Origin: a virus
Taxonomy: Duplodnaviria; Heunggongvirae; Uroviricota; Caudoviricetes
Length of the DNA stretch: 64,000 bases
Reading direction: 5' to 3' (one strand)
IMG/VR virus record: IMGVR_UViG_3300043433_000105
Location: 1 to 64,000 of that record
Numbering within the stretch: the stretch's first letter is position 1; each line of letters opens with the position of its first letter. The notes beneath the pieces are model-generated. The model worked only from the letters and a program-made list of their open reading frames with translations, had not been told where the DNA came from and did not search any database. Shown here piece after piece: positions 1-64,000 of this stretch. The translations under genes and the position numbers were made by a program.

Positions 1-57
1 CTATTTTCGTACAAAACGTCTTGCAAAGAAGGCTTGGCGCAAAATTGAAAGCAGCAT

Positions 58-495
58 ATGCTGAATAAAGAACTACCATTTCTGTTCAAAGTAGCTGACT
101 TATCGGCTGAACGATCCCATGCAAAACGTGGGAAAGTCGGTGCTGTTGTAGTTGACACTTTTGGTCGCATCATTGCAACAGGCTATAATGGCACCCACCA
201 AGGTGCTGATAACAACTGTGAATATGAATTCATTGGTGAAGATGGTGAATCATCTATGATCACACTCGACACGGTTATTCATGCTGAAGAGAATGCCATG
301 CTGCAAGCTGCAAAACGTGGCCTGCCGCTCAATGGAGCTATCATGGTGACTACCCTATCACCATGTGCCAAATGCTGCTCTCGGATGATCCAAGCAGGTA
401 TTCGGATGGTTATCTACCGTGACGAATACAGGTTGCATTCTGAAGTGCAAAATGAAATGGGGAAATACATGGTGATGCAAAAGTATGAAAATTAA
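58..495 (+). CDS. cd: dCMP deaminase (cytidine/deoxycytidylate deaminase zinc-binding fold)
   Basis: HAEENAM...PCAKCC zinc-binding signature of the CMP/dCMP deaminase family; 145 aa like T4 Cd. Confidence 0.85.
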   Translation: MLNKELPFLFKVADLSAERSHAKRGKVGAVVVDTFGRIIATGYNGTHQGADNNCEYEFIGEDGESSMITLDTVIHAEENAMLQAAKRGLPLNGAIMVTTLSPCAKCCSRMIQAGIRMVIYRDEYRLHSEVQNEMGKYMVMQKYEN

Positions 496-697
496 AAAGA
501 TGTCTGTTGCGGAACTGCAGGCCGAAATTGCCATTCTTAATGGGCAAATTAAGAACATTCAAGATTCGTGTGATCATATTCATTTTGTATCTATACCAGG
601 ATGCAACACTGGTAACTACTCACCCTCGGATGATTGTTACTGGACAGACTATATGTGTCACACTTGTTTATTGAAATGGAGAAAGTATCATGATTAA
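485..697 (+). CDS. small Cys/His-rich hypothetical protein
   Basis: ORF starts 11 nt inside cd; several Cys/His pairs (possible zinc ribbon). Confidence 0.3.
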   Translation: MKIKKMSVAELQAEIAILNGQIKNIQDSCDHIHFVSIPGCNTGNYSPSDDCYWTDYMCHTCLLKWRKYHD

Positions 698-878
698 AAT
701 GATTTTGTTTATTGGGATTGTTGTAGCAAGTTTTTATTTTTTGTTCACTTATTTGAACAACAACCATAAAAGTGTGCTACAATTCATTGGTCAGCGGTTG
801 ATTAAGATCATTCTTACAATCGTTGCAGCGGTTCTTTTTGTTAGTGGTTTTGTAATTCTTTTTTAAAGGAAAATTTAT

Positions 879-1679
879 ATGATGAAGAAAATTTTTGTGA
901 GTATGGTTTTGGCTGCATCTGCTTTGATGGTTGGATGTACCCGTATTGAAACTGGATCGGTGGGCGTTAGGATGGATGCATCCAAACAGATTCAGGGTAC
1001 TGAATTGCAGCCAGGTTCTTGGAACCAGACTTTGGTTGGATCGGTGATTACATTTCCTACCAAGGATTTGACAATCAAGATCGAAAACAAAACGCCAATG
1101 ACTGCAGACAATTCTGCTCTGAGAGAGTTGGATATGACAGTTGTTTACAGCATCAATCCAAGTTCGGTTGCGGAACTTTACTCTACCAAGAGCAAATCTT
1201 TCCATGCTCGTGATGAAGATGGTGACACTGTTTTGATGTATGAGTACATCACCACATTGGTGAATAATGCATCATACAAAGTGGTTCGCAACTACAAGTC
1301 TCTGGAAGTTGGTGACAATCGCCAAAAAATGGAAGCTGAAATCTTGGCAGAAGTTAATGATCAATTGACCAAAGAAAAGCTGAACACTGCTTTGACACTG
1401 ACTGTTGTACAAATTCGCAACGTTGCTCCTAATGATTCGATTCTGCAATCGGCAACTGAGTTTGTCCGTAGCCAAAACGAACTGAAGATCAAAGAAAATG
1501 AAGTGAAGTTGGCAAAGCTAGAGTCTGAACGTATGGCTGCGCTGGCATCCAACTCTGGACAGAGCATTGCCTACATGAATGCTCAAGCAAACCTTAAGGT
1601 GGCTGAAGCTGTTTCAAACGGAAAAGTTCAGACAATTCTGATTCCACATGGCATGTCAGTAATGAATATTGGAAAGTAA
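879..1679 (+). CDS. lipoprotein with SPFH/band-7-like coiled-coil region
   Basis: Signal peptide plus lipobox (LMVGC); coiled-coil segment similar to prohibitin-family proteins; good RBS (AAAGGAAAA). Confidence 0.5.
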   Translation: MMKKIFVSMVLAASALMVGCTRIETGSVGVRMDASKQIQGTELQPGSWNQTLVGSVITFPTKDLTIKIENKTPMTADNSALRELDMTVVYSINPSSVAELYSTKSKSFHARDEDGDTVLMYEYITTLVNNASYKVVRNYKSLEVGDNRQKMEAEILAEVNDQLTKEKLNTALTLTVVQIRNVAPNDSILQSATEFVRSQNELKIKENEVKLAKLESERMAALASNSGQSIAYMNAQANLKVAEAVSNGKVQTILIPHGMSVMNIGK

Positions 1680-1698
1680 TTGAAAATATTTTCAAGAA

Positions 1699-1724
1699 AA
1701 AGGCCCTACGAGGCCTTTTTCTAT
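1699..1724. terminator. bidirectional rho-independent terminator
   Basis: AAAAAGGCC-ctacga-GGCCTTTTT perfect hairpin with A-run and T-run on either side. Confidence 0.6.
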
Positions 1725-1752
1725 TGTATAATTCATTCATCGAAATTTGAAA
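1716..1752 (+). promoter_or_regulatory. early-type promoter/leader cassette (TATAAT + TCATTCATCGAAAT + AAAGG RBS)
   Basis: tgTATAATtcattcatcgaaatttgaaaGGtg..ATG; same cassette recurs more than 20 times in the window. Confidence 0.55.
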
Positions 1753-1753
1753 G

Positions 1754-1957
1754 GTGTTTATGTTAGTTGAACTTACAGAAAAAGAAATCATATTCATCCG
1801 ATCTGCAGCACGCGAATACCGCACTGCTGTGCCAAAAATTGTTAAAGAAAGCCCAGGCCGACTAGAACGATGGATTGAAGAGCGTGAACTTTATGACGAT
1901 TCACGCTCAAGTGTGGATCGAAAAATGACCGATATTCTGGCAAACATGGTGAATTAA
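1754..1957 (+). CDS. hypothetical early protein
   Basis: ORF directly after the promoter cassette. Confidence 0.35.
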   Translation: MFMLVELTEKEIIFIRSAAREYRTAVPKIVKESPGRLERWIEERELYDDSRSSVDRKMTDILANMVN

Positions 1958-2154
1958 AATGTTTACAAAGCTAATTAAAAACGAAAGTTACTCGTGTGGT
2001 GAACTTTACAACTGCTGCAGTTGTGGCGGTGGTGACGATGGTAGCTGCGGATGTAGATATTGCTACGATTGTCACGCATGTGAAGCATGCCGAGGTGATG
2101 ACGAATCTGTTGAGTGTGAATTAATTTCAAAGTAATTTAAAAACTTCTGAAAAT

Positions 2155-2197
2155 TGTTGTATAATTCATCCATCGAAATTCAAAAGAGGTAAACAGA
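2155..2197 (+). promoter_or_regulatory. early-type promoter/leader cassette
   Basis: tgTATAATtcatccatcgaaattcaaaagAGGtaaacagaATG. Confidence 0.55.
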
Positions 2198-2638
2198 ATG
2201 ATCTTCCAAAAGCCAACTGAAAACATGCATACCGAAGTTTGGGTGAAAATCGACAACGAAGATACTTTTATTGGCTCGGTGGATCAGATGTATGACTGCT
2301 ATTCATCTGAAATTCGTCGGCTGGAAAAAATCGCAAATGGCCTGTTGGTTAATGCTCGACTCCATGCTGAACGCAAAGCTGCGCAGATTGTCAAGTTGAA
2401 CCTTGCAGACGCACAACTGATTAAGAAAACCAAAGATATTATTTTTCCTTGGGCTGGTGGTTCTTGGCCCGAAGAATTGGAAGTAACTAGCCATATCACC
2501 GGTACTGTGGTAAAATACAAGAAAGCACCATACGAGCATCCTAAGTTTGATGCTGATGGATGGGATGGTATGGGTATGCTGTATGTGCCTGAAAACCAAG
2601 CAGATACTACTTGGACAGTTAAACTCTGGATTGTTTAA
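2198..2638 (+). CDS. hypothetical protein
   Basis: 146-aa ORF after the cassette; no recognisable motif. Confidence 0.45.
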   Translation: MIFQKPTENMHTEVWVKIDNEDTFIGSVDQMYDCYSSEIRRLEKIANGLLVNARLHAERKAAQIVKLNLADAQLIKKTKDIIFPWAGGSWPEELEVTSHITGTVVKYKKAPYEHPKFDADGWDGMGMLYVPENQADTTWTVKLWIV

Positions 2639-2639
2639 T

Positions 2640-2936
2640 ATGAAGGGAAAATTAATGCGTGAATTTAAAACACTCTATGAAGTGACTGGCGATATCAAAG
2701 ACATCAACACATTGTTGGTTTCTCGCACAGAAATGAAAGAGATTAAGAAAGATGGTGAACGACTCGACTTTTTGGGTCAAAACTTCTTTCATCGTGAAAA
2801 CGTGGATTGGGTCACTGGCAACTTGATCAAAGACACGAATATGTGGGTATTCTTTGCACCATCTAATGTGCAAGGTGATATTCGTGTTGTGCTAGATGCT
2901 GCAAAAGAAAAGCAGCGCATCCCTTATGAGAGCTAA
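2640..2936 (+). CDS. hypothetical protein
   Basis: In-frame ATG immediately after the upstream stop (MKGKLMREF...); track ORF 2547-2936 trimmed so it no longer overlaps the upstream gene. Confidence 0.4.
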   Translation: MKGKLMREFKTLYEVTGDIKDINTLLVSRTEMKEIKKDGERLDFLGQNFFHRENVDWVTGNLIKDTNMWVFFAPSNVQGDIRVVLDAAKEKQRIPYES

Positions 2937-3017
2937 GATGTGTTTTTGTGCATACTGATAATTACGGTGTTGATATAATCAGTCGTGATCTAGAACGACA
3001 TTTTGGAATTAAACTAA

Positions 3018-3215
3018 ATGCAGACAATTCGTGAACAAGCAATTCATTACGCGCAAGAGTCTGGCTTTAAAGCCAGTTTAGGTAAAACAGATCGAAATGG
3101 AAAATACACTCCACATGTGAATGCGCTTTTTAAATCTGTGCCAGTGGAGTGGATTGAGACTTTGATTGAAAAAGTTCAACAAGATATGTTGACTAACAAA
3201 CAAAATAGTGTATAA
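3018..3215 (+). CDS. hypothetical protein
   Basis: Preceded by TGATATAAT -10-like element. Confidence 0.35.
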   Translation: MQTIREQAIHYAQESGFKASLGKTDRNGKYTPHVNALFKSVPVEWIETLIEKVQQDMLTNKQNSV

Positions 3216-3249
3216 TTGCTAACTTAACTATGAAGGATTTTAAAAACCT

Positions 3250-5277
3250 ATGAAACTCGTAACCAAACACTTTGATGAAAACCAAACTACAGATATCGCT
3301 ATCCCCATGCAGCGTATCGTCGTGGTTGACTGCTCTGGTTCCATGTATGGCGAACTGCCAAAGCTGCGCACTCAACTGAAAAACAAGCTGCCCACTATGG
3401 TAGCACCTGACGATACTCTGACCCTGATTTGGTTCTCTTCGCGTGGCGAGTGCGGCACCATTTTTGAAAATCTGAACATCACAAATGCAAAAGACTTGCA
3501 AGCGGTAAACACTGCTATTGATCGTTTCTTGGTTGCACGTGGCGCAACAGGCTTTAAAGACCCACTGGAAAAGGTTGTTGAATTGGCTATCGCTAGTTCT
3601 GATCGACCAGTTTCTTTGAACTTCATGACTGATGGTGGTGAAAATCAATCTTCGCGTTCTGAAATCATCAAGGTCTGCACCAAAGTTGCTGACACTGTTG
3701 CATCCTCTGTAGTGGTTTCTTATGGCTACTACGCTGATGACGCATTCCTAACCCAGATGGCAGAAGAAATGGGTGGTGAAATGATCGGCGCGGGTGACTT
3801 CCAATCGTATACCGATGTATTGACTCGTTCGCTGAATACTCGTGCTTCGGGTAAGCGCAAAATCGTTGAAGGCCTGCCTTTGGACACAATGATTGTGGGT
3901 CACATGGATGAAAGCTACGTGACTGCTAAAGCTGATGCATCCGGTAAAGTTGCTATGCCTTCCAACTGCATTGCATACTCATATTTCACCGGTTCTGGTG
4001 ACATTGCAGAAGTCGAAGACGAATTTGCTGCTGTGCAGGTTGTTGGTGCCTTGGTGCAACGTGGTGAGTCTGATAAGGCTTTGGAATTGTCTGGATTGAT
4101 CGGTGATGAAACTCTGTTCAATACCGTGCAGAATGCGTTCTCTAAGCAAGATTTTAACCGTGTGGTGGCCTTGGTTGGTGCTTACCATCCATTCGTTGAC
4201 AAACCCCGCAATCTGAAGTTGAAGCAAGACCCTAACGCATACAACGTGTTGACATTGCTGATGGATTTGGCAGACACCGAAGGTAACTTCCTGCATATTT
4301 CGCATCCAGAATTCAGCTACAGCGCAATCGGCGGTAAGCGTGAAACTGTTGCTGATGAAGGCGGCTTCAAGCCTGTTTTCTCTTCCAAAGAAGGTGAAGT
4401 GAAGGCTGCTATCAGCACATTGAAGTTTGACGAAGATCGGCCTAACGTGTCTATTCTGACTCGCCGCGAAGGTAGCGTTTCTTTGCCTAAAAATGAGTTG
4501 GGTTTTGGTGAATCGGTGGATAGTTTCATTTGGCGTAACTATGCTATCATTCGTGATGGTATCGTGAATGTGAAGAAACTGCCTGTTGTGCTGACCAAGG
4601 CAACTTATGACTTGCTGAAGCAAAACGGTATTCCTTTGGAGCCTTTCAAGGTCAACACCACATACGTGATTGACGTGTCTGGTATGCCTGTTATTAACCG
4701 CTCCATGGCTGCGCCTGTAACTGCTAAGGATATGTTCACATGGCAGTTTGATCTGTACAAACTGCGCGTCTCGCAAAAGATTTTGAATTCTCGTATTGAA
4801 AAGCCTGAATTCTCTGAAGACTTTGCTAAGAAGTATGGTGAAGACGGTGCTGCTTTCTTGAAGCAATATGGTGTAACACCTGGTGGTTTCTCTCCCAAGA
4901 CAACCAAGGGCGAAAGTGTTGATGCATACGTTGCAAAGGCACTGGAGATTAGTTTGTCTGGTTTGAACAGCATTCCTAAAATCTCTGATGTGGAAGCTGA
5001 TATCGCTGCTGGCAAGAATTTGACACCCGCTAAACAAGTGGTTGCAAAGGCTTTGAAGGATTTGGAACCTATCACTGATAACGAAGCTGCTCTCAAGATG
5101 CTGAAGGTCAATATCGCTATTCTGCGTGACAAGATCATCAAAGCAAAGTTTGGTGTGATTTTGGGTCGCAGAATCTTTACTGATATGACAAGTTGGGATG
5201 ATAATACTAAGACAATGGATTTTGGTCTTTCCAAGCCAATCAAAGCATCTGCTGAATTGGTTGATAAGGAAGTCTAA
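3250..5277 (+). CDS. von Willebrand factor A (vWA) domain protein, 675 aa
   Basis: N-terminal VVVDCSGSM (MIDAS DxSxS) motif followed by a large C-terminal extension. Confidence 0.7.
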   Translation: MKLVTKHFDENQTTDIAIPMQRIVVVDCSGSMYGELPKLRTQLKNKLPTMVAPDDTLTLIWFSSRGECGTIFENLNITNAKDLQAVNTAIDRFLVARGATGFKDPLEKVVELAIASSDRPVSLNFMTDGGENQSSRSEIIKVCTKVADTVASSVVVSYGYYADDAFLTQMAEEMGGEMIGAGDFQSYTDVLTRSLNTRASGKRKIVEGLPLDTMIVGHMDESYVTAKADASGKVAMPSNCIAYSYFTGSGDIAEVEDEFAAVQVVGALVQRGESDKALELSGLIGDETLFNTVQNAFSKQDFNRVVALVGAYHPFVDKPRNLKLKQDPNAYNVLTLLMDLADTEGNFLHISHPEFSYSAIGGKRETVADEGGFKPVFSSKEGEVKAAISTLKFDEDRPNVSILTRREGSVSLPKNELGFGESVDSFIWRNYAIIRDGIVNVKKLPVVLTKATYDLLKQNGIPLEPFKVNTTYVIDVSGMPVINRSMAAPVTAKDMFTWQFDLYKLRVSQKILNSRIEKPEFSEDFAKKYGEDGAAFLKQYGVTPGGFSPKTTKGESVDAYVAKALEISLSGLNSIPKISDVEADIAAGKNLTPAKQVVAKALKDLEPITDNEAALKMLKVNIAILRDKIIKAKFGVILGRRIFTDMTSWDDNTKTMDFGLSKPIKASAELVDKEV

Positions 5278-6373
5278 GCAGTGTGGCGACTATGGGCGAA
5301 AGCCCTAGGTGAAAAAGCTGGCAACAATGACTGCGAAGCAAATAAAATTGCGATTATTCGAACGGTCATTGTTGTTAGTGGTATAATCACCAATGTCGTA
5401 ATCGTTGCAGGTGTAATTCGACATTGGTAAAATTAACTTAAAGATAGGAAATCAACATGATCACATTGTTCAATTGCGAAGGTGAAGGCGTTAACGTGGT
5501 GCTTGAAGCCAGCGATGAAATTAAGCAACTCCAAGAGCGCAATCGCGAACGTGTTGAGTTAGTTAAGAAGACTATGGGCACCAAGTATCTGTTGCATCCT
5601 GAAAACCGCCGCCCACGTTTGACTACGCCGCGATAACCTATGACTGATTGTGATAATTTAAAATTTATCGGATGGGTTGTTCTTGACGTTAATGGTTTGG
5701 TGTTTCATATGATACCCAAATCAAAAGACTTCTATGGGCAAATTATCGAAAATGATGCTCCTTCAAAGGAATACATTTCATTTTTGGAGCGTGATTGGGC
5801 AGGTCTTGTCCCGTTTACTGTAAAAGAACTTTACTGCTGAAATGTTTGCTCCTTCTCATTTGATTGAAAAGTTAGAACAGTTCCCCCAAGATTCAGCAAT
5901 ATGTTGACATGTCTTGGGGAACTGTTAGACTAAAAGAATATCTCGAACACCTAATGGGTGACACTCGGGAAGGAACTCGACAAGGGTTTCCTCTTGAAGT
6001 GTCATCTGCTCTCATTAACCTCGCTCTCGAAAATCAAGCATACTTAGAATCAAAAGGTCTTAGCTTTGAAGAAGACCCTGTTACGCAATTTACTGTAACA
6101 GGGTGGCAATTACCTAAAAATTTCTGAATGACTGATGAAGTACGTATTGTAAAAGTACACGAAACACACACCACATTATATGCGCTAGAACCTGGGGAAA
6201 CCCTACCAGACGCGCTTTCGGTCTTCAATCGAACAGACCACACCAGAATCCCATTTCAAAGCGTTAGAACCGCTTCTAACGTGATTGAGCTAGACTCACT
6301 TCCATTCGATTCTCCCTTGCTGCATCAGGATTATTCTGATATGGCTACCTATAACTTTAACTAAGGAAATTTT

Positions 6374-6856
6374 ATGTCAAATACATTACAAGACACATTC
6401 AACTGGTTCGCAGAAGCCATTTCACAATCTAAAATTACAAAGAAAGCTCAATCAGTTCAGATTGGTGTGCATATTGAAGAATTTGTTGAAATGCTGGAAA
6501 CAATTCGCGTTCAAGGTGTTGATACCCAAATCGCACAGGCAATTGATTTGCTGACTATTGTTGCAGACCACCTCAAGAAAAACTCCACCAGTTTCGTAAT
6601 CATGGATCGCAAGGAATTCCTTGATGCCATGGTTGACCAGATCGTTACAGCAACCGGTACAGGTTATCTGCAAGGTATGGATATCGTTGGTGGTCTTAAT
6701 GAAATCAACGGATCAAATTATAGCAAGTTTGCGGATGGTAAAGCTATTTTCGATGCTAACGGAAAGATCGCAAAGAACCCAGAAACCTACTACAAGGCTA
6801 ATCTGACTCCATTTGTCGGTATTGATGTGACGGAAATCGAAAATCCCCCACTGTAA
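6374..6856 (+). CDS. hypothetical protein upstream of gp32
   Basis: 160-aa ORF; no similarity to T4 gp59 recognised. Confidence 0.45.
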   Translation: MSNTLQDTFNWFAEAISQSKITKKAQSVQIGVHIEEFVEMLETIRVQGVDTQIAQAIDLLTIVADHLKKNSTSFVIMDRKEFLDAMVDQIVTATGTGYLQGMDIVGGLNEINGSNYSKFADGKAIFDANGKIAKNPETYYKANLTPFVGIDVTEIENPPL

Positions 6857-6994
6857 TCTCTGCTGTTGACAGAACAAAAGTCAATAGTAAACTAGAATTT
6901 GTGGGAAATAAATCACCCATAAATACATAAGTCTGGTATGTATTGTACCAGCATTTTTAATCTTTCACAATATTACATTAAAGGAAAATATTAC

Positions 6995-7966
6995 ATGTCT
7001 AAATTCGGAATGAACTTCTCTACTCTGCTTTCTCAAATTGATACCGTCAATACGAAAAAGGATTATAGCGAAGACCAGAAAAATTACTGGAAATTGACCA
7101 AAGACAAGGAAGGCAATGGCTCTGCTATTATCCGTTTCTTGCCATCCAAGAACCTAGAAGACTTCCCATTTGTGCGTATGTACAGCCACGCTTTCAAAGA
7201 CCCTTCGACACAGAAATGGTACATTGAAAACTCACTCTCTACTATTGGTCAAGTAGACTATATTGCAGAGTGCAATCGTGAACTGTGGAACACTGGCATC
7301 GATGAGAATAAGAAAATTACTCAGCGTCAAAAGCGCAAACTGCAGTACATTTCTAGCATTCTGGTTGTTAAAGACCCTGCGAACCCTGAAAACAACGGTA
7401 AAGTGTTTCTGTTCAAGTATGGCAAAACCATTTTTGATAAGATCGTTGCTGCTGCAAAGCCAGAGCCAGTAGAAAACGAAGATGGTGAAATGGAAACTGC
7501 TGATGCTGTCAATGCTTTCGACCCAATCGAAGGTGCTGCATTCTCTCTGAAGCAAACAATTGTTGAAAAGTTCCCCAACTTTGACAGTTCTACGTTTTTG
7601 AAGAAAAAGCCTCTGTTTGATGGTGACGAAGACAAGATTGAAGAATTGTTTGCAAACCTGTTTGATATCAATTTGGAAATCGCAGAAGACAAATTCAAGT
7701 CTTATGATGACTTGAAGCAACGTTACTTAGTTGTGACTGGCGAAGTCGCTGAAACACCAAAGGGTAAAGGTAAGCCAAAAGCTGCTGCACCTAAAGATGA
7801 TGATGTTGACGATACTTTGGATGAAATGGAAAAACTTGCAAAAGAAACCCCACAACCAAAGCCAGCAAAGGCAAAGGCTGAAAAAGCCCCACGTGCTGAA
7901 ACACCAATTCCAACCATGGATGATGCAGGCGACGATGATGCATTTTTCCAAAGTTTGATTGACTAA
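6995..7966 (+). CDS. 32: ssDNA-binding protein gp32
   Basis: Strong match to T4 gp32 (AIIRFLPSK, YIENSLST, ILVVKDPANPENNGKVF, acidic C-terminal tail); start moved to MSKFGM after an RBS. Confidence 0.9.
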   Translation: MSKFGMNFSTLLSQIDTVNTKKDYSEDQKNYWKLTKDKEGNGSAIIRFLPSKNLEDFPFVRMYSHAFKDPSTQKWYIENSLSTIGQVDYIAECNRELWNTGIDENKKITQRQKRKLQYISSILVVKDPANPENNGKVFLFKYGKTIFDKIVAAAKPEPVENEDGEMETADAVNAFDPIEGAAFSLKQTIVEKFPNFDSSTFLKKKPLFDGDEDKIEELFANLFDINLEIAEDKFKSYDDLKQRYLVVTGEVAETPKGKGKPKAAAPKDDDVDDTLDEMEKLAKETPQPKPAKAKAEKAPRAETPIPTMDDAGDDDAFFQSLID

Positions 7967-8002
7967 TTCACTGCATATTAAATAGTAATAACTTTTACTA
8001 TG

Positions 8003-8038
8003 TAAGCCCTAAGATGTAAAAGTCTTAGGGCTTTTTTA
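8003..8038 (+). terminator. rho-independent terminator after gene 32
   Basis: AGCCCTAAGA-tgtaaaag-TCTTAGGGCT followed by TTTTTTAA. Confidence 0.55.
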
Positions 8039-8040
8039 AT

Positions 8041-9684
8041 ATGGCAACTCAAAATCAAAATATCTATTACAACGGCAACAAAAACTTGAAGAACCATGGG
8101 GTAGTTATGAACTACACCCAAGATCAACTCAACGAGTGGGCTAAATGCGCGGCTGACCCAATCTACTTTATCAAGACATATGTGAAAATTGTTCACGTGG
8201 ATCGTGGTATAATCCCCTTTGAACTTTACCCATTCCAAGAACGGATCATTAACGCATATGTAAACAATCGAAAAGTAATCTGTAAGATTGGTCGCCAACA
8301 AGGTAAGACACAAACTACTGCGGCTTTCTTTTTGTGGTTCATTATTTTCCATGACGTTAAACTTGTTGGTATCATGGCTAACAAGGCTGCAGTTGCGCGT
8401 GAAATTTTAAGTCGTATTCAATTCTCTTACGAAGGTCTTCCTTTCTGGATGCAGCCTGGCGTAAAAGAGTGGAACAAAGGTTCCATCGAATTGTCCAATG
8501 GTAGCGGTATCATCACTGCCGCAACATCCCCAAACGCGATTCGTGGATTCTCTGTTTCTGCTTTGTATATCGATGAAACAGCGTTCATTCCGCCTAACAT
8601 TGCAGAAGAGTTTTTCACATCTGTTTTCCCTACAATTTCTTCAGGTAAAGATACTCGAATCTATTTGTCATCAACCCCAAAGGGTTTAAACCACTACCAC
8701 AAAATGTGGGTAGAGGCAGAGCAAGGTACCAACGGTTTCTTTCCTGTTGCGGCAGAGTGGCACGAGAACCCTTCACGCGACGAAAAATGGCGTCTGGATC
8801 AGCTACAGACCCTTGGTGAACTGAAGTATAACCAGGAAGTGCTTTGCCAATTTATGGGAAGTTCTAAGACCCTGTTAAACGGTGCTACGCTGATGGCGTT
8901 GACAACAGTTCCACCGATCTTTATAAAAGACAAATTAGAGTATTTCAAGCAACCTGTCAAGGGTAGAAATTATGTCATCACAGTTGATACATCACGTGGT
9001 CGCCACTTAGATTTCTCTGCACTGACTGTAATTGATATCACAAGTTTGCCATATGAAGTTGTTGCAACTTATAAAGATAACGAAATTTCGCCAGAAAGCT
9101 ATCCACATTTGATTTACACAATTGCAAAGAGCTATAATGATGCATATGTTTTAATTGAAGTAAACGACCTTGGTGAAATGATCAGTTCAAACCTGTTCTA
9201 CGAATTTGAGTATGAAAATGTTTACTTTACATTCAAAGATGTTTTGAACGAAGGAAGAGGATACCCTGGTATTCGAACCACCAAGAAAGTGAAGGCAATC
9301 GGCTGCGCTACTTTGAAGAGTTTGATGGAGCAGGATCAGTTGATAATCAACTCCCACAAGATATTGACTGAGTTTGGAGTGTTTTCGCAGAAAGGTGCTT
9401 CCTATGCTGCGGATGACGAAGAAATCAATGATGACTTGATGACTTGTTTGTGGTTGTTTGCTTGGTTGACAAAACAGCCTTTGTTTGCTGAGTTGACAGA
9501 CACCAATATTCGTTCTATTCTGGCTAAGAAGACAGAGCAGTACATTGATGAAAATATGTTGCCGTTTGGCTTTATTGATGATGGCAGAGATGCCGTTGGT
9601 GATATCGACGTTATGCAACGTGTTGGTGGCGGTGCTGACTGGATGCAAAAATGGCTAATGTCAGACTTGCAACCACGTGACTAA
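8041..9684 (+). CDS. 17: terminase large subunit (gp17-like)
   Basis: Walker A GRQQGKTQ; blocks IMANKAAVAREIL, KEWNKGSIELSNGS and IDETAFIP parallel T4 gp17. Confidence 0.9.
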   Translation: MATQNQNIYYNGNKNLKNHGVVMNYTQDQLNEWAKCAADPIYFIKTYVKIVHVDRGIIPFELYPFQERIINAYVNNRKVICKIGRQQGKTQTTAAFFLWFIIFHDVKLVGIMANKAAVAREILSRIQFSYEGLPFWMQPGVKEWNKGSIELSNGSGIITAATSPNAIRGFSVSALYIDETAFIPPNIAEEFFTSVFPTISSGKDTRIYLSSTPKGLNHYHKMWVEAEQGTNGFFPVAAEWHENPSRDEKWRLDQLQTLGELKYNQEVLCQFMGSSKTLLNGATLMALTTVPPIFIKDKLEYFKQPVKGRNYVITVDTSRGRHLDFSALTVIDITSLPYEVVATYKDNEISPESYPHLIYTIAKSYNDAYVLIEVNDLGEMISSNLFYEFEYENVYFTFKDVLNEGRGYPGIRTTKKVKAIGCATLKSLMEQDQLIINSHKILTEFGVFSQKGASYAADDEEINDDLMTCLWLFAWLTKQPLFAELTDTNIRSILAKKTEQYIDENMLPFGFIDDGRDAVGDIDVMQRVGGGADWMQKWLMSDLQPRD

Positions 9685-9687
9685 TCT

Positions 9688-9729
9688 GTGCTATAATCTA
9701 AACATCGAAATTTAAAAGGTGTTTCAATA
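9688..9729 (+). promoter_or_regulatory. early-type promoter/leader cassette at a convergent junction
   Basis: tgcTATAATctaaacatcgaaatttaaaaGGtgtttcaatATG; downstream only tiny ORFs and an A8 tract. Confidence 0.45.
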
Positions 9730-9890
9730 TGAAAATTTTAGTTACGATTCACTTTGAAAGTGGAATCAAAATTTCAAAAAAAATACGACGAAGATGATTT
9801 TCTTTTGGCAACAACTGAATATCTTCGCTTGATGCAAAATCTGAAGCCAGGACAAAAAGTATCCATGACTTCAGAAAGCCCTAAAACAAA

Positions 9891-10220
9891 TTACTGATTT
9901 TGGTATGCATGTTGCTTAGGGGCTAAAGAACCGTCTTTAAGCCCCTTCTTCATTTTTTCTCTATGCGCGTCGTCGGCATCAGGATCAGCATATCTTTGTG
10001 ACATAACAGCATCAATTGCTGCACTACTTTCTCCACGTGCTGTGTGTCCACGTTTGACTTTTGCAAGATACTCATCATGTGACATAGAAAGAGTTTTCTT
10101 CCATATATCGCGTAATTTATCGTTACTCGCAATAGTCTCTGCACTTGGGTTGCGATCCAAACCCGCCCATGCCTCTTTAATTTGATCTAATTTAGCAAAA
10201 ACTTCTTCTTTAGTATCCAT
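9891..10220 (-). CDS. hypothetical protein
   Basis: 109-aa ORF at the end of the minus-strand structural block. Confidence 0.4.
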   Translation of the reverse strand: MDTKEEVFAKLDQIKEAWAGLDRNPSAETIASNDKLRDIWKKTLSMSHDEYLAKVKRGHTARGESSAAIDAVMSQRYADPDADDAHREKMKKGLKDGSLAPKQHAYQNQ

Positions 10221-10914
10221 ATCTAGCTTTCCTTAGTTGCGCTGCTGATTCATCAATTTGTTTATTTACAACATTTTTCATTTCTTGCGTCATCACATTT
10301 GTGAGAATCGCACTCATACATTCATCTTCCACAAGGCTTGCAATAGAGTTAGCAACAAACTCTTCTGCTAACCGTAGCTGTGCTGCAGCAAACGCACCGA
10401 CATCATTAGCAATTTGTTCAGCCAGTACAGCGACTAACCCAACTGCAGTCAAAACTGTTTCGATAATTCTGCCAGCCACATTTGCTTTGAATTCTTCGAC
10501 TTTTTGAATAAACTCATTAATTTTTTGAATATATTCATCTGCCTTAGTGAGCGCACCAAAAGCAGCGAGAACACTTGAGCAACTTAGTTCGCCATTTACA
10601 TTACGCGCAGCACCAACAGTTTTTGCAATAGTTGCAAGTGTTGTATTGCCTGTTAGATCGACGCCAGAAATTCTATCGGTGTGACCTAAAAACTCGTTGA
10701 CTTTATTGTAAGCAGTTACTAAAGACTCTTGAGCAGCAACAATCTGTGGTGCAGGTGGAACGGGTAGACCTGTAATTAAACTCTGACCAGTAGCCAATAC
10801 CTGTAGCTCTGAAACACTCGGTATTTGAAAGCTACCAAACGTGCCGGTGACTGCAGATCGAATAGGGTTATACAACCCACCATTTCGCATTGCTTCTAAA
10901 ACTAAATTACTCAT
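10210..10914 (-). CDS. hypothetical structural protein
   Basis: 234 aa, Ala/Val-rich; start overlaps the PAAR gene stop, consistent with translational coupling. Confidence 0.4.
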   Translation of the reverse strand: MSNLVLEAMRNGGLYNPIRSAVTGTFGSFQIPSVSELQVLATGQSLITGLPVPPAPQIVAAQESLVTAYNKVNEFLGHTDRISGVDLTGNTTLATIAKTVGAARNVNGELSCSSVLAAFGALTKADEYIQKINEFIQKVEEFKANVAGRIIETVLTAVGLVAVLAEQIANDVGAFAAAQLRLAEEFVANSIASLVEDECMSAILTNVMTQEMKNVVNKQIDESAAQLRKARYGY

Positions 10915-11195
10915 CCTATTTCTGTCCTCAAAGCGCCTGTAGCGACTAAACTACCACATGCTATAGCATCACCTACACGACCTATTGGAAGACCGCCCAG
11001 AAAGGTTTTGGGTGATCCTGTAGCCAGTATTGATGCGTGACTTGATTTACCATCACTATGCTCTGCCCAAGCGTCTCCTACGACCTGTACACCTACACCT
11101 TCAATGAAGGTATTAAGTGACGCAGAAACAGCCTGTCTAGGTGGAAACCCACCGTGACCTGTGCATATCGATGTAAGTAATGCTACTGCACTCAT
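10911..11195 (-). CDS. 5.4: PAAR-repeat spike-tip protein (gp5.4-like)
   Basis: 94 aa with GDxxxCG/VGD PAAR-like repeats (VGDAWAEHSDG, IGRVGDAIACGS). Confidence 0.65.
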   Translation of the reverse strand: MSAVALLTSICTGHGGFPPRQAVSASLNTFIEGVGVQVVGDAWAEHSDGKSSHASILATGSPKTFLGGLPIGRVGDAIACGSLVATGALRTEIG

Positions 11196-12061
11196 TACCA
11201 GTTATTCTTACCAAAAGCCATGTTATGACGAGCTTTACGATACTTCTTAGCAATATCATTTGAAAACCCATAATCAATAATAACTGGATGACGATGACCA
11301 GTTACTGGATGTACATATATACCCATATTACGTGGAGCAAGATCGCCTGGGTGCATACCAGAATCATGCATCATACTGATCATATTACTGACATATGGAT
11401 GCTCAACAATTTTGTCATGATCTTTTGGTTCATAAGAATGTTGACCATGTGCCGACCTATGCTCATGCTCCATAGAATCTATAATTTGATGATGCGTCAG
11501 ACCCTTCGGAAAATCTTCATTCTTCGTGTGGTTTGCCAAATCTTTTGCATTGTATTTTTCAACACGACCCATTTCAAGATGATGGCCTTCAGAATGTGAC
11601 TCAAAAACTGGAGCCAAAACTCCATGGTGATTGGTCTTGTAATGCCCTTCATGATCCCACCCTAAAACACCATAAGAGCGATTGATATGGTGATCAGATT
11701 CAAGACTGTTTTGGTCTTGACCTAACAGAGTATCTTCGCCATGGTGTTTGTCGAGTTGACCTTCAAAAGCAATTTTAATTGCAGTTGGGGTTTTGGTCTT
11801 GGTACCATCGACTGTAATTTCTTTATGATCCTTGGGGAAATATACAGCACGTGAAGACCCTTTTTTAGGCTTTCCATCTTCAATACCACTATCAATACCT
11901 TGCTTACCAAGATCACTTATTTTCTTTGACACTGCCTTAAAAATATGATGCGTAGGAAGACTTTCAGAATCAAGAATCGTCTTAATATCTGGGTGAAGTT
12001 CTTCGGTAATAACTTGGTACATTGCCAAGTATGCTTCGGTTACTGTTTTAATTTGTGTCAT
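11195..12061 (-). CDS. histidine-rich hypothetical protein
   Basis: 288 aa with very high His content (HHGED, SHSEGHH, MEHEHRSAHGQH); ATG overlaps the PAAR stop. Confidence 0.5.
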   Translation of the reverse strand: MTQIKTVTEAYLAMYQVITEELHPDIKTILDSESLPTHHIFKAVSKKISDLGKQGIDSGIEDGKPKKGSSRAVYFPKDHKEITVDGTKTKTPTAIKIAFEGQLDKHHGEDTLLGQDQNSLESDHHINRSYGVLGWDHEGHYKTNHHGVLAPVFESHSEGHHLEMGRVEKYNAKDLANHTKNEDFPKGLTHHQIIDSMEHEHRSAHGQHSYEPKDHDKIVEHPYVSNMISMMHDSGMHPGDLAPRNMGIYVHPVTGHRHPVIIDYGFSNDIAKKYRKARHNMAFGKNNW

Positions 12062-12558
12062 TTTAATCCTAGAAATTTAGAAACTGTTAATAGATTTGTT
12101 TTGAACCAACCACCGATAGTGGTTGAGTCATTCATTGTTGATATAGGAGCAGACCAAACTGCATCACGAATTTCATTTGCTGTTGCTCCACCGCCACCAG
12201 TTGTAACAACTAGACCCGCTGAGTTGCCAACCACAATAGAAACTTGATTTAGATTTTTTACGTCTGCGATATTATGGTTTGCACCAACGCAAGAAACAAC
12301 ATACTGACCATCTTCAAACGTAATTGTGTATCCGTTAATAATTTCAACAGATCGTGCATACGTCACACCCGATAACGTAATTTCTGTATTATGTCGGTGA
12401 GTATCTGGGTAAACTATACCCGCACCCGACTCTTCAATCTCTTTTAACGCCAAACGTAAAGCATTAACATCCAACTCAAACAGAATTGGAGTTTTTTGAG
12501 TCATAAACGTTTTTGGAATCGATATGACTTTGGTGTTGAAATTAATTGTAATTGACAT
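12058..12558 (-). CDS. hypothetical baseplate/tail protein
   Basis: 166 aa; position and stop/start overlaps suggest a structural operon. Confidence 0.4.
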   Translation of the reverse strand: MSITINFNTKVISIPKTFMTQKTPILFELDVNALRLALKEIEESGAGIVYPDTHRHNTEITLSGVTYARSVEIINGYTITFEDGQYVVSCVGANHNIADVKNLNQVSIVVGNSAGLVVTTGGGGATANEIRDAVWSAPISTMNDSTTIGGWFKTNLLTVSKFLGLK

Positions 12559-12564
12559 AATGTA

Positions 12565-12786
12565 TTAAGCTGATGGGCCAGAGCCAGCTAATTTAGCTCT
12601 CATAAAATTCAATTGAGTTTCGAGTGCCTGTATTTTTGCTGTAAATGTGTGTACAGTATTTTGAAGAGAATCGATTTTAGCGTTTTGCGCATAAATTCTT
12701 TGATTCATCTCTTCAAGTTTCTGTGCCATTGTTTCTGTATTTCTTCTATTTAATTCACCTTGTAAAGTATCCATATTATTCGTCAC
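12565..12786 (-). CDS. small coiled-coil protein
   Basis: 73 aa; heptad-like Q/L/E-rich sequence. Confidence 0.35.
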   Translation of the reverse strand: MTNNMDTLQGELNRRNTETMAQKLEEMNQRIYAQNAKIDSLQNTVHTFTAKIQALETQLNFMRAKLAGSGPSA

Positions 12787-15643
12787 TCACTAAAAATGAT
12801 GTTATTTCCAATCCTGCAGAGGTGATAGTACCTGATAATGGAGAGTTTCTATATCTTGGCGAATCTGTCATTTTACGCACCCGACCAATTACGGGTTGTG
12901 ATGCGCCAGACAACTCAATTGATGTCGAAACAACTCCAGATGCGTTTGTAAGGTTATTTAAAATAACCGTACCTTCTGGTAAAAACCCACCCGCACCCGC
13001 AACTAAGTAAACCCTAGCGTCTTGAATAGGCGCAGAGGTTGCAGCATCTTTAGCGTCAATCACAATATTCACTGTTTCGAGTGGGTAATAGTTGGCTTGT
13101 GCAGCAGCGGTTGTTGTGGTAATCAAATACAAAGAAGTGATTGCAGTTGTGTTTGTCACAGTTGTGGTGATTTTCAAACGCAACTTAACCCCAAGTGCTG
13201 GATTAATTGCACCTAGCGCGTTTAAAGCTGTGGCTAAAGTTGTAGCTGTATAGTTTGCAGTTGTCATTGTACTCCAACCAACACCATTGTTCAAGTCAAC
13301 GGAAAAGTTGTAGTTATAGTTTGTTGCCGTACCACCCGCCATAATTGCAGCACTGTTAGTAAACTGAGTATGTCCTAATGTGTAATATGGCATTTCAAAC
13401 GTTGCAGTTTGACCAATTACAGGCATATACAATCCACCAGCCGCAGTAAACGCAGCACCACCAGTTAGTGACACTTGTGCTGCAGTCAAAACCGTAGGCT
13501 CATTCATTAAAATAGCAATACGACCAACTGTTGCAGAGATAAAATGATCAAACCAATGAGTACCATATACCGCAGTCTGTGCAGCATATGTTGGGGTTGC
13601 ACCAACACCTCTACAAAGCACGTTCAACATGTTATTAACTGGTACGTCTGCATAATCACCCATACAGTTATCAACGGTAATTCGTGTAGATGAGTTATCA
13701 CCAGAGTATAAGTTAGTTCGCGTCAGTGATGTAAAGATACGTTGTAATTTAATATCTTGAGCAGCCGCACCAGTTGCAATTGCGCACACAGTACCTGTTG
13801 AGTTAGTTGCACCAAGTGACAACTGTGCAGATGGTGATGTCCCAATTCTACGCAATTTCAAGTTTGCGCAACCTGCAGCGTTAATTGTAAGTATTGCAGT
13901 GTATGGGTGAACGTTAGTCAAACCACCAAAAGTCAAACCATCAAATACACAATTAATTGTGTTTGCGGAACACAACCAAATAGACATAGGATTGGTTGTA
14001 CCTGTAGTAGTAATTGCGTCGTAATATACTGTATTGTAATAATTAACATTGGTGCATGTTGTTAAAAGAACCTGGCCCAAGCCAATTGTTTGATTATTAA
14101 AGTTGCAGTTCTGTGCGCGTGTGAGTGTTGCTGATCCTGTTGTAGCGTTGGCACGAATAACAAGTGCAAAGACTTTGCACTTGTTAAAGGTAAACCCAGC
14201 AATATCAGTTCCAGAAAATATGTAACGACCCGCTGTAGCAAGTGAAGCTGAAGTAAAAACACTACCTTCAAAATTACCACCAGCAAAACACAGACTTATT
14301 GACAACCCGAATTGGGCGTTTGCTGCTTCTTGACCAACACCAACACGGCATACAGTCATAGGCTGTGCAATTTCGGACATAATCAACTGAGTGCAAATAC
14401 CACTGTGTTTCATCACCACAGAATATGCCTGCGCAAAGGAAGGGTACCACGCGAGAGAAGCCTTTTGAATATCAACCACGCCACCACCAGTTGTAGTAAA
14501 GTCATAGCGTGTTGCTAATGTCGCATTTGGTAATACGTTTGTTGCACGTGCAGCAGTTGTGTTATTTGCAGTAATAATGTTTGGTAAACGAATTCTACGA
14601 CCAGCAGGTGGAACATAACCAACAGCGTTTGTGCCATCAGAACCAAAACGTAAAACACCAGCAGTTGTGGCCCAGAATACTTTACCACGAACAGCATCAG
14701 TTGGTGTAGATGCGGCAGCAACGAGTGATCCTGCACATGTATACACTTCAGGAACCACAGCAGAACCGCCAGAAACCCATGCACCTGGGTCTGCTAATGT
14801 AATTGTGTAGGATGTGTTAGTCACAGCAGTAATAATCGCGTCTACAACGTTATAGCCAGCAGGTGAAGCGCCAGTTACTGTTACTTCATCCCCAACCACA
14901 AAACTATGAGACGCGACTTGATAAGTAACGCTACCAGCAGAACGAGTAGCGCCCGTGATTGTTGCAGCATCGGAATCTACATAAACGGCTGGATAATACT
15001 GCACAGAGCCATTTGTGGGTAGTTGGTATGTTGTCGCGTTTGAACCAGATGTTGTACCAACCGCATACCATGCACCCTTGAATTGAACTGTACCCAATCT
15101 GTTTGCGGTAATTGTGGATGATTCATCACCATTAACTTCAATAAACCCACGAACAGGTGCGCCTGATATCGTGAATGTGTATCCAGCTTGAGTGAATGTG
15201 CCTGACGATGGAGGTTGCGCAGATGCGTTTGTGACTTTAATAAACCCAGTGGCAACACCTGTTAACACAGGCGCAGTATTCACTGCTGACCATATACCAA
15301 TAGTGTTGCATGTAACACCTGATAATGTGATAGCTGTACCGGCAGTCATAGTGCCAGAGCCACCGGTAAATGGAATTAACCACACCTTTGTGGCATCAAT
15401 AATTAAGTTGCCTCCAGTTGTTGGAGAAACTGTAATTGATCCTAGTGTAAATGTTGTTGCGCCAGATAACCCATATCGAATATCTTGATCGATAGTTAAT
15501 GTCTGACCGTTCAACGCAAACGTATCACCACCAGTTCTAGCCGTTGTCACCCCGAATATCGAAGCGTTTCCGATATCACGAAGTGTCCCAGAACCTGTCA
15601 TTGTGTAACTTGTCATTATTCTTCCTAATAAAAAAGCCACCAA
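12776..15643 (-). CDS. large tail-fibre-like structural protein (955 aa)
   Basis: Very Thr/Gly/Ala/Ser-rich with low-complexity beta-strand repeats, typical of phage fibres. Confidence 0.55.
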   Translation of the reverse strand: MVAFLLGRIMTSYTMTGSGTLRDIGNASIFGVTTARTGGDTFALNGQTLTIDQDIRYGLSGATTFTLGSITVSPTTGGNLIIDATKVWLIPFTGGSGTMTAGTAITLSGVTCNTIGIWSAVNTAPVLTGVATGFIKVTNASAQPPSSGTFTQAGYTFTISGAPVRGFIEVNGDESSTITANRLGTVQFKGAWYAVGTTSGSNATTYQLPTNGSVQYYPAVYVDSDAATITGATRSAGSVTYQVASHSFVVGDEVTVTGASPAGYNVVDAIITAVTNTSYTITLADPGAWVSGGSAVVPEVYTCAGSLVAAASTPTDAVRGKVFWATTAGVLRFGSDGTNAVGYVPPAGRRIRLPNIITANNTTAARATNVLPNATLATRYDFTTTGGGVVDIQKASLAWYPSFAQAYSVVMKHSGICTQLIMSEIAQPMTVCRVGVGQEAANAQFGLSISLCFAGGNFEGSVFTSASLATAGRYIFSGTDIAGFTFNKCKVFALVIRANATTGSATLTRAQNCNFNNQTIGLGQVLLTTCTNVNYYNTVYYDAITTTGTTNPMSIWLCSANTINCVFDGLTFGGLTNVHPYTAILTINAAGCANLKLRRIGTSPSAQLSLGATNSTGTVCAIATGAAAQDIKLQRIFTSLTRTNLYSGDNSSTRITVDNCMGDYADVPVNNMLNVLCRGVGATPTYAAQTAVYGTHWFDHFISATVGRIAILMNEPTVLTAAQVSLTGGAAFTAAGGLYMPVIGQTATFEMPYYTLGHTQFTNSAAIMAGGTATNYNYNFSVDLNNGVGWSTMTTANYTATTLATALNALGAINPALGVKLRLKITTTVTNTTAITSLYLITTTTAAAQANYYPLETVNIVIDAKDAATSAPIQDARVYLVAGAGGFLPEGTVILNNLTNASGVVSTSIELSGASQPVIGRVRKMTDSPRYRNSPLSGTITSAGLEITSFLVSDE

Positions 15644-15685
15644 AGCCTTAGCTAAGGTGGCTCAAGACTTATATCTTGTATTTAA

Positions 15686-15916
15686 TTAGCCAACTTTGAT
15701 TAAAAAAGTTTCTTCAATAAGTTTAGCAGCAGTGATAGTTTTGTCAACAGGAAACATTTCCCATTTACGCAAGAACTCTTCAATGTAGTACAATTGATTT
15801 GACTCAATAAAATACTTTACTGAGTGAGCATACATTTCAGGTTCCAGGGATGTAATTTTTCCCCAGTCAATCAAAATCCAGTCAGATGGTGCAATTACCA
15901 AAAATTCACTACTCAT
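15686..15916 (-). CDS. hypothetical protein
   Basis: 76-aa ORF. Confidence 0.35.
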   Translation of the reverse strand: MSSEFLVIAPSDWILIDWGKITSLEPEMYAHSVKYFIESNQLYYIEEFLRKWEMFPVDKTITAAKLIEETFLIKVG

Positions 15917-16129
15917 TTATTTGCGCCCCTTACGAATAACAATACCAGCTACACTATTAATTTCTTGAAAAATACTATCTGGAAAATCACAAGATACCGT
16001 GATAATACATGTTGATTTTCCTCGGTGAGAAAAAATATTGAAGGAAGTAATATTTTCAAGTTTTACTCCCTTCCAATACAGGGTGTTCAACCCTGTAACC
16101 AATAAATCAGTTTGAACTGTTTCTAGCAT
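15917..16129 (-). CDS. hypothetical protein
   Basis: 70-aa ORF packed tightly against the previous one. Confidence 0.3.
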   Translation of the reverse strand: MLETVQTDLLVTGLNTLYWKGVKLENITSFNIFSHRGKSTCIITVSCDFPDSIFQEINSVAGIVIRKGRK

Positions 16130-16141
16130 TTATTTCCTTTA

Positions 16142-17860
16142 TTATGCGTCAGAAGTACGAATTGCAGATGCTGAACCACCGGAGCTACCAAGAGTAGCAG
16201 GCGATTCAAACGTTTTGATTGGGCTCGCAGCACCGTCGCGAACCCGCACAAACAGGTTACGGTTTGAGTGATAAACCGATGTATAGATAACACTTGAACT
16301 TGCTGCCAATGTGTCAATATACGAAATGAATACAGGCTGATTCAGTGCAGCAGTTGGCACACCGGAACAACCAGTAAAAGTCATAGTAGATGCGGCAACA
16401 GTGTAACCAGTGTAGGTCACACGTTGATACACACCGTTTGCATCCTTGATGCGAATAGTACCAGTAGTTGGTGTGTCAGTTGCAGACGCTGTGCCTGTAC
16501 CTGGCGTTTGTGTACCAGCCTTAACAACAACTGAAGTTGCGCCTGCTGTAATAGCAGCATTTAACAAGAATTGACCATCATCAAGCAAACCACCACCAGT
16601 TGCTGGCCCAACTAAAACACGATCCTCAGTTGCAACAAGACCAGACACTGTAAACTGCACATAGTTAGGTGGTGTGCGCTGAGTGTTAGTTAAGTCAAAC
16701 ACCTTGTCAGACGCAGACAGATCAGTCGATTCAAGTGCAAGACCATAAGAGCCAATCAGCGCAGAACCAGTGGAAACTCCAACAAACGGAAAGGACAAAG
16801 TACGTTCAAGTGGTGTACCGGAGTTTGTAGTTGATGCTGCGGAGGTTGTGCCTGTAATGGTAACTGCACCGGATGGGGCAACCCCAGTCAAAAGCTGAAT
16901 CCACATTTTAGTACCGGCAGTTGTAGAGTCAATTGCAAGCATCTGACCTGTGCCGCCTGACCAAGAAACTGGTTCAAAAGCATTAAACGTGCCAGCGCGT
17001 GGAGTTGTTAGTGATACTTCATGTGTAATGCCACGGAATACTTCACCATTAAGACCATAAAGAGTTTCAGTTGTGCCTCTACGAGTCAACCACTTCATAC
17101 GTTCGTAGAATTGGTTAATAGAGAAAGAGTCACGGTTCCACTTGGAGTAATAAAACTCGTTTGTACCATCATTATTAACGTCAATTGCGTTATAACCTTG
17201 GAACGTGTTATTAATGGATGTCCATGTTGCAACAGTAGCAGGGGCTGTTTCATCGTTCAAGTCATCAGCGTATGTGAGCGCCATAACGTTGTTACCACGT
17301 GAAGTACCGTTGATTTTAAACTCGGAATATGTAAACCCAGATTCACGAGTTTGACCGATAATTTTACGCAAATCAATATCTGTACCACCAGTGCGAACAA
17401 GCAACATAAACCGATGTGAAATACCGTTAGCAGGATCAGAATTAAGACCTTTTAAGGATGCACCAAATGGAATTGTATTCCAAAAGTCGTTTGCAACCAT
17501 TGACCCGTTTTGTTGAATCTCCAAATGCATACCTGGTGTTGCGAAAACCAAAACACCGTCATATACAGTAGCACCACCAGCTTGAATAATAGAGCCATCG
17601 TAAAGGTGTTCTGAAGCAACTTGATCAATGTTATATCCGTTAATCAGCGTGATAATGTTATCAGTTGATCGTTCGGATGCAGTCGCGTCTGTAATGTCCA
17701 AAATATCGTTGCCGGTAGCAGCAGCATCATCCATAAGGGCACCAAGCCAACGGTGAAACGCGATAACGGTGTAATAACCAGAACCAGATGCGCCGTGAGC
17801 AGCGCCAGTATATCGAATATCACCCGTAGCTGATACTGAAAAATCGTCTTGAATTGCCAT
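16142..17860 (-). CDS. tail-fibre/structural protein (572 aa)
   Basis: Thr/Gly/Ser-rich, fibre-like composition. Confidence 0.5.
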   Translation of the reverse strand: MAIQDDFSVSATGDIRYTGAAHGASGSGYYTVIAFHRWLGALMDDAAATGNDILDITDATASERSTDNIITLINGYNIDQVASEHLYDGSIIQAGGATVYDGVLVFATPGMHLEIQQNGSMVANDFWNTIPFGASLKGLNSDPANGISHRFMLLVRTGGTDIDLRKIIGQTRESGFTYSEFKINGTSRGNNVMALTYADDLNDETAPATVATWTSINNTFQGYNAIDVNNDGTNEFYYSKWNRDSFSINQFYERMKWLTRRGTTETLYGLNGEVFRGITHEVSLTTPRAGTFNAFEPVSWSGGTGQMLAIDSTTAGTKMWIQLLTGVAPSGAVTITGTTSAASTTNSGTPLERTLSFPFVGVSTGSALIGSYGLALESTDLSASDKVFDLTNTQRTPPNYVQFTVSGLVATEDRVLVGPATGGGLLDDGQFLLNAAITAGATSVVVKAGTQTPGTGTASATDTPTTGTIRIKDANGVYQRVTYTGYTVAASTMTFTGCSGVPTAALNQPVFISYIDTLAASSSVIYTSVYHSNRNLFVRVRDGAASPIKTFESPATLGSSGGSASAIRTSDA

Positions 17861-17892
17861 AATTTACTTTCTATGTGTTTGTTTGGGTATAT

Positions 17893-18183
17893 TTAACTTA
17901 ATAGCGAACTGTGAACGTTAACACTAAACTCTTCGGCAGAAGCGTAGTTACCGGTACTTTCCCATCGAAAATACCACATACCCGCAACATCCAATAAAAC
18001 GTTAGAAGAGTATTTATTATCAATGCGGGTGATTGATACCGTAGTAATTGACGAGTCAGGCTTTTTGTACTTTAGAGTTACAGAATCTGGAATAACTTCA
18101 ATGTTATTACCATCATAAAACTTAGTAGTCATGCTAATTGTGTTGCCGACTAATTTTGGTTCGAATGCGTTAATCAATTTCAA
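17893..18183 (-). CDS. hypothetical protein
   Basis: 96-aa ORF. Confidence 0.35.
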   Translation of the reverse strand: MKLINAFEPKLVGNTISMTTKFYDGNNIEVIPDSVTLKYKKPDSSITTVSITRIDNKYSSNVLLDVAGMWYFRWESTGNYASAEEFSVNVHSSLLS

Positions 18184-18379
18184 CTTTCATGTAGGTATAT
18201 TTTGACACAACATTTGCTTTCGTCAACATCATGTCAACTTTTACATTGCTGTATTTCTTATTTAGTTTTATTTGTGGGTCTTTGAATGCAACAGAAACTC
18301 GTGAAAACTTGTACACGAGTTTCTGTTTTGCATCTTTTGCTTTCGATACAAAAAAGCCATATAACAGGCTAATTAGCAT
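18170..18379 (-). CDS. hypothetical protein
   Basis: 69-aa ORF. Confidence 0.3.
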   Translation of the reverse strand: MLISLLYGFFVSKAKDAKQKLVYKFSRVSVAFKDPQIKLNKKYSNVKVDMMLTKANVVSKYTYMKVEID

Positions 18380-18381
18380 GG

Positions 18382-20079
18382 CTAGATAATCAGTGTTCTA
18401 CAAAGTTCAGCACGTGAGTGAAACATGCTATAAAAGAAATTAACATTACCTACACCATCAATAAACTTCTTCGTAAACATTTTGTCACCAGTCACTGTTG
18501 ATGAGTTTGGATAAACAATCACGGCAAAAGGTAATAAAACGTGTTTATCAATATCAAATTGGAAAACGCGACCTGTACCCTCTTTTTGCACATAGATAAC
18601 ACCATCATCTTCCCAAGAATGAGAACCCGAGTTGAACGTTTCAAACTGATTGCCATATGGTGCGTTGGACAGCCATGTGTTTGTAGCAATATCGTAAAAG
18701 TCTAATGTGTTGGAACCACCCCCACGAAGAGAATAGATATAACGACCATTTTGTTTTACATTAATACTACCTTGAAAGTGTGGAGTAGAGTTTGTGCCTT
18801 CACCCCAACTAGGAACACTATTCACAACATCCATTGTGAATCCACCGCCTGGATTGCCAGAACGTGCAACAGTTGGCGTGACTGTCACCCACAAATTAGA
18901 ACCTAAGTTATAGCGATACAAAGCCACTGAAGCGTTACCGCCTAAAAATACGGTGTTGTAATCACCCTCTACAACAAACAAGGAAGTCGCATCAGGGTTT
19001 ACAATCCATGTGTCTTGACCAGTGCCTGTCTGTGCCGTTGCCTGCACAGTGGTATTAGTGCCTTGCAATGTGATTAATCCATTAGAAATAGCAGTAATTA
19101 CATAAACACCGTTAAACGTAGCATCAGATGCACCTGTAATGGTGAATCCACGGCCAGGGATCATATTCAGCGCCGCACTAGATGCAACAGTTGCTATCAC
19201 AACACCAGTAGCTGCACGAGTCATAGCTGTGAGCGCAGTGGTTGCAGATGATGTTGTAAATGTAGTGTTTGGCCCAACAGACGAGGAAATAATAGTTCTA
19301 GATTGACCAGCACCTGTACCAGTAACAATACGCACAGCATAGTTTGCAACTTGGTTAAGCACTAAGTTTTTATTAGTGACAAGTGTGGTTGCAGTAGCCG
19401 ATGTTGCGTTACCAGTTAAAATTTCTTCAGGCCTATTAGTTGTAGAAACTAACTGTCCGTCAGATGCAAACGAGGTGGGTAAACCAACTACTGATTTACT
19501 TATCCAGAAGTTAGTTGCGATGTCATAAAGACTCAAGCCAACACTAGATGTACCTGCGTTGAAAAATAACAAAGAGCCTGAGTAAACTTCATACATTGTA
19601 GTGCTATTAAAAGCAATTGTTGACGCAGGTGATACTGTCAATACAGAACTTGCGCCTAGTGTGTTTGAAGAAACTACACCCTCATAACCCATACCAGCAC
19701 CAGCGATCACGCGAATTTTTGCACCTGCAATAGAGCGAACAATGTTTCTATTTGTCGTAATAGTTGTCGTAGTACCTGCAGTCGCATTCTGTACAGTAAC
19801 TCCACCCAGTGATCCAATTTCAAGCATATCGCCACATGAGCCAGAGTTAAAAGCGCCTGCAATACCCGAGTTAGGAAGTTGAATCCAAGCATCCTCATTC
19901 GTGTCATACATATACACACCAGATGCACCGTTGACGAAAAACACCATGTTATAAAACGGATGATCTGGGTCTTTGATTGTGTCAACAAATGCGCCGTTAG
20001 CGGTGTTTGCAAACATGGGACTAGCAAATTCCCATGCCTTGCGATGAACTAGTTTTCTTAGGTTATTAGTGATTGTCAT
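18382..20079 (-). CDS. tail-fibre/structural protein (565 aa)
   Basis: Thr/Gly/Asn-rich with repeated NTW/NxW beta-like segments. Confidence 0.5.
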   Translation of the reverse strand: MTITNNLRKLVHRKAWEFASPMFANTANGAFVDTIKDPDHPFYNMVFFVNGASGVYMYDTNEDAWIQLPNSGIAGAFNSGSCGDMLEIGSLGGVTVQNATAGTTTTITTNRNIVRSIAGAKIRVIAGAGMGYEGVVSSNTLGASSVLTVSPASTIAFNSTTMYEVYSGSLLFFNAGTSSVGLSLYDIATNFWISKSVVGLPTSFASDGQLVSTTNRPEEILTGNATSATATTLVTNKNLVLNQVANYAVRIVTGTGAGQSRTIISSSVGPNTTFTTSSATTALTAMTRAATGVVIATVASSAALNMIPGRGFTITGASDATFNGVYVITAISNGLITLQGTNTTVQATAQTGTGQDTWIVNPDATSLFVVEGDYNTVFLGGNASVALYRYNLGSNLWVTVTPTVARSGNPGGGFTMDVVNSVPSWGEGTNSTPHFQGSINVKQNGRYIYSLRGGGSNTLDFYDIATNTWLSNAPYGNQFETFNSGSHSWEDDGVIYVQKEGTGRVFQFDIDKHVLLPFAVIVYPNSSTVTGDKMFTKKFIDGVGNVNFFYSMFHSRAELCRTLII

Positions 20080-20080
20080 A

Positions 20081-21289
20081 TCAGTTTGTAATTGTCAGTT
20101 GGTTGTAAATGTGTGCAGAACCTGCATTAGAAAAATTCCATGGTTCATTCATACGTGAAAACGTGCGACCAGTAGTTGACTCACCTACAAGGTTCGTTGC
20201 AACACCGTAATATGCAGAATTTAATTCGTTGCCTGCGTTATCAGAAACTTGCACTGTCATTCTGTCAAATCTATCAAGACGCGCCATCTTTTCAAGCATG
20301 GAATGAGTGACATAAAGTATGCTATCCAACATGTCTTTGATTGTTTCATTAACACCTTTAATTTCTTGGGTAAGAAACTGCATAGAGATATCAGCAACTC
20401 CCAATTCAGCAGAGCGTAATTGCGTGTTGGTAAGGGCTGTTTGATTGTCCACCGAAACAGTCAATGGTGTTGCTCTAAGTTGAGTATCCGTAAGACCTTG
20501 TGCAGTTGGATTTGTAAGTGTGACTGCACCAGTGTTAACAGCAGTAACCTTCGCATTCAAGTTATCGATAGCAGTCTTTAATGCAGCCAGTGTTGTCTCT
20601 GTGGATGCGCCGTTAGGCAGTGGCTGAGATGCTAACGAAATAGGAACCGCACTCGCTCTAAGTTGAGTATCCGTAAGACCTTGTGCAGTTGGATTTGAAA
20701 CTGTTACTGTAGTGTTTTCGAGTGCGGAAAGAGTTGGTGCTGAGAGACTAACTTCACCTGCAATACTTGAAGTATTAACAGCAGTGACCTTCGCATTTAA
20801 AGCATCAACAGTGGCTTTCAAACCATCAATAACACCTTTCAAAGCAGCAAGTGTTGCCTCAGTTGAAGCGCCTGTTGGTAGTGGCTGTGATCCGATAGAA
20901 ACAGGCACAGCACTTGCGCGAAGCTGTGTATCAGTCAACCCATTAGGGGCTGGATTTGATACGGTAACAGTTAATGGCGAAGCGCGAAGTTCTGTATTAG
21001 TAAGGCCTGTTGCTGTAAGGTTTGATACAGTAACATTCAAAGGGGATGCACGAAGCTGAGTATCGGTCAATCCCGCATTAGTAGGATTCTCTACAGTGAC
21101 TTGAATGTTTTCAAGCGCAGCCAAACTCGCAGCATCCAGTTTGACCGGCATTGGGTTAAAGTTACTGACGGTACCACCATCATCACCATCACCACCCAGA
21201 GTCAATTTGACTTTTTGTAGATGTGCGCCGTTAACTTCGTCTGTCGCAACAGCCGTTGTTGTGTTGGGTAATTGGATATTATCTGACAT
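20081..21289 (-). CDS. tail-fibre protein with internal tandem peptide repeats
   Basis: Repeats of NPTxxGLTDTQLRAS(P/A)(L/V)xVSxxxQPLPxGASTExTLAALK; mirrored by nucleotide repeats about 20400-21100. Confidence 0.55.
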   Translation of the reverse strand: MSDNIQLPNTTTAVATDEVNGAHLQKVKLTLGGDGDDGGTVSNFNPMPVKLDAASLAALENIQVTVENPTNAGLTDTQLRASPLNVTVSNLTATGLTNTELRASPLTVTVSNPAPNGLTDTQLRASAVPVSIGSQPLPTGASTEATLAALKGVIDGLKATVDALNAKVTAVNTSSIAGEVSLSAPTLSALENTTVTVSNPTAQGLTDTQLRASAVPISLASQPLPNGASTETTLAALKTAIDNLNAKVTAVNTGAVTLTNPTAQGLTDTQLRATPLTVSVDNQTALTNTQLRSAELGVADISMQFLTQEIKGVNETIKDMLDSILYVTHSMLEKMARLDRFDRMTVQVSDNAGNELNSAYYGVATNLVGESTTGRTFSRMNEPWNFSNAGSAHIYNQLTITN

Positions 21290-21292
21290 TTT

Positions 21293-22054
21293 TTATTGAT
21301 AAGGATAAGTTGCTCGGTCTGTCCAAGAGTAAGAAAAAGATGCATCACCTGTTGCCCAAGTCTCCACCAAATCACCATCCACTGATAAAACTAATCGATG
21401 CAAACGCCAGACAGGATCATCTTCACGTGAACCAACTTGCGCCTCGCCCTTGTATATCAAATTCTCTGAAACAAAATCAACTCGTTTTGCGTATGGCATA
21501 TCTTCTTCTGATGTATTTATTGGTTTGTAAACGAATTTATTTAAGGTTTCATCCCACACTAGCGTATCACCAGTTTTAGGAGTCACCCGTTCAACGTCAT
21601 CCATGCGCGTGATTTGAACTTCGCCCGAACCACCTCCACCAAATGAAGTTGTGCTACTTCCAGTCTGTCGAATCACTTCCACACTCTGTTTCAAAGAAGC
21701 AAAGTCTTTTTGAAGTTGCTTTATAACGCGCATTACAGCGTTTTCTTCGGGTTGTGGTACTTCGCTATCAACTGCGTCAGAAATCGCTTCCTGCGCGGTT
21801 CTCGTGGCTTCCTCGACCTTTGTTTCAAGTGTCTTGACTAGCTCTACGACCTTTTCATGCTTTTCAACAACTTCTTTGTTAGCAACTTCCTTTGCAGTCT
21901 TTACTGTTTTGAATAATTCAGAAAGTAATGGTGCCACTTCCTTCTCTTTACGAGCGGCTTCAGCGGCAATTCGAGCGGCTTTTTCTTCAGCCGCTTTTTT
22001 CATTAGTTCTGCAAAGGAATTTAGATTACTCATCTTCAAATTTAAAGTCGTCAA
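21293..22054 (-). CDS. coiled-coil protein (fibritin/fibre-assembly-like)
   Basis: Long Ala/Glu/Lys coiled-coil N-terminus with a globular C-terminus. Confidence 0.45.
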   Translation of the reverse strand: MTTLNLKMSNLNSFAELMKKAAEEKAARIAAEAARKEKEVAPLLSELFKTVKTAKEVANKEVVEKHEKVVELVKTLETKVEEATRTAQEAISDAVDSEVPQPEENAVMRVIKQLQKDFASLKQSVEVIRQTGSSTTSFGGGGSGEVQITRMDDVERVTPKTGDTLVWDETLNKFVYKPINTSEEDMPYAKRVDFVSENLIYKGEAQVGSREDDPVWRLHRLVLSVDGDLVETWATGDASFSYSWTDRATYPYQ

Positions 22055-23441
22055 ACGACGCTGTTGTTGGTTTAATAGTGTGTGACATATCTACGGGTGC
22101 AGAGTCTGGCTTTTTACTATTTAACTTGTCACGCTTTTTTGGCGCAAACTTTTCAACATTCTCATCAAGGTCAAACATCTGCATTTTGCTGTACATCGTG
22201 CCCATGATGTGTTTCACATAACTGCTAATACCATCGTAGCGATTCTTAATCTGAACAAACATAATTTGGTTCAATTCACGCAGTTCACCAGTGTTAATCA
22301 CACCAAGCAAAAAGTCAGCAATCATGCTTGTGGATGCAGAGTCAGAAACTGCAGTCATATCCAGTTCACTCGATTCGACCCCAGATCGGTTTGTCTGTGT
22401 AGCAGTAAGAATAGCAGCATTTGCATCCTTTGCAAGCGCACGAAGTTCTTTACCGACAGACCCCACCACTGTGTAAGAATTGTGGTTGCTACCAGCTTTG
22501 TAAAACTCAGACGCACAGATGTTCATGTAATCAATGATGATCAAATCTGGCGTGAAATTCTGTTTGGTTTTCAACTCAGAAAGCAACTGACGGAAGTTAG
22601 CAGCACTAGCCATACCAGTACCATATTCTTTAATCACAAGTTTGCCGTTTGACGAGGTTTTTAGCTTCGCCATTTTCTTGAGATAAATGTCCTTTGGAAT
22701 TTCCTCAAGCATGTCAAAGTCAACATCCAACAGGTTAACGTCAAAGCGTTTACCAATTTCCATCTCAGCCATTTCCATGGTGATGTATAGAACGTTTTGA
22801 CCTTGCTTCAATGCACCTGCACCAACGTTAACCATGGCGAAAGATTTACCGCCGTGAGGTGGCGCAAGCAACACATTAAGGGTCTTACGAGGGAACCCAC
22901 CACGTGTGATTTTATCGATGTACGGGATGCCTGTCGGTATACGCGCAACTTCATCATGATAATACTCATAGCGCTCTTCAAAATCATCACCATAGCTATG
23001 CCCCACTGTAGTATCAAAGCAGACAGCCAAGGCTTGTGTAAGCAGCGTAGGGATCATTTCTGGTGTGCGCGTCTCTTTGGTGTTTGAACCATCCATGATC
23101 AACACACTGTCACGCAATGCATTGTAGAGCGCACGTTCTTTGCAATACTCTTCAGTCATATCAACTAAGTATTGCAGACTCTCCGTAAATTCTTCTTTGT
23201 GGTTTACGAACTCCACCATAGCATCATACGTATCAGCAGATGCTTTGAGTTTTTCGATTTCCAGCAACATGCTTTGTTTTGCTGGAGGTTTGTTGTATTT
23301 GGAAAAGAAGCGATGATAAATTTTCAGAAAAATCTTGGCTTCATTGGTTGACATGTATTCTTCCCGCAAATGTGGAAGTACCTTACGTGCGTATTCTTCG
23401 TTAGATAGGAGTTGGGAAAAAATCAAATTTTCAACTGACAT
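22026..23441 (-). CDS. 41: replicative DNA helicase gp41 (DnaB family)
   Basis: Walker A PPHGGKSF; ITMEM; DnaB-like RecA fold. Confidence 0.9.
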   Translation of the reverse strand: MSVENLIFSQLLSNEEYARKVLPHLREEYMSTNEAKIFLKIYHRFFSKYNKPPAKQSMLLEIEKLKASADTYDAMVEFVNHKEEFTESLQYLVDMTEEYCKERALYNALRDSVLIMDGSNTKETRTPEMIPTLLTQALAVCFDTTVGHSYGDDFEERYEYYHDEVARIPTGIPYIDKITRGGFPRKTLNVLLAPPHGGKSFAMVNVGAGALKQGQNVLYITMEMAEMEIGKRFDVNLLDVDFDMLEEIPKDIYLKKMAKLKTSSNGKLVIKEYGTGMASAANFRQLLSELKTKQNFTPDLIIIDYMNICASEFYKAGSNHNSYTVVGSVGKELRALAKDANAAILTATQTNRSGVESSELDMTAVSDSASTSMIADFLLGVINTGELRELNQIMFVQIKNRYDGISSYVKHIMGTMYSKMQMFDLDENVEKFAPKKRDKLNSKKPDSAPVDMSHTIKPTTASFDDFKFEDE

Positions 23442-23460
23442 TCATTATCTTTCTTATGCA

Positions 23461-23500
23461 TAAAACTACAAGGGGCTTAGTGTTTATTCTAAGCCCCTTT
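23461..23500. terminator. hairpin terminator between uvsX and gene 41
   Basis: AAGGGGCTTAG-tgtttatt-CTAAGCCCCTT followed by a T-rich tract. Confidence 0.4.
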
Positions 23501-23520
23501 CCTATTTTGTAAAGCGCAGG

Positions 23521-24612
23521 TTAGTCGTTGGCTTCGTCAAACAAAGGTTCTTCTTCACCCGTCTCTTCACTAGCAATCAACTGACCAGCAGACACTTGGA
23601 ATGTGTCACGAACCCACTGTTTGAAGCTCTCGCGTTTGAGAACAACCCCAAGGAATTCCTCTTTGGCAGTAGCCGATTCACGCACTGCACTACCAAGCAT
23701 CTCACCAGTGGTTTTATCGACCAACTGGTACCATCCGTTCTTAGGTTTGATTACTTCACCAGCCTCCAAAGCAAGATCAAGAATACCAGTGTACCTAGAG
23801 ATACCACCTTCGAATGTGACCAACACTTTCAGCTTAGATTTTTCCTTCACGTGGCGACTCTTCTCAATGTTAATCGTGAAGGTATAACCAAGCAAATCAG
23901 TACCATCTTTCTCTTGAGACTTACCCAAAATCCACACAGCATCCGAAGACAACATGCCGCCTTGACCACCAGACATGATAGTCTTGCCGTACATCTTTTG
24001 CTCTTCGTAGGTGTGCTGAATTGCAACCATAGGAATGTCCAACAGAGTCATGAATGGAGTAACCATGCGCCACAAACCCTTCAACGCTTTCGCACGTGAC
24101 ATATCTGTTGCGCTATTTTCATTTTGTGCATTCTCAACTTCACGAATAGAAGCCAAGTTACCAATAGAGTCAATCAAGATAAACACATGATCACCACGCT
24201 TGATACCATCAGCATTCTTACGATTCAACTTATCCATCAAGTCGAATTGCAGTTCTTCAATGTTGGTGATTGGGATATGCACAACACGGTCTGGATCGAT
24301 ACCAGCAGACTCAAAATACTTAGCCGGTGAACCGAATTCCGAATCATAGAACAGGATCACTGCGTCATCATATTTTTTCATATAAGCCGACGCCATAATC
24401 AAAGCATAGTTGCTTTTGAAATGTCGGCTTGGGCCTGCAATGGAGAGTAGGCCTGGGCGCAAACCACCATCGATATCACCAGCCAATGCAATGTTGATCA
24501 AGGGAATATCGGTAACAATCGTATCCTTCTTTGTGAAGAAAGTAGATTCACTTAGAACCGCTACTTCCTTAATCTTTGTTGTCTTAATTAACTTACCCAT
24601 CAATTTATTCAT
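23521..24612 (-). CDS. uvsX: UvsX recombinase (RecA-like)
   Basis: Near co-linear with T4 UvsX (INIALAGDIDGGLRPGLLSIAGPSRHFKSN, LFYDSEFG, FILIDSIGNLAS). Confidence 0.9.
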   Translation of the reverse strand: MNKLMGKLIKTTKIKEVAVLSESTFFTKKDTIVTDIPLINIALAGDIDGGLRPGLLSIAGPSRHFKSNYALIMASAYMKKYDDAVILFYDSEFGSPAKYFESAGIDPDRVVHIPITNIEELQFDLMDKLNRKNADGIKRGDHVFILIDSIGNLASIREVENAQNENSATDMSRAKALKGLWRMVTPFMTLLDIPMVAIQHTYEEQKMYGKTIMSGGQGGMLSSDAVWILGKSQEKDGTDLLGYTFTINIEKSRHVKEKSKLKVLVTFEGGISRYTGILDLALEAGEVIKPKNGWYQLVDKTTGEMLGSAVRESATAKEEFLGVVLKRESFKQWVRDTFQVSAGQLIASEETGEEEPLFDEAND

Positions 24613-24624
24613 ACTTACTTCCTT

Positions 24625-25683
24625 CTAAAAAAACTCGTCTAACGTTACTGCCTCTTCAAGTTCCCAACCAACAGCTTTAAAAATGTTGTTCAATGGATTC
24701 TTAAATGTCTTCTCATATTGCGTAGCACGATCCACATATTTGTGCAGTTTAAACTCCACTGGTAGATCATCAACAAACGCAATTACTTTCTCTCTAATTG
24801 GATTAGGTTCATCAATATAGATGTACTTAATTTTGTCACCTTCACCAATCGCATCGTACTTTTCATAACCATCTTTGACATCTGCCAGTAGTTTGTTGTA
24901 CATGAGAGATGCCTTAGCAGCGATTGGGGTACCTTTGATATAAACCCTGTTTGGATCACGCCACTTTGCCAGATTGTTTGCGCCGCCTGGGAAAGCAATA
25001 TCTGTAATGTTGCAGGTATTAAACTCTTTGCGCACATCCACTGCAAAATCACGTGTCTCTTGCAACTTACCGTCAATAATCAGCTTAACCGCTTCTTTCA
25101 ATCTGTCACGCACTAACTGCGGTGTACTGGATCGAACCACCTCAATACCCATGATTTTGTAATCACCATCTGGGTATCGCACACCTTCATTGTCATAGAC
25201 TTTGATTGCATACTTTTTCTTGGCACACCAGAAACCAGATGAAGAAATTGCTTCACGTTTAAAGTGAATAGTCTTATCAAAATGGTTTTGCACACGCGCG
25301 ATTTCATCAGTGGCTTCATTGATAAATGGTCGCAGTTTTGTTTCCATTAATTTATCAAGCGCATCCACAATCTTCAAGTCTGGTTGATCTTTCCAATACT
25401 TATCAACCACTGGCTTCATATTCAAATAGCAGCTATCCGTATCACTATAGAATGTGTATGTTAGATTGTCAGTTTTGAAGAATTCGTTAAACCGCTTGTC
25501 GCAGTGAGTACCGACCTTCATAATGATGTACTGACCAGAAAGCGTAATAGCCTTACCTAGTCGAGGATCGTAGAACATAAACCCTTGCTGCAAGAAAACG
25601 CCATAGAGACTGTTTGCTGCAAAAAATGTTAAAGTGAAATCGTCAGGTTCACTCCACTTTGAATTAGTGCTGCATGTCCCCAT
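24625..25683 (-). CDS. 43: DNA polymerase, C-terminal fragment (43B-like; motifs B-partial and C)
   Basis: AANSLYG (Kx3NSxYG motif B remnant) and YSDTDSCYL (motif C YGDTDS); starts with its own ATG. Confidence 0.85.
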   Translation of the reverse strand: MGTCSTNSKWSEPDDFTLTFFAANSLYGVFLQQGFMFYDPRLGKAITLSGQYIIMKVGTHCDKRFNEFFKTDNLTYTFYSDTDSCYLNMKPVVDKYWKDQPDLKIVDALDKLMETKLRPFINEATDEIARVQNHFDKTIHFKREAISSSGFWCAKKKYAIKVYDNEGVRYPDGDYKIMGIEVVRSSTPQLVRDRLKEAVKLIIDGKLQETRDFAVDVRKEFNTCNITDIAFPGGANNLAKWRDPNRVYIKGTPIAAKASLMYNKLLADVKDGYEKYDAIGEGDKIKYIYIDEPNPIREKVIAFVDDLPVEFKLHKYVDRATQYEKTFKNPLNNIFKAVGWELEEAVTLDEFF

Positions 25684-27190
25684 GCAGATCAGACTATATC
25701 ATCACCCATTTCTGGGGTTGTGCGCTTCCACTCACTTGAGTGTACTTCCTCTCGGAATAGTCGTTACACCTTCCTACAATAGTAGGCTTGGCTCGGGATT
25801 TTCTGGTCTAGATGTTCCCCGAATTCACACAATTTTCGACAGCAATTACTTGCTGAAGGTGCCAGCTTTTAACACTTTTAACGCATTTTGAAGAATATTC
25901 TTCATTTCAGATTCACGTTTAGCTGCTTTATATGCAGCGCGTAACTCGTCGTCTGTCATTTCAGATAGACTTTTCATTTTTAATAAATACTCCTGTAATA
26001 AACCACCATAAAGAGAATTAACACTGCAAACTGAAGAAATAATCCACTACGCTAACAAACATATAACAGATTTAGACTACTTTATATGGTATCTACTTTA
26101 CTGTTATGCGTTTGAAGAAACAAAAGGAACTGCAACAGAATCCCATCATATCTTACCTAAAAATAAATTTCCTGAATTTATAAAAATAAAGGACGCACCT
26201 TGGAATAGAGCAAATCTTTCTCAATTCAATCATTATATAGCTCATTATATCCTTGCTAAAGCTATGAGTCAACCATCAACAATAGCCGCATTTAATTTAA
26301 TGGGTAGATGTGCTAAAACAGAGTCTGAATTAATAATAAAAGCTAATTTATATTCTGAATTTAGAAATCAGATCGCAATAAACAATTCACTAAGAAACAA
26401 AGGTCGAAAACTGACTGCATCTCAGCTAGAAAAAATGTCAACTCATATGAAAAATAAAGTCATAGTCCACTATCCCGATTCTGATACGAATTTTCAAATT
26501 GACCGCGACGACCTTCGTTATCTAAACGGTGACGTGATTTTATGCCAAGTTGGTAGAATCCATACTGATAAAACAAAACAAAAGATGTCAGATAACGGTA
26601 TTAAAGATTGTATACAAATTTATAACATATCTAAGCCGGATAAAACTCGTTTCATCCCAAATACTGAAGATATACCACAAGGGTTTGATATCGGCAACCC
26701 ATCACACTCTAGTATTGCAGTAGAAAGATTCACTGGCGCACATCATTTTTACAACCCAACAACGAAAGAAAGTAAACGATTTAAAGTAACCGAAAATATT
26801 CCAGATGGGTTTATTCAAACAAGAGATGGATACGACAACCCATGGAAGGGAGTAGTAATCTACAAAAATTGGGTAACAAACCAAACAGAAACACATCCTA
26901 AATTAGATGAACTGCCGTTTGGTGTATCTGAAAATACATGTAAACATGCATTTATTTTTGAAGGTAAAATTACTTTTAGCCTTCAACGATTATTACGAGT
27001 TCACCCAGATAAATTTAACAATTCAGTAATTCAAAAGTTAATTCGTCTTGACGCTCCTAAGAAAATTTTTAGCTATAAAGTTTCACCATGTATTAGAAAT
27101 TATATACAAACCTTTGAATTTTACAATGACATACCTTTAGTGATACTGCCAATTTATGAAGTAGTTGATAAAATTACTCCAGAAAATTGG
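25684..27190. mobile_element. insertion splitting gene 43 (carries an HNH-type ORF on the opposite strand)
   Basis: 1.5 kb between the end of the pol N-terminal ORF and the start of the pol C-terminal ORF. Confidence 0.55.
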
Positions 27191-27196
27191 CTATAA
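26021..27196 (+). CDS. HNH-family homing endonuclease-like protein
   Basis: First ATG is at 26264, but the frame is open back to the stop at 26018 and encodes ESHHILPKNKF...WNRANLSQFNHYIAHYIL (H-N-H motif) upstream of that ATG. Confidence 0.55.
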   Translation, partial: TLQTEEIIHYANKHITDLDYFIWYLLYCYAFEETKGTATESHHILPKNKFPEFIKIKDAPWNRANLSQFNHYIAHYILAKAMSQPSTIAAFNLMGRCAKTESELIIKANLYSEFRNQIAINNSLRNKGRKLTASQLEKMSTHMKNKVIVHYPDSDTNFQIDRDDLRYLNGDVILCQVGRIHTDKTKQKMSDNGIKDCIQIYNISKPDKTRFIPNTEDIPQGFDIGNPSHSSIAVERFTGAHHFYNPTTKESKRFKVTENIPDGFIQTRDGYDNPWKGVVIYKNWVTNQTETHPKLDELPFGVSENTCKHAFIFEGKITFSLQRLLRVHPDKFNNSVIQKLIRLDAPKKIFSYKVSPCIRNYIQTFEFYNDIPLVILPIYEVVDKITPENWL

Positions 27197-28702
27197 CTCA
27201 ATGCCTCGGCGTTTTGCTTCTTCTTCAATATCCACAGACGTTTGCTTATAGCGCAACATTTCGTTCTTAGCAATTTTACGACCACCTAATGCAAAGTCAA
27301 CTACACGAGGAACGATTCCCTTCACATCCTTTCTAAACATGGCTCCGTTAGCAGCCAGTGTAAAGTCTTCGGTGATACCAAAATCTTTCAACGTCTTACC
27401 AAGTAGCATTTCATCTACAGTCACACCTTCTTTGACACCAACCAAAGTCTCTGGAGACAGGTTTAGAGCCTTCATGATGCTTGGGTATAGCGATGCAGCA
27501 TCAATGCTGATAAGCCACGCATAGAGGCCAGGAATTGGCTCAGAGACGTATGCACCTGGGATCGACTCATTACCATTGCTCTGACGTTCAATATTTACGA
27601 ATTTTTTCTCATTCAAGAGCATCGACTGGATACTACATTCCCAATACCGAACCGGCGAATAAACATCCTCAAAACAGCACTTCATCGTGTATGCCAGCAT
27701 CACACCCAAAGCAATTAAACCCTTGGCCTTATCCAACTGAGTCATGCGCTTTGTGTCAATTACGTTGTACTGTGCAAACGTTTCAATATGCTCTTCGGCT
27801 TCGCTAAACTGCTTAAACGTTGTGCATGGGTTTTCCAGCTTACCAACACCCAGATTGACTTTGGCTAAATGATCAAGACTGTATTTTTCTTCCTTTTGAA
27901 GAACAAACTTCCGGTACATTGCTTGAATGTCATAATGTGTGCGACCAACAATTGTGTATTCTTTGCGCACTTCCTCATCAATCTCATATTCACGTTCATC
28001 AATGATGCCAAATGGGGACAGGCGATTAGCCTCATCGTCACCCAATACGCGATTAATACGGTTAATCAAATATGGTACATCGAAGAATTCAGAATAGAAA
28101 CCATAGATAATATCAGGGTCTTCCTCTTGGATATAGCGGATGATTGCTTCAAGTAATTCAGCCTCGGTTTCAAACCGAACCATCTTACATCCCTCATGCT
28201 CCATAATCGTGATAGGTGCAGTGGTGTAGCTCACCATTTCACCAGTGGCATGATTCTCAAATGCAATGTGTGTAATTTCTTCCAATGCCAGATATGGGTC
28301 AGGTACACCTGGAGGGCCGTTAACACCAACACGAGTTTCAATATCAAAGCCTGTAGCCTTTAACTCAGACAACATAACCTGCATAGGTTCTTGGTAGTTC
28401 AAAGCAATGAATTCGTACTGCCACCGGTTAGGCTCGTATCCATACATCTTTATGGTGCCTTTATATTGCTTCACATACTCACGTGCTGCAGGTATAGTAT
28501 CGAACTTGCGAGGCTTCAGATTTTTACCGTAAATGCTTTTGTATTCACTCTCTTCTTTAGTCTCAAAGTAAATTGTCGGTGAGAATGGAATTTTCCCATG
28601 GACACGTACTTTCTTCCCATTTTTATGTTCGTAGCCGCGATAATAGATTTTTCCATATCGGGAACTCACATGGGTGTAAAACTGGTTAATATCTGGGTTC
28701 AT
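27191..28702 (-). CDS. 43: DNA polymerase, N-terminal fragment (43A-like; exonuclease domain and motif A)
   Basis: Exo I FDIETR; motif A DAASLYPSI; N-terminus MNPDINQFY...YYRGYEHKNGK parallels T4 gp43; start chosen at internal M19. Confidence 0.85.
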   Translation of the reverse strand: MNPDINQFYTHVSSRYGKIYYRGYEHKNGKKVRVHGKIPFSPTIYFETKEESEYKSIYGKNLKPRKFDTIPAAREYVKQYKGTIKMYGYEPNRWQYEFIALNYQEPMQVMLSELKATGFDIETRVGVNGPPGVPDPYLALEEITHIAFENHATGEMVSYTTAPITIMEHEGCKMVRFETEAELLEAIIRYIQEEDPDIIYGFYSEFFDVPYLINRINRVLGDDEANRLSPFGIIDEREYEIDEEVRKEYTIVGRTHYDIQAMYRKFVLQKEEKYSLDHLAKVNLGVGKLENPCTTFKQFSEAEEHIETFAQYNVIDTKRMTQLDKAKGLIALGVMLAYTMKCCFEDVYSPVRYWECSIQSMLLNEKKFVNIERQSNGNESIPGAYVSEPIPGLYAWLISIDAASLYPSIMKALNLSPETLVGVKEGVTVDEMLLGKTLKDFGITEDFTLAANGAMFRKDVKGIVPRVVDFALGGRKIAKNEMLRYKQTSVDIEEEAKRRGIEL

Positions 28703-28857
28703 TTTAAATTTACATAAATTTACACAAAATTTACAGAATAGAAGTTCTGTAAACAATAAATACTATTGTAGACCATTTATGTCTACTGTCAACAAAAATG
28801 TCCTTCGCGGTACTGCAAATACCCAAGGACTCTAACAGTTAAAAAGGAACTATCAGC

Positions 28858-29820
28858 ATGTCTATTTATTGCGTCTATCTTACCAGCTATCGTGGTAACA
28901 AACTCCCACCATTTTACATCGGATCAACTTCTGTTGATCGGATATTGAATGAAAATTATAATGGTAGTGTATCGTCTAAAATATATAAAAACATTTGGAT
29001 TAAAGAAAGATCATTAAACCCGCATCTTTTCAAAACTGTAATTTTAAAAACATTTGACACTAGAAATGAAGCAACAGAAAAAGAAAATAAACTGCAAAAA
29101 GCAGTTAATGCGCCAAACAATCCACTCTATATTAACAGAGCATTTGCATCAAAAATGGCATATGACGAGACTTATAATCCACTCAAGGGAATCGCATCCC
29201 CATTAAGGGGTAAAAAATACCCCAAGAGAACTGGGTCATCATTAGAAAATATTCGCGCAGGTGCTAAAAGGCGAAAAAAGATGTCACTTGAAACGAAAAA
29301 CAATGCGGATCGAAAACGTGCCGAAACAAGAAAACTGAATAATACACCTGGCTCAATGAAGGGTAAAACCCATAAGCCTGAGACTATTGCACGGTTTAAA
29401 AAAATCAGAAACGAATCCCCGCCATGGAATAAAGGTATGACAATGTTAGATGTAAATCCTGATTACATAAACCCAAATAAAGGGAATACGATATCAGACG
29501 AGCAGAGAAAAAAGATATCAGATGCAAAACATAACAATTGTCCTGAGTGGTCTGAGTCGCATAAAGAATCACATCGGTTAGCGGTTTCAGGTTCAAATTC
29601 TAATACTGCTGTAATTATTGAAATTTTCGATGACCAAGGTATTTTGCAACACACAACCCACGGAAATTTTATCAAATATTGTGATGATAATGGGCTACCG
29701 GAATCAGCATTAAGAGTTTCATATAAAAATGGCGGGTCACCGATTAAAATGAACCACCATTTAGATAAAGTTGTACCCTTTAGAGGATGGTATGCTATTA
29801 AGAAATATCCCCAAAAATAG
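28858..29820 (+). CDS. GIY-YIG homing endonuclease (Seg-like) with NUMOD3-type repeats
   Basis: IYCVY...YIGST GIY-YIG motif; repeated basic KGKxHKPETIARFKK / NKG motifs. Confidence 0.8.
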   Translation: MSIYCVYLTSYRGNKLPPFYIGSTSVDRILNENYNGSVSSKIYKNIWIKERSLNPHLFKTVILKTFDTRNEATEKENKLQKAVNAPNNPLYINRAFASKMAYDETYNPLKGIASPLRGKKYPKRTGSSLENIRAGAKRRKKMSLETKNNADRKRAETRKLNNTPGSMKGKTHKPETIARFKKIRNESPPWNKGMTMLDVNPDYINPNKGNTISDEQRKKISDAKHNNCPEWSESHKESHRLAVSGSNSNTAVIIEIFDDQGILQHTTHGNFIKYCDDNGLPESALRVSYKNGGSPIKMNHHLDKVVPFRGWYAIKKYPQK

Positions 29821-30082
29821 CATCATAAAGCTCAAATACAACCTCTTTATCACCTTCTACCTGATCTTTATTCTGACGATGGTAGATGGATGCACATGTT
29901 TTTAAAAACTTGATTGGCACTTCAGTCTTTTCAGCCAAATCAACCAATGCGTTCTTTTGGAAGTCTTTCTCGCCCTCTACACGAGTCATAGAAGCGCTGA
30001 TTTCAAAGAGAGCATCCTTGATAGTCTTCAATGTCTCAGGATCATTGGGCATGTTGATTTGGGAAGTTTGCACGATACTCAT
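29798..30082 (-). CDS. hypothetical protein
   Basis: 94-aa ORF. Confidence 0.35.
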   Translation of the reverse strand: MSIVQTSQINMPNDPETLKTIKDALFEISASMTRVEGEKDFQKNALVDLAEKTEVPIKFLKTCASIYHRQNKDQVEGDKEVVFELYDAIFGDIS

Positions 30083-30096
30083 AATTAATTTTTCCT

Positions 30097-30324
30097 TTAG
30101 TTTGCTGCTTCGAGAAGTCTAAGAGTGCTGGCAGCAGATTCAGCATCCTTATAAAATTTGATTTTGAAATTTTTCTCAACCAGATCAGTAATGATAAGCA
30201 TGATTGATGGTTTGTCAACACCGTTATCAAAGGTCGATCCTTTGACTAGAAACCGCTTACCAAACACTCTGGGTGGTGCGGAATCAAGCATAGGGTTAAT
30301 TGGGCCTAAATTATCGTCAATCAT
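30097..30324 (-). CDS. hypothetical protein
   Basis: 75-aa ORF. Confidence 0.3.
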   Translation of the reverse strand: MIDDNLGPINPMLDSAPPRVFGKRFLVKGSTFDNGVDKPSIMLIITDLVEKNFKIKFYKDAESAASTLRLLEAAN

Positions 30325-30767
30325 ACTCGTTCAGTTCCGATATAGAGAATATAGAAATCTTTGGTCAACATATTCGCATTATTTAGATCAACAATAGTCT
30401 GCCAGAAAAATTCTTTGACGCCTTCTTTATGCATATTCAAATTGAATTCATCAGCCACGCAACATTGATATTTCATACCATTACTTCGTTGCCCTCGAAA
30501 ACTACCTAATACCGTTCGATCAGAGTAAAAACCGCCTATTTTATGAAATGAATTCACAAAGCTACAAGTCACACCATCAAAACGTAATGCGGAGCGGGTA
30601 TTTGCATATTTTTCAAGAGCAGTTGTTTTACCTGTACACCGTGGTAGATTTAGACCATACATTCTAGATGATGCGATTCGAGCAACTTCTGATATGTAAA
30701 ACCTACTATCTGGCTCTACCGCACTCTGAATGTTTACGAATTGCTCCAAAAATTTCACATCGATCAT
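30321..30767 (-). CDS. hypothetical protein
   Basis: 148 aa, between regA and pol; contains CTGKTT. Confidence 0.4.
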   Translation of the reverse strand: MIDVKFLEQFVNIQSAVEPDSRFYISEVARIASSRMYGLNLPRCTGKTTALEKYANTRSALRFDGVTCSFVNSFHKIGGFYSDRTVLGSFRGQRSNGMKYQCCVADEFNLNMHKEGVKEFFWQTIVDLNNANMLTKDFYILYIGTERV

Positions 30768-30783
30768 AATATATTAATTACCT

Positions 30784-31179
30784 TTATTTCTTTTTACCTA
30801 CTGTATACTTAGATATTAAAACCCATTCTTTTTTCACTTTGAATGGAATAATATCTATCGGGGTTTCGGGTGATGCTAAAGTAACATCATCTTTATTAAC
30901 TATAACACACAGCCCCCATTTTGCAAGCAGCTTAGTTACTTCGTTTCTACGACGCAAATCCTCTTCATCAATCTCCGCATGCTTCCCATCGACTTTAAAA
31001 AACTCTTTGTAATGCATAATGTAGTATTTCCCGCGCCTATGAAGCAAACTGCAACTCTGATAAAGTGTGTTTGATTTCTTAGACTTGATACCGATTCGGG
31101 TAAGGGATTCCACAATAATAGCGAATGAATCTGGATTTGGCAAAGTCACTTCAACGCCGTAATTAAAATTTTCTGACAT
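30784..31179 (-). CDS. regA: translational repressor RegA
   Basis: Co-linear with T4 RegA (LYQSCSLLHRRGKYYIMHYKEFF, KEWVLISKYTVG). Confidence 0.85.
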   Translation of the reverse strand: MSENFNYGVEVTLPNPDSFAIIVESLTRIGIKSKKSNTLYQSCSLLHRRGKYYIMHYKEFFKVDGKHAEIDEEDLRRRNEVTKLLAKWGLCVIVNKDDVTLASPETPIDIIPFKVKKEWVLISKYTVGKKK

Positions 31180-31222
31180 AATAAAATCATGATATAGTTA
31201 AACATGATCTTATTTATGCTAG

Positions 31223-31639
31223 TTATTTCCCGCGCTTAACTACTTTTCCGCCTTGCAGCTTTTCATACTTAGCCAGCAACTCTTCATCAATCAACGGCAA
31301 TATCTCAATAGCACGTTGAATCGATACGTTCAGGTCTTCAGCCAATATTTTGGCATAATCCATATTAATATCTGTATTCTGTTGCTTCTTTGTCCACATA
31401 CTACCTGTACGAAGTTTTGGTATGCCATAGAAATAAAAGTCGTGCTGCAACTTTTTATCTAAATCAGGATAAGTCGATAATGCGTCTACAAACAGCGCAC
31501 ATCGTGGATCATTAGACAGCGCACGGTTAACAACAAATGCTACATAATCCTTTGCGAATAATGTTTCATTGTCATATAAGTATTCTTTTGTCGAAGTAAA
31601 TGACTTGACAAAATCAAAAGGTGAACTCATTGGGGACAA
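31223..31639 (-). CDS. 62: clamp-loader small subunit (gp62-like)
   Basis: Position between regA and gp44; weak similarity to T4 gp62 (NRALSNDPRCA..VDALS). Confidence 0.55.
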   Translation of the reverse strand: MSPMSSPFDFVKSFTSTKEYLYDNETLFAKDYVAFVVNRALSNDPRCALFVDALSTYPDLDKKLQHDFYFYGIPKLRTGSMWTKKQQNTDINMDYAKILAEDLNVSIQRAIEILPLIDEELLAKYEKLQGGKVVKRGK

Positions 31640-32085
31640 TCCTCAAATTTCTTAAACAAATGATGATCGCGTAACCACATCAACATGCGACCTAGTTTAT
31701 TCTGACCAACCCCATCACAAACACCCCAATAGATATCACCCCAGTGGTTTGTTTCTTCCAGATATGCGCCGGTAGTCATATACAAACTACCTTTTAGCTT
31801 TGGTGTGGAAAACTTAGCCTTTAACGCTGTCATCATAGCTTTGTCGCGCAGACCGTCATCCCAACCATCAATCAGCTTTACTTTACTGCCTAGCTTTTTA
31901 ATCATGCTAGGTTTATCGAAAGCCATTATTTTAGCACGTTCAAATGGGTCTGCACACTTAGCAGCCATGTAAAATTGTTCGGATGATGTATATAGTTCAC
32001 CATCAACCTCAAATTCTACAGGGTAAAAATTAGACAGAAAGCGATACTCACCAGAAAAGCCAAGTATCGATCTGGTGTAAGTCAT
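31627..32085 (-). CDS. NADAR/YbiA-family (DUF1768) protein
   Basis: FLSNFYP.EFE.DGE.YTSSEQFYMAAK and DIYWGVC match the NADAR N-glycosidase fold. Confidence 0.7.
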   Translation of the reverse strand: MTYTRSILGFSGEYRFLSNFYPVEFEVDGELYTSSEQFYMAAKCADPFERAKIMAFDKPSMIKKLGSKVKLIDGWDDGLRDKAMMTALKAKFSTPKLKGSLYMTTGAYLEETNHWGDIYWGVCDGVGQNKLGRMLMWLRDHHLFKKFEDCPQ

Positions 32086-33023
32086 TATTTGAACTGCGCA
32101 GTGGACATTAGTTGAATCAGGAAAGCAACCGTGTTAATTTCTGGGTCAATTGTAGCTGATGCGCGGTACTGCGACTCTGCAATAGCCAAAATAACGGGCG
32201 GAATGCTTGCTGGAGCGAGAATTGGCAGCAGCTTGTCGTATATCCCTCGATAGAACGTAGAAGCGTCTGGAGAGGCGTTTGCGACCCATTGGCGGCACTT
32301 GGTGAAGTTCTTTTCTTTGACAAAACCAATCAGTTCATCCAGATCAGAACCATCACTCAAAGAAACGATATCCGATGTGATTTCACCAGATGATGAAAAC
32401 TTCTGCAGTTGTCCGATAGTTTTACGGAAGTCAGGAAAATGTTTACCAACCAAAACAGCTACAGCTTTTTTGTCGTACTTAACATTTTCTTGAGTTAAAA
32501 TGTACTCAGCACGTGCAAGCATCTGCTTCATTGCATCAACTTTATCAGCCTTTGCAAATTTGAAGTCAACAACTTGCAAACGCGAAATAAGAGGATCAAT
32601 AATGCGTTGCTGATAGTTGCATGTAAAAATAAACGATGCATTGCTAGAGAATTCATCCAAGAATCCACGGAGCGCCGGTTGTGCAGAATTTGAAAGGTAA
32701 TCAGACTCATCCAAAAGAACAATCTTTCGACGATCTTCCATGGAGACGGTACTTACAAACTGAGTCAGTGTTGTGCGGATCGTATCAATGTTGCCTTCCA
32801 AAGATGCATTGATAACCAAAATTTCAGCATCAACTTCATCAGCAATAGCACGAGCAGCAGTTGTTTTACCAATACCGCCAGTACCAGCAAACAACATGTT
32901 AGGAACGATACCAGACTTGATATTATCCTTCAACATCTGCTTTGTGGCAGGTGGCAGAATAGTATCGTCAACACGCTTTGGACGATATTTCTGCTCCCAT
33001 ACTAGCTTTTCAAAATTACTCAT
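32085..33023 (-). CDS. 44: clamp-loader large subunit gp44 (AAA+)
   Basis: FAGTGGIGKTT Walker A; sensor motifs; ATG overlaps upstream gene. Confidence 0.85.
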   Translation of the reverse strand: MSNFEKLVWEQKYRPKRVDDTILPPATKQMLKDNIKSGIVPNMLFAGTGGIGKTTAARAIADEVDAEILVINASLEGNIDTIRTTLTQFVSTVSMEDRRKIVLLDESDYLSNSAQPALRGFLDEFSSNASFIFTCNYQQRIIDPLISRLQVVDFKFAKADKVDAMKQMLARAEYILTQENVKYDKKAVAVLVGKHFPDFRKTIGQLQKFSSSGEITSDIVSLSDGSDLDELIGFVKEKNFTKCRQWVANASPDASTFYRGIYDKLLPILAPASIPPVILAIAESQYRASATIDPEINTVAFLIQLMSTAQFK

Positions 33024-33240
33024 TACTTTTTTTCCAACCTTGTGAAATTAACCATTCATGATAAATTTCTAACGCACAACACATCATGTCGGCGTCAGAC
33101 CCATCATCATCTTTAAAGTGACCAAAATATTCAACTGCGATATCTCGCCGCTTCATACTTGGAGAAATTGGTGCTTGACCAAGGTACTCAAGAATACCTG
33201 TGGTCTTATTTACACCATAGACTGCTACATCTTCACTCAT
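33016..33240 (-). CDS. hypothetical protein
   Basis: 74-aa ORF. Confidence 0.3.
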   Translation of the reverse strand: MSEDVAVYGVNKTTGILEYLGQAPISPSMKRRDIAVEYFGHFKDDDGSDADMMCCALEIYHEWLISQGWKKSNE

Positions 33241-33243
33241 AGT

Positions 33244-33663
33244 TTAACTCGCAACGTATTCTTTGGCAAGTGTTGATACTTTGCCAGCGTCATACATACC
33301 TGGAAATGCAGTCTTGAAGTGAGTCATAATTTTACCAAGCTCTTTGCTGCAGGTAGCCAGAGCAGCACGAATTTCTTCGTCACTCATTTGCTTAGGCAGA
33401 TAAACTTGAAGTGCTGCATTTTCTTTGACAAGAATTTCAGTTTGCTCTTGGTCACCAACCAAAAGTTTGATAGTGCCATTGTTGTTATCAATAAACTTTT
33501 TCACAACAGCAACAACTTCGGCATCAGTGGTTTCACGATTACCTTTGTTTTTACCAATAGCAGAAGCCTCACCAATCAACGTAGTGAGAACACTAGCTTC
33601 TACTGTTTGACGTTGCTTACGAAAGCTGAGTTGATCAGCTTTAATTTTCTCCATTAAGCTCAT
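33244..33663 (-). CDS. GatB/YqeY-domain protein
   Basis: MSLMEKIKADQLSFRKQRQTVEASVLTTLIGEA...EEIRAAL resembles the YqeY family; start moved to internal Met. Confidence 0.55.
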   Translation of the reverse strand: MSLMEKIKADQLSFRKQRQTVEASVLTTLIGEASAIGKNKGNRETTDAEVVAVVKKFIDNNNGTIKLLVGDQEQTEILVKENAALQVYLPKQMSDEEIRAALATCSKELGKIMTHFKTAFPGMYDAGKVSTLAKEYVAS

Positions 33664-34094
33664 TACGGCTCCATTTCTTTTTGTCACTTGTTTTAAATTT
33701 ATTATGCAGATCAATGATTGTCTTATCGACAAAATTGATCTGCATAGTTGTCTGACCTGCAAAAGATGTCACAAAACTTTGCTCACGTTCAAGACGATTC
33801 ATTGCGTTTCGAGTCAACCCTTCATTTAAATGAATATAACCACGAGCAGTTAAGCCCATGATAAACAAAACATAATCGGTGAATCGACTGAAGTTTATTT
33901 CATGTATTTGCATGAAACTGATTATACACTAGATTAGACCTAAGTTTTTTCAACGCATTCAAAGTTTTTTCACGTTTCATGTAGGAAGAAATATCGTTTA
34001 CATTAAATAGAATTGTAGCACAATTTTATGCTACTGTCAATAAAAATGGTCTTCGCGATGCGTCAACATCCAAGACCTCTAACACTAAGGAACA

Positions 34095-34940
34095 GTGCCA
34101 GCCATGAATATTTATTACGTATATAGTTACGCAGACCCAACCACCAATGAAATTTTTTACATCGGTAAAGGTAAAAACAATCGCAAATTTGATCATTTAA
34201 AAGAAGCTAAAACTACAAAAAATAGTCATAAGCTGAATAAAATACGTTCAATATTAAGTAATAACTTAATGCCTGTAATCAATGTAATACAAGATTGTCT
34301 ATCAAACGAAGAAGCGATTGCATTGGAGAAAGAATTAATTAAAAAATATGGTAGACGTGATATTGGGACAGGTATATTGACCAACGGCACAGATGGTGGT
34401 GATGGAGTTATTGGCGGTTCACAATTTTTTAAAGACAGTGTTTCTAAACGTAAAGCGGGTAAAGTGACTGCAAAAAATTTAATTACCGGCGAGTTTATCG
34501 AATGTACAAAAGAAGTTTTTGATATTGACGCAAATCTAGTAGGCGTGCGACATGGTATTGAAAATATACACGCGCCAAAAGGATTGGTCACTGCAAAAAC
34601 TAAAACTGGGGACATAATCAGCGTTTCAAAAGAAGAATTCGACAGCAATAAAAATTTAGTCGGGATTAACTCTGGGAAATCGGGATTAACCAGTCACTTA
34701 AATTCAAAAACATGTAAATGTGAAAAATGTGGTGAAATGCATACACCTAGTAGCTACAAACAATTTCATGGTGAAAAATGTGGTAAGTACAAATTTTCTG
34801 AAGAAAGATTAAAAGCAATGAGTATTGCCCAAAAATCTTTACCTAAAATGCATTGTAAATGTTGCTCTAGAGATATAAGTCAAACCAACTGGATTAGGCA
34901 CTTAAATTCTAAAAAACACTTAGATATGGCGGTGGAGTAA
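34095..34940 (+). CDS. GIY-YIG homing endonuclease (Seg-like) with C-terminal zinc-finger DNA-binding region
   Basis: IYYVYSY...FYIGKGK GIY-YIG motif; C-terminal CKCEKC...C..C..H fingers. Confidence 0.8.
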   Translation: MPAMNIYYVYSYADPTTNEIFYIGKGKNNRKFDHLKEAKTTKNSHKLNKIRSILSNNLMPVINVIQDCLSNEEAIALEKELIKKYGRRDIGTGILTNGTDGGDGVIGGSQFFKDSVSKRKAGKVTAKNLITGEFIECTKEVFDIDANLVGVRHGIENIHAPKGLVTAKTKTGDIISVSKEEFDSNKNLVGINSGKSGLTSHLNSKTCKCEKCGEMHTPSSYKQFHGEKCGKYKFSEERLKAMSIAQKSLPKMHCKCCSRDISQTNWIRHLNSKKHLDMAVE

Positions 34941-35249
34941 TTACATCACATTCGCACAAGCAGAAATTTTAATAAGGTGAGACGCTGCAGGAAACTGATT
35001 TTTGAAGTCAGAAATTTTTGCGTTTATTTGATCAACCAACATATGAAGTTGACTCGCATTGGTTTGTTTTGAAACAGCATACCCGACAAACCAATAATCT
35101 CGATCAGAATCATACCATGGGCTGGCATAATCAATTTCACCGTTATACAAATATTCGTTCAATTGTTCAATTTGATCTTCGTCTAGTACGGCTGCAAGTT
35201 CTTTATATTTGCAACCTACTATCAACATTGCATCGGTTGAAATACTCAT
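34941..35249 (-). CDS. hypothetical protein
   Basis: 102-aa ORF. Confidence 0.35.
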   Translation of the reverse strand: MSISTDAMLIVGCKYKELAAVLDEDQIEQLNEYLYNGEIDYASPWYDSDRDYWFVGYAVSKQTNASQLHMLVDQINAKISDFKNQFPAASHLIKISACANVM

Positions 35250-35250
35250 A

Positions 35251-35496
35251 TTAGCCGATCTTTGTCACAACTTCTTTGAAGTCAACAGCATAGGTATCAC
35301 CATCGATTTTGAGGGCATTAGACCAACGAAGCATCAATGTGTCGCCTTCCTTCACAGAAGTAATTTCCGCTGGCACAGCAACGACTTTAGCGTTATCTGC
35401 ACCTTGCGCAACAGTCAAGATAATACCAGACGATGTGGTGGTTGTAGGTGCTTCTTTACGCACGATGATAAAGTTATTTTGGGGAGTGTATTTCAT
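35251..35496 (-). CDS. GroES-like co-chaperonin (Hsp10)
   Basis: IIVRK...TTTSSGIILT...KVVAVP...VKEGDTLM...DGDTYAVD fits the cpn10 fold and mobile loop. Confidence 0.7.
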   Translation of the reverse strand: MKYTPQNNFIIVRKEAPTTTTSSGIILTVAQGADNAKVVAVPAEITSVKEGDTLMLRWSNALKIDGDTYAVDFKEVVTKIG

Positions 35497-35530
35497 TGGT
35501 TCTTTCTTAGTTAAGTTATAATTCTACGTC

Positions 35531-36415
35531 TTATTTCTGAGGTGTCAACACCATCCCATATTCATCAACCTTTGGATAAATCTTCTCAGGTTCTTTGAAA
35601 ATAAGTTTGTTTTCTTTGAATGGCCGGTAGTCAACATGGTGATGCCAGCGACTGAATTTGAATACAATCTTTGACACATCTGGATGCAAATCAACCAACA
35701 TTTGCGATTTAGGTATGGTACCCTCATGTGCATAAAATTCTTCGGTGTTGCCACCCTTCATACGCTGCGTAGTGACCTTTTCACAAAGGAAAGCATTGAA
35801 CTGAATAGTACACAAACCATCTTTCAAAACACGCAAGGAAAGATCGGTGTCTTCGTTGTAGCGACCACGCCAACGATAGCCAGAATCATTCTCAATAAGA
35901 AGACAGGAATAGATTCGAGTATTTGTAATGAATGGTGGTACCTTGTCGGTTTTCTTTGCAAAACCTTCATAGTTCAAACCAGCAACAGGCACATTTGTAA
36001 ATCGATCAACAAAGTCTTCTGCAGCAGCCAGAATAGCACCAGTGGCAACTTGAAATTTGTTATTATCGTTTAATCGAACAAAATGCTGGATGTTGTCATC
36101 CATGACCCAGTGGCGTTTGAATCCGTTTTGTTTGGAATGATCTAGGCAGAAGTTACGGGCGGCACCTGGGCCTTTGCTTTTGGTAAATCCCAAATCATCA
36201 CATGTGTCATATTCTTCCAGATACTTATGATCCAGAATAATCACATCAGCTAATGGAGTGCAATTCTTTTTGTAGTCATCATATTGAGACTGCTCCACAA
36301 CAATAAAGTGTGGCACGTGCATACGTGTGAGAGCCTTGGATGTTAGTTGGTTCTCAAAACGGTTTTTAGAGACGATATAGACCGGATAACGTGGATTCAT
36401 GACTTGGATACCCAC
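35531..36415 (-). CDS. putative GT-A-like glycosyltransferase/nucleotidyl-sugar transferase
   Basis: VYIVSKNR...GPGAARNF...WVMDDN (DxD-like) pattern; assignment tentative. Confidence 0.35.
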   Translation of the reverse strand: MGIQVMNPRYPVYIVSKNRFENQLTSKALTRMHVPHFIVVEQSQYDDYKKNCTPLADVIILDHKYLEEYDTCDDLGFTKSKGPGAARNFCLDHSKQNGFKRHWVMDDNIQHFVRLNDNNKFQVATGAILAAAEDFVDRFTNVPVAGLNYEGFAKKTDKVPPFITNTRIYSCLLIENDSGYRWRGRYNEDTDLSLRVLKDGLCTIQFNAFLCEKVTTQRMKGGNTEEFYAHEGTIPKSQMLVDLHPDVSKIVFKFSRWHHHVDYRPFKENKLIFKEPEKIYPKVDEYGMVLTPQK

Positions 36416-36687
36416 TCAACCTTTTCGCGCCCCCAGTGGCTTTTAAATGGGTGCCAGATACTCTTTGTTTTACTAGTCAGCTTCTGACCAATCAACTTAG
36501 CAAAATCCTGTAGGTCTTCTTCAGAATCAAACCGAACAATGATTTTTGCATAAGGTTCGACTTTTTCCTGTGTAAACTCAGGCATCCCAACCCAGAGTTG
36601 ATTTGGATCATTAACAGTAGACTTTTCAACGACTTTTTCTTCTACTGGAGGTTCATCATAGGTTTCTTCAAAAATATCAAAACTCAT
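36397..36687 (-). CDS. hypothetical acidic protein
   Basis: Start trimmed to MSFDIF so it does not overlap the tRNA. Confidence 0.35.
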   Translation of the reverse strand: MSFDIFEETYDEPPVEEKVVEKSTVNDPNQLWVGMPEFTQEKVEPYAKIIVRFDSEEDLQDFAKLIGQKLTSKTKSIWHPFKSHWGREKVEWVSKS

Positions 36688-36708
36688 AAGTAATTTCCTA
36701 TTAAATGG

Positions 36709-36785
36709 TGGGAAGAGGGGGATTTGAACCCAACCGATCAACAAATTATGAGTTTGCTGCTTTAACCAGACTAAGCTATCTTCCC
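36709..36785 (-). tRNA. tRNA-Met/Ile2 (anticodon CAU)
   Basis: GGGAAGAtaGCTTagtctggttaAAGCaGCAAActCATaaTTTGTtgatcGGTTGggttcaaatCCCCCTCTTCCCacca; clean cloverleaf with encoded CCA. Confidence 0.7.
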
Positions 36786-36819
36786 ATCAAATTCTATTGT
36801 AGTACGGAAAGATTATCTG

Positions 36820-37065
36820 TCAAACAACCCTTTTCCAAACCTGTTCAATTACCCGCATAGATACCGCATCAAATTGATATCGAGTAGGCCCGGTGTCTCT
36901 AGACGTTGCAGCACCAGCCTTTAGAGCTACCTCATACACAGTATCCATTTTTATTGGTTTCCTAAATTCTATCTCAGAAATGACAACTCCAGGCGCACAC
37001 TTAGGGCACCCAGAGTTCGTTTTGGCTGGAGTGTATGGTTTCTTACACTGAAAGCATTCACTCAT
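36820..37065 (-). CDS. hypothetical Cys-containing protein
   Basis: 81-aa ORF with CxxC...CxxC. Confidence 0.35.
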   Translation of the reverse strand: MSECFQCKKPYTPAKTNSGCPKCAPGVVISEIEFRKPIKMDTVYEVALKAGAATSRDTGPTRYQFDAVSMRVIEQVWKRVV

Positions 37066-37306
37066 TGCAAGTTTCTGGCTTCAGTGTTGCTGGATCAATT
37101 TTTGCACCAGTGAGGTACGGTTCGGTAAATGCATTGTTGTTCCAGACAGCCAAATATTTCACACCATCATAACAATAGACGCGAATATTAGGAATTTTTG
37201 CTTCAGCGGCAGATGCTGTTGAATAGTCTTTGTTCGTTGGCTCTTTTTTACCACAGCCAGTCAAAAGAGATGCAAGAATTACGGTTGTAGCGATAATTAG
37301 TCTCAT
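37058..37306 (-). CDS. lipoprotein
   Basis: MRLIIATTVILASLLTGC lipobox; start moved to internal Met. Confidence 0.45.
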   Translation of the reverse strand: MRLIIATTVILASLLTGCGKKEPTNKDYSTASAAEAKIPNIRVYCYDGVKYLAVWNNNAFTEPYLTGAKIDPATLKPETCNE

Positions 37307-37503
37307 ACGTGGATGTTCAAAGTGTGGATATCGTTGACAGGGGTGTAGGAGTAGCGAACCTGAATAAACAGAGGCAGCTTCTTCCACAGATTATTGTTGA
37401 CTTCCTTCGGGAGTTGAAACCCCTTTGGAAATGCTTTGCCCAGCTTATAGCCGGTTGCAGGAATCAGTTTGTTCTGAACAAGTTCTTGAATAGAAAGTGA
37501 CAT
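37303..37503 (-). CDS. hypothetical small protein
   Basis: Immediately downstream of the promoter cassette at 37511-37548. Confidence 0.3.
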   Translation of the reverse strand: MSLSIQELVQNKLIPATGYKLGKAFPKGFQLPKEVNNNLWKKLPLFIQVRYSYTPVNDIHTLNIHV

Positions 37504-37510
37504 GTTAATT

Positions 37511-37548
37511 TTCCTTTTGAATTTCGATGAATGAATTATAACACAGTT
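37511..37548 (-). promoter_or_regulatory. early-type promoter/leader cassette
   Basis: Reverse complement TGTTATAATTCATTCATCGAAATTCAAAAGGAAAATT..ATG. Confidence 0.55.
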
Positions 37549-37740
37549 TTAGTTGGAGGTTGCAGGAGTTTCTACACGAGAAATTTCTTCTGGATAACCA
37601 TCGCATTCGTCACAATAACTATAGCCAGAACCAAAGTATGTCCCACCACCTTCTTGCGGATTGACACGAAAGCCATGTGTAGTTTGAATATGACCACACT
37701 CAGTGCATTTGACAGTAGCTAAAATTTTGGTATCTTGCAT
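37549..37740 (-). CDS. zinc-ribbon small protein
   Basis: CTECGH...CDECDG. Confidence 0.35.
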   Translation of the reverse strand: MQDTKILATVKCTECGHIQTTHGFRVNPQEGGGTYFGSGYSYCDECDGYPEEISRVETPATSN

Positions 37741-37778
37741 ACCAACCTCTTATGAAAAAGAAACAAAGTCATGGTATC

Positions 37779-38228
37779 TCAATTCTTGTACAAGATGATT
37801 TTTGGATGAACAATTTGTAGATGATTATTCGGAAGAGTCAGATAACCATCAGGTGTTTTGTATACAAGAAAACCTTGCTGAACAGATTTCCATTCTGGGT
37901 GCTTAGTTGACCCAAAGTTTTTCTGAACCATCTTAGTGTCTAAATCAACCAGTTCGGCAATTACCACTTCATTCTTTGGGGCAGCAGTTTTTACAATAAA
38001 CGACTGATAGAAAACAAAAGAAAGCAGAAGAGAAGCGAGGATCAAATACACACTAAAAACCGGTGAATTTTTTAATGACCAAGAATCTTTTCTCAAGTTT
38101 AAATCTTTTGCATGTTCATCAACAGAAATCATCAAAGAAAGTAGTGTAAACATTAAAAAAATTGCAAGAGCAACGAAGAACCCCGTATGATCTTGGCTCA
38201 AATCTGGTAAAGGTGTAGTGCTATACAT
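37779..38228 (-). CDS. membrane protein (2 predicted TM helices)
   Basis: Hydrophobic stretches FFVALAIFLMFTLLSLMI and VYLILASLLLSFVF. Confidence 0.4.
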   Translation of the reverse strand: MYSTTPLPDLSQDHTGFFVALAIFLMFTLLSLMISVDEHAKDLNLRKDSWSLKNSPVFSVYLILASLLLSFVFYQSFIVKTAAPKNEVVIAELVDLDTKMVQKNFGSTKHPEWKSVQQGFLVYKTPDGYLTLPNNHLQIVHPKIILYKN

Positions 38229-38497
38229 TAGAAACCACCATTTCCACCAAATTGCATTTCAACGAGGCTCTTACGTGGGCGCATGAATTCATTCAAGCGA
38301 GTACGAGCCTCTTGATAACGTTCAACTTCCTCATAAAAGTAGTCGCCAAAACTAGAATTATAATGATATGGGTGTGCTTTATATTTTTCACGCAACTCAT
38401 CAATGTTTTTCTTTTGCGCCAAATAATCATCTAACAGGTCAGTGAATTCCATCTTTTTCATTCTTTCCAAGTTCGTACATAAAAAGCATAGCAGCAA
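38228..38497 (-). CDS. hypothetical protein
   Basis: 89-aa ORF. Confidence 0.35.
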   Translation of the reverse strand: MLLCFLCTNLERMKKMEFTDLLDDYLAQKKNIDELREKYKAHPYHYNSSFGDYFYEEVERYQEARTRLNEFMRPRKSLVEMQFGGNGGF

Positions 38498-38787
38498 AAA
38501 TCTTATCTGTTGTCAGAGGCGGATTCTTTACTGTGATGTTGTTGGCCTGATTATAACACGAAGTCAGCCACTCGCGTATTTCTTTTTCACTCTTGTCCAT
38601 TTTTGATCATCATATCAATCAGTGACAGATCGACCATCAAAGAAGCCAGCTTTTCACGTTGTGGTTCATAAGACACATCCAAAGGCTCCCCACGAATCAT
38701 AGCGAGGTAACCTTGCGCGCATTCGGCTCTAAGTGATTCAATCTCTTTTTCAACCAGAACTTTCCGATCCTTTAGCATAATTTTCCC

Positions 38788-39828
38788 TTAAACAAACAAA
38801 CACTTCAACAATTCGATGCGTTTTTCTTTGATGGCTTTACCTAACAAAGCACCACCCATCATATGAAAATCAGCAGCAGTGACAGTGTTGCACAATTTTA
38901 CTGCGATCTTCAACAACTTCACATCACCTGCGCTGATAACACGCAACATTTCCATGGAAATGACATCTTCAACCAAGCTACTCATGCGGAAAGCATCGAG
39001 TCGCAACAAGGTGTCATATGTAGACTCAGCATTAGAAAAGTTTAGATTCCTGATAGCAGAAGCAAGACGTTTTGCAGTCGCAGAAGGCCAGATTGTTGTT
39101 TTTCCATCACTAGCAACTGCCGAAAGTTGATCTAGGCTATTAACCCAACCCAACCGCACAAAATTGCGACGAGGCAAGGCATTCTTGAAAAAATCTGAGT
39201 TGACAGGGCCAATGAAATCCAACTTGTTGAAAAAGTCATGCAGCAAACAATCATCATCGAGAACCTTTTCAAGTTCACGCCAAAAACGCTCTGCAGGTAG
39301 TTCATTCAAGGCACCGGAGTCGATTACTTCACGTGCGAGTTTGACGGAGTACATAGAGACACCCCAATCATAACGAGCAGCAAAACGAGCCATGCGCAGA
39401 ACACGCAAAGGGTCTTCTTTGAATGCGTCAGACGTAACACGGATAACACCGTCTCGGATGTCTTTCTGACCACCAAATGGATCAATGATTTGACCAGTCT
39501 TCAAATCCTTTGCCATGGCATTACAGGCAAAGTCTCGACGGAAAAGGTCATCTTCGAGAGTCACATCAGCGCCGAATTCACATTCAAAACCAAGGTAACC
39601 AGCACCCACTTTACGCTCACGACGAGCTAATGCATATTCTTCTTTGGTTTCTGGGTGAAGAAACACAGGAAAGTCTGCGCCAACCTGTTCAAACCCCAGA
39701 GAAATCATTTCTTCTGGAGAGGAACCAATCACAACATAGTCGCGATCTTTTGGAGTGGCACTCATGACTTCATCACGGACAGCACCACCAACCAAGTAGA
39801 CATTGAGTTCAGAGATAGATGTTTTCAT
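38788..39828 (-). CDS. tRNA nucleotidyltransferase (class II CCA-adding enzyme / poly(A) polymerase family)
   Basis: YLVGGAVRD head-domain signature, DxD catalytic pair (RDFACNAMA region), RRD motif. Confidence 0.75.
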   Translation of the reverse strand: MKTSISELNVYLVGGAVRDEVMSATPKDRDYVVIGSSPEEMISLGFEQVGADFPVFLHPETKEEYALARRERKVGAGYLGFECEFGADVTLEDDLFRRDFACNAMAKDLKTGQIIDPFGGQKDIRDGVIRVTSDAFKEDPLRVLRMARFAARYDWGVSMYSVKLAREVIDSGALNELPAERFWRELEKVLDDDCLLHDFFNKLDFIGPVNSDFFKNALPRRNFVRLGWVNSLDQLSAVASDGKTTIWPSATAKRLASAIRNLNFSNAESTYDTLLRLDAFRMSSLVEDVISMEMLRVISAGDVKLLKIAVKLCNTVTAADFHMMGGALLGKAIKEKRIELLKCLFV

Positions 39829-39836
39829 AATTTTAA

Positions 39837-40094
39837 TTATACCATCAAAACAAAAACAAGTGTAGAAATAAGAGAACTGATTATCAATGCAATTGGGCTT
39901 GCCAAAAGATTTAAAGTGCTACGATCTTTGACAAAAAGCCATAAAAATTTTTCAATAGGTTTAATCAACACTGGAACGCACATTATAAAAATGAATGCCG
40001 CAACCATAAATGGGAATGCGTATTCTGAATTATTCAATGCCTCATCAATACGCTGTTGAGCAATACTATTGTAGATGATTACGGATTGAGTCAT
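39837..40094 (-). CDS. small membrane protein
   Basis: 85-aa hydrophobic ORF after a promoter cassette. Confidence 0.3.
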   Translation of the reverse strand: MTQSVIIYNSIAQQRIDEALNNSEYAFPFMVAAFIFIMCVPVLIKPIEKFLWLFVKDRSTLNLLASPIALIISSLISTLVFVLMV

Positions 40095-40134
40095 ATGTTT
40101 ACCTTTTGAATTTTGATAAATGAATTATAACAGA

Positions 40135-40509
40135 TTATTTGCCGTACCAGTAAACCATATTAGCCCACTCAGGTTTATTTTTAAATTCGATAGTGTCATT
40201 ACCATCTTCTTCAGTCTTATCCCAATATACATAGTCGCCAACATAATAATGACCTGCATGAAAACAGCACCATTGGCATGTTTCATCTGTTGTTATAGAA
40301 CCACTCAACACCTGCTCTTTGAAGGTACCGATATCAACTAAAGACCCCCAACGAATGGAAGATTTGACAGTCGCTTTAGAAAGTTTTTCTAGCTCGAATA
40401 GATGGTTGTCAGATGCGATTTCGATCATAATTAACCCTAAGTTACTTGTAGATTCGGAAGAGTCGAATTTTTTTATGAGAAACAGCCTCAATACTCTCTG
40501 GATCAACAA
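40135..40509 (-). CDS. hypothetical protein
   Basis: 124-aa ORF after a cassette. Confidence 0.35.
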   Translation of the reverse strand: MLIQRVLRLFLIKKFDSSESTSNLGLIMIEIASDNHLFELEKLSKATVKSSIRWGSLVDIGTFKEQVLSGSITTDETCQWCCFHAGHYYVGDYVYWDKTEEDGNDTIEFKNKPEWANMVYWYGK

Positions 40510-40714
40510 AAATATTAGATTTTGGTAGCTGAGAGCCGTACTTTGTCAGTGCGCCGCTATACGAAAATCCACCTGTTAGTGTAAATTCGTATTTGTCACA
40601 ATAGAAGAAAAAGATGTTTCCGCTTTTCAGAAAAACGCGCACTTTAAATTTTTTGGGGAAGATTTTGTAGCCGAAGAGTTTCATAGTGTTACCTTTTGTG
40701 TTTCGATAAATGAA

Positions 40715-41179
40715 TTATACCGCAACTTTAATTACAGCGGATGGATTTGTGAGTGTGACTTTCTTTTCAAGACCTTCACCTTCGACGGTGAACTTGCGGG
40801 TCATCCAACCACAACCTTGATGATACACATCACCGAGTTTGGTGATCTTCACGAGACAGACAACGTTTTTGATAGCAGCGTAAACTGTGTCACCAACAAA
40901 CAACTCGTTACCGTTCTTGTCGAATGCAACAACGAGGTCTTCGTAGTTGACGAAATCAGCACAGTGCTTCGCAGTAGGAACCATGCAGCCGCCTTTTTCA
41001 GCGTAACCATGACGTTCTTGCTTGAGTCGCAGGTTCAGTTCAGGAATGTAGATTCCGTCACCATATTTTGCAGAATCAACTTCTGTGGATTCGGGAAATG
41101 CTCGTGCGTTGCAACCTTGACCTTCAACAACTTTACCAGCATGTTCACCAGTCTTGATCAAATAACGTTGCTTGTTCAT
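40715..41179 (-). CDS. hypothetical protein
   Basis: 154-aa ORF after a cassette. Confidence 0.4.
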   Translation of the reverse strand: MNKQRYLIKTGEHAGKVVEGQGCNARAFPESTEVDSAKYGDGIYIPELNLRLKQERHGYAEKGGCMVPTAKHCADFVNYEDLVVAFDKNGNELFVGDTVYAAIKNVVCLVKITKLGDVYHQGCGWMTRKFTVEGEGLEKKVTLTNPSAVIKVAV

Positions 41180-41222
41180 ATTGTTACCTTTTGTGTTTCG
41201 ATGACTAGATTATAGCACAGAT

Positions 41223-41513
41223 TTAGAATTTCAAAGGATTATCTGGATTATTTTTATTGTATTCAGATAGCTGTTTTTGTTGTTCTATAAAATCATCAAG
41301 GTCAAAGTCTTTGACTGCCTGTTCTTTCATCATAGCTTCTCTGCGTTCCTTTGCTTTGCGCAATTCTAAAGCAGCATCGAACCTAGAAGCGATTTCTAGT
41401 TCTTCTTTGGTGAATCTGGTGGGGTAGTCAGTAAGACCATACATAAGGCGCACATCAGCTAAGGCACGTGACATGGCTGGAAATTTTGGGAATGTGATGT
41501 ATTGTTCTGGCAT
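41223..41513 (-). CDS. hypothetical protein
   Basis: 96-aa ORF. Confidence 0.35.
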   Translation of the reverse strand: MPEQYITFPKFPAMSRALADVRLMYGLTDYPTRFTKEELEIASRFDAALELRKAKERREAMMKEQAVKDFDLDDFIEQQKQLSEYNKNNPDNPLKF

Positions 41514-41813
41514 TTAAACATCTAAAAAAGTTGTATTCGCTAATCTCACCAAAACATCACCATGGCAACGTTTTGGTCGGCACCAGCAACCCAAAACTTT
41601 CCCTTCTAACTCATGAAGAGATTTGATTAGATCGGGCTGATTTAGTAACCACTGCTCATACTTTTCGATCACATCATCGCGATATCCATCTTTACCTATA
41701 GTAAATGGATTTCCCCATTTACTAGGTCTTCCTATGTAAACATCATAGGCTTCTTCACAGTGATTAACAACTCTTGGCATAATATAAATGTTGGCAGGCT
41801 GGACACAACTCAA
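41514..41813 (-). CDS. DUF4326-like protein (NADAR-related fold, tentative)
   Basis: YDVYIGRPSKWGNPF...LGCWCRPKRCHGDVL pattern typical of DUF4326. Confidence 0.5.
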   Translation of the reverse strand: MSCVQPANIYIMPRVVNHCEEAYDVYIGRPSKWGNPFTIGKDGYRDDVIEKYEQWLLNQPDLIKSLHELEGKVLGCWCRPKRCHGDVLVRLANTTFLDV

Positions 41814-42093
41814 TTAGTCTGCGCTTCGATGTTTAACGCCCTTACGGGTTCCGCAGCACCTTTTAATACCCACCAGGGGAATTTGACCAACAAATAGTGG
41901 TGAAGTTTTTTACATTTCAGTTTTTGTAAAAATTCAACTGCTCGGGGTAAGATTTTGTGGATTCGGTTCGAAGAGTAACAATACCAGAACCATCACACAT
42001 TTCATACTGAACAAATCCTGCCAGAGTTTTTGACTTTCCTACAGCACTTGAGTTGAAGTCGATACGCTTACCACAATTTTTTAAGGAACCGTT

Positions 42094-42912
42094 ATGTCCA
42101 GCAAAACTATTTATTCATGCCACATCTGCGCTGCATCTTTTGACAGCAAAAGTGCTTTAGGTGGTCATCATGTTTCACACCGTAAAAAGAAATCGAAATT
42201 CGAAGATAAGGTGTGTTGTATTTTTACAAAGAAAATTTTCCATGTAAGAAATTTAGAAAAGTTCCAGCAAGGCTTAGTTGGAACCTATTCCGAAATTCAC
42301 AATTGTAAAGAGTGTCAGCGCCTAATATCTGTCGATAAAGAATTTTGTGGGTTTTCCTGCAGAGCAAAACATTTTAATGAAAAACGTAAAAACTCTAATT
42401 GGAAGCAAAGCGACTTCCAAAAGCAATCGGCATCGGATCACAGAAAAATAAAATCTGCCTTGAATAAAGGCGAAATATATATTGCGAAGTACACAAAAAT
42501 AAGTTGCAATGTATGTAAACTATGCGACTTTTATTGGGTTTCGCAGTCAAAGAAGAATATTTGCTCTGATTGTGAAAAAATAGATTTAAAAACAATCCAA
42601 CGAAAGAAAAGGTCGGAATACCTTTTTAATTTCGATGTTAAGAGCTATCCAGATTTATTCGATCTGAATATGGTTGAATCGATTGGGTGGTATTCACCAT
42701 CTAAAAAATATAATAGAAATCTGAATGGGTTGACCAAGGATCATATTATCTCAGTTTCAGACGCGATTAAAAACGACTACGACCCTTACTACATTAAACA
42801 CCCAATGAATTGCAAACTAATGCGACAATCAGACAATTCAAGGAAGAAAACAAAAAGTAGTATGTCATACAGTAAACTAAAAAGATTAGTTGAACTTTAT
42901 GACATGAGCTAA
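42094..42912 (+). CDS. zinc-finger HNH-type homing endonuclease-like protein (paralog 1, intact)
   Basis: N-terminal C2H2-like CHIC...H..H; C-terminal NGLTKDHIISVSDAIKNDYDPYYIKHPMNCKLMRQSDN (HNH-like). Confidence 0.55.
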   Translation: MSSKTIYSCHICAASFDSKSALGGHHVSHRKKKSKFEDKVCCIFTKKIFHVRNLEKFQQGLVGTYSEIHNCKECQRLISVDKEFCGFSCRAKHFNEKRKNSNWKQSDFQKQSASDHRKIKSALNKGEIYIAKYTKISCNVCKLCDFYWVSQSKKNICSDCEKIDLKTIQRKKRSEYLFNFDVKSYPDLFDLNMVESIGWYSPSKKYNRNLNGLTKDHIISVSDAIKNDYDPYYIKHPMNCKLMRQSDNSRKKTKSSMSYSKLKRLVELYDMS

Positions 42913-42926
42913 CGTTCCGTTTTGAA

Positions 42927-43196
42927 TTAATCGAACCAAATATCTTTGATCATAGGGATGCACCATGTATCAGGATAGTAGGTCATAGACCTCCATACAC
43001 CATCATGGCCTTTGAGGATATATCCATAGATACGAATACCATCTACTATGAAAATATCTACGAGTTTCATTTGATCACTTTCAACATAATATTCTGGTGG
43101 AGGTAACAGGAATCGAACCTGCGACCTACGACTTTCACTAAAAGATAAATATATGGTACTCACGAAATTAGCCGTTTCCAGTACCTCTAGCCACAT
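42927..43196 (-). CDS. hypothetical protein
   Basis: 89-aa ORF; 3' part overlaps the tRNA fragment. Confidence 0.25.
   Translation of the reverse strand: MWLEVLETANFVSTIYLSFSESRRSQVRFLLPPPEYYVESDQMKLVDIFIVDGIRIYGYILKGHDGVWRSMTYYPDTWCIPMIKDIWFD
43091..43138 (-). pseudogene. tRNA 3' fragment (T-arm + acceptor 3' strand + CCA)
   Basis: Reverse complement GTCGCAGGTTCGATTCCTGTTACCTCCACCA; no matching 5' half is adjacent. Confidence 0.4.
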
Positions 43197-43222
43197 TATA
43201 ACACAATTTCAAAGGAACTGCT

Positions 43223-44093
43223 ATGACCAGCAAAACTATTTATACATGCAAATTTTGCACCAAAACATTCACAACATTATTAGGTTTAAACGGTCATGCT
43301 AGAATGCATGGTAAATCTAATGGTAAAACAACATATCCCATTAGGGTTTGCTGTTTTTATACACGCAAAGTTGTTAGTGCTTCAAAATTAGAATCTTATC
43401 AACAAACATTATTAGGGTCAACATGCGGTGTTCATCCTTGTGACGGATGCGGCAATTTTATTTCAGATAGAACAAAATACTGCTCTGCGTCTTGTAGTGC
43501 GGCAATAACAAACAAAGATTACCTAAATCTCAAGAAACCAAAAACAAGATTTCACAAACTTTAAAAAACAAGCCTAAGAAATTAAAACCATTTGAGTTTA
43601 AACCAGTAAAAATAAAGAAAACTGATATTCTTGGACAATTCTCTAAACTTTTTCATTGCAAATGCTCACACTGCGGTGTTCTAAGTATAACACGAATAGC
43701 AAAGAAGTATTGTGAAACTTGCTCACCAATTTATTGTACAGAGCCAAGAAACAGATATAAATTTACATTCAATGTTTACAAATATCCCGACATTTTCGAC
43801 TTAGAACTTTTAACAAAAGTTGGTTTTTATGCACCAAGAGGTAAATCAGGCAGTTGGAATCCCAATGGGCTTTCCCGCGATCATAAAGTATCAGTCAATG
43901 ACGCACTGAAAAATAATTATGAACCATTTTACATTACACATCCATTAAATTGTGAATTAATGCCGCATCAACAAAATAACAAGAAAAAGAGTAAATCTTC
44001 AATTTCGTACTCAGAACTTGTTAAAATGGTTGATGACTATCAAAACACATTGCTCCAAGCCGAGGCATCGAACCTCGCCTAGAATTCCTTCCA
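43223..44093 (+). pseudogene. zinc-finger HNH homing endonuclease paralog 2, frameshifted
   Basis: ORF stops at 43564 in an A6 tract (cTTTAAAAAAc); the -1 frame continues through NGLSRDHKVSVNDALKNNYEPFYITHPLNCELM to 44093. Confidence 0.55.
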
Positions 44094-44147
44094 GTCCTCC
44101 GGTTAACAGCCGGGAGCCTTCACCAAGCCAGCACGCTTGGAGCAATA
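44059..44147 (-). tRNA. type-II tRNA (long variable arm; anticodon loop CTGTTAA, GUU?)
   Basis: Acceptor TCCAAGC/GCTTGGA, T-arm CGAGG-TTCGATG-CCTCG, 6-bp variable stem; isotype unresolved. Confidence 0.45.
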
Positions 44148-44172
44148 TGTTCTGTGGAATAAATTCTATTTG

Positions 44173-44248
44173 TAGCGGATACTGGATTTAAACCAGTGAC
44201 CTCTTGGTTATGAGCCAAGTGAGATAGATCGGGCTTCTCTAATCCGCA
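44173..44248 (-). tRNA. tRNA with CAU anticodon (Met/Ile2), mismatch at 1:72
   Basis: Anticodon arm CTTGG-CTCATAA-CCAAG; T-loop TTTAAAT; D-stem GAGA/TCTC. Confidence 0.5.
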
Positions 44249-44268
44249 ACAAATAAAACTCTACTTAT

Positions 44269-44457
44269 TCAACCATACCTTTTACCACAAAAAGATGGTG
44301 TGATATCAGAATCCTCAATGCGCTTGTTTAACTCAATTTTACTCGAATGCCTGTGTGCGCGTTCTTCAGTCTTCATAATTTTCTTAACACTGGAATATTT
44401 TTTTGCAAATTTACATTGGGTGCAAGAGCAAGATTTTGGTGTAGATTTATTTGACAT
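44269..44457 (-). CDS. small zinc-ribbon protein
   Basis: CSCTQC...C. Confidence 0.3.
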   Translation of the reverse strand: MSNKSTPKSCSCTQCKFAKKYSSVKKIMKTEERAHRHSSKIELNKRIEDSDITPSFCGKRYG

Positions 44458-44479
44458 TTGAATTCTTTCATATAAAACT

Positions 44480-44555
44480 TGGTACCCCGTACCGGATTTG
44501 AACCAGTGTACCCACCGTGAAAGGGTGGTGTCCTAGACCTCTAGACGAACGGGGC
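44480..44555 (-). tRNA. tRNA-Glu (UUC)
   Basis: Acceptor GCCCCGT/ACGGGGT, anticodon arm CCACC-CTTTCAC-GGTGG, T-arm ACTGG-TTCAAAT-CCGGT, encoded CCA. Confidence 0.7.
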
Positions 44556-44834
44556 ACATAAAAATTCGTGGTTAACTTGGGATTCTTACCCCAGACTTCA
44601 TTAAGAGTACGTTCAAACCATATACTCATGTCTATTTTCTATCAGTTGATCAGGCTGACATTAATTTGAAATTCGCTCTACATTCACAACTTTCGACTCA
44701 CTTGCACCAATTGATCTGTATGTTTGTGCCATTATAGCATATTGCTCTGCAATTTTCTTTGGGTCTTCTTGTTCATCGATCACATCAACTACAATTTCAA
44801 CCACAATCGCATATTTGCTCATTGTCATACTTAT

Positions 44835-45017
44835 TTACTTCTCAATTTTAACACAGCGCATGCTAGATGCATTACCATGTTTACCTTCAGTATCTTTTAT
44901 GAAGTCAACGATTGCTACCTTACACTTTTGTTCGCTCGAAAACTCAAGCGTTGGAACTACGTAGTTCCCAAAGTGACCATTTGAAACAACTGCGATTAAT
45001 ACCCATACTGTGTTCAT
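44835..45017 (-). CDS. hypothetical small protein
   Basis: Downstream of the cassette at 45018-45060. Confidence 0.3.
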   Translation of the reverse strand: MNTVWVLIAVVSNGHFGNYVVPTLEFSSEQKCKVAIVDFIKDTEGKHGNASSMRCVKIEK

Positions 45018-45081
45018 ACTTATTTACCTTTCGTTTTCGATGACTTAATTATAACACACAAATACTAACAAAACAACATTT

Positions 45082-45172
45082 TGGCGGAAAATATGCGATT
45101 CGAACACATGCTGCTATTTCTAACAGAACTTAGATTAGCAATCTAGTACCTTACCACTCGGTCAATTTTCCA
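45082..45172 (-). tRNA. tRNA-Ser (GCU), type II
   Basis: Acceptor GGAAAAT/ATTTTCC, T-arm ATGTG-TTCGAAT-CGCAT, anticodon loop TTGCTAA, about 20-nt variable arm. Confidence 0.55.
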
Positions 45173-45177
45173 CAGCT

Positions 45178-45255
45178 TGGGGTGTGATAACGGATTTGAA
45201 CCGTTGACCCTCGGAATCACAATCCGATGCTCTAACCAACTGAGCTAATCACACC
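45178..45255 (-). tRNA. tRNA-His (GUG)
   Basis: GGTGTGAttAGCTCAGTTGGTTAGAGCaTCGGAttGTGatTCCGAgggtcAACGGttcaaatCCGTT...CCCCA. Confidence 0.75.
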
Positions 45256-45582
45256 ATTATATTTCGAAGTTGACAACTTAACCGCAATCTCTCTCAACTT
45301 CTAGAACTGGCTTCAAGCGGTCTAACCATCCAGTTCTTTTTATTCTTTGAACGAATACACGGCGTTATTTGAGATCAAACCCATAACTTTTGTCGTTCAG
45401 CCAACTCTTTCCGCTATTGTTTGCTTTCATTACCCTACTGAACCGACTTCCTTTCGTAAACGTCACATCCAGCCACAGTTGAAATTATCGCCCGTACTTA
45501 GATATGAAGACCAGTTCTTTGCGCTCTGGCTCGGTTTCCATCTACTCTACTACTAACAAACAACTTAGTATTTCTACATTAT

Positions 45583-45658
45583 AACACAATTCTGGTGGGG
45601 CTGGATGGATTTGAACCACCGACGCGCAGAGCTTCAATCTGCCGCTCTACCAACTGAG
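45583..45658 (-). tRNA. tRNA-Phe (GAA)
   Basis: GGGGCTGtaGCTCAGTTGGTAGAGCgGCAGAttGAAgcTCTGCgcgtcGGTGGttcaaatCCATCCAGCCCCacca. Confidence 0.75.
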
Positions 45659-45666
45659 CTACAGCC

Positions 45667-45742
45667 CCCAAAATTATGGTGAGTCTTGACAGACTTGAAC
45701 TGCCGACCTATGCCGTGTAAGGGCACTGCTCTCCCAACTGAG
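45667..45742 (-). tRNA. tRNA-Val (UAC)
   Basis: GGGTCTTtaGCTCAGTTGGGAGAGCaGTGCCctTACacGGCATaggtcGGCAGttcaagtCTGTCAAGACTCacca. Confidence 0.7.
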
Positions 45743-45837
45743 CTAAAGACCCGTATTAGGACAAGATTCGCACTTGATAGAAGTCATTATACACCACTTC
45801 TGGTGTTTCTGCGGGATAATCTATCCGCGCCGAACTT

Positions 45838-45920
45838 TGGTGCTGGCGGTGAGACTCGAACTCACGTAGGTTTCCCGACGGCTTACAAAACCGTTGCAAT
45901 TGCCGCTATGCGACACCAGC
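45838..45920 (-). tRNA. tRNA-Thr (UGU) with an unusually long (12-nt) variable region
   Basis: Acceptor GCTGGTG/CGCCAGC, anticodon arm ACGGT-TTTGTAA-GCCGT, T-arm GTGAG-TTCGAGT-CTCAC, CCA. Confidence 0.6.
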
Positions 45921-46038
45921 TAATCTAACAATAATGGCATGCCGAGAAGGAGTTTAACCTCACCTCCTATCGCGAATAGGCGCTCTGACGTTGAGGATTT
46001 AGTTGCGCACCTCTTTAAGCTACCGACATATAAAACTT

Positions 46039-46114
46039 TGGCATACCCCGTAGGCATCGAACCTACAACCTTCGGATTTGGAATCCGACGCTCTGCCAGT
46101 TGAGCTAGAGATAT
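46039..46114 (-). tRNA. tRNA-Trp (CCA)
   Basis: Acceptor ATATCTC/GGGGTAT (G-U rich), D-arm GCTCAACTGGCAGAGC, anticodon TCGGA-TTCCAAA-TCCGA, T-arm GTAGG-TTCGATG-CCTAC. Confidence 0.6.
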
Positions 46115-46129
46115 ACATAAAATTCTTTG

Positions 46130-46202
46130 TCGGTGGGGATGGGTATGAACCACCAGCCTCTCGCAACCAAAACGCGAGTGTTCTATCTTGAACTACCCAC
46201 CG
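46130..46202 (-). tRNA. tRNA-Gln (UUG)
   Basis: Acceptor CGGTGGG/CCCACCG, D-stem GTTC/GAAC, anticodon TCGCG-TTTTGGT-TGCGA, T-loop TTCATAC; no encoded CCA. Confidence 0.6.
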
Positions 46203-46376
46203 ACAAAGAATTCTAAAATGGTCTCGGTAGAAGTGCTCGAAACTTCCCCTCATGCTCCCAAAGCACGTGCGCCGCCATCAACGCTTTACCGAGATTTAAT
46301 TATATCACACTTTTATAGAGTGTCAACTATTTATGCGTATCCAGAACCTTCGTTCATTTCAAATCCTTAAAATTTG

Positions 46377-46407
46377 TGGCAGGCCGTGTAGGATTCGAAC
46401 CTACGAC
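46377..46407 (-). pseudogene. tRNA 3' fragment (T-arm + acceptor 3' + CCA)
   Basis: Reverse complement GTAGGTTCGAATCCTACACGGCCTGCCA, fused to the same 90-bp block that precedes HNH paralogs 2 and 3. Confidence 0.35.
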
Positions 46408-46497
46408 TTTCACTAAAAGATAAATATATGGTACTCACGAAATTAGCCGTTTCCAGTACCTCTAGCCACATTATAACACAATTTCAAAGGAACTGCT

Positions 46498-47070
46498 ATG
46501 ACCAGCACAACTATTTACTCTTCACCAAAATGCTCTTGCGTAATATGCAAGAAAGAATACTCATCAAAGGGTATAAATTCTCATTTCTTATCTGAACATG
46601 GTACAGATGAAGAAAAGTTCAAAATGAGAAAAGGTGCAAAACTCGGAATGGAAGCAAACAACAAAATTAGAAAAGTTAAAGCAGCTTCCAAATTAGAGAA
46701 ACATACATACAACTACAATCTCTCGCCTAATTTTTGTAAACAATGTAATTGTAAAATTCCATTCAGTAAAAAATCAAATACATTCTGCTCAAAATCATGT
46801 TCCGCAACTTTCAAGAATTTATCAGAGGGTGCCAAAACAGAAGATTGCAAATTAAAAATATCCAAAAAGTTAACTGGTCGTAAAAGTACACATAAACGTG
46901 AAAAAATTTACGAGGGGCCATATACTCGTCTGGTTGGTTATTTCAGTGGCTCATGTGCAACAATTCTCAAGGGTGCTACCCTGTTGCTTCCTCAACCCGC
47001 GAAGGTTGATTTGCTGATTTTCTGGTTCTCTTTATACCGCACTGATACAAGCATTCCAGAAGACTTTTGA
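46498..47070 (+). CDS. zinc-finger HNH homing-endonuclease paralog 3 (C-terminally truncated/degenerate)
   Basis: N-terminus MTSTTIYSSPKCSCVICKKEY paralogous to 42094 and 43223; lacks the DH...N HNH tail. Confidence 0.45.
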   Translation: MTSTTIYSSPKCSCVICKKEYSSKGINSHFLSEHGTDEEKFKMRKGAKLGMEANNKIRKVKAASKLEKHTYNYNLSPNFCKQCNCKIPFSKKSNTFCSKSCSATFKNLSEGAKTEDCKLKISKKLTGRKSTHKREKIYEGPYTRLVGYFSGSCATILKGATLLLPQPAKVDLLIFWFSLYRTDTSIPEDF

Positions 47071-47750
47071 ATTCCAGTTCTTATTGATGCCCTTCTAAGA
47101 ACTGTAAATGTCACAACATGCCTTTGTCCGACTCTTTAAAGGCACAAGTCAGTCAGTTTTCCTGACTACAAGAATCCTCATACGAGAATCCTCTAACTTG
47201 CGTCTGACCTTGAGACATAAAATAATCAGCCATGCCAACTATTTGATCATCTTGTATCAGAATGGCTACTCCTAAGCCTACCTCCAACAGTAATTTCTAA
47301 AGAACTATTCAGCAATCAACTCGATCATTAATTGCTGTTGTGCTTATTATAGCACAGATTTAAAACTTATTCATCACGTTGAAAATGTAACACGTAAAAG
47401 AATACTGCGATTAGTGCCGAAACGGTTTGGTTAAAAACATCAACACTTGAAATAGGGCTTTCAATAACATGATCAAAAAACAATTTCGTAATAAAGCCTG
47501 CCAAAGAATAGCAGATAGCAAACCCAATAAAAGTTTTCCATTTTTGTTGCATATATTATCCTTGTTTAAACTGGCAACCATCACGACCCATCAGAACTGC
47601 ACGATTAATGCAGTTATAGATAGCACTCTTCATTGCCTTTGTCCCACCACTAATCAGTGCATCAAAGATTTCTATCATGCACTCATCAACGAATTGCTTA
47701 AACGTTCCATCGTATTTCATAGCGAACCTATTTTGTTTTCGATGTGCTTA

Positions 47751-48545
47751 TTATAGCATGGTTTTGGTGTGATAGTCAAACAAGGCATTAAAAACTGATT
47801 TGATATCATGATCATAAAAGCCTGAACTGTTAATGTTGTTAAATTCCAACACTTTAACTTCGTCATCGACCAAAGCAGTATCCATTACCACACAATCACA
47901 TGGTAACCATACATCAGCCAATCTTTGCGCTTCTTCAATCACTGCAGTGTCTAATTCCTGCTGTAAATTCATTTGATCATGGGCACGGTACATTGACCCA
48001 GATATGACTTTACCACCAACAATGAACCAACGCCACTCGGCCTGAATAGTCTTTGGGGTATTGATCACGATATCAGTTTCCGGTGCCATGTAATAGCTAC
48101 CTGGGCCACTTTCCATCATCGACTTAAACCATTCAATGATTTCCTTTGGCTCCATTACGGTACCAGAAAATTGCTTATCATCAAGGCTAGGTCGAATGAA
48201 GTATTCTTTATGCCAACGATCTTGATTGTTTTCAAGAAAAAATACCAACTCTTTTGCCGTTTGAATTTGATCATTCACCATATCAGAACGGTGTTCGACA
48301 AAGTTGTGATAATTCAACTTGGTAAGGTCATGATGCAAACCTTTCCATCCTCTTTTAGCTGCAACCCGAGCCAATAGGTTAGAACCGTAGGGAATATAGT
48401 TTAAACCTCCCAGGTCTTCGTTTGCCGCGATTTCTTCGGTAAATGGTATAGCACCTACCCAAACAACGGGAAGATGGCCTGTAGCCCTTCTAATCTTTTC
48501 AAGCGACTGAGCGTTAATGAGGTTGTGTTGGATTACGAATTTCAT
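47751..48545 (-). CDS. ATP-grasp fold enzyme
   Basis: FIRPSLDDKQFSGTV, EWRWFIVGGKVISGSMY, DEVKVLEFNNINSSGFY (ATP-grasp C-terminal E-x-N motif). Confidence 0.6.
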   Translation of the reverse strand: MKFVIQHNLINAQSLEKIRRATGHLPVVWVGAIPFTEEIAANEDLGGLNYIPYGSNLLARVAAKRGWKGLHHDLTKLNYHNFVEHRSDMVNDQIQTAKELVFFLENNQDRWHKEYFIRPSLDDKQFSGTVMEPKEIIEWFKSMMESGPGSYYMAPETDIVINTPKTIQAEWRWFIVGGKVISGSMYRAHDQMNLQQELDTAVIEEAQRLADVWLPCDCVVMDTALVDDEVKVLEFNNINSSGFYDHDIKSVFNALFDYHTKTML

Positions 48546-49012
48546 GCTAGTTCTTTCGCATAACAAATAAGTTCATCCAGTGTATCAACCATGGGAATAT
48601 TAAACCGATCACAAATAATTTCCACATTACCCTTGCGCCAAAACCCATCAGGGCAACAAACAACAGCATTGCGATATTGACCTGCAATTAACCCTAACTC
48701 CATTAGAGTAATAGGTGATTTCGTGTTTGGATCAAAGTAAAAAACAATAAGCGAAGACTTAAACAAGTGATCAATTTCCCAATTGACTTGCTGATTGAAC
48801 TGCTTATCATGAATGCTTTGAACCCATGAAGAATCCCAGTCATCGCGGCGAGGATTGTAGATAGTTACTTCAGTACCACTTAATGCTAATGCGGTCGTGA
48901 GTCGAGTTTGCCAGTCTTCAGCAACACCCATTTCAATAGAGCCTGCCAGAAAAATGGAAAATTCATTCGATTTTACACTACTTGTATCTTGCGGGGATTT
49001 AAAAATTTTCAT
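48542..49012 (-). CDS. nucleoside 2-deoxyribosyltransferase-like protein
   Basis: IFLAGSIE...W......YNPR...SSLIVFYFD...ITLMELGLIAG pattern of the NDT/DUF4062-like fold; start at MKIFKSP. Confidence 0.45.
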   Translation of the reverse strand: MKIFKSPQDTSSVKSNEFSIFLAGSIEMGVAEDWQTRLTTALALSGTEVTIYNPRRDDWDSSWVQSIHDKQFNQQVNWEIDHLFKSSLIVFYFDPNTKSPITLMELGLIAGQYRNAVVCCPDGFWRKGNVEIICDRFNIPMVDTLDELICYAKELA

Positions 49013-49181
49013 AGCTTGTTCAACTCTCGCCAACCGAGTTTTGCAATATGATATTTTTGGTGTCATCTTCACCAACAAGTAAACCACCAAAGATATGAAC
49101 AAATTTTTTAGAACTCATGAAAAAATGAGTACAACCAGCACGTTCTTGTCGAATTGTTTTAAGTTTTCGTTGTTTCATAAA

Positions 49182-49718
49182 TTACCAGTCAATGTTAATC
49201 AAGTATTTTCCAGCAGGAATTAAACCCCTCTTATAAAGGTCATCAACCACTACATCAACATGTGGATAGAAATTGCGTTCCCACCAAAGGCACAACCCAT
49301 GGTCACGATCCCATTCATCTTCAGTGTCCAATTTTTGGTTTGGATCACGTGCAAGCCATGATGCAAAAGAAACACCCATATCTTCTGAGTTTACCTCTTC
49401 TTCTACAGTGGCACTTTCATGATCCTCTGGGACATATTCATCATCAAAAGGTAAAGTAAATTCATATGTGCCACGATCCTTACACCCATCCTGTTGTTGA
49501 AATGAATACGTTCTTCCATACGTTTTTTCAACTAGTGAGTCAAAATCTTGAACTGAAATTACGTTAACTGTTTGTATTTTAATCATATAAATTTTACCAC
49601 CGAATAAGATAACCAAAATTTTTGTGTTGTGGCCCATTACCATCATCATCCGCAAGACCTCGGGGCACATACGAAGCACCATGCCAAGACATATTTGCAC
49701 TGAATCCAAGTGTCCCAA
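49182..49718 (-). CDS. hypothetical protein
   Basis: 178-aa ORF. Confidence 0.35.
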   Translation of the reverse strand: MGHLDSVQICLGMVLRMCPEVLRMMMVMGHNTKILVILFGGKIYMIKIQTVNVISVQDFDSLVEKTYGRTYSFQQQDGCKDRGTYEFTLPFDDEYVPEDHESATVEEEVNSEDMGVSFASWLARDPNQKLDTEDEWDRDHGLCLWWERNFYPHVDVVVDDLYKRGLIPAGKYLINIDW

Positions 49719-50081
49719 GTTTACTCAGAACCATTTTATTCAAGGGTGTTGATGGTAAGTTGTTGAATGTTTGTTCTGCATCAAGAAAATAAAACAACTC
49801 ACGTTTACCTTCTTTGGCAGCATTAGTAATTAGTGGGTCTAGCGTTTTCAAAACTGCATCAGCTTCAACACCAGATTCAGCTACTAATTCACGTGCCTGA
49901 ATTGCATTGATCATTTCTTATTCCTTCTACGATAAAGTTCTGTGCATGCATCATTGACCTGATCAAGATACTTTGCTTCTGCAACAGGGTTGAAATCTTT
50001 CATACATTTTGCAGATTCACCCGCATCCTGAATAATAAACTTCAACTCAGCGTCAGTTTTGTTTTTATATTGGTTTGCCAT

Positions 50082-50453
50082 TTAAGCCACCACATTGTAA
50101 GGTTTATCCCAAGAACCGATGTTGATATCAATGTAGTGACCACAATCAAAATAGTCTGTCTGTACATCGCTATTGTCATAGTTACCTACATTCATGGCAG
50201 CAACCAACTCTTTCAGAAAGAAATATGTTTCACCTTGGTGATTGTCTTTCAGATAGTAGGGGTTGATGCTAATTTTTTCACAACCTTGACAGTCTTTTGT
50301 TTCACCCATCACATCCAACTTACCGGATTTGATGTTCACAACGAGAGTGGAATTATGGCGAACTGCAATAGTGCCCTTCATGTTGTACTTCTTCAGTACA
50401 GCTTTGATAGCAGGAGACATAGCAGCTTTTTGTTGTTGAGACATGTAGGCCAT
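50082..50453 (-). CDS. hypothetical protein
   Basis: 123-aa ORF after the cassette at 50461-50500. Confidence 0.4.
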   Translation of the reverse strand: MAYMSQQQKAAMSPAIKAVLKKYNMKGTIAVRHNSTLVVNIKSGKLDVMGETKDCQGCEKISINPYYLKDNHQGETYFFLKELVAAMNVGNYDNSDVQTDYFDCGHYIDINIGSWDKPYNVVA

Positions 50454-50460
50454 AATTCGT

Positions 50461-50500
50461 TACCTCGTTTGTGTTTCGATGAATGAATTATAACATAGAT
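50461..50500 (-). promoter_or_regulatory. early-type promoter/leader cassette
   Basis: Reverse complement ATCTATGTTATAATTCATTCATCGAAACACAAACGAGGTAA. Confidence 0.55.
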
Positions 50501-50534
50501 TTTCTCTTTTACACAAAAAAAAATCTAAAAATAT

Positions 50535-50608
50535 TTGGAGCGGGTAGGGATAATCGAAATCCACTCTGCACAGCTTGGAAGGCTGGCGACACACCTTGTG
50601 CTTACCCG
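50535..50608 (-). tRNA. tRNA-Gly (UCC)
   Basis: Acceptor GCGGGTA/TACCCGC, anticodon loop CTTCCAA, T-loop TTCGATT, CCA. Confidence 0.6.
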
Positions 50609-50616
50609 CAAAATTT

Positions 50617-50698
50617 GTGGGAGAGACAGGAATCGAACCTGCACACCTTTCGGTACTGGCTTCTTAAACCAGCGCGTCTACCTATTCCGCCACTCTCC
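50617..50698 (-). tRNA. tRNA-Leu, type II (anticodon loop region TTTAAGAAG; UAA or AAG)
   Basis: Acceptor GGGAGAG/CTCTCCC, T-arm GCAGG-TTCGATT-CCTGT, variable stem ACC-GAAA-GGT; no CCA. Confidence 0.55.
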
Positions 50699-50967
50699 CA
50701 AATTACCCTACATAGACAGCCTGTGGTACATTTTAGAAGTGACTCCAACTTCATGAAACCAAACTCAGGATTTACAGGAACTTTACACTTTAACAGTTAA
50801 GGCTTAATAAATTAAGTCTTGACTCCTGAACCTTAAACGCTGAACTCTAAACTTTGAACTTTGAGGTTCCTTATTTAAGTTGCATTAAAAGTGCAGTGCC
50901 CGAATTTTAGTTCGACAGGCGAGGAACGGTCTTGTAAAAATGTTCGTCTATGTACGGTAAAAACTTT

Positions 50968-51603
50968 TTAGAAGTTCACTTCAATTTCTGTCCGTGCATT
51001 GCTTTCAGACAACAAGAAATCCAGTTCTGTGTCAACCACGGAGATTTCATCCTTCATGGTGTTGATCTTAGTCACAATTTCCAGTGGATCAATCAATGCT
51101 TGTTCTTTCTGGGCTTTTTGTGCAGAAGCAACAGTATCAATATCAGCCTGAGAAACTTTGTTCTTGTCAGTACCCAAAACTTGGCTCACCATGGTTTCAA
51201 TGGTGGATTCCAGCTTGGTATTTGCTGCATTCACCAAGTTGATAGCTTGGGTGTAACGCTGAGACATGATGTTCACCAGTTGGCGCTTGGATTCAATTGA
51301 CTTTTTCAGTTCAATTGTTTCAGCAACAGACATTTGTAAACCAGAGACAGTCAATTGAGTCACTGCATTGGATTGAACAATCTTGCGCTTCAGTTCTTGA
51401 CGATTCTTCAACAGCGATTGAAACTGATCCCAAGAAGATGTGATTCCCTTGGAAGTTGCTTCTACGCTAGAACCTGCAACGGTTGCATTAGCACCACGAC
51501 CTACTTGGATACCAACCCATGTTCCCTCCATGGACAGACGGGACAACTTTTCATCAATGCGCTTGATTTCAGCCAATGCGCGGGTAACGGACATTTTTGT
51601 CAT
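50968..51603 (-). CDS. hypothetical protein (211 aa)
   Basis: Largest ORF within the tRNA region. Confidence 0.45.
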   Translation of the reverse strand: MTKMSVTRALAEIKRIDEKLSRLSMEGTWVGIQVGRGANATVAGSSVEATSKGITSSWDQFQSLLKNRQELKRKIVQSNAVTQLTVSGLQMSVAETIELKKSIESKRQLVNIMSQRYTQAINLVNAANTKLESTIETMVSQVLGTDKNKVSQADIDTVASAQKAQKEQALIDPLEIVTKINTMKDEISVVDTELDFLLSESNARTEIEVNF

Positions 51604-51736
51604 TTTAATTCCTTCATTATATTTACTTACTTACACAATATCAGTTGTACCAAAGTAGGAATCGAACCTACGTTGCGACCTCAAGACGGGTACGTATCCT
51701 TGCCTCTAGATGATTTGGTACGTTTTCTTTATTCTA

Positions 51737-51970
51737 TCACAGTTTTTGAATCTTGTACATAGCCAGTGATTTACCACCTAACAATTCTAGCTTATGTGCG
51801 TTACGATCATTGGTCGCATCGACATTCAGGTTCAACCAAGGAACCATCTTACCAGATGCATTTTTACCAATTCTAACATGACTCACAGTAGCAGTCAACA
51901 CACCACAATTACTTTGGTAAGAGATACGATCACCACCGTTCAATTGTGCATAAGAAGTAATGTGTGTCAT
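51737..51970 (-). CDS. hypothetical small protein
   Basis: After the cassette at 51981-52020. Confidence 0.3.
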   Translation of the reverse strand: MTHITSYAQLNGGDRISYQSNCGVLTATVSHVRIGKNASGKMVPWLNLNVDATNDRNAHKLELLGGKSLAMYKIQKL

Positions 51971-52082
51971 GTTTAAACCTTTTTGAATTTCGATGGTTAG
52001 ATTATATCACTGTTTTATTCAACTTTGCTCGTTTTGTGTTTGACGCACCAACAAATGATTTGTTAAGAGGTGTCATTGCTAA

Positions 52083-52376
52083 TTATTTCCAATCACTGGC
52101 AACGTAGGTTTCTTGATTCACTTGCAGAGGAAACTGAAAATAACCGTTTTGATCCAAGTGACCATACCCAGCAGTAGTTGAACCACAAATTCCTGTAGAG
52201 AAATCTGGTTTCACGCCGCTATTGAACTTGTCAGAAGCGATAGCCCGACGAACCTTCAGTGCTGCGTTATCGACTGTCTGTTTCAGCGTAACAGTTCCAA
52301 CAGCAGGCGCAGTACGAATCAAGGTACTCTGAATTCGCAAGATTTCTTCGCACAGTGTAATTTCCAGATCAGTCAT
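52083..52376 (-). CDS. hypothetical protein
   Basis: After the cassette at 52381-52420. Confidence 0.35.
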   Translation of the reverse strand: MTDLEITLCEEILRIQSTLIRTAPAVGTVTLKQTVDNAALKVRRAIASDKFNSGVKPDFSTGICGSTTAGYGHLDQNGYFQFPLQVNQETYVASDWK

Positions 52377-52380
52377 AATT

Positions 52381-52420
52381 TACCTCGTTTGAATTTCGAT
52401 GAATGAATTATATCACACTT
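52381..52420 (-). promoter_or_regulatory. early-type promoter/leader cassette
   Basis: Reverse complement GTGTGATATAATTCATTCATCGAAATTCAAACGAGGTAA. Confidence 0.55.
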
Positions 52421-52429
52421 TTTACTGAA

Positions 52430-52642
52430 TTACTTCTTTTTACCAATCTTAGCAACAACTTCAGCTTTAGACTGCAGCAACTGGCATAGAAAATGTCGGT
52501 ATGTGCGCAAGCAACCCTCCGTGTGTTTTGTTTGCTCACCACTTTCAAGCATTGCAATCTTAGCTTCCAACTCTTTCTGTTGCGCACGATGCCGTTCGAT
52601 GTCTGCGTTAAGTGGAACATCTTTCCAGAAGAATTTAGTCAT
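52430..52642 (-). CDS. hypothetical small protein
   Basis: After the cassette at 52651-52690. Confidence 0.3.
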   Translation of the reverse strand: MTKFFWKDVPLNADIERHRAQQKELEAKIAMLESGEQTKHTEGCLRTYRHFLCQLLQSKAEVVAKIGKKK

Positions 52643-52771
52643 TTTGATTACCTCTTTTGTTTTTCGATGATTGAATTATAGCACAGTTTGTATGAAGTTT
52701 TGGAATCGAACCAAAAATTTGTTGCCAATCAGTGACGCCTTTTTCTGATATCGAGGGCAACAGCTTAACCT

Positions 52772-53098
52772 TTAGCTGACTTCATTCTTTTCTTTCCATT
52801 GTGACCAGATTATATCTGCTTCTTCCTTTAATTCTTGATTCAATTTTTTTCTTCTCACATATGCATTGATGCTTTTTTCAAATTTTTCCATCAATTCTTC
52901 AGGAGAAATTCTGCCACAGAAAACTTCCGATGAACTATATGCATCTATTACTTTACTTGTTCTTCGTGTCCACCACTTCAAAAATGGAACAGTTTTTACA
53001 ATACGCACCTCACCATAAAAATCTGGCTCCAATACCATATCATAGTATTGATCATCTTCTTTACAGTAAACATGCATTACTTGATTATATGCGTTCAT
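52772..53098 (-). CDS. hypothetical protein
   Basis: 108-aa ORF. Confidence 0.35.
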   Translation of the reverse strand: MNAYNQVMHVYCKEDDQYYDMVLEPDFYGEVRIVKTVPFLKWWTRRTSKVIDAYSSSEVFCGRISPEELMEKFEKSINAYVRRKKLNQELKEEADIIWSQWKEKNEVS

Positions 53099-53592
53099 TC
53101 TTCACTCGCAAGGCGTTTAATGATTTCTTTTCCTTTTGCAATGTCTTTATGCCACTGCTGATTATTAGTGACTGAGGTTTGCACCGCATCACATTCTTTG
53201 CAACCATCGCGGTATACTTGTTTAGGTTTCCACATCTTTGCAAAAGTCAAAACGTTTGGATTTTCTACTCGCGGATACACGACAGCACAAGACTTACGAC
53301 CATCAAGTGTTTTTTTCTCATGACCCAAGTATACGCTTGGTAGTTGACTAATTTTGTCAAACTCTTTTTGATTCACTCGAATGACTACCTTCTTAAATGA
53401 GTCAGCAAACCAAATATCGTATAGCTCAGAGCCTGCGAAAATGCGATCTGCCGCTAAAACAGAGTGTGATACTAGTGTTGGTACCATGTAGTCTGGAAAA
53501 TCGTCTAGAACCGCGATATACAGCTTCAAATCGATCATTGTATTTTCTATCATAATATAAAATGGTGCGACCAGAGGGATTCGAACCCCCAA
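53095..53592 (-). CDS. hypothetical protein
   Basis: 165-aa ORF; start lies inside the tRNA-Arg coordinates, so the true start may be internal. Confidence 0.35.
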   Translation of the reverse strand: MGVRIPLVAPFYIMIENTMIDLKLYIAVLDDFPDYMVPTLVSHSVLAADRIFAGSELYDIWFADSFKKVVIRVNQKEFDKISQLPSVYLGHEKKTLDGRKSCAVVYPRVENPNVLTFAKMWKPKQVYRDGCKECDAVQTSVTNNQQWHKDIAKGKEIIKRLASEE

Positions 53593-53639
53593 CAGACCGT
53601 GTAGAAGACGGTAATTCTATCCAATTGAATTATGGTCGC
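53563..53639 (-). tRNA. tRNA-Arg (UCU)
   Basis: GCGACCAtaATTCaattggataGAATtACCGTctTCTacACGGTctgttGGGGGttcgaatCCCTCTGGTCGCacca. Confidence 0.75.
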
Positions 53640-53647
53640 AAAAATGT

Positions 53648-53977
53648 TTATTCGTTATCCAAATACTCAGTCATGAACATCAAGAAAAACCAACGAGCTT
53701 CTTGGCGACGTTCAGGTTCGATATGCTTCCAGGTGTTCATACCAAAGGATGTCATACCAAATAGACGCATCTCTTCTTTCAAGATATTCTCATTTTTATA
53801 GCTACCTGCAACATGATATAGACAGTCGCAAATATATGGTGATGAAAAGTTAGTGGAATTTTTAGCGACTACGACAAATTCATTTTGGTGCGGGTGCAAT
53901 GTGCCTTCGCACCACTCCAAAATAAGAATTTCAGTAGCTACATTGAAAAATGCATCAGCTTTTTCGGAGTTTTTCAT
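53648..53977 (-). CDS. hypothetical protein
   Basis: 109-aa ORF after the cassette at 53985-54030. Confidence 0.35.
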   Translation of the reverse strand: MKNSEKADAFFNVATEILILEWCEGTLHPHQNEFVVVAKNSTNFSSPYICDCLYHVAGSYKNENILKEEMRLFGMTSFGMNTWKHIEPERRQEARWFFLMFMTEYLDNE

Positions 53978-54134
53978 TTTAAGTTTCTTTTGTATTTTGA
54001 CAACTTGATTATACCACTAACTTACGCGAGTAAGTGCATCAATGAGCAAAATGATTCCAATAAAAGGGTGATCATTACAAATAAGATAGATCGCGAAAGT
54101 AAACTCAAGCAAAGGCATAAAATTCCTACATTAA

Positions 54135-54224
54135 GTGGCGGGGTGTGTGAGATTCGAACTCACGGAGCCATTTCTGACTCAGTTGCTTTCAAGGCAACCG
54201 CAATAGACCACTCTACCAACACCC
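54135..54224 (-). tRNA. tRNA-Ser (UGA), type II
   Basis: Acceptor GGGGTGT/ACACCCC, anticodon arm GTTGC-CTTGAAA-GCAAC, long variable arm, T-arm GTGAG-TTCGAAT-CTCAC, CCA. Confidence 0.7.
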
Positions 54225-54356
54225 CAATTTGATTCTTGATTCGATGTTGTCTGCCCACAACACCAGGAGAAAAAACGAGAAAGAAAAATCAAGAATCAAA
54301 AATGGTCGGGACTTCTCGCACCCGCAGAATCAACAATGTAACTCTTGATCTGAGTT

Positions 54357-54395
54357 GTTCGGGCGCTACCCGACTTGCTCTTTTTTTTGTTGATA
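54357..54395 (+). terminator. plus-strand hairpin followed by T8
   Basis: GTTCGGGcgctaCCCGAc-ttgctc-TTTTTTTT. Confidence 0.3.
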
Positions 54396-54624
54396 GGATT
54401 CGAACATACACAAGCACCGGCTTACAGGAGGGCTACTTTAAGGTGGTAAACACCGCTATCCCACTATTATCCAACCAGTAGGGTATACCAATTCCCCTTC
54501 ACAACAAAAATAAGTGAACCCTTTGCAACTGCACATCCTGAGAAGGAATTTATCGACTTTGCCAGCAGTTTTCTTGCAATTCAACGTCATGTCTCTGTTA
54601 CTTAGACGTTTAGGGTTGCAAACT

Positions 54625-54699
54625 TGGTTTACTCGGATAGTTTCGATCTACCGACCTCCCCATTAAAAGTAGGGTGCTCTTCCACTGAGCTACGAGTAA
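54625..54699 (-). tRNA. tRNA-Lys (UUU)
   Basis: Acceptor TTACTCG/CGAGTAA, D-arm GCTCAGTGGAAGAGC, anticodon CCCTA-CTTTTAA-TGGGG, T-arm GGTAG-ATCGAAA-CTATC, CCA. Confidence 0.65.
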
Positions 54700-54706
54700 G
54701 TATTCT

Positions 54707-54952
54707 TCAATCAAAACGGATGGTAGAACCTTTAAACCATCCAGAACAGACAACACCGGTCACTGTTTTACCGGATGGGCTTTTAGCTTTGAATCCATCA
54801 GAAAAACTGTCGTTTTTATCACAACCAAACATACTATATCCAGTCATTTGGATTTCAGTGTAACCATTTTCGTTCAATACACGTTCTGCTTTACTTGTAT
54901 TTGTGCATGCACTCAAAATTACAACTGCAGCGATGACCAATAACTTTTTCAT
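54707..54952 (-). CDS. lipoprotein
   Basis: MKKLLVIAAVVILSAC lipobox; start trimmed to internal Met. Confidence 0.45.
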   Translation of the reverse strand: MKKLLVIAAVVILSACTNTSKAERVLNENGYTEIQMTGYSMFGCDKNDSFSDGFKAKSPSGKTVTGVVCSGWFKGSTIRFD

Positions 54953-55120
54953 AATAACCTCAAAAAATAAATGGTAATGGATCAGCACCTACCTTGCGAC
55001 CTTATTTCGACAAACTACAAAATTTTCATTTTGCCACATCGTGCTACTTAAAGCATTTTCGCATCGTACCCTATGATTCCCCATTACCCCCGAGTGTGGT
55101 TCGGGTTTAAACCTAAAATA

Positions 55121-55351
55121 ATCATTGCCGGTATCCAAGGATTTGAACCTCGAATCCATTCTACCCCCAGCACCGTTCGGATTCCTGTTAAGCGGGATTG
55201 GTATTTATCCCGACTTCGTTTCATAAGATAACACTCTTATGTCACTACTGCCCTATTCTCCGATGCCTTGTTAGGTAAATTGTCCTCTTAGACCACAATA
55301 TCAGTTCTTTCTACTGACTCTGTTTTATTAAAGGCAGATACCGGCAATGAC
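55121..55351 (-). ncRNA. tRNA-like structured element bounded by perfect 14-bp inverted repeats
   Basis: TCATTGCCGGTATC ... GATACCGGCAATGA; contains a canonical T-arm (CGAGG-TTCAAAT-CCTTG) but no foldable anticodon or D arms. Confidence 0.3.
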
Positions 55352-55377
55352 CACTTAACTCTATTGTAACACAAATT

Positions 55378-55465
55378 TGCCAGAGTGGATTCGAACCACC
55401 AAATATCTTTCGATATTTTTTGCAGGGCTTTCACCTGCGACTCTACCTCATTTCGTCCACTAGCA
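55378..55465 (-). ncRNA. tRNA-like RNA with T-arm and long hairpin, non-canonical
   Basis: T-arm GGTGG-TTCGAAT-CCACT; hairpin AAATATC-GAAAG-ATATTT; no acceptor pairing found. Confidence 0.25.
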
Positions 55466-55480
55466 AAACTTTATATATGA

Positions 55481-55567
55481 GAGCCAACTGAGATTCGAAC
55501 TCAGGACTACACAACCAAATCATATTTCTGGTTGACCTACCGACTTGCCGTTACGTGCGATTGGCTC
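55481..55567 (-). ncRNA. tRNA-like RNA (type-II length) with perfect acceptor and T-arm but non-canonical body
   Basis: Acceptor GAGCCAA/TTGGCTC, T-arm CTGAG-TTCGAAT-CTCAG, 8-bp hairpin CAACCAGA/TTTGGTTG with loop AATATGA lacking U33. Confidence 0.35.
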
Positions 55568-55590
55568 TCATATATAAACTGTTCGACCAT

Positions 55591-55737
55591 ATGTAGGGGG
55601 ATTCGAACCCACCGCTGTGCCCGCCTTAAACCAACTTGGCTACACCTCCATTACGGAAGTGGTAGGATTCGAACCTACGAATGGGCACGTGCTAACCAAC
55701 TACACTATACTAGGTCTAGGAGTAATTACTTCCTATT
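55591..55737 (-). ncRNA. two adjacent tRNA-like units lacking anticodon arms
   Basis: Unit A: GGAGGTGtaGCCaagttggtttaaGGC fused to T-arm GGTTCGAATCC. Unit B: D-arm TAGTGTAGTTGGTTAGCAC followed 10 nt later by T-arm GTAGGTTCGAATCCTAC. Confidence 0.3.
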
Positions 55738-55890
55738 GTAAAACAAAATTCGTCAACTTTGTATCACATGTAAGAATTATATCACATTTTTCTTACATGT
55801 GGGAACTATTTCTAATTCCTCATCAAGTTCTCAACTGTCACGGCTTTCTGTTGAGAATCCTACGCAGATAGCTCTTGCTACCTTGTCCGA

Positions 55891-55930
55891 ACCATTCGAT
55901 GTGTGTAGGATGACTTAATTATAGCACACT
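55891..55930 (-). promoter_or_regulatory. early-type promoter cassette positioned to transcribe the tRNA-like array (no ORF downstream)
   Basis: Reverse complement AAAAGTGTGCTATAATTAAGTCATCCTACACACATCGAATGG. Confidence 0.45.
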
Positions 55931-55931
55931 T

Positions 55932-56288
55932 TTAATTCCAAGAAGACAAATCAGCTTGCATTTGTCGAATTCTTTTCAAGGCATCTGTATTTCTAGGTGA
56001 AATTTCATTTGCCAAGATATGCAACTCATGAATTATATCCGAATACAAGTAAGACATCAAACCATTTCTCGCTAAAGTATGGTTAGGGTTATCTCCTGTA
56101 GGAAACTGACCTGTAGCAAAAATTCTCAACTCATGTTTATATCTATCAACATATGGCGCATCATAAGATGGCTTTAGATGCTCCATACCATATTCAACTT
56201 GAATGAACTGTGGTGAAAACTCGCGAGTTGCGGTTTTATCTGTTCGAAGTTCTTTCTTGATCTTCAATTCCATTTTAGATTTGCACAA
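55932..56288 (-). CDS. hypothetical protein
   Basis: 118-aa ORF. Confidence 0.35.
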   Translation of the reverse strand: MCKSKMELKIKKELRTDKTATREFSPQFIQVEYGMEHLKPSYDAPYVDRYKHELRIFATGQFPTGDNPNHTLARNGLMSYLYSDIIHELHILANEISPRNTDALKRIRQMQADLSSWN

Positions 56289-56778
56289 TCTTCAAAACTT
56301 CGCCAGTTTCTGGGTTAATAGTGACTTCCACATTAGAAACGCCATCATCATACCATGTAAGGTATGGCTTGCCACTTGAAACACTGGGTAAATTATATGC
56401 GATTCGACGCTTCATAGTAATAGGCGAAACTTCTTTTGGTTTTACACGATACACACCCTTAACACCCCAACCTGGATTTTTATTCTCTTTCCACAGTTTT
56501 GTGCGCGAATCAAGCTGCTCAATTACAGCACCATTTGCCCACTGAACAATCAAATCAGCATGAGTATGCTTTTTATTTTTTTGTGCCACAATTTGACCTC
56601 TGTAAAGTTCAAAGTTTGAAGAAAACCAAGCCCCAGCAGTATCTTTCAAATACAGTAAGGTACCATGGTCAGTGCATCGCTCAACTGTATATACATTACC
56701 GACGCGCATAACGTTGGTATCAACATTACCATCGACATCAACTGTGCGAACAACTTTATCACCTGCTTTGAATTTCAT
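56275..56778 (-). CDS. hypothetical protein
   Basis: 167-aa ORF. Confidence 0.4.
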   Translation of the reverse strand: MKFKAGDKVVRTVDVDGNVDTNVMRVGNVYTVERCTDHGTLLYLKDTAGAWFSSNFELYRGQIVAQKNKKHTHADLIVQWANGAVIEQLDSRTKLWKENKNPGWGVKGVYRVKPKEVSPITMKRRIAYNLPSVSSGKPYLTWYDDGVSNVEVTINPETGEVLKIVQI

Positions 56779-56796
56779 AGTTTTTCCTTTATGTTT

Positions 56797-56869
56797 TGGA
56801 GGCGCATACCGGAATCGAACCGGGTCTTAGGATTTGCAATCAGTGACCTAAACTTTCTGCCAATGCGCC
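56797..56869 (-). tRNA. short tRNA-like gene (anticodon region contains GCA; Cys?)
   Basis: Acceptor GGCGCAT/ATGCGCC, T-loop TTCGATT, CCA; anticodon arm could not be folded confidently. Confidence 0.4.
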
Positions 56870-56875
56870 TTAATA

Positions 56876-56962
56876 TGGTGGGTGTGGATAGGATTCGAAC
56901 CTACATTAGTGATGTACTCACAACTGCGTCACTCGCAGCCCCGATTCTCCAAGTAATTGTAC
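56876..56962 (-). ncRNA. tRNA-like RNA with T-arm and CCA but no acceptor pairing
   Basis: GTAGG-TTCGAAT-CCTAT...CACACCCACCA; 5' region has a CTGCG-AGTGA-CGCAG hairpin. Confidence 0.3.
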
Positions 56963-56997
56963 ATTTTACACATCGAGAAGCACACCCATATTTCATT

Positions 56998-57074
56998 TGG
57001 TGCGGCTAGGTGGATTCGAACCTCCAAACAACAGATTTTAAGTCTGTTTGCGTTACCTATTAGCATACAGCCGC
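56998..57074 (-). tRNA. class-I (short variable loop) tRNA with UAA anticodon (Leu-type reading UUA/UUG)
   Basis: Acceptor GCGGCTG/TAGCCGC, D-stem TGC/GCA, anticodon arm ACAGA-CTTAAAA-TCTGT (perfect), 5-nt variable loop, T-loop TTCGAAT, CCA. Confidence 0.6.
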
Positions 57075-57800
57075 TATTTTTTCTAAAATCCCTTCTATTG
57101 TAAACGATTTTTTATCATTGGCCCATAGTATAACACATCTGGTGCTATATTCAAACTCAAATTGTTCAATTTTTTTAAGTTGAGATTCTTGTTTCGCATA
57201 TCCTTGATAGGTTGTGGTAGGTTTTCCTTTCCATTTTGCTTTCGGATCAAGGTAAACATCAAATTTAGGCAAATAAAAATCTGGTTGATATGTTCGATTA
57301 TCAGATAACAAAATTTGATTTGGATGCATCCATTGAATATTATTTCTATCTAATAAATTCGCAACTTGCCATTCATGTATAGATTCGAGATTGAATACAT
57401 TTCCAAAACTATCAATATATGGTATATAATTTCTTTTCCATCGCAAAACCGGGTCAATTGCAACTCCTGCTCTAGCGGCTTTCCACAAACCATTTTCAAA
57501 AGATTTTTTATGATTTGCAACCTGTCGCCTTGTAGGTTCATAATTTTCTGTAGTTTTACCTTTATTATGTTTCATTCTATCTTTAGAATCTTGAGACATA
57601 GACTCATAAACAGATTTTGCATCACGACCCGACTTATAAGTTTCCTTACACTTTTCACTGTTCTTTTTTTTATTTGCAGGACAAGAAGCGTGTGATTCGC
57701 AACACATTAATCTGTCACTGCTGTTTTTAAACAATGCTAAATTCCCACATCCATAGTCACACAATTTATCAGTTACTATAGGCTCAGATTTTTTTCTCAT
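57060..57800 (-). CDS. Cys-rich protein, possible nuclease/homing-endonuclease-like
   Basis: N-terminal CDYGCGN...CCESHASCP zinc-binding cluster; basic C-terminal region; assignment tentative. Confidence 0.3.
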   Translation of the reverse strand: MRKKSEPIVTDKLCDYGCGNLALFKNSSDRLMCCESHASCPANKKKNSEKCKETYKSGRDAKSVYESMSQDSKDRMKHNKGKTTENYEPTRRQVANHKKSFENGLWKAARAGVAIDPVLRWKRNYIPYIDSFGNVFNLESIHEWQVANLLDRNNIQWMHPNQILLSDNRTYQPDFYLPKFDVYLDPKAKWKGKPTTTYQGYAKQESQLKKIEQFEFEYSTRCVILWANDKKSFTIEGILEKIAAVC

Positions 57801-57870
57801 ACATGTACTCCAAAAGGTTATACATGTATTTAATGATTTCTGAATTTCACCAGTGCGTCTACCTATTTCG

Positions 57871-57900
57871 CCACTCTCGCATAACTTGATTATAGCACAG
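57871..57900 (-). promoter_or_regulatory. promoter cassette fused to a tRNA-Leu 5' fragment
   Basis: GCGAGAGTGGCGAAATAGGTAGACGCACTGG (copy of the 5' half of the tRNA at 50617-50698) directly upstream of TTGATTATAGCACAG. Confidence 0.4.
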
Positions 57901-58311
57901 TTTTACAACGAATCAACAAACTTCCAAACTTTATAGAACCAAGAATTCTTAAAACGTTGATCTTCATAGATCACATCCGCAGCTTCAGCAAGAAGAGGTG
58001 ATAATCGGTCTAACTGTTTTACATGACCCATTTCATAAAGTCTTCTGCGAACATCTGCTGCTGCGCGAAGTCTAAGAACTAACTGAAATTTATTATCCAT
58101 TAGTTACTCAACTCATACTTAATGATATGGTAACTCTGGTTTTGCGGCGTTGATGTTTCAGTTGGCTGCATAGCAAAAATAAATTTAACATCTTTTTGAG
58201 ATTGTTTAATTAAACCAGGTACGTTACCAAATGTGTCAACAGATTCTTTTTCAATGTTTCTGCTGTGACCAGCATATGATTTTCTAAACTTTTGAATAAT
58301 TTCTTCAATTT

Positions 58312-58626
58312 TCATTTCACTCGCCTCATTTTAAAAATTTCCATGTCGTAATCACTCTCACCCCAGTAGTCTTGATAATGAGAAAATTCAACATGAGCAA
58401 AGTATCGCCTACGTTCACCCACCTTCATTTTTCTGAAGATGTAATTGAATCCAAACTGTGACATTAAACCAACACAATCACTCGCCCATTCTCGATAGTA
58501 AATGCTGCGTTCAAGATCATTAGGTTGACGACAATAAAACATGCGATATTCAAATGGAACCCATTGAGAATCGAATCGTTCTACAGTAAAACCAATTCGA
58601 GAAATTTGTGATGTTACGAGTGTCAT
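58312..58626 (-). CDS. hypothetical protein
   Basis: 104-aa ORF. Confidence 0.3.
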   Translation of the reverse strand: MTLVTSQISRIGFTVERFDSQWVPFEYRMFYCRQPNDLERSIYYREWASDCVGLMSQFGFNYIFRKMKVGERRRYFAHVEFSHYQDYWGESDYDMEIFKMRRVK

Positions 58627-58763
58627 ATTAATTCCATAATTATTAGTGACGGTGATGTGTCCGTCTTGACCCTTTCGTGGTCAACATTCAACTAGTTCAC
58701 GCTTTCTCTTATTTTACATCGTGTCCGGTTACGATGCTCTTCCCACCCTAGGAAACTTAGGTA

Positions 58764-59114
58764 TTACATCTTTTCAGTCTTATTGATAAACTCAAAAAGG
58801 TCTGTTAGTGTAAATTCGGTATTTTCAACTTCGTTGCCATGTTCGTCAAAAATGTAAACACCAGTTGCACTGTTAATAATTTGACACCCCAACTCGGCAG
58901 CAGCAACTGCCGCTTCAAAGGCATCATCAAAAACACCAATGTCAGTCTCAAGAATAACACCTTGATTTACTTTTTCACCATCAAATGAAATCAAAACAAG
59001 TGTTGGGCTGTACATTACAACAAGTGTATCACTTTCATCGTAATGCGGAAATTGATTTAAGTTAATATCAAAAGACGTTGGTGCAAAATAATCAAATGGT
59101 TGAATAGCCTTCAT
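58764..59114 (-). CDS. hypothetical acidic protein
   Basis: 116-aa ORF. Confidence 0.3.
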   Translation of the reverse strand: MKAIQPFDYFAPTSFDINLNQFPHYDESDTLVVMYSPTLVLISFDGEKVNQGVILETDIGVFDDAFEAAVAAAELGCQIINSATGVYIFDEHGNEVENTEFTLTDLFEFINKTEKM

Positions 59115-59117
59115 AAA

Positions 59118-59795
59118 TTAATCTTCCCACTTGCTAGATTTTTCGTTGGCAACATACAGTGTGTATGTCTTACCAGTGTTTGCAAAACGAGCAATGCGCT
59201 TTGTAGACAGTGATACTTCATAGTTACCACTCATCAATTTAATGTTTTCCAAACGAATGTCAACCGCAAAATTACGATCAGTTTCCCCAACATCAACACT
59301 AAATGTATTGAACGAGGTGGATGGATTACCGTCTTTATCCAGAGTCAACAATGTGCATGTGATCTTGCTACCGTCGCCACCGATGCGCAGCATTTCAGAA
59401 CCCAACACAGCGCCTGCCTTCAACAGTGACTTCAGGTTTTCTTCAGTCAAAGTAAATGTTGCGTCAAAACTTGGCTCTGGCAATTTCTTATCTGGGAATG
59501 CCAAAATCTCAGGCGCAGCATATCGATATTCTACACGATTTTTACCTTGGCTAATGGTCAAAGAAGACTCACCAAATTCCAGTTCTGGTTCGCTAAACAA
59601 GCTAATCACGCCAAGCAATTGAGACAGGTCATAGATACCAAAGGATTTTGGAAACTCGTCTTCAATAGTAGCACCCGCATACATGTTACGCTCGACAGTA
59701 CGAGTATGAATGTAGTTACCCGCTTCAATCATCACGTTACGATTAATGGAGGAAAAGTTCTTCAAAATTTCCATGGTTTGTTTGCTAATCTTCAT
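59118..59795 (-). CDS. 45: sliding clamp gp45
   Basis: Co-linear with T4 gp45 (MKISKQTMEILKNFSSINRNVMIEAGNYIHTR vs MKLSKDTTALLKNFATINSGIMLKSGQFIMTR; YDLSQLLGVISLF). Confidence 0.8.
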   Translation of the reverse strand: MKISKQTMEILKNFSSINRNVMIEAGNYIHTRTVERNMYAGATIEDEFPKSFGIYDLSQLLGVISLFSEPELEFGESSLTISQGKNRVEYRYAAPEILAFPDKKLPEPSFDATFTLTEENLKSLLKAGAVLGSEMLRIGGDGSKITCTLLTLDKDGNPSTSFNTFSVDVGETDRNFAVDIRLENIKLMSGNYEVSLSTKRIARFANTGKTYTLYVANEKSSKWED

Positions 59796-59842
59796 TGTTA
59801 TTCACTTTCTCTAGGGTTAAAATAATAAGTTTACTATGAGTT

Positions 59843-60232
59843 TTAAATTTTACAACCGTACCACTCATCAGCATAATGTACGGCGGCAGCAATCATGTTT
59901 TTGTAAAATCCTTCGGAGTATGTCAACTGCCTCATCTGTTTGATAAAGTCTGTTTTCATCGCGATCAACTCAGTTAATGTGTACCTGCGCGTCTCACACA
60001 TCTCCTGCATCATTCCAATGTCACCAGATCGGCGCAGATAATCTGTACCACCATCGACACTTACAGAGCCACACCCACAGGCGCGGAAATCATGTCGGTG
60101 GGTTGATTCAACAACATCACCGCAAGACTTGCATTTAACGGCATTCCTAACAATCTTATAGAAGTGCCGTTTATAAGTCTCAAGATGCTCCATTGATTTG
60201 TTTAATCCAAAGTATTTGGTCGTGACAATCAT
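59843..60232 (-). CDS. hypothetical Cys-containing protein
   Basis: 129 aa with CKSCGD...CGCG. Confidence 0.35.
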   Translation of the reverse strand: MIVTTKYFGLNKSMEHLETYKRHFYKIVRNAVKCKSCGDVVESTHRHDFRACGCGSVSVDGGTDYLRRSGDIGMMQEMCETRRYTLTELIAMKTDFIKQMRQLTYSEGFYKNMIAAAVHYADEWYGCKI

Positions 60233-60710
60233 CTAACGCATTGTGATGTGTACCTGTGCGTTTAGCTGTTTTTGTGTCAAAACCGGCAGCTTTATAAATG
60301 GTTCGGCAATCCATCTGATTCCAATAGAACCACATCAATTCATTTTCAGTCAACCGCAACATATTTTTTATTGGTGGAAAGTCAAAGTCGATACCATTTG
60401 ACCAAACCTGTACATCAAATTTGTTGGTGTTGATCCGCATGAATTCGGTAAACTGGTCAGCAGCTTCTTTGACAGCGACACCATTTTTAATCCAAGCGCG
60501 TACCGCTTCGGGTTTTTGTTTTCGCCACCAATCAAGTGTATCCTGTGTGATTGACATTGCGTACTGTTTACTATCACGTGGATCAATGTTGATATAAAAG
60601 TCTGCAGTATCATTGTTATGCATATTGAATGCAACTGCACCAATTGACACTATCGCAGCATCTGGAAACGTACTAAGCGTCTCCAGATCAATCATTACAT
60701 TGTCAAACAT
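60180..60710 (-). CDS. dexA: DEDDh 3'-5' exonuclease (DexA-like)
   Basis: IDLETLS (Exo I), NGIDFDFP (Exo II), HNALDD (Exo III). Confidence 0.7.
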   Translation of the reverse strand: MFDNVMIDLETLSTFPDAAIVSIGAVAFNMHNNDTADFYINIDPRDSKQYAMSITQDTLDWWRKQKPEAVRAWIKNGVAVKEAADQFTEFMRINTNKFDVQVWSNGIDFDFPPIKNMLRLTENELMWFYWNQMDCRTIYKAAGFDTKTAKRTGTHHNALDDCHDQILWIKQINGAS

Positions 60711-61119
60711 TTTCTTTTTGCATTTCTTGCCAACGCACCAGAGAGTCGATAGACTCTTGAATATCTTTACTCACATCTTTTCCAGCACCGCGCCCACCGG
60801 CTACCAACAGCTTCTTAACCGCATGCTGAATGCATGGATCAGTGACATTAAAAAGTGACAACACACGATACACATCAATATATTTCAGTTTTGAAACATC
60901 CTTGAAGTAATGATTATGTGCGCGTTTATCTTCTGATGGTTTAATAGAAATTACGTTATCAACCCATCCATTAGTAAGTGCTGGTACTGAAACTGTACCA
61001 TCACGCGACGGAATATATTCTCGCGTACTAATACTGCCAGCACTAATGCTAGGAACTACACCAGTTGGGTATGCGGGTGCGGGTGGTAATTCATCAAACA
61101 TACTATTACTCATATTCAT
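60703..61119 (-). CDS. hypothetical protein
   Basis: 138-aa ORF. Confidence 0.35.
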   Translation of the reverse strand: MNMSNSMFDELPPAPAYPTGVVPSISAGSISTREYIPSRDGTVSVPALTNGWVDNVISIKPSEDKRAHNHYFKDVSKLKYIDVYRVLSLFNVTDPCIQHAVKKLLVAGGRGAGKDVSKDIQESIDSLVRWQEMQKENV

Positions 61120-62786
61120 TTTCCTTTACTTAAAACCTTGTAGTGATTTTTCCACAAGTTAGATTTACCGTTAAACAATTTCTCAATAGCTGTATCGAGC
61201 ATATAAGTATCAGCCCTGTCAGTTGGTGAGCGTACACTACGCCCAATACCTTGCAGAATCTTCAAGAGCGTCATTTCTTGATACACTATAGGATAGTTAT
61301 CACAAATGTACTTAATTCGCTTGTCGCCAAGTGATGCATAGGGCGCTTTAAGCAAGATTTGATATTCCGACTCAGCAATATCAAACCCTTCCCAAATGCT
61401 AGGCGAAACTAGCAATGCTCCACCTTTATAATCTTTGAATTCACGGATCAACTCGGGTAATTTCTTACCACCCGACACATGCTCAAATACTTTAACACCC
61501 TTCAGATTTTTTGCAACTGCATTGCCTAGATAGAATGATGGTGCAATCAATAGCCCCTTGTCGTCAGAGTGTCGCTCAGTGATCTTTTGCACCATTGTGC
61601 GCAAGTCAGTAAGTACACTAGGGTCTTTCAATGTGTTGTAATTGAGAGCGTTTTTACCCACAAAGAAAATAGGTTTATTCTCTGGTGGAAACACCGGATC
61701 AAGCATGATAAACGCGCTCGAATCTTTGTCAAGACCAAGAATATTCCACGCGATATTTTCAGTGATCGTGGCAGACATAAACAAGTTCTTTTCACCCAAA
61801 CATGCTTCAATAGAATCAGACACAAAAATAGTCTTAATCGCGGCACAATTTGGCGCAGTGTTATCAAACACATGTTCATACTCTCCATCAATCAAAAATT
61901 TGATCCGCTGGAAGTTGTTTTCGTACTTTTTTGCCATCTTTGCATACTTCATAGCAAGCACCTTGTCATGATCCTTGATCAGACTAGCCTGTGATGTGAG
62001 TGTCGATGACGCGCTCTCATAAATTTGACCAAGCACCTGGATAATCTGCTCATAGCTCGACTCATGCACTTCGTTGTTTTCAAGTTTTTTCTTGAGCATG
62101 GCTAGGCCTGCAGCCTCATCATTACAACGGTCATTGACATTACTCAACTCGTCAATGTACTTAGACAGCAATTCAGTTGTGATAAGGATTTCAGTAAAGC
62201 TGGTATATGCATCGTTGAATGTATGTGCTTCATCAAAGATGTGCAGCTTACGAGTTTCTAAATGACCAGAATTTAAACTGGCAGTCAAAAAGTAAGAAAA
62301 ATTGGTGATAAGGTTGTCGGTCTTATTGACCATCTTTTTTGCATGGTCAAACTCACACCCTTTGCAATACTTACCCACTTCCATTTCATGGAGCAAAGGC
62401 TTGCAGCACTCTTCACCTGTTGCAGATGTTGCACTAGGCTGCGCTTCCATAAAGGCACATGTGTAATTTGAAGCACCTTTAATCTGAAAAAACTTGTGAT
62501 GATCAAGATGCCCGAAAGACTCCGCATACTGTTTGGCTAGACCATTCGTACCCATCAAAATAATGGATGAAAGCCCAGGAGGTTTTTCCGATAGTGAATC
62601 AACACACCCCGCAATCACTGCACCCAAGATCGATTTACCGATACCTGTAGGTGCGTTTAAGACTACGTTCTGTTTTTTGTTATCAAAAAATTCAACGAGA
62701 ACCTGATTGATAATCTCTGTTTGATTACCACGTGGTTCCCGTTGAATATTCTTAAAAACACTTTCGATTAAAGTTTGATACTTCAA
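61116..62786 (-). CDS. SF2 Fe-S helicase (XPD/DinG/Rad3-like)
   Basis: Walker A APTGIGKS, DEAH-like FDEAHTF, four-Cys cluster between motifs I and II (CAFME...CCKP...CKGCEF). Confidence 0.6.
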   Translation of the reverse strand: MKYQTLIESVFKNIQREPRGNQTEIINQVLVEFFDNKKQNVVLNAPTGIGKSILGAVIAGCVDSLSEKPPGLSSIILMGTNGLAKQYAESFGHLDHHKFFQIKGASNYTCAFMEAQPSATSATGEECCKPLLHEMEVGKYCKGCEFDHAKKMVNKTDNLITNFSYFLTASLNSGHLETRKLHIFDEAHTFNDAYTSFTEILITTELLSKYIDELSNVNDRCNDEAAGLAMLKKKLENNEVHESSYEQIIQVLGQIYESASSTLTSQASLIKDHDKVLAMKYAKMAKKYENNFQRIKFLIDGEYEHVFDNTAPNCAAIKTIFVSDSIEACLGEKNLFMSATITENIAWNILGLDKDSSAFIMLDPVFPPENKPIFFVGKNALNYNTLKDPSVLTDLRTMVQKITERHSDDKGLLIAPSFYLGNAVAKNLKGVKVFEHVSGGKKLPELIREFKDYKGGALLVSPSIWEGFDIAESEYQILLKAPYASLGDKRIKYICDNYPIVYQEMTLLKILQGIGRSVRSPTDRADTYMLDTAIEKLFNGKSNLWKNHYKVLSKGK

Positions 62787-62838
62787 GTTTCATTAAACGC
62801 CCGTTAGAGCGTTTTCCATAATTATTAAGGGGTTGGTA

Positions 62839-63513
62839 TCAGTCTGACTCAAAAACCGCTTCTGGGGCTGGTTTGGCCTTTTTACGGCTTGGTTTCTTTG
62901 CGTTCTTTTGCTCGTTATGCTTCATACGATTTTCAACACGTTTGGCAATCTGTTTTGCACTGAACCAGAACTCACGCCCTGTTTTCAACTCTTTCAGTTC
63001 AGACTCAGTTAAGAATCCACCATAAACTTCATCAAACAAAACGCCAAGCTGAGACACCGAAAAGTCTGCATGGTGTTTTACGTTGTGCGCAAAACCACCA
63101 GACCCAAACGATGCAGAATGAACCATCATATTCGCAGCATCAGTAATCATGATTTCATTACATGATAGTGTGATAATACTTGCTGCAGAGTGACATTCAC
63201 CCACAACAATAGCTCTCACGTTTGCCTGACTTGCTTTGATTGCTTCGATGATAGCCAAAGCAGTATACAAATATCCGCCACCGTTATTGATAAACAAATT
63301 GAATTCATCATGTGGGCCAGCAGCACACAGAGCATCAATCAAATCACGATATTTTTTTGCTTCACCGATATGTTCATCCAAGTATACACGATAATTTGTC
63401 AGTGTATGACGGGATGCACGAATCATTGATGATTGTGAGGCTCCGATTTGAATCATTTCCATTTCATCGTCACCATCATCACTACGACTGCGGCGCATTA
63501 GAGTATTTTCCAT
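62839..63513 (-). CDS. ClpP/S49-family serine protease-like protein
   Basis: INNGGGYLYTALAI, GECHSAAS nucleophile region, MMVHSASFG. Confidence 0.5.
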   Translation of the reverse strand: MENTLMRRSRSDDGDDEMEMIQIGASQSSMIRASRHTLTNYRVYLDEHIGEAKKYRDLIDALCAAGPHDEFNLFINNGGGYLYTALAIIEAIKASQANVRAIVVGECHSAASIITLSCNEIMITDAANMMVHSASFGSGGFAHNVKHHADFSVSQLGVLFDEVYGGFLTESELKELKTGREFWFSAKQIAKRVENRMKHNEQKNAKKPSRKKAKPAPEAVFESD

Positions 63514-63887
63514 AAATCAGTTCCTTCTTCTGTTAGTTGTTTTTGATAGAGTATCACAACAGATTTAACACCGATTTTCTTAGCAAAATCAATAGTAGAT
63601 TTTGTGCCTTTTGAAACACCATCCCAAAAGGCATAAACGATATCAGAGGCATTTACAATGTCTTTGTTACGCTTAAACCCAGCAGAATTGTCATATACAC
63701 CATTTTTATACCAAACAGGTATAAACTCTAAAAGTGGTATATTATTTTCGTTTGCGTATCTAGCGCCTAGAATGTCAGCACCGATAGCACCACCCGAAAC
63801 AATTTGTGTTATTTCAAGTGGTGCTAAAGTTTTGCTAAGTAGATCGTAATCGCTAAATCCGCGACTTCCGACTACAGCGACTCGCAT
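63498..63887 (-). CDS. SLOG/DUF2493-family protein (Rossmann-like, LOG/DprA-related)
   Basis: VVGSRGF...VSGGAIGADILGARYA...YAFWDG pattern. Confidence 0.5.
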   Translation of the reverse strand: MRVAVVGSRGFSDYDLLSKTLAPLEITQIVSGGAIGADILGARYANENNIPLLEFIPVWYKNGVYDNSAGFKRNKDIVNASDIVYAFWDGVSKGTKSTIDFAKKIGVKSVVILYQKQLTEEGTDLWKIL

Positions 63888-64000
63888 TAGACAGTTTGAT
63901 ACTTACGACGAATAGAGTCAACAAACACTACACGGTGGCTAATCATGTCACGATGACCATCACCCTTCAAATTCACCACAGCAGCTTTGTCGTTACCCAC

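Follow-up and report, generated by a model that had tools for sequence, protein, structure and literature searches.

What brought two different tRNA 3′ ends, neither with a 5′ half, directly in front of two copies of one sequence that leads into nuclease-like genes? The question is raised by a 64,000-nt stretch of phage DNA (the window), for which a preliminary description had noted a near-identical duplicated block, each copy fused at its upstream edge to a different tRNA 3′ end. The duplication is real and longer than was then stated, comprising 119 nt of which 118 are identical (99%) in a repeat search of the window, and each copy indeed adjoins its own minus-strand tRNA fragment (Table 1). 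An exact 53-nt core of the repeat occurs twice in the window against 0.00 occurrences expected from shuffles, and each copy ends at the ATG of a paralogous gene, g2 (43223) or g3 (46498).

Table 1. Positions of the genes, tRNA sequences and repeat elements around the two junctions (window coordinates)
Feature	Position	Strand	Remarks
Gene 3′ remnant	41917..42075	-	Ends where g1 starts; intact in L001 (849-1256); 82% over 163 nt
g1	42094..42912	+	Intact 272-aa paralogue; C2H2 zinc finger, Zn ribbons, C-terminal H-N-N nuclease-like domain
Small ORF	42927..43070	-	47 aa from internal ATG (MKLVDIF...); directly downstream (minus strand) of fragment X
tRNA fragment X, 3′ end	43095..43125	-	GTC, T-arm GCAGG-TTCGATT-CCTGT, acceptor strand TACCTCC, A, CCA
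Repeat copy 1	43124..43242		119 nt; repeat family D1, 99% identity
Block copy 1	43133..43222	+	TAAATA 43146-43151, hairpin 43155-43185, CTCTAG 43185-43190, RBS AAGGA, ATG 43223
TGTGTTATAAT, extended -10 promoter-like motif	43195..43205	-	Copy 1; points away from g2, towards tRNA fragment and small ORF
g2	43223..44082	+	Pseudogene, same family; 4-nt deletion after ~43513, frameshift
tRNA-Asn(GUU), atypical, long variable arm	44054..44136	-	ARAGORN; overlapped by g2 3′ end
tRNA-Gln(UUG) 3′ fragment	46377..46406	-	T-arm GTAGG-TTCGAAT-CCTAC, acceptor ACGGCCT, G, CCA (46377-46404)
Repeat copy 2	46399..46517		119 nt; orthologous to upstream region of L002 gene
Block copy 2	46408..46497	+	TAAATA 46421-46426, hairpin 46430-46460, CTCTAG 46460-46465, RBS, ATG 46498
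TGTGTTATAAT, same motif	46470..46480	-	Copy 2
g3	46498..47070	+	Truncated paralogue; no PHROG match

In both fragments the T-arm is intact and the CCA is encoded. ARAGORN found no cloverleaf over either of them, with or without introns of up to 1400 nt, and Rfam (RF00005) gave no match over them at E ≤ 1; at E ≤ 5 it reported no tRNA over the orphan fragments of L002, L003, L066 and GAP32. No matching 5′ half lies nearby, as had been described: the complement of the Gln-type acceptor strand is absent from the whole window, and that of fragment X occurs once, at 47279, 4 kb off and at about chance level for a 7-mer. tRNA 5′ halves of the kind that a Nanoarchaeum-type split tRNA would call for were found nowhere in the window. 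The proposed comparison with intact tRNAs gave a divided answer, since the 30-nt Gln-type fragment is 100% identical to the 3′ end of an intact tRNA-Gln in a related contig (L002, 5701-5778), whereas fragment X has no close match among 522 tRNAs from the retrieved loci.

The block itself is conserved in nine independent contigs (the window, with two copies, L002, L003, L066, L001, L073, L074, L071 and L070), and in all nine it precedes endonuclease genes. It runs from TAAATA through a covarying hairpin, CTCTAG and an RBS to a protein start of the form MTSxxIY. In the block alignment the hairpin is 100% paired with four covarying pairs; cells in which both sides have changed number 16, compared with 5.0 in shuffles, and none of 500 shuffles reached 16. 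The mRNA probably begins with this hairpin. On this comparison we regard the duplicated block as a mobile, conserved 5′ module of predicted homing-endonuclease genes. The paralogous zinc-finger HNH genes that it was described as driving are both pseudogenes: g2 is frameshifted, its intact orthologue being the 287-aa gene at L073 8417-9280, and g3 lacks the nuclease domain because its homology to the full-length orthologue P0022 stops at about 46920 (aa 1-136, ~140 codons).

With g1, the window holds three paralogues of an unannotated family, which we classify by sequence as free-standing homing-endonuclease genes and which lie antisense within the tRNA array of a large phage. In domain order, the family has a C2H2 zinc finger, then Zn ribbons together with a NUMOD3-like helix, and at the C-terminus an H-N-N ββα-metal nuclease domain. 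Members of the HNH superfamily have a ββα-metal fold in which the catalytic His ends strand 1 and Asn or His residues serve as metal ligands (H-N-H or H-N-N). In the present family D216-H217, N239 and N248 are invariant across 28-42 homologues and sit on strand-strand-helix elements of a structure model (pLDDT 94.7); the HNH label given earlier is apt, the nuclease domain being HNH-like by motif and modelled fold class. The Pfam HNH profile PF01844 scores below its cutoff of 21.4 (10.5 bits, E = 0.69), each structural match is weak by itself (best Foldseek match, E = 0.47), a PDB sequence search with the C-terminal domain returned no match, and PHROG family 23051 is labelled "unknown function". 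NUMOD3 was recognized by Pfam in 3 of 28 members (best E = 0.0015), and "ETKxKIS"-type motifs were spotted by eye in g2, g3 and L073. No match to a GIY-YIG domain was found in g1-g3 in Pfam or PHROGs. A gene in L071 with the same 5′ module appears GIY-YIG-like by eye; Pfam gave only NUMOD3 there.

The related contigs used for comparison are all metagenomic, 60-90% identical, and not sister genomes. The same block and gene adjoin or interrupt different tRNAs in the window, L002, L003, L066, L073 and L001. In L002 and L003, and probably in L066, they lie antisense inside one tRNA gene, with the 5′ part (acceptor and D-arm) on one side and the variable loop, T-arm, acceptor and CCA on the other: in L002 CCTGTCC, the 3′ strand of the acceptor, stands left of the block and GGACAGG with the D-arm just after the stop, and in L003 the corresponding strands are TAAGGGA and TCCCTTA, the latter again with the D-arm. 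The interrupted tRNAs are Tyr (L002, compared with the intact gene in L067) and Asn (L003, compared with L025). Homology to the intact genes breaks off at position ~26 and is picked up again at the variable loop (~45-76), the cassette replacing the anticodon arm (positions ~27-44) in both. Such clean split-tRNA flanks were seen only in this block-bearing subgroup among the 55 genes tested. An intron-containing tRNA was also considered and rejected: there is no Rfam match to a group I or II intron family in the window or in the relatives' fragments, and the anticodon arm is missing in L002 and L003. Because this arm is deleted rather than split, splicing could not restore the tRNA.

Because related phages carry the same cassette inside tRNA genes, we take these structures for scars left by selfish DNA, a phenomenon already familiar in general terms; the predicted nucleases of this uncharacterised family would be a variant of the SegB/T5-type tRNA-cluster endonucleases. 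The present genes resemble endonuclease-bearing group I introns of bacterial tRNA anticodon loops in being inserts of ~0.9-1 kb at the anticodon region (L002, L003), and differ from them in that no Rfam group I or II match is found, the gene is antisense and the anticodon arm is deleted. They share with the I-HmuI type the H-N-N variant of the HNH motif and NUMOD3-type DNA-binding modules; unlike the intron-encoded I-HmuI, they show no intron ribozyme in Rfam searches, and their N-terminal C2H2 finger is unusual among phage homing endonucleases. The F-Tfl enzymes of phage T5 are site-specific nicking enzymes, and insertion into tRNA genes is not known to have been described for T5. F-TflI, F-TflII and F-TflIV are encoded by HNH endonuclease ORFs within the tRNA gene cluster of T5 (PMC2330249), a setting and superfamily common to the present genes, which however have no detectable sequence relationship to them and possess a C2H2 finger and Zn ribbons. 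T4 segB is likewise a free-standing endonuclease gene within a phage tRNA cluster, but its product is a GIY-YIG and not an H-N-N ββα-metal enzyme, and it lies in sense between tRNA genes, whereas most of the present genes are antisense, and those of some relatives lie inside a tRNA gene, destroying it. The SegB recognition site contains the conserved T-loop motif GGTTCRANTCC, with a preferred site in a tRNA-Asn gene (PMC2330249). A statistical association links homologues of SegB with tRNAs, and SegB-driven rearrangement and amplification of tRNA segments via microhomology leaves truncated segB copies (PMC13096335).

Whether the present family also attacks tRNA DNA may be doubted. The endonucleases could be passengers in dispensable, repeat-rich "safe harbours" of the tRNA arrays, where the short, conserved sequences of the D- and T-arms would favour ectopic recombination by the phage machinery and the fragments and the duplication would be by-products of array instability. 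Recombination between 19-nt T-arms would account for copy 2 without a site-specific break, and orphan T-arms are frequent elsewhere in these arrays, away from endonuclease genes; moreover, four block-bearing cassettes (L073, L001, L070 and L071) have no tRNA fragment, and in L070, where there are no tRNAs, the same 5′ module heads a nuclease gene outside any tRNA array. We nevertheless consider this unlikely, as the position of the genes is too specific: tRNAs lie within 3 kb of 48 of the 49 distinct IMG/VR family genes, and in 31 of the 49 a tRNA overlaps the gene or follows its stop by no more than 30 nt. The same part of the gene is replaced in two different tRNAs, and SegB provides a precedent for the cutting of T-loop DNA (PMC2330249).

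The window probably contains decaying homing-endonuclease cassettes that were inserted in tRNA genes and whose scars were then reshuffled in this genome. Cassettes of the block-plus-gene type do insert into tRNA genes, in relatives leaving positions 1-26 and ~45-76 as scars. The preliminary description had proposed endonuclease homing into tRNA genes, and the cassettes inside the Tyr and Asn tRNAs of relatives agree with it, but the window junctions are best read, on the alignments, as secondary events rather than primary insertion sites. The term "illegitimate recombination" into tRNA T-stem sequences, offered at the same time, describes them fairly, both junctions falling in T-stem/variable-loop sequence. 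At copy 2, two identical 19-nt T-arms may have recombined, deleting the 5′ two-thirds of tRNA-Gln: window positions 46388-46567 match L002 5891-6070 at 89% identity, and this match overlaps that of the Gln 3′ end by 19 nt in the T-arm. Copy 2 would also be the donor of copy 1, which seems to reflect the recent copying onto the g2 locus of a tract of ~119 nt from upstream of g3, one end of the copied piece falling in the conserved first codons and the other being fused out of register to another tRNA, within its variable-loop/T-stem.

Copy 1 has three parts: T-stem/variable-loop sequence that belongs to the g3 locus (9 nt), the block (90 nt) and the start of the g2 coding sequence (20 nt). It is homologous to L073, which has the intact orthologue of g2, only from TAAATA (43146) onwards; the 22 nt to the left are common to the g3/L002 locus only, and at the junction fragment X meets the donor sequence (...AAAGTCGTAGGT) out of register. 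From this we infer the direction of transfer and the order of events. The block-led genes g2 and g3 would have decayed after the reshuffling, decay being the usual end of the homing-endonuclease life cycle. The initiating breaks in tRNA-gene DNA may be made by the predicted nuclease, a suggestion based on the location of the family and on the analogy with T4 SegB (PMC2330249).

It is extremely improbable that the junctions are an artefact of metagenome assembly caused by the 119-nt repeat. The window does derive from such an assembly (JGI, 85.9-kb contig), and short-read assemblers can in principle be misled by a near-identical repeat of this length, but the two copies differ at one position, L002 independently shows the block/T-arm junction, and L073 shows the order block/g2/tRNA-Asn. 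Furthermore, where both copies are direct and lie on a single linear path, their flanks can be ordered in one way only, so that swapping cannot create a false junction.

The block has a further feature, on the opposite strand. The motif TATAAC was at first taken for a plus-strand leader; on the minus strand it reads TGTGTTATAAT, and TGTGNTATAAT occurs 14 times in the window against 0.30 expected, 13 times on the minus strand, so an outward minus-strand promoter is more likely. The block in this phage would carry an outward-facing promoter of early type on the strand opposite to the genes; promoter activity on either strand is putative. Transcripts starting there, a leader followed by a 3′ half with T-arm, acceptor and CCA, might be functional RNAs, joined to a separate 5′ half as a split tRNA or acting alone as a decoy or minihelix. 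On the tRNA strand, each fragment does have a perfect copy of TGTGNTATAAT ~60 nt upstream, T-arm and CCA are undamaged, and in L002 a 9-bp complementarity, noticed on reading the sequence and without statistics, links the segment after the 5′ part to that before the 3′ part. We find this very hard to accept, however: 5′ halves are missing from the window, L002 and L003 lack the anticodon arm and so cannot yield a decoding tRNA, and the ARAGORN "intron" models in relatives depend on forced anticodon stems of 2-3 bp. In addition, L066, L073 and L074 do not share the minus-strand -10, the fragment sequence differs at every locus in spite of the conserved block, and the putative transcripts fold no better than shuffles (z = -0.16 and -1.10). 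There is very little chance that the cassette turns tRNA genes into promoter-driven "tRNA 3′-half" genes whose RNAs the phage uses; were it so, these RNAs could for example be decoys for tRNA-targeting host defence nucleases or tRNA-3′-end-modifying enzymes, or split-tRNA partners.

The third paralogue, g1, intact and with no block upstream, is an addition to the preliminary description. The syntenic stretch of L001 lacks g1, and in the window g1 has truncated a neighbouring gene, in whose remnant no ORF was found. Such variation in occurrence, like the differing tRNA neighbours of the block-led genes, is characteristic of free-standing homing-endonuclease genes. On the other side, the tRNA-Asn to which the 3′ end of g2 lies antisense was not detected by Rfam; it has an extended 20-bp helix, and this neighbour is also present in L073 and L001. 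Finally, the small ORF beside fragment X is conserved in L001 (80% over 140 nt).

All 18 tRNA genes called in the window lie on the minus strand, and amid them, on the plus strand, stand three paralogous ORFs for zinc-finger, HNH-like proteins, here g1, g2 and g3. The block of sequence ahead of g2 (copy 1) and g3 (copy 2) belongs to a direct repeat whose 53-nt core is present in exactly two copies in the window and in none in shuffled sequences. The duplicated block of the preliminary description is real, but its extent was understated, the repeat extending a further 9 nt to the left and taking in the first 20 nt of the coding sequence. The sequences left of both copies are textbook tRNA 3' ends, that at copy 1 from a tRNA termed X and that at copy 2 of Gln type. 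No cloverleaf over either of them was called by ARAGORN, with or without introns of up to 1400 nt, or by Rfam at E<=1. Such a cloverleaf under a covariance model, named beforehand as the refuting outcome, was sought and is absent, and the observation of a duplicated block abutting two orphan tRNA ends is confirmed; the interpretation offered with it, insertion of endonuclease cassettes into tRNA genes, is partly supported. Near-identical DNA in the phage collection was limited to tRNA-sized chance matches.

Features of the window and of the comparison loci (window positions unless a locus is named)
Feature	Position	Strand	Remark
g1	42094-42912	plus	272 aa
g2	43223-43564, then other frame to 44082	plus	ORF search
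g3	46498-47070	plus	ORF search
Direct repeat, copy 1 / copy 2	43124-43242 / 46399-46517		119 nt, 99% identity (repeat search)
tRNA 3' end left of copy 1 (fragment X)	43095-43125	minus	GTC-GCAGG-TTCGATT-CCTGT-TACCTCC-A-CCA
tRNA 3' end left of copy 2 (Gln type)	46377-46404	minus	GTAGG-TTCGAAT-CCTAC-ACGGCCT-G-CCA
Intact tRNA-Gln	L002 5701-5778		followed by ~100 nt spacer, Tyr 3' fragment, block, g3 orthologue
5' module with gene of other nuclease type	L071 2585-2662	minus	GIY-YIG-like, by eye
5' module with gene of other nuclease type	L074 90-1033		PD-(D/E)XK-like, by eye
5' module with gene of other nuclease type	L070 1578-1653	minus	'ENHH'-type HNH, by eye
Weak tRNA, 33 bits	51647-51720		Rfam alone
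tRNA-Pro call	46219-46293		ARAGORN alone
tRNA-Phe(AAA) call, 93 nt	55375-55467		ARAGORN alone

Cassettes inside tRNA genes are found in relatives among the comparison loci, which are mostly metagenomic contigs. In L002, L003 and, as a probable further case, L066 the far end of the block runs directly into a tRNA 3' fragment. The exact complement of its acceptor strand, with a D-arm behind it, stands immediately after the stop codon of the gene or overlaps it. The interrupted tRNA-Tyr differs from the intact gene in L067 (3758-3841) by two mismatches in its 26-nt 5' part and two compensatory changes in the T-stem, and the interrupted tRNA-Asn from the intact gene in L025 (1644-1719) by one mismatch in 26 nt. 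In both cases homology extends from position 1 to about 26, is broken by a gap, and picks up again in the variable loop, directly ahead of the T-stem. An antisense cassette of ~0.9-1 kb has replaced the anticodon arm and, in tRNA-Tyr, the long variable arm as well. When the flanks of 55 distinct family genes were scanned for split tRNAs, exact 7-nt matches were seen in L002 and L003, no clean split-tRNA flanks were detected among these genes beyond the block-bearing subgroup, and the Cronobacter phage GAP32 and L030 showed orphan T-arms with no convincing partner. Intron-containing tRNAs were also considered for L002 and L003, where the ARAGORN long-intron calls have forced anticodon stems of 2-3 bp. 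With long introns allowed, this program yields many chimeric false positives in tRNA arrays, and such calls were for that reason not used as evidence. Rfam recognized neither a tRNA nor an intron in the interrupted tRNAs of L002 and L003. These are destroyed tRNA genes, neither intron-containing nor split.

The 59 IMG/VR loci with a homologue reduce to 49 distinct genes, 48 of which have tRNAs within 3 kb. For 31 of the 49, a tRNA overlaps the stop codon or starts no more than 30 nt after it. The nearest downstream tRNAs within 100 nt of the stop (n=32) are antisense in 21 cases and sense in 11, and the most frequent neighbours are tRNAs for Gly, Met and Asn. In several homologues the C-terminal tail is, by alignment, an antisense-translated T-arm. 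The family has a member in a cultured phage, GAP32 (NC_019401; L069), namely GAP32_407 (2123-2926), annotated as 'hypothetical protein'. Its 3' end overlaps tRNA-Met, and an orphan T-arm, ACAGG-TTCGATT-CCTGT (~2024-2054), lies 77 nt upstream of its start; GAP32 offers a cultured system for testing the family.

Database search produced 41 homologues, none bearing a functional name from any source; members in GAP32, Serratia BF, Erwinia SNUABM, Lak phages and many metagenomic large phages are labelled 'hypothetical protein'. In g1-g3, Pfam detected nothing beyond a sub-threshold N-terminal C2H2 finger, while in PHROGs g1 and the second half of g2 match phrog_23051, of 'unknown function', and g3 has no match. 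The homologue alignment contains the C2H2 finger, two CxxC...C units resembling Zn-ribbons, a NUMOD3-like 'ETKxKIS' stretch, and the invariant C-terminal motif NPNGxxRDH(K/I)xS ... YxxH..NC.LM ... N..K. A profile search of PDB sequences supported the finger (E=1e-6) and gave no match for the C-terminus; the Pfam HNH profile reached E=0.69, and NUMOD3 was found in 3 of 28 members. Since the full-length model, with its flexible multi-domain geometry (pTM 0.43), was uninformative against the PDB, a domain-only model was used. The C-terminal 104 residues are modelled confidently (pLDDT 94.7), with the invariant D-H at a strand end and two Asn on the next strand and helix, and nearly all of the 48 Foldseek matches (best E=0.47) are named as HNH or other beta-beta-alpha-metal nucleases. 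At the level of fold class, the family is accepted as an 'HNH-like (H-N-N) nuclease' with zinc-finger/NUMOD DNA-binding modules. It is outside every curated HNH family.

In the window, g1 is the sole intact copy of the three and has no block. Compared with the intact g2 orthologue in L073 (287 aa; 85.5% DNA identity over window positions 43146-44165), g2 has suffered a 4-nt deletion after ~43513, which explains its change of frame. The match of g3 to the full-length orthologue P0022 covers aa 1-136 only (46498-46920), with no nuclease-domain remnant downstream. Because of the deletion in the one and the missing nuclease domain in the other, g2 and g3 are pseudogenes. The block, proposed earlier to drive HNH genes, does directly head both of them, but the genes that it leads are dead.

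Two neighbouring stretches may be mentioned here. Positions 41917-42075 hold what is left, at the 3' end, of a gene with an intact counterpart in L001 (849-1256; 82% identity); it ends exactly at the start of g1 and looks like collateral damage of the g1 insertion. Positions 46921-47350, which take the place of the lost 3' part of g3, have no homologue in any fetched locus and contain a TGTGCTATAAT motif (47346-47356) and a terminator-like hairpin (47310-47337). They also hold the sole complement in the window of the fragment X acceptor strand, with a D-arm-like hairpin behind it (minus strand, 47264-47285); on evidence at chance level, this may represent the missing 5' portion of tRNA X. Joining the TACCTCC-complement site (47279) to fragment X gave low-quality tRNA calls in 8 of 1800 joins, with block sequence as the anticodon arm, and is taken as no more than a weak hint.

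The block proves to be a 5' module with a wider distribution. It precedes related genes in L002, L003 (and L004-6), L066 and L001, and a degenerate-pattern search added L073, L074, L071/L072 and L070; the exact 31-nt hairpin pattern had no matches in IMG/VR and the JGI metagenomes, collections without the source contig. The invariant elements are TAAATA, a two-step hairpin, CTCTAG and the RBS, often with an MTSxxIY start. Across nine sequences, 90 of 90 hairpin cells pair (36-53% in slid controls), four pairs being changed on both sides; such doubly changed cells number 16 against 5.0 in shuffles, and none of 500 shuffles was as high. Since every pair is Watson-Crick, the pairing fits either strand equally. 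The module travels with the gene, also in L070, which has zero tRNAs, and we read it as the endonuclease gene's own expression module. Two of the module-led genes of other nuclease types in L071, L074 and L070 have the MTSxxIY start peptide; in a Pfam check of these assignments, NUMOD3 in the L071 protein was the sole confirmation. There appears to be a portable promoter/hairpin 5' module common to endonuclease genes of several types. Neither a group I or II intron nor another known RNA family was recognized by Rfam in the block, the fragments or the cassette. A T4-type late promoter at TAAATA was set aside because the window has a single copy of the T4 octamer TATAAATA.

The 'TATAAC' leader described earlier is present as sequence, but it reads TGTGTTATAAT on the minus strand. 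The window has 14 copies of TGTGNTATAAT where 0.30 are expected, all but one on the minus strand (examples at 37535, 41209, 45048, 45578, 46299, 47346, 52407, 55776 and 57889) and one with a perfect TTGACA upstream; the motif is a candidate early-promoter consensus of this phage. Given this overrepresentation and minus-strand bias, the block also bears a putative early-type promoter facing outward, toward the tRNA genes. The presence of a strong promoter motif facing each fragment would suit functional 3'-half RNAs or split tRNAs. However, the window is without 5' halves, the relatives are without the anticodon arm, the minus-strand -10 is not kept in L066, L073 and L074, and the putative transcripts fold about as well as shuffled sequences (z = -0.16 and -1.10).

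Both junctions of the window can be explained as later rearrangements of cassettes inserted into tRNA genes. In L002 the T-arm of the Tyr fragment equals that of the neighbouring tRNA-Gln over 19 nt. Positions 46377-46406 of the window match the Gln 3' end of L002 at 100%, positions 46388-46567 match its block region at 89%, and the two matches overlap in this 19-nt T-arm. At copy 2, recombination in an L002-like ancestor would have joined its two T-arms and removed the 5' part of tRNA-Gln along with the spacer and the acceptor strand of the Tyr fragment. At copy 1, homology to the g2 orthologue of L073 starts only at TAAATA (43146); the preceding 22 nt (ACCTACGACTTTCACTAAAAGA) are common only to copy 2 and L002, where they run into the T-arm; and g2 and g3 share the 119-nt tract at 99% identity, against only 73-81% identity to the g1 reference over the first 52 nt around both start codons. 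For these reasons copy 1 would derive from a recent event in which the tract upstream of g3 was copied onto the g2 locus. On the right, the copied tract would end in the conserved first codons; on the left, it would be fused, out of register, to another tRNA (minus strand ...AAAGTCGTAGGT|CGCAGGTTCGATT...), and the two copies cease to be identical 2 nt into the GTC of tRNA X. We infer both the direction of copying and its mechanism, break repair or template switching. The insertion reading was right in idea, but the scars in the window are probably second-generation ones and the block-led genes are dead. An assembly artefact at the junctions is contradicted by the two direct copies on one linear path, which allow one flank order only, and by the recurrence of the junction types in independent contigs. 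Copy 2 and the many orphan T-arms allow the endonuclease genes to be passengers in a recombinogenic safe harbour; yet the stop codons abut tRNAs and the same tRNA segment is replaced repeatedly, which argues for a specific relationship between these genes and tRNA genes.

Such a relationship has precedents. SegB is a GIY-YIG homing endonuclease of the T4 tRNA cluster, whose 27-bp site contains the T-loop motif GGTTCRANTCC, with a preferred site in tRNA-Asn, and F-TflI/II/IV are T5 enzymes of the T5 tRNA cluster (PMC2330249). The amplification of tRNA segments that SegB drives is microhomology-associated and comes with truncated copies of segB; SegB homologues show genome-wide association with tRNAs (PMC13096335). 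Recently, SegB remodelling of tRNA loci was demonstrated to defeat host defences. The enzymes considered here would work in a similar way, but four differences stand out: the nucleases belong to another, unannotated family; most of the genes run antisense; the cassette goes straight into tRNA genes and destroys them; and nuclease families share a 5' module. No description of the family, or of split pseudo-tRNAs flanking an endonuclease gene, was found in the literature searched. It appears to be a separate, wholly unannotated nuclease family dedicated to tRNA arrays. If these enzymes do cut tRNA-gene DNA, this would be a second, independent use of biology's most conserved short DNA motifs as homing sites, and would help to explain mosaic, pseudo-tRNA-rich phage arrays.

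The tRNA array of the window has further unusual members. A 20-nt inverted repeat (46118-46215) around tRNA-Gln (46129-46202) lengthens its acceptor stem to ~20 bp (z = -7.8). An atypical tRNA-Asn(GUU) of 83 nt with a long variable arm, called by ARAGORN alone, lies inside a 20-bp extended helix (44041-44154; z = -5.3); Rfam gives its orthologue in L001 (3725-3829) 56.7 bits despite 32 inserted nt in the anticodon region. The extended helix at tRNA-Gln suggests an unusual precursor-processing signal, common to this tRNA-Asn(GUU). Two conserved non-coding stretches have no ORF and no Rfam match. One, of ~105 nt (41790-41895, minus strand; L001 2682-2786; 85% identity), has a covarying closing stem (GTTGG/CCAAC versus GAGGGC/GCCTTC) and lies upstream of g1 in the window and directly beside the block in L001. 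The other, of ~250 nt (45341-45591; L001 4765-4986; 81% identity), lies between tRNA-Phe and tRNA-His behind a TGTGTTATAAT motif at 45578-45588, and could be a stable RNA of the tRNA cluster, of a new kind.

Follow-up and report, generated by a model that had tools for sequence, protein, structure and literature searches.

A minus-strand array of tRNA-derived, probably non-decoding RNA genes in a divergent T4-like phage, with an apparently undescribed, putatively tRNA-scaffolded RNA family

Two small RNAs with no known function, species 1 (rnaC) and species 2 (rnaD), lie within the tRNA cluster of T4-type phages (PMC3014915, PMC9697503). The 139-nt rnaC has a terminal stem beside a CCGGGUUCGAAUCCCGG T-arm, and a body that is not that of a tRNA. 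It is a stable processed RNA that accumulates late in infection. In the tRNA-like domain of YrlA (Rfam RF02553) a T-arm, a closed acceptor-like stem-loop and a D-arm stand in permuted order, closed by a helix; in Mycobacterium smegmatis RNase P cleaves the 7-bp closed acceptor, and CCA is added to it (PMC4201824). In the permuted and split tRNA genes of Cyanidioschyzon merolae and Nanoarchaeum the 3′ half precedes the 5′ half, a short linker joins them, and decoding tRNAs result. To our knowledge, the BHB-dependent splicing machinery of such genes is absent from bacteria. tmRNA, including its two-piece forms from permuted genes, is processed by the tRNA machinery and combines a tRNA-like acceptor/T-arm end and an encoded ACCA with a large internal domain that holds tertiary loop pairing. 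Lastly, in the engineered tRNA scaffold of Ponchon and Dardel a cargo RNA reportedly replaces the anticodon stem-loop, and the cell is said to process and stabilise the product.

We compared these systems with a 64,000-nt stretch of a Caudoviricetes genome (IMG/VR record IMGVR_UViG_3300043433_000105, positions 1 to 64,000), hereafter the window. Phage tRNA clusters are usually read only as codon-usage or anti-defence supplements, and the units that tRNA finders skip are ignored. At least nine units skipped in the window are tRNA-shaped, and around one of them a family of 26 or more distinct members can be drawn up. We consider it probable that the window, which belongs to a divergent T4-like phage, carries a minus-strand array of tRNA-derived, non-decoding RNA genes that mature as tRNAs do, among which unit D represents a conserved, tRNA-scaffolded family.

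The array and its tRNA-shaped units

How far does the array reach, and which of its units do tRNA finders recognise? Seventeen copies of the T-loop motif GGTTCRAWTCC were counted in the window, every one of them on the minus strand (0.04 copies expected from shuffles), and nine of the 17 lie outside every ARAGORN or Rfam tRNA call. By ARAGORN and the motif scan, 17 canonical tRNAs adjoin at least nine tRNA-shaped, non-decoding units. The minus strand holds every unit of the array, which reaches far outside 55121-55737, further than the first-pass annotation had it.

55118-55354, minus strand: unit D, precursor form of the 230-nt element, closed by an 18-bp terminal helix
55376-55466, minus strand: unit C, tRNA-Leu-like class II RNA; called 'tRNA-Phe(aaa)' by ARAGORN, best alignment tRNA-Leu
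55481-55567, minus strand: unit B, 9-bp acceptor-like stem, 8-bp hairpin and perfect T-arm
55585-55716, minus strand: unit A, nested double tRNA-like RNA as predicted by MFE and centroid folds
56800-56869, minus strand: unit F, degenerate tRNA-Cys(GCA)
56876-56987, minus strand: unit E, acceptor GGGUGUG/CACACCC followed by A and an encoded CCA, and a T-arm
52691-52785, minus strand: further non-canonical unit, perfect 7-bp acceptor, D-arm, T-arm and A73
51647-51720, minus strand: further tRNA-like unit of about 74 nt, perfect 7-bp acceptor and T-arm
43095-43188, minus strand: tRNA-like unit ending in ACCA, from the T-loop motif scan
43109, 46391, 51658, 52702, 55139, 55599, 55665, 56811 and 56891, minus strand: T-loop motif copies without a tRNA call

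Hand folding had led the first-pass annotation to read 55121-55737 as an array of non-canonical tRNA-like RNAs. With 17 motif copies against 0.04 and no canonical tRNA recovered in that segment, the array is no folding error. ARAGORN makes a single odd call there, a 93-nt 'tRNA-Phe(aaa)' at 55375-55467 that corresponds to unit C and whose loop, UGAAAGC, has G at position 33; Rfam makes none at the gathering threshold. The best sub-threshold scores with the Rfam tRNA model are 24.0 bits (55658-55711) and 22.5 bits (unit F), the threshold being 29. In units A to F, D included, the 7-bp acceptor stem stacks on a 5-bp T-stem whose 7-nt loop is of the GTPsiC type, as in a canonical tRNA. An anticodon arm of the canonical kind (5-bp stem, 7-nt loop with U33, anticodon that can be read), backed by ARAGORN or by at least 29 bits in Rfam, is found neither in 55121-55737 nor in E or F. 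Since the 7-nt U33 anticodon loop is lost in all array units, we take them to be unable to decode.

Unit C has a D-arm and a T-arm; its acceptor is UUGCUAG/CUGGCAA with A73, and its long variable arm ends in a GAAA loop. Its anticodon arm falls 2 nt short of canonical length (4 nt short in the closest relative, L121), and the loop UGAAARC is conserved. C is 86.8% identical between window and L121, the two lineages in which the conservation of C and A could be followed; the differences include a compensatory change from A-U to C-G and a paired 2-nt stem deletion, and one acceptor position has changed on both sides to a non-pair (U-C) in L121. C is a tRNA-Leu derivative with a truncated anticodon arm. 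Could some units, C above all, be non-decoding aminoacyl carriers for non-ribosomal transfer or synthetase titration? The alignment of C with tRNA-Leu, its retained A73, D-arm and long variable arm and its compensatory change are what such a carrier would show. LeuRS would be the enzyme, proposed because of A73 and the class II shape, on the assumption that this synthetase ignores the anticodon. We find the idea very unlikely: none of the 40 window ORFs scanned is an aminoacyl-tRNA transferase gene, and the free variation of acceptor pairs 2:71 and 3:70 in the D family is evidence against a fixed identity in the acceptor stem.

Two units beyond 55121-55737 resemble C in the way that they change. 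The unit at 52785-52691 has a long 'anticodon' arm, UUGCC...GGCAA, with an inner hairpin; its L121 orthologue is identical in the interior, and the changes in the acceptor are compensatory. The unit at 51720-51647, which has neither an ARAGORN nor an Rfam call, differs from its L121 orthologue by two compensatory acceptor pairs, and here too the interior is identical. The first-pass annotation had suggested structured small RNAs, and for these two units and C the compensatory changes lend that suggestion reasonable support.

Unit B, as had been noted, has a perfect T-arm and an 8-bp hairpin without U33 (loop AAUAUGA, A at position 33). It is bounded by a 23-nt inverted repeat, 91% complementary (55465-55487 and 55561-55583), and it is absent from L121, with similar sequence found nowhere else. 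Unit E ends in an encoded ACCA (56879-56876), in keeping with the CCA ends reported earlier for some units; its 4-bp D-like stem carries a loop of 25 nt, and the place of the anticodon loop is taken by a hairpin whose own loop, AGUGA, has 5 nt. No relative of E was found, and it is specific to the window. B and E may be recent, lineage-specific additions, a status that we regard as uncertain. Unit F keeps its acceptor, T-arm and UUGCAAA loop and has lost the 5′ strand of its anticodon stem; its orthologue at 11469-11542 of L121 is a proper tRNA-Cys(GCA), called by ARAGORN. Part of the array may thus be debris, B and E having no relatives and F decaying.

Are the units in general decaying tRNA pseudogenes, or recombination scars of a fast-evolving tRNA array, without a function of their own? 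F, a degenerate copy of a tRNA-Cys intact in L121, fits this description, and the earlier suggestion of decayed tRNAs holds for it and for none of the others. The uniqueness of B and E points the same way, as does an exact 82-nt duplication (43124-43205 = 46399-46480), which indicates that rearrangement is still ongoing. This duplication comprises the 5′ part and promoter of the 43095-43188 unit, and the copy at 46399-46480 lies upstream of a T-arm unit ending in GCCA (46404-46377). We nevertheless hold general decay to be fairly unlikely: C and the units at 52785-52691 and 51720-51647 keep their pairing through compensatory changes, with interiors 87-100% identical, and units D and A, to which we now turn, bear on the question as well.

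Unit D and its relatives

What is the 230-bp element that the first-pass annotation found between perfect 14-bp inverted repeats? The repeats, TCATTGCCGGTATC/GATACCGGCAATGA at 55122-55135 and 55337-55350, are indeed 100% complementary over 14 nt and stand 201 nt apart. They are made up of a 7-bp acceptor stem and its leader-trailer extension, and the element, first given as 55121-55351, runs from 55351 to 55121.

55343-55128, minus strand: D tRNA-like core, acceptor CGGUAUC (55343-55337) / GAUACCG (55135-55129), G73 at 55128
55169-55267, minus strand: D tip domain, with helix b GGCAUCG/CGGUGCU

The core also holds an expanded D-arm, a long arm and a T-arm (55152-55136). The tip is marked by three invariant strands, GAGAAUAGGGCAGUAG, CGAAGUC and ACAGGAAUCCGAAC, and by hairpins H1 (55244-55218) and H2 (about 55214-55192), whose loops pair with each other, with one mismatch in five to six pairs. 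The shuffle z-score of D is −6.5. Between the window and L121 the tip is 91.9% identical and the covarying terminal stem 21%; the acceptor stem has been fully replaced, from CGGUAUC/GAUACCG in the window to GAGUGUA/UGUACUC followed by ACCA in L121.

The covariance model of the D family, R1, is defined in this analysis. R1 identified 27 full-length members, 26 of them distinct, in uncultivated phage contigs, at 88-199 bits; the window copy scores 176.9 bits (55126-55342) over the full model length. That the family is so widespread had not been foreseen. Its traits, all present in the window copy, are a tRNA core, a long arm, pairing between the H1 and H2 loops, and the invariant elements GGAG.AUAGGGCAGUAG, CGAARUC and ACNGGAAUCCGAAC. 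The core comprises U8, a D-stem with a GG-containing loop, a T-arm and an acceptor; R1 gives canonical tRNAs 20-30 bits, and for this reason we call the frame tRNA-like. An arm of 14-17 bp stands in for the anticodon stem-loop. At its far end, where the anticodon loop would be, lies an invariant three-way junction, together with an AGUA/GAA module and two hairpins joined by covarying kissing loops. Most members encode NCCA or a near-CCA, and in 8 of 23 a leader-trailer helix of 8-16 bp gives the precursor form.

The pairing of this structure is well maintained. Across the family 93.5% of cells are paired, against 34-43% in slid-partner controls, and double-sided changes occur in 36 of the 44 pairs, with a covariation score of 0.683 against about 0.1. 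For the kissing loops the figures are 93.8% against 18-49%, and 0.75 against at most 0.23. Covariation of this order is as strong as in curated RNA families. For D, then, the suggestion of a structured small RNA gains strong support from 27 family members and their covariation, and the 26 distinct relatives, the covariation and the invariant tip argue against decay.

Rfam 15, 50,697 phage records and the genomes of 185,579 bacterial and archaeal species yielded no member. When the region and two D members were compared by blastn with the 50,697 cultured phage records, nothing relevant emerged, and Rfam offered no family for D at E <= 10 (window region) or E <= 5 (nine other D loci). The core pattern of D matched eight times in the 185,579 genomes, against about 34 expected by chance on our own estimate; all eight are chance matches within coding sequence, and R1 matched none. 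Gene neighbours compared in 10 loci include none in common and no conserved protein that would point to a partner, and a search of IMG/VR with the flanking 167-aa protein returned no relative. Literature searches on the family motifs and on phage tRNA-like RNAs brought up no description. We conclude that D belongs to a conserved and apparently undescribed phage RNA family.

How does D stand beside the T4 RNAs? The first-pass annotation had likened the array to species 1 and 2, and in architecture the likeness to species 1 stands: like rnaC, the array lies in a phage tRNA cluster, and D and E share its plan of a terminal stem, a GGGUUCGAAUCCC T-arm and a non-tRNA body. In homology it does not. 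R1 finds neither rnaC nor rnaD at E <= 10 (L128 4909-5172 included), rnaC lacks the three-way junction with kissing loops of D, and its AGUAGCG...CGGAAC resembles the AGUAG-H1-CGAA of D only loosely.

Might D and similar long units instead be intron-containing tRNA genes, from which the inserted domain is removed to leave a decoding tRNA? The insertion does sit at the place of the anticodon stem-loop, a group I intron occurs elsewhere in the window (Rfam Intron_gpI, 25670-25881), and in tRNA-Leu(UAA)-like genes of relatives the anticodon loop contains an inserted hairpin. On the other hand, Intron_gpI finds no P3-P9 core in D or in nine other members, nor does any group II or other ribozyme model match them. 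A group I core would not fit into a domain of about 100-130 nt; conservation is strongest at residues within the 'insert', and no conserved remnant of an anticodon loop flanks helix b. We know of no protein-dependent tRNA splicing pathway in bacteria. This origin of D is extremely improbable, and for want of a ribozyme core and an anticodon remnant we set it aside.

That D is a small phage tmRNA-like RNA, or that A is a Y RNA (YrlA) working with a Ro60/Rsr protein, is hardly credible to us. D does share with tmRNA the tRNA-like end and the large internal domain with pseudoknot-like loop pairing. Its AAUAGGGCA also resembles AAUAGUCGCA, which we take to lie upstream of the Escherichia coli resume codon; this is a lead only. 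However, D has a true D-stem and is missed by ARAGORN and by all Rfam tmRNA models. Among the members neither the length nor the C-terminus of the frames that follow GCA is conserved, and position 3:70 is G-C, C-G, U-A or G-U across the family, with no G3:U70 in D itself. Moreover, one phage contig, L135, carries a separate, permuted tmRNA beside its D-like RNA. Lacking G3:U70 and a conserved tag, D was rejected as a tmRNA. Next to engineered scaffolds and natural tRNA mimics (viral TLS, mascRNA), D looks like a natural version of the scaffold design, differing from the engineered ones in being a natural, conserved phage gene family.

Unit A and the permuted tRNA-like modules

Two short units, each with a D-arm and a T-arm some 10 nt apart, had been noted, and both are there: D-arm 1 (55705-55689), GTGCCCATTC and T-arm 1 (55678-55662), then D-arm 2 (55640-55623), GGGCACAGC and T-arm 2 (55613-55596). 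What had not been anticipated is that the two are predicted to form one nested, permuted RNA. An outer stem, GACCUAGUA (55716-55708) with UACAUAUGGUC (55595-55585), encloses both. Within it a 6-bp connecting stem, GUGCCC (55688-55683) / GGGCAC (55622-55617), bounds an inner module (55688-55617), and between T-arm 1 and D-arm 2 lies a closed 7-bp acceptor-like hairpin, CACUUCC-GUAAU-GGAGGUG (55661-55643). MFE and centroid folds give this nested structure unaided.

The order of parts in the inner module, T-arm, closed acceptor-like hairpin, D-arm, is that of YrlA. It is also found in stand-alone permuted modules at three other phage loci (L013, L019 and L155), and a nested one occurs in L171; in all, modules with a closed acceptor and a D-arm number 11 in phage loci and none in the parallel-strand null. 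Is A then a Y RNA? Arm order and a weak match to the Rfam YrlA model, read as T-arm, closed stem and D-arm, speak for it. The score, however, is 23.6 bits (26.3 bits for L013) against a threshold of 69. A TROVE-domain (rsr) protein was found neither among the scanned window ORFs, including all eight of at least 450 aa, nor among the neighbours of L013, L019 and L171. The closing helix of A leads to a second tRNA-like frame instead of a Ro-binding stem, and the Ro-binding stem motif is not kept between window and L121. The likeness to YrlA is one of topology, and these phage examples extend circularly permuted tRNA-like modules beyond the Ro60/Y RNA systems to which they were earlier tied.

Permuted tRNA genes offer a second comparison. 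The inner module of A, L013, L019 and L155 likewise have the 3′ half ahead of the 5′ half and a linker between the acceptor strands. Unlike the Cyanidioschyzon merolae and Nanoarchaeum genes, the phage modules have no anticodon loop to restore: the closing helix, of 6-8 bp, ends open, and there is no loop sequence to join.

Where might such a unit have come from? The 21-mer GGTTCGAATCCTACCACTTCC occurs at more than 119 loci, all of them 3′ ends of ordinary phage tRNA-Ser or tRNA-Tyr, and the inner unit of A therefore derives from a class II tRNA. Because tandem duplicates yield a closed acceptor by construction, we considered reading A simply as two tandem tRNA-Ser copies. The second copy would have no 3′ acceptor strand and the first would need a 17-nt insertion; the nested fold explains more pairs, and we prefer it for that reason. 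As the evolutionary origin of A, a tandem tRNA-Ser duplication is nonetheless likely.

Conservation of A is partial. Over its first 94 nt (55716-55623) A shares 93.6% identity with L121, and the changes in the closed stem preserve its pairs, whereas adjacent spacers are 72-79% identical; this argues against general decay. A 13-nt deletion in the 3′ part of the L121 copy, which would suit a pseudogene, takes out a strand of the connecting stem; T-stem 2 is weakened by it as well, and the MFE fold there differs. In the window these models fold A as two tRNA-like frames, of which the inner is a circularly permuted module lodged in the outer; its topology is YrlA-like, and it is only partly conserved.

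Expression, maturation and possible roles

If the array is expressed, where might its transcripts begin? The first-pass annotation had described a promoter cassette that points into the array with no ORF downstream. The cassette contains the extended −10 site TGCTATAAT, and on the same strand no ORF of at least 50 aa follows before 55159. The motif TGNTAYAAT is enriched in the window, with 30 copies against 7.7 ± 2.5 expected. Two further sites lie close to individual units, and the window also encodes an enzyme of the CCA-adding type.

55918-55926, minus strand: extended −10 promoter-like site TGCTATAAT, inside the promoter cassette
55776-55784, minus strand: extended −10 site TGATATAAT, immediately before unit A and kept in L121; TTCCCA lies 18 nt further upstream
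55363-55371, minus strand: extended −10 site TGTTACAAT; the D precursor stem begins about 7 nt downstream
38788-39828, minus strand: phage CCA-adding-type nucleotidyltransferase gene, PolyA_pol head domain (E = 4e-19)

In the reading that we prefer, that of a tRNA-derived, non-decoding array, the units retain those tRNA features by which the processing and stabilising machinery recognises its substrates: a 7-bp acceptor on a 5-bp T-arm whose loop is GGUUCRAWUCC, in most units a D-arm, and in many an encoded CCA. Transcripts would start at the extended −10 promoters, and RNase P and 3′ trimming would release each unit as they do the neighbouring tRNAs. CCA would be encoded or added; the nucleotidyltransferase could complete the units that do not encode it, a functional link suggested by the presence of the gene. 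In D the tRNA body may act as a natural scaffold for processing and nuclease resistance, and D would then be a case in which evolution uses that body to carry another RNA domain. The invariant tip would be the working part; judged from its architecture, its most likely role is to bind a conserved factor or ligand, of the host or of the phage. If A is treated as YrlA is in Mycobacterium smegmatis, RNase P would cut it in the GUAAU loop and leave a two-piece, double-elbowed RNA.

Might the units act instead as decoys or sponges, offering their elbow and acceptor to host tRNA-targeting defence nucleases or other tRNA-binding factors? The first-pass annotation had raised tRNA-derived decoys. At least nine tRNA-shaped, non-decoding units beside 17 canonical tRNAs, intact elbows (the GG of the D-loop and the T-loop) and a CCA-adding-type gene would all suit such a role. 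The anticodon nucleases PrrC and RloC and colicins E5 and D, however, read the anticodon loop, and units without one would be poor decoys for such enzymes. The scanned ORFs and the neighbours of D showed no defence or anti-defence context, and decoys would leave the invariant tip of D unexplained. We judge a decoy role distinctly unlikely.

A bolder proposal, possible if doubtful, is that D represents a new class of phage effector RNA, a natural tRNA scaffold with an invariant, compact tip (three-way junction, bulged-G-like AGUA/GAA module and kissing loops) that would serve as an aptamer for a ligand or protein, or as a catalytic centre, and act on a universally conserved host target. The nested and permuted genes of the A type would be cut by RNase P to two-piece, double-elbowed, CCA-tailed RNAs, and the two kinds would form a joint repertoire for host takeover. 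The D family in any case gives a testable handle on the role of stable RNAs of the T4 species 1/2 type in phage tRNA regions.

The phage and its array of tRNA-like units

The window comes from a phage that is T4-like but divergent. Among its genes are those for a gp45-type sliding clamp, a gp44-type clamp-loader subunit, UvsX, gp32 and a T4-type large terminase. Among 50,697 cultured phage records the best match to the terminase comes from a Synechococcus phage (50% identical); Caulobacter phage Cr30 and then a Pelagibacter phage come next. A group I intron interrupts the family-B DNA polymerase gene; the gap also holds an unannotated 310-aa ORF (26264-27196, plus strand). The genes for a glycosyltransferase, an ATP-grasp enzyme and a deoxyribosyltransferase-like protein together suggest that the phage DNA is hypermodified. 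Between 34 and 64 kb genes run on the minus strand, as do all the tRNAs of the window (18 by ARAGORN, 16 by Rfam). One of these, at 57074-56998 (minus; anticodon UAA, called Leu), is only 77 nt long with a 4-nt variable region, atypical for a class II tRNA-Leu.

Features of the window
24625-25683 and 27191-28756: halves of the DNA polymerase gene
25670-25881, minus: group I intron between these halves (Rfam, 76 bits)
35531-36415, minus: TET-associated glycosyltransferase
38788-39828: CCA-adding-type nucleotidyltransferase gene
43188-43095, minus: tRNA-like unit ending ACCA
46404-46377, minus: tRNA-like unit ending GCCA
47751-48566, minus: R2K-clade ATP-grasp enzyme
48542-49102, minus: nucleoside 2-deoxyribosyltransferase-like protein
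51720-51647, minus: tRNA-like unit missed by ARAGORN and Rfam, kept in L121
52785-52691, minus: tRNA-like unit missed by ARAGORN and Rfam, kept in L121
55354-55118, minus: unit D
55466-55376, minus: unit C
55567-55481, minus: unit B
55716-55585, minus: unit A
56869-56800, minus: unit F
56987-56876, minus: unit E
59118-59795: gp45-type sliding clamp

The first-pass annotation had described non-canonical tRNA-like units, an element bounded by inverted repeats and a promoter cassette. All of this is present, on the minus strand; the interpretation placed upon it is partly supported. The T-arm motif GGTTCRAWTCC has 17 copies where 0.04 would be expected, on the minus strand only, and nine of them lie outside every ARAGORN or Rfam tRNA call. 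Within 55121-55737 Rfam makes no call at threshold and ARAGORN a single odd one, a 93-nt ‘tRNA-Phe(aaa)’ with the loop UGAAAGC and G33. The 14-nt inverted repeat is perfect (55122-55135 and 55337-55350), and unit B is bounded by one of 23 nt. In the promoter cassette TGCTATAAT occupies 55918-55926; the window holds four times as many copies of the extended -10 motif TGNTAYAAT as expected (30, against 7.7 ± 2.5), among them those at 55776-55784 and 55363-55371.

For comparison we used a close relative, represented by three syntenic IMG/VR contigs from one sample (L120-L122), whose gp45 is 87% identical to that of the window. Identity is 72-94% in canonical tRNAs and 72-79% in spacers. The relative carries A, C and D, and lacks B and E.

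Unit D and its family

What kind of RNA is unit D? Between the window and L121, one of the relative's contigs, its terminal stem has been swapped entirely with pairing kept: CGGUAUC/GAUACCG, then G and CAA, in the window; GAGUGUA/UGUACUC, then A and CCA, in L121. The interior is conserved, and the tip (55267-55169, a three-way junction with hairpins H1 and H2) is 92% identical. Searches with a 20-mer from the tip, then with a two-block pattern, brought up unrelated large phage contigs and 24 metagenome contigs. A covariance model built on nine sequences, R1, gives 88-199 bits to 27 full-length members, of which 26 are distinct. In their alignment 93.5% of cells pair; sliding the partners by 1-3 columns lowers this to 34-43%. 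Both sides have changed in 36 of 44 pairs, and the covariation score reaches 0.683, against about 0.1.

Members begin with a 7-bp acceptor, UA and a 4-bp D-stem, followed by an enlarged D-loop that carries an inserted hairpin and ends GUGG.UA. A helix pairing the position-26 side with the variable-loop side was read by eye from the members, the automatic column scan having missed it (alignment A7). Helix b, of 7 bp, covaries at nearly every pair. The junction, GGAG.AUAGGGCAGUAG - H1 - CGAA(A/G)UC - H2 - UUA.AC.GGAAUCCGAAC, is invariant; within it lie a GGG:UCC helix, also invariant, and, where H1 begins, at its base, an AGUA/GAA module. The H1 and H2 loops pair with one another through five pairs (93.8% paired, 18-49% in slid controls; covariation score 0.75, at most 0.23 in controls). 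The 3' part consists of a T-arm, the 3' acceptor strand, N73 (mostly A) and NCCA or near-CCA. R1 gives ordinary tRNAs 20-30 bits, confirming the tRNA frame.

The members are of two types. An unpaired leader with encoded NCCA or NCCG is found in 14 of 23. In eight of the 23, the window included, the acceptor helix is prolonged by 8-16 leader-trailer pairs; the 14-bp repeat is thus the acceptor stem plus its leader-trailer extension. Upstream of D, about 7 nt from its first paired base, is a TGTTACAAT site.

Two known identities were rejected. D is no tmRNA, having neither G3:U70 nor a conserved tag frame, and L135, a contig with a D-family member, has its own permuted (two-piece type) tmRNA two genes off (2805-3224, minus; tag ANESSFRMAA; Rfam tmRNA_permuted, 95 bits). 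That tmRNA adjoins a tRNA-Leu and the D-family RNA. Nor is D an intron-bearing tRNA, for there is no ribozyme core and conserved residues lie inside the ‘insert’. A group I intron occurs near a D-family member on an unrelated metagenomic contig (L173, 519-987, minus; Rfam, 61 bits).

The family has no match in Rfam (window and nine other loci) and no relative among cultured phages. Across 185,579 species genomes the pattern matched eight times, each by chance within coding DNA, so that no true match remained. No neighbouring protein was shared by the 10 D loci compared, and no match to the motifs was found in the literature. That D represents a new RNA family, on the known principle of tRNA mimicry or scaffolding in phage tRNA clusters, is well supported.

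The remaining units

Apart from D, the array is a mix of conserved non-decoding tRNA derivatives and, probably, debris.

Features of comparison contigs
L013, 8718-8831: stand-alone permuted module; YrlA model aligned over its full length, 26.3 bits
L019, about 9190-9330: stand-alone permuted module
L155, about 11640-11760, reverse strand: stand-alone permuted module
L171, 8306-8474: permuted module nested in another tRNA-like frame, as in A; identified by outer acceptor pairing and MFE fold, separately from the scan
L121, 11346-11466: tRNA-Leu(UAA)-like gene whose anticodon loop is interrupted by a covarying hairpin, about 26 nt long (CUUUUAC[hairpin]AAAA)
L141, 1030-1141 (identical in L178): gene of the same kind

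Folded without constraint (55737-55575; MFE and centroid), unit A shows, in this order, an outer stem; D-arm 1; a 6-bp stem without mismatch, GUGCCC/GGGCAC; T-arm 1; an acceptor-like hairpin of 7 bp, closed, CACUUCC-GUAAU-GGAGGUG; D-arm 2; and T-arm 2. As modelled, A is a circularly permuted tRNA-like module within a second tRNA-like frame, with an anticodon loop in neither. The Rfam model of YrlA, the bacterial Y RNA-like RNA, aligns to A's succession of T-arm, closed stem and D-arm with a score of 23.6 bits, far under its threshold of 69. Phage tRNA-Ser and tRNA-Tyr genes have 3' ends identical to the inner T-arm and acceptor strand, and D-arm 2 belongs to the class II type, so A likely arose by tandem duplication of a gene of that type. 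Its first 94 nt are 93.6% identical in L121, and the closed stem differs only by G-U to Watson-Crick switches. L121 also has a 13-nt deletion between GGG repeats, by which GGGCAC and part of T-stem 2 are lost, and its MFE fold differs there.

This topology is not confined to the window. A scan for T-arm, 7-bp closed acceptor and D-arm gave 11 matches (six unique), against none in the parallel-strand null. It picked up the L013, L019 and L155 modules, which consist of these elements and a closing helix of 7-8 bp; they and the L171 module sit within phage tRNA arrays. No gene for TROVE/Rsr (Ro60) was found among the window ORFs scanned or near the permuted modules. In M. smegmatis, RNase P cuts a YrlA whose acceptor stem is closed and 7 bp long, and CCA is added (PMC4201824). 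By analogy, A may be cut within its GUAAU loop.

Unit C aligns with tRNA-Leu (UG, GACGAAAUGAGGUAGAGUC D-arm, long variable arm, A73). Its anticodon arm is 15 nt, against a canonical 17 and 13 in L121, where the loop UGAAARC is kept and in the stem C-G replaces A-U, a compensatory change, and each strand has a one-nt deletion; at one acceptor position L121 has U-C. Most likely C is a derivative of tRNA-Leu that is functional but unable to decode. In L121 the hairpin-bearing tRNA-Leu(UAA)-like gene occupies the place of the window's canonical tRNA-Leu(taa); under the Rfam tRNA model the L141 copy, insertion included, reaches 41 bits.

Are the units simply decayed tRNAs, one of the readings that had been suggested? 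For F, a tRNA in decay, this holds: its orthologue in the relative is a proper tRNA-Cys(GCA), while in the window copy the 5' strand of the anticodon stem has been lost. It fails for D, a new family, and most likely for C. B and E fold an acceptor and T-arm around odd middles (in B an 8-bp hairpin with loop AAUAUGA; in E a 5-nt loop, AGUGA, with ACCA encoded) and have no relative in any sequence fetched. ATATAT repeats flank B, where L121 has a single copy.

Outside 55121-55737, the units at 52785-52691 and 51720-51647 differ from L121 by compensatory acceptor changes and are otherwise sequence-identical. An exact 82-nt repeat (43124-43205 and 46399-46480, minus) spans a promoter-like site, TGTTATAAT, together with the 5' portion of a tRNA-like unit; the copies then differ in the T-arm/acceptor end (ACCA at 43095, GCCA at 46377). 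Other D-bearing phages have several tRNA-like genes of 86-190 nt with NCCA ends, skipped by ARAGORN.

A proposed mechanism and known systems

For the array, structure, covariation, promoter-like sites and an enzyme gene have been demonstrated, whereas the steps of the mechanism are inferred. Units would be transcribed from extended -10 promoters. Every unit retains a 12-bp acceptor/T minihelix, which points to release by RNase P and 3' trimming; CCA would be either encoded or added. The products would be stable, tRNA-shaped RNAs that do not decode. In D the tRNA core may act as the scaffold and the invariant tip as the active surface.

Part of the array's logic recurs in YrlA, in tmRNA, in permuted tRNA genes and in engineered tRNA scaffolds, but the array departs from each in at least one defining feature. 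T4 RNA species 1 (rnaC), an RNA with no assigned function and no detectable homology to the D family, is the closest known analogue of the array, sharing its genomic setting and general plan.
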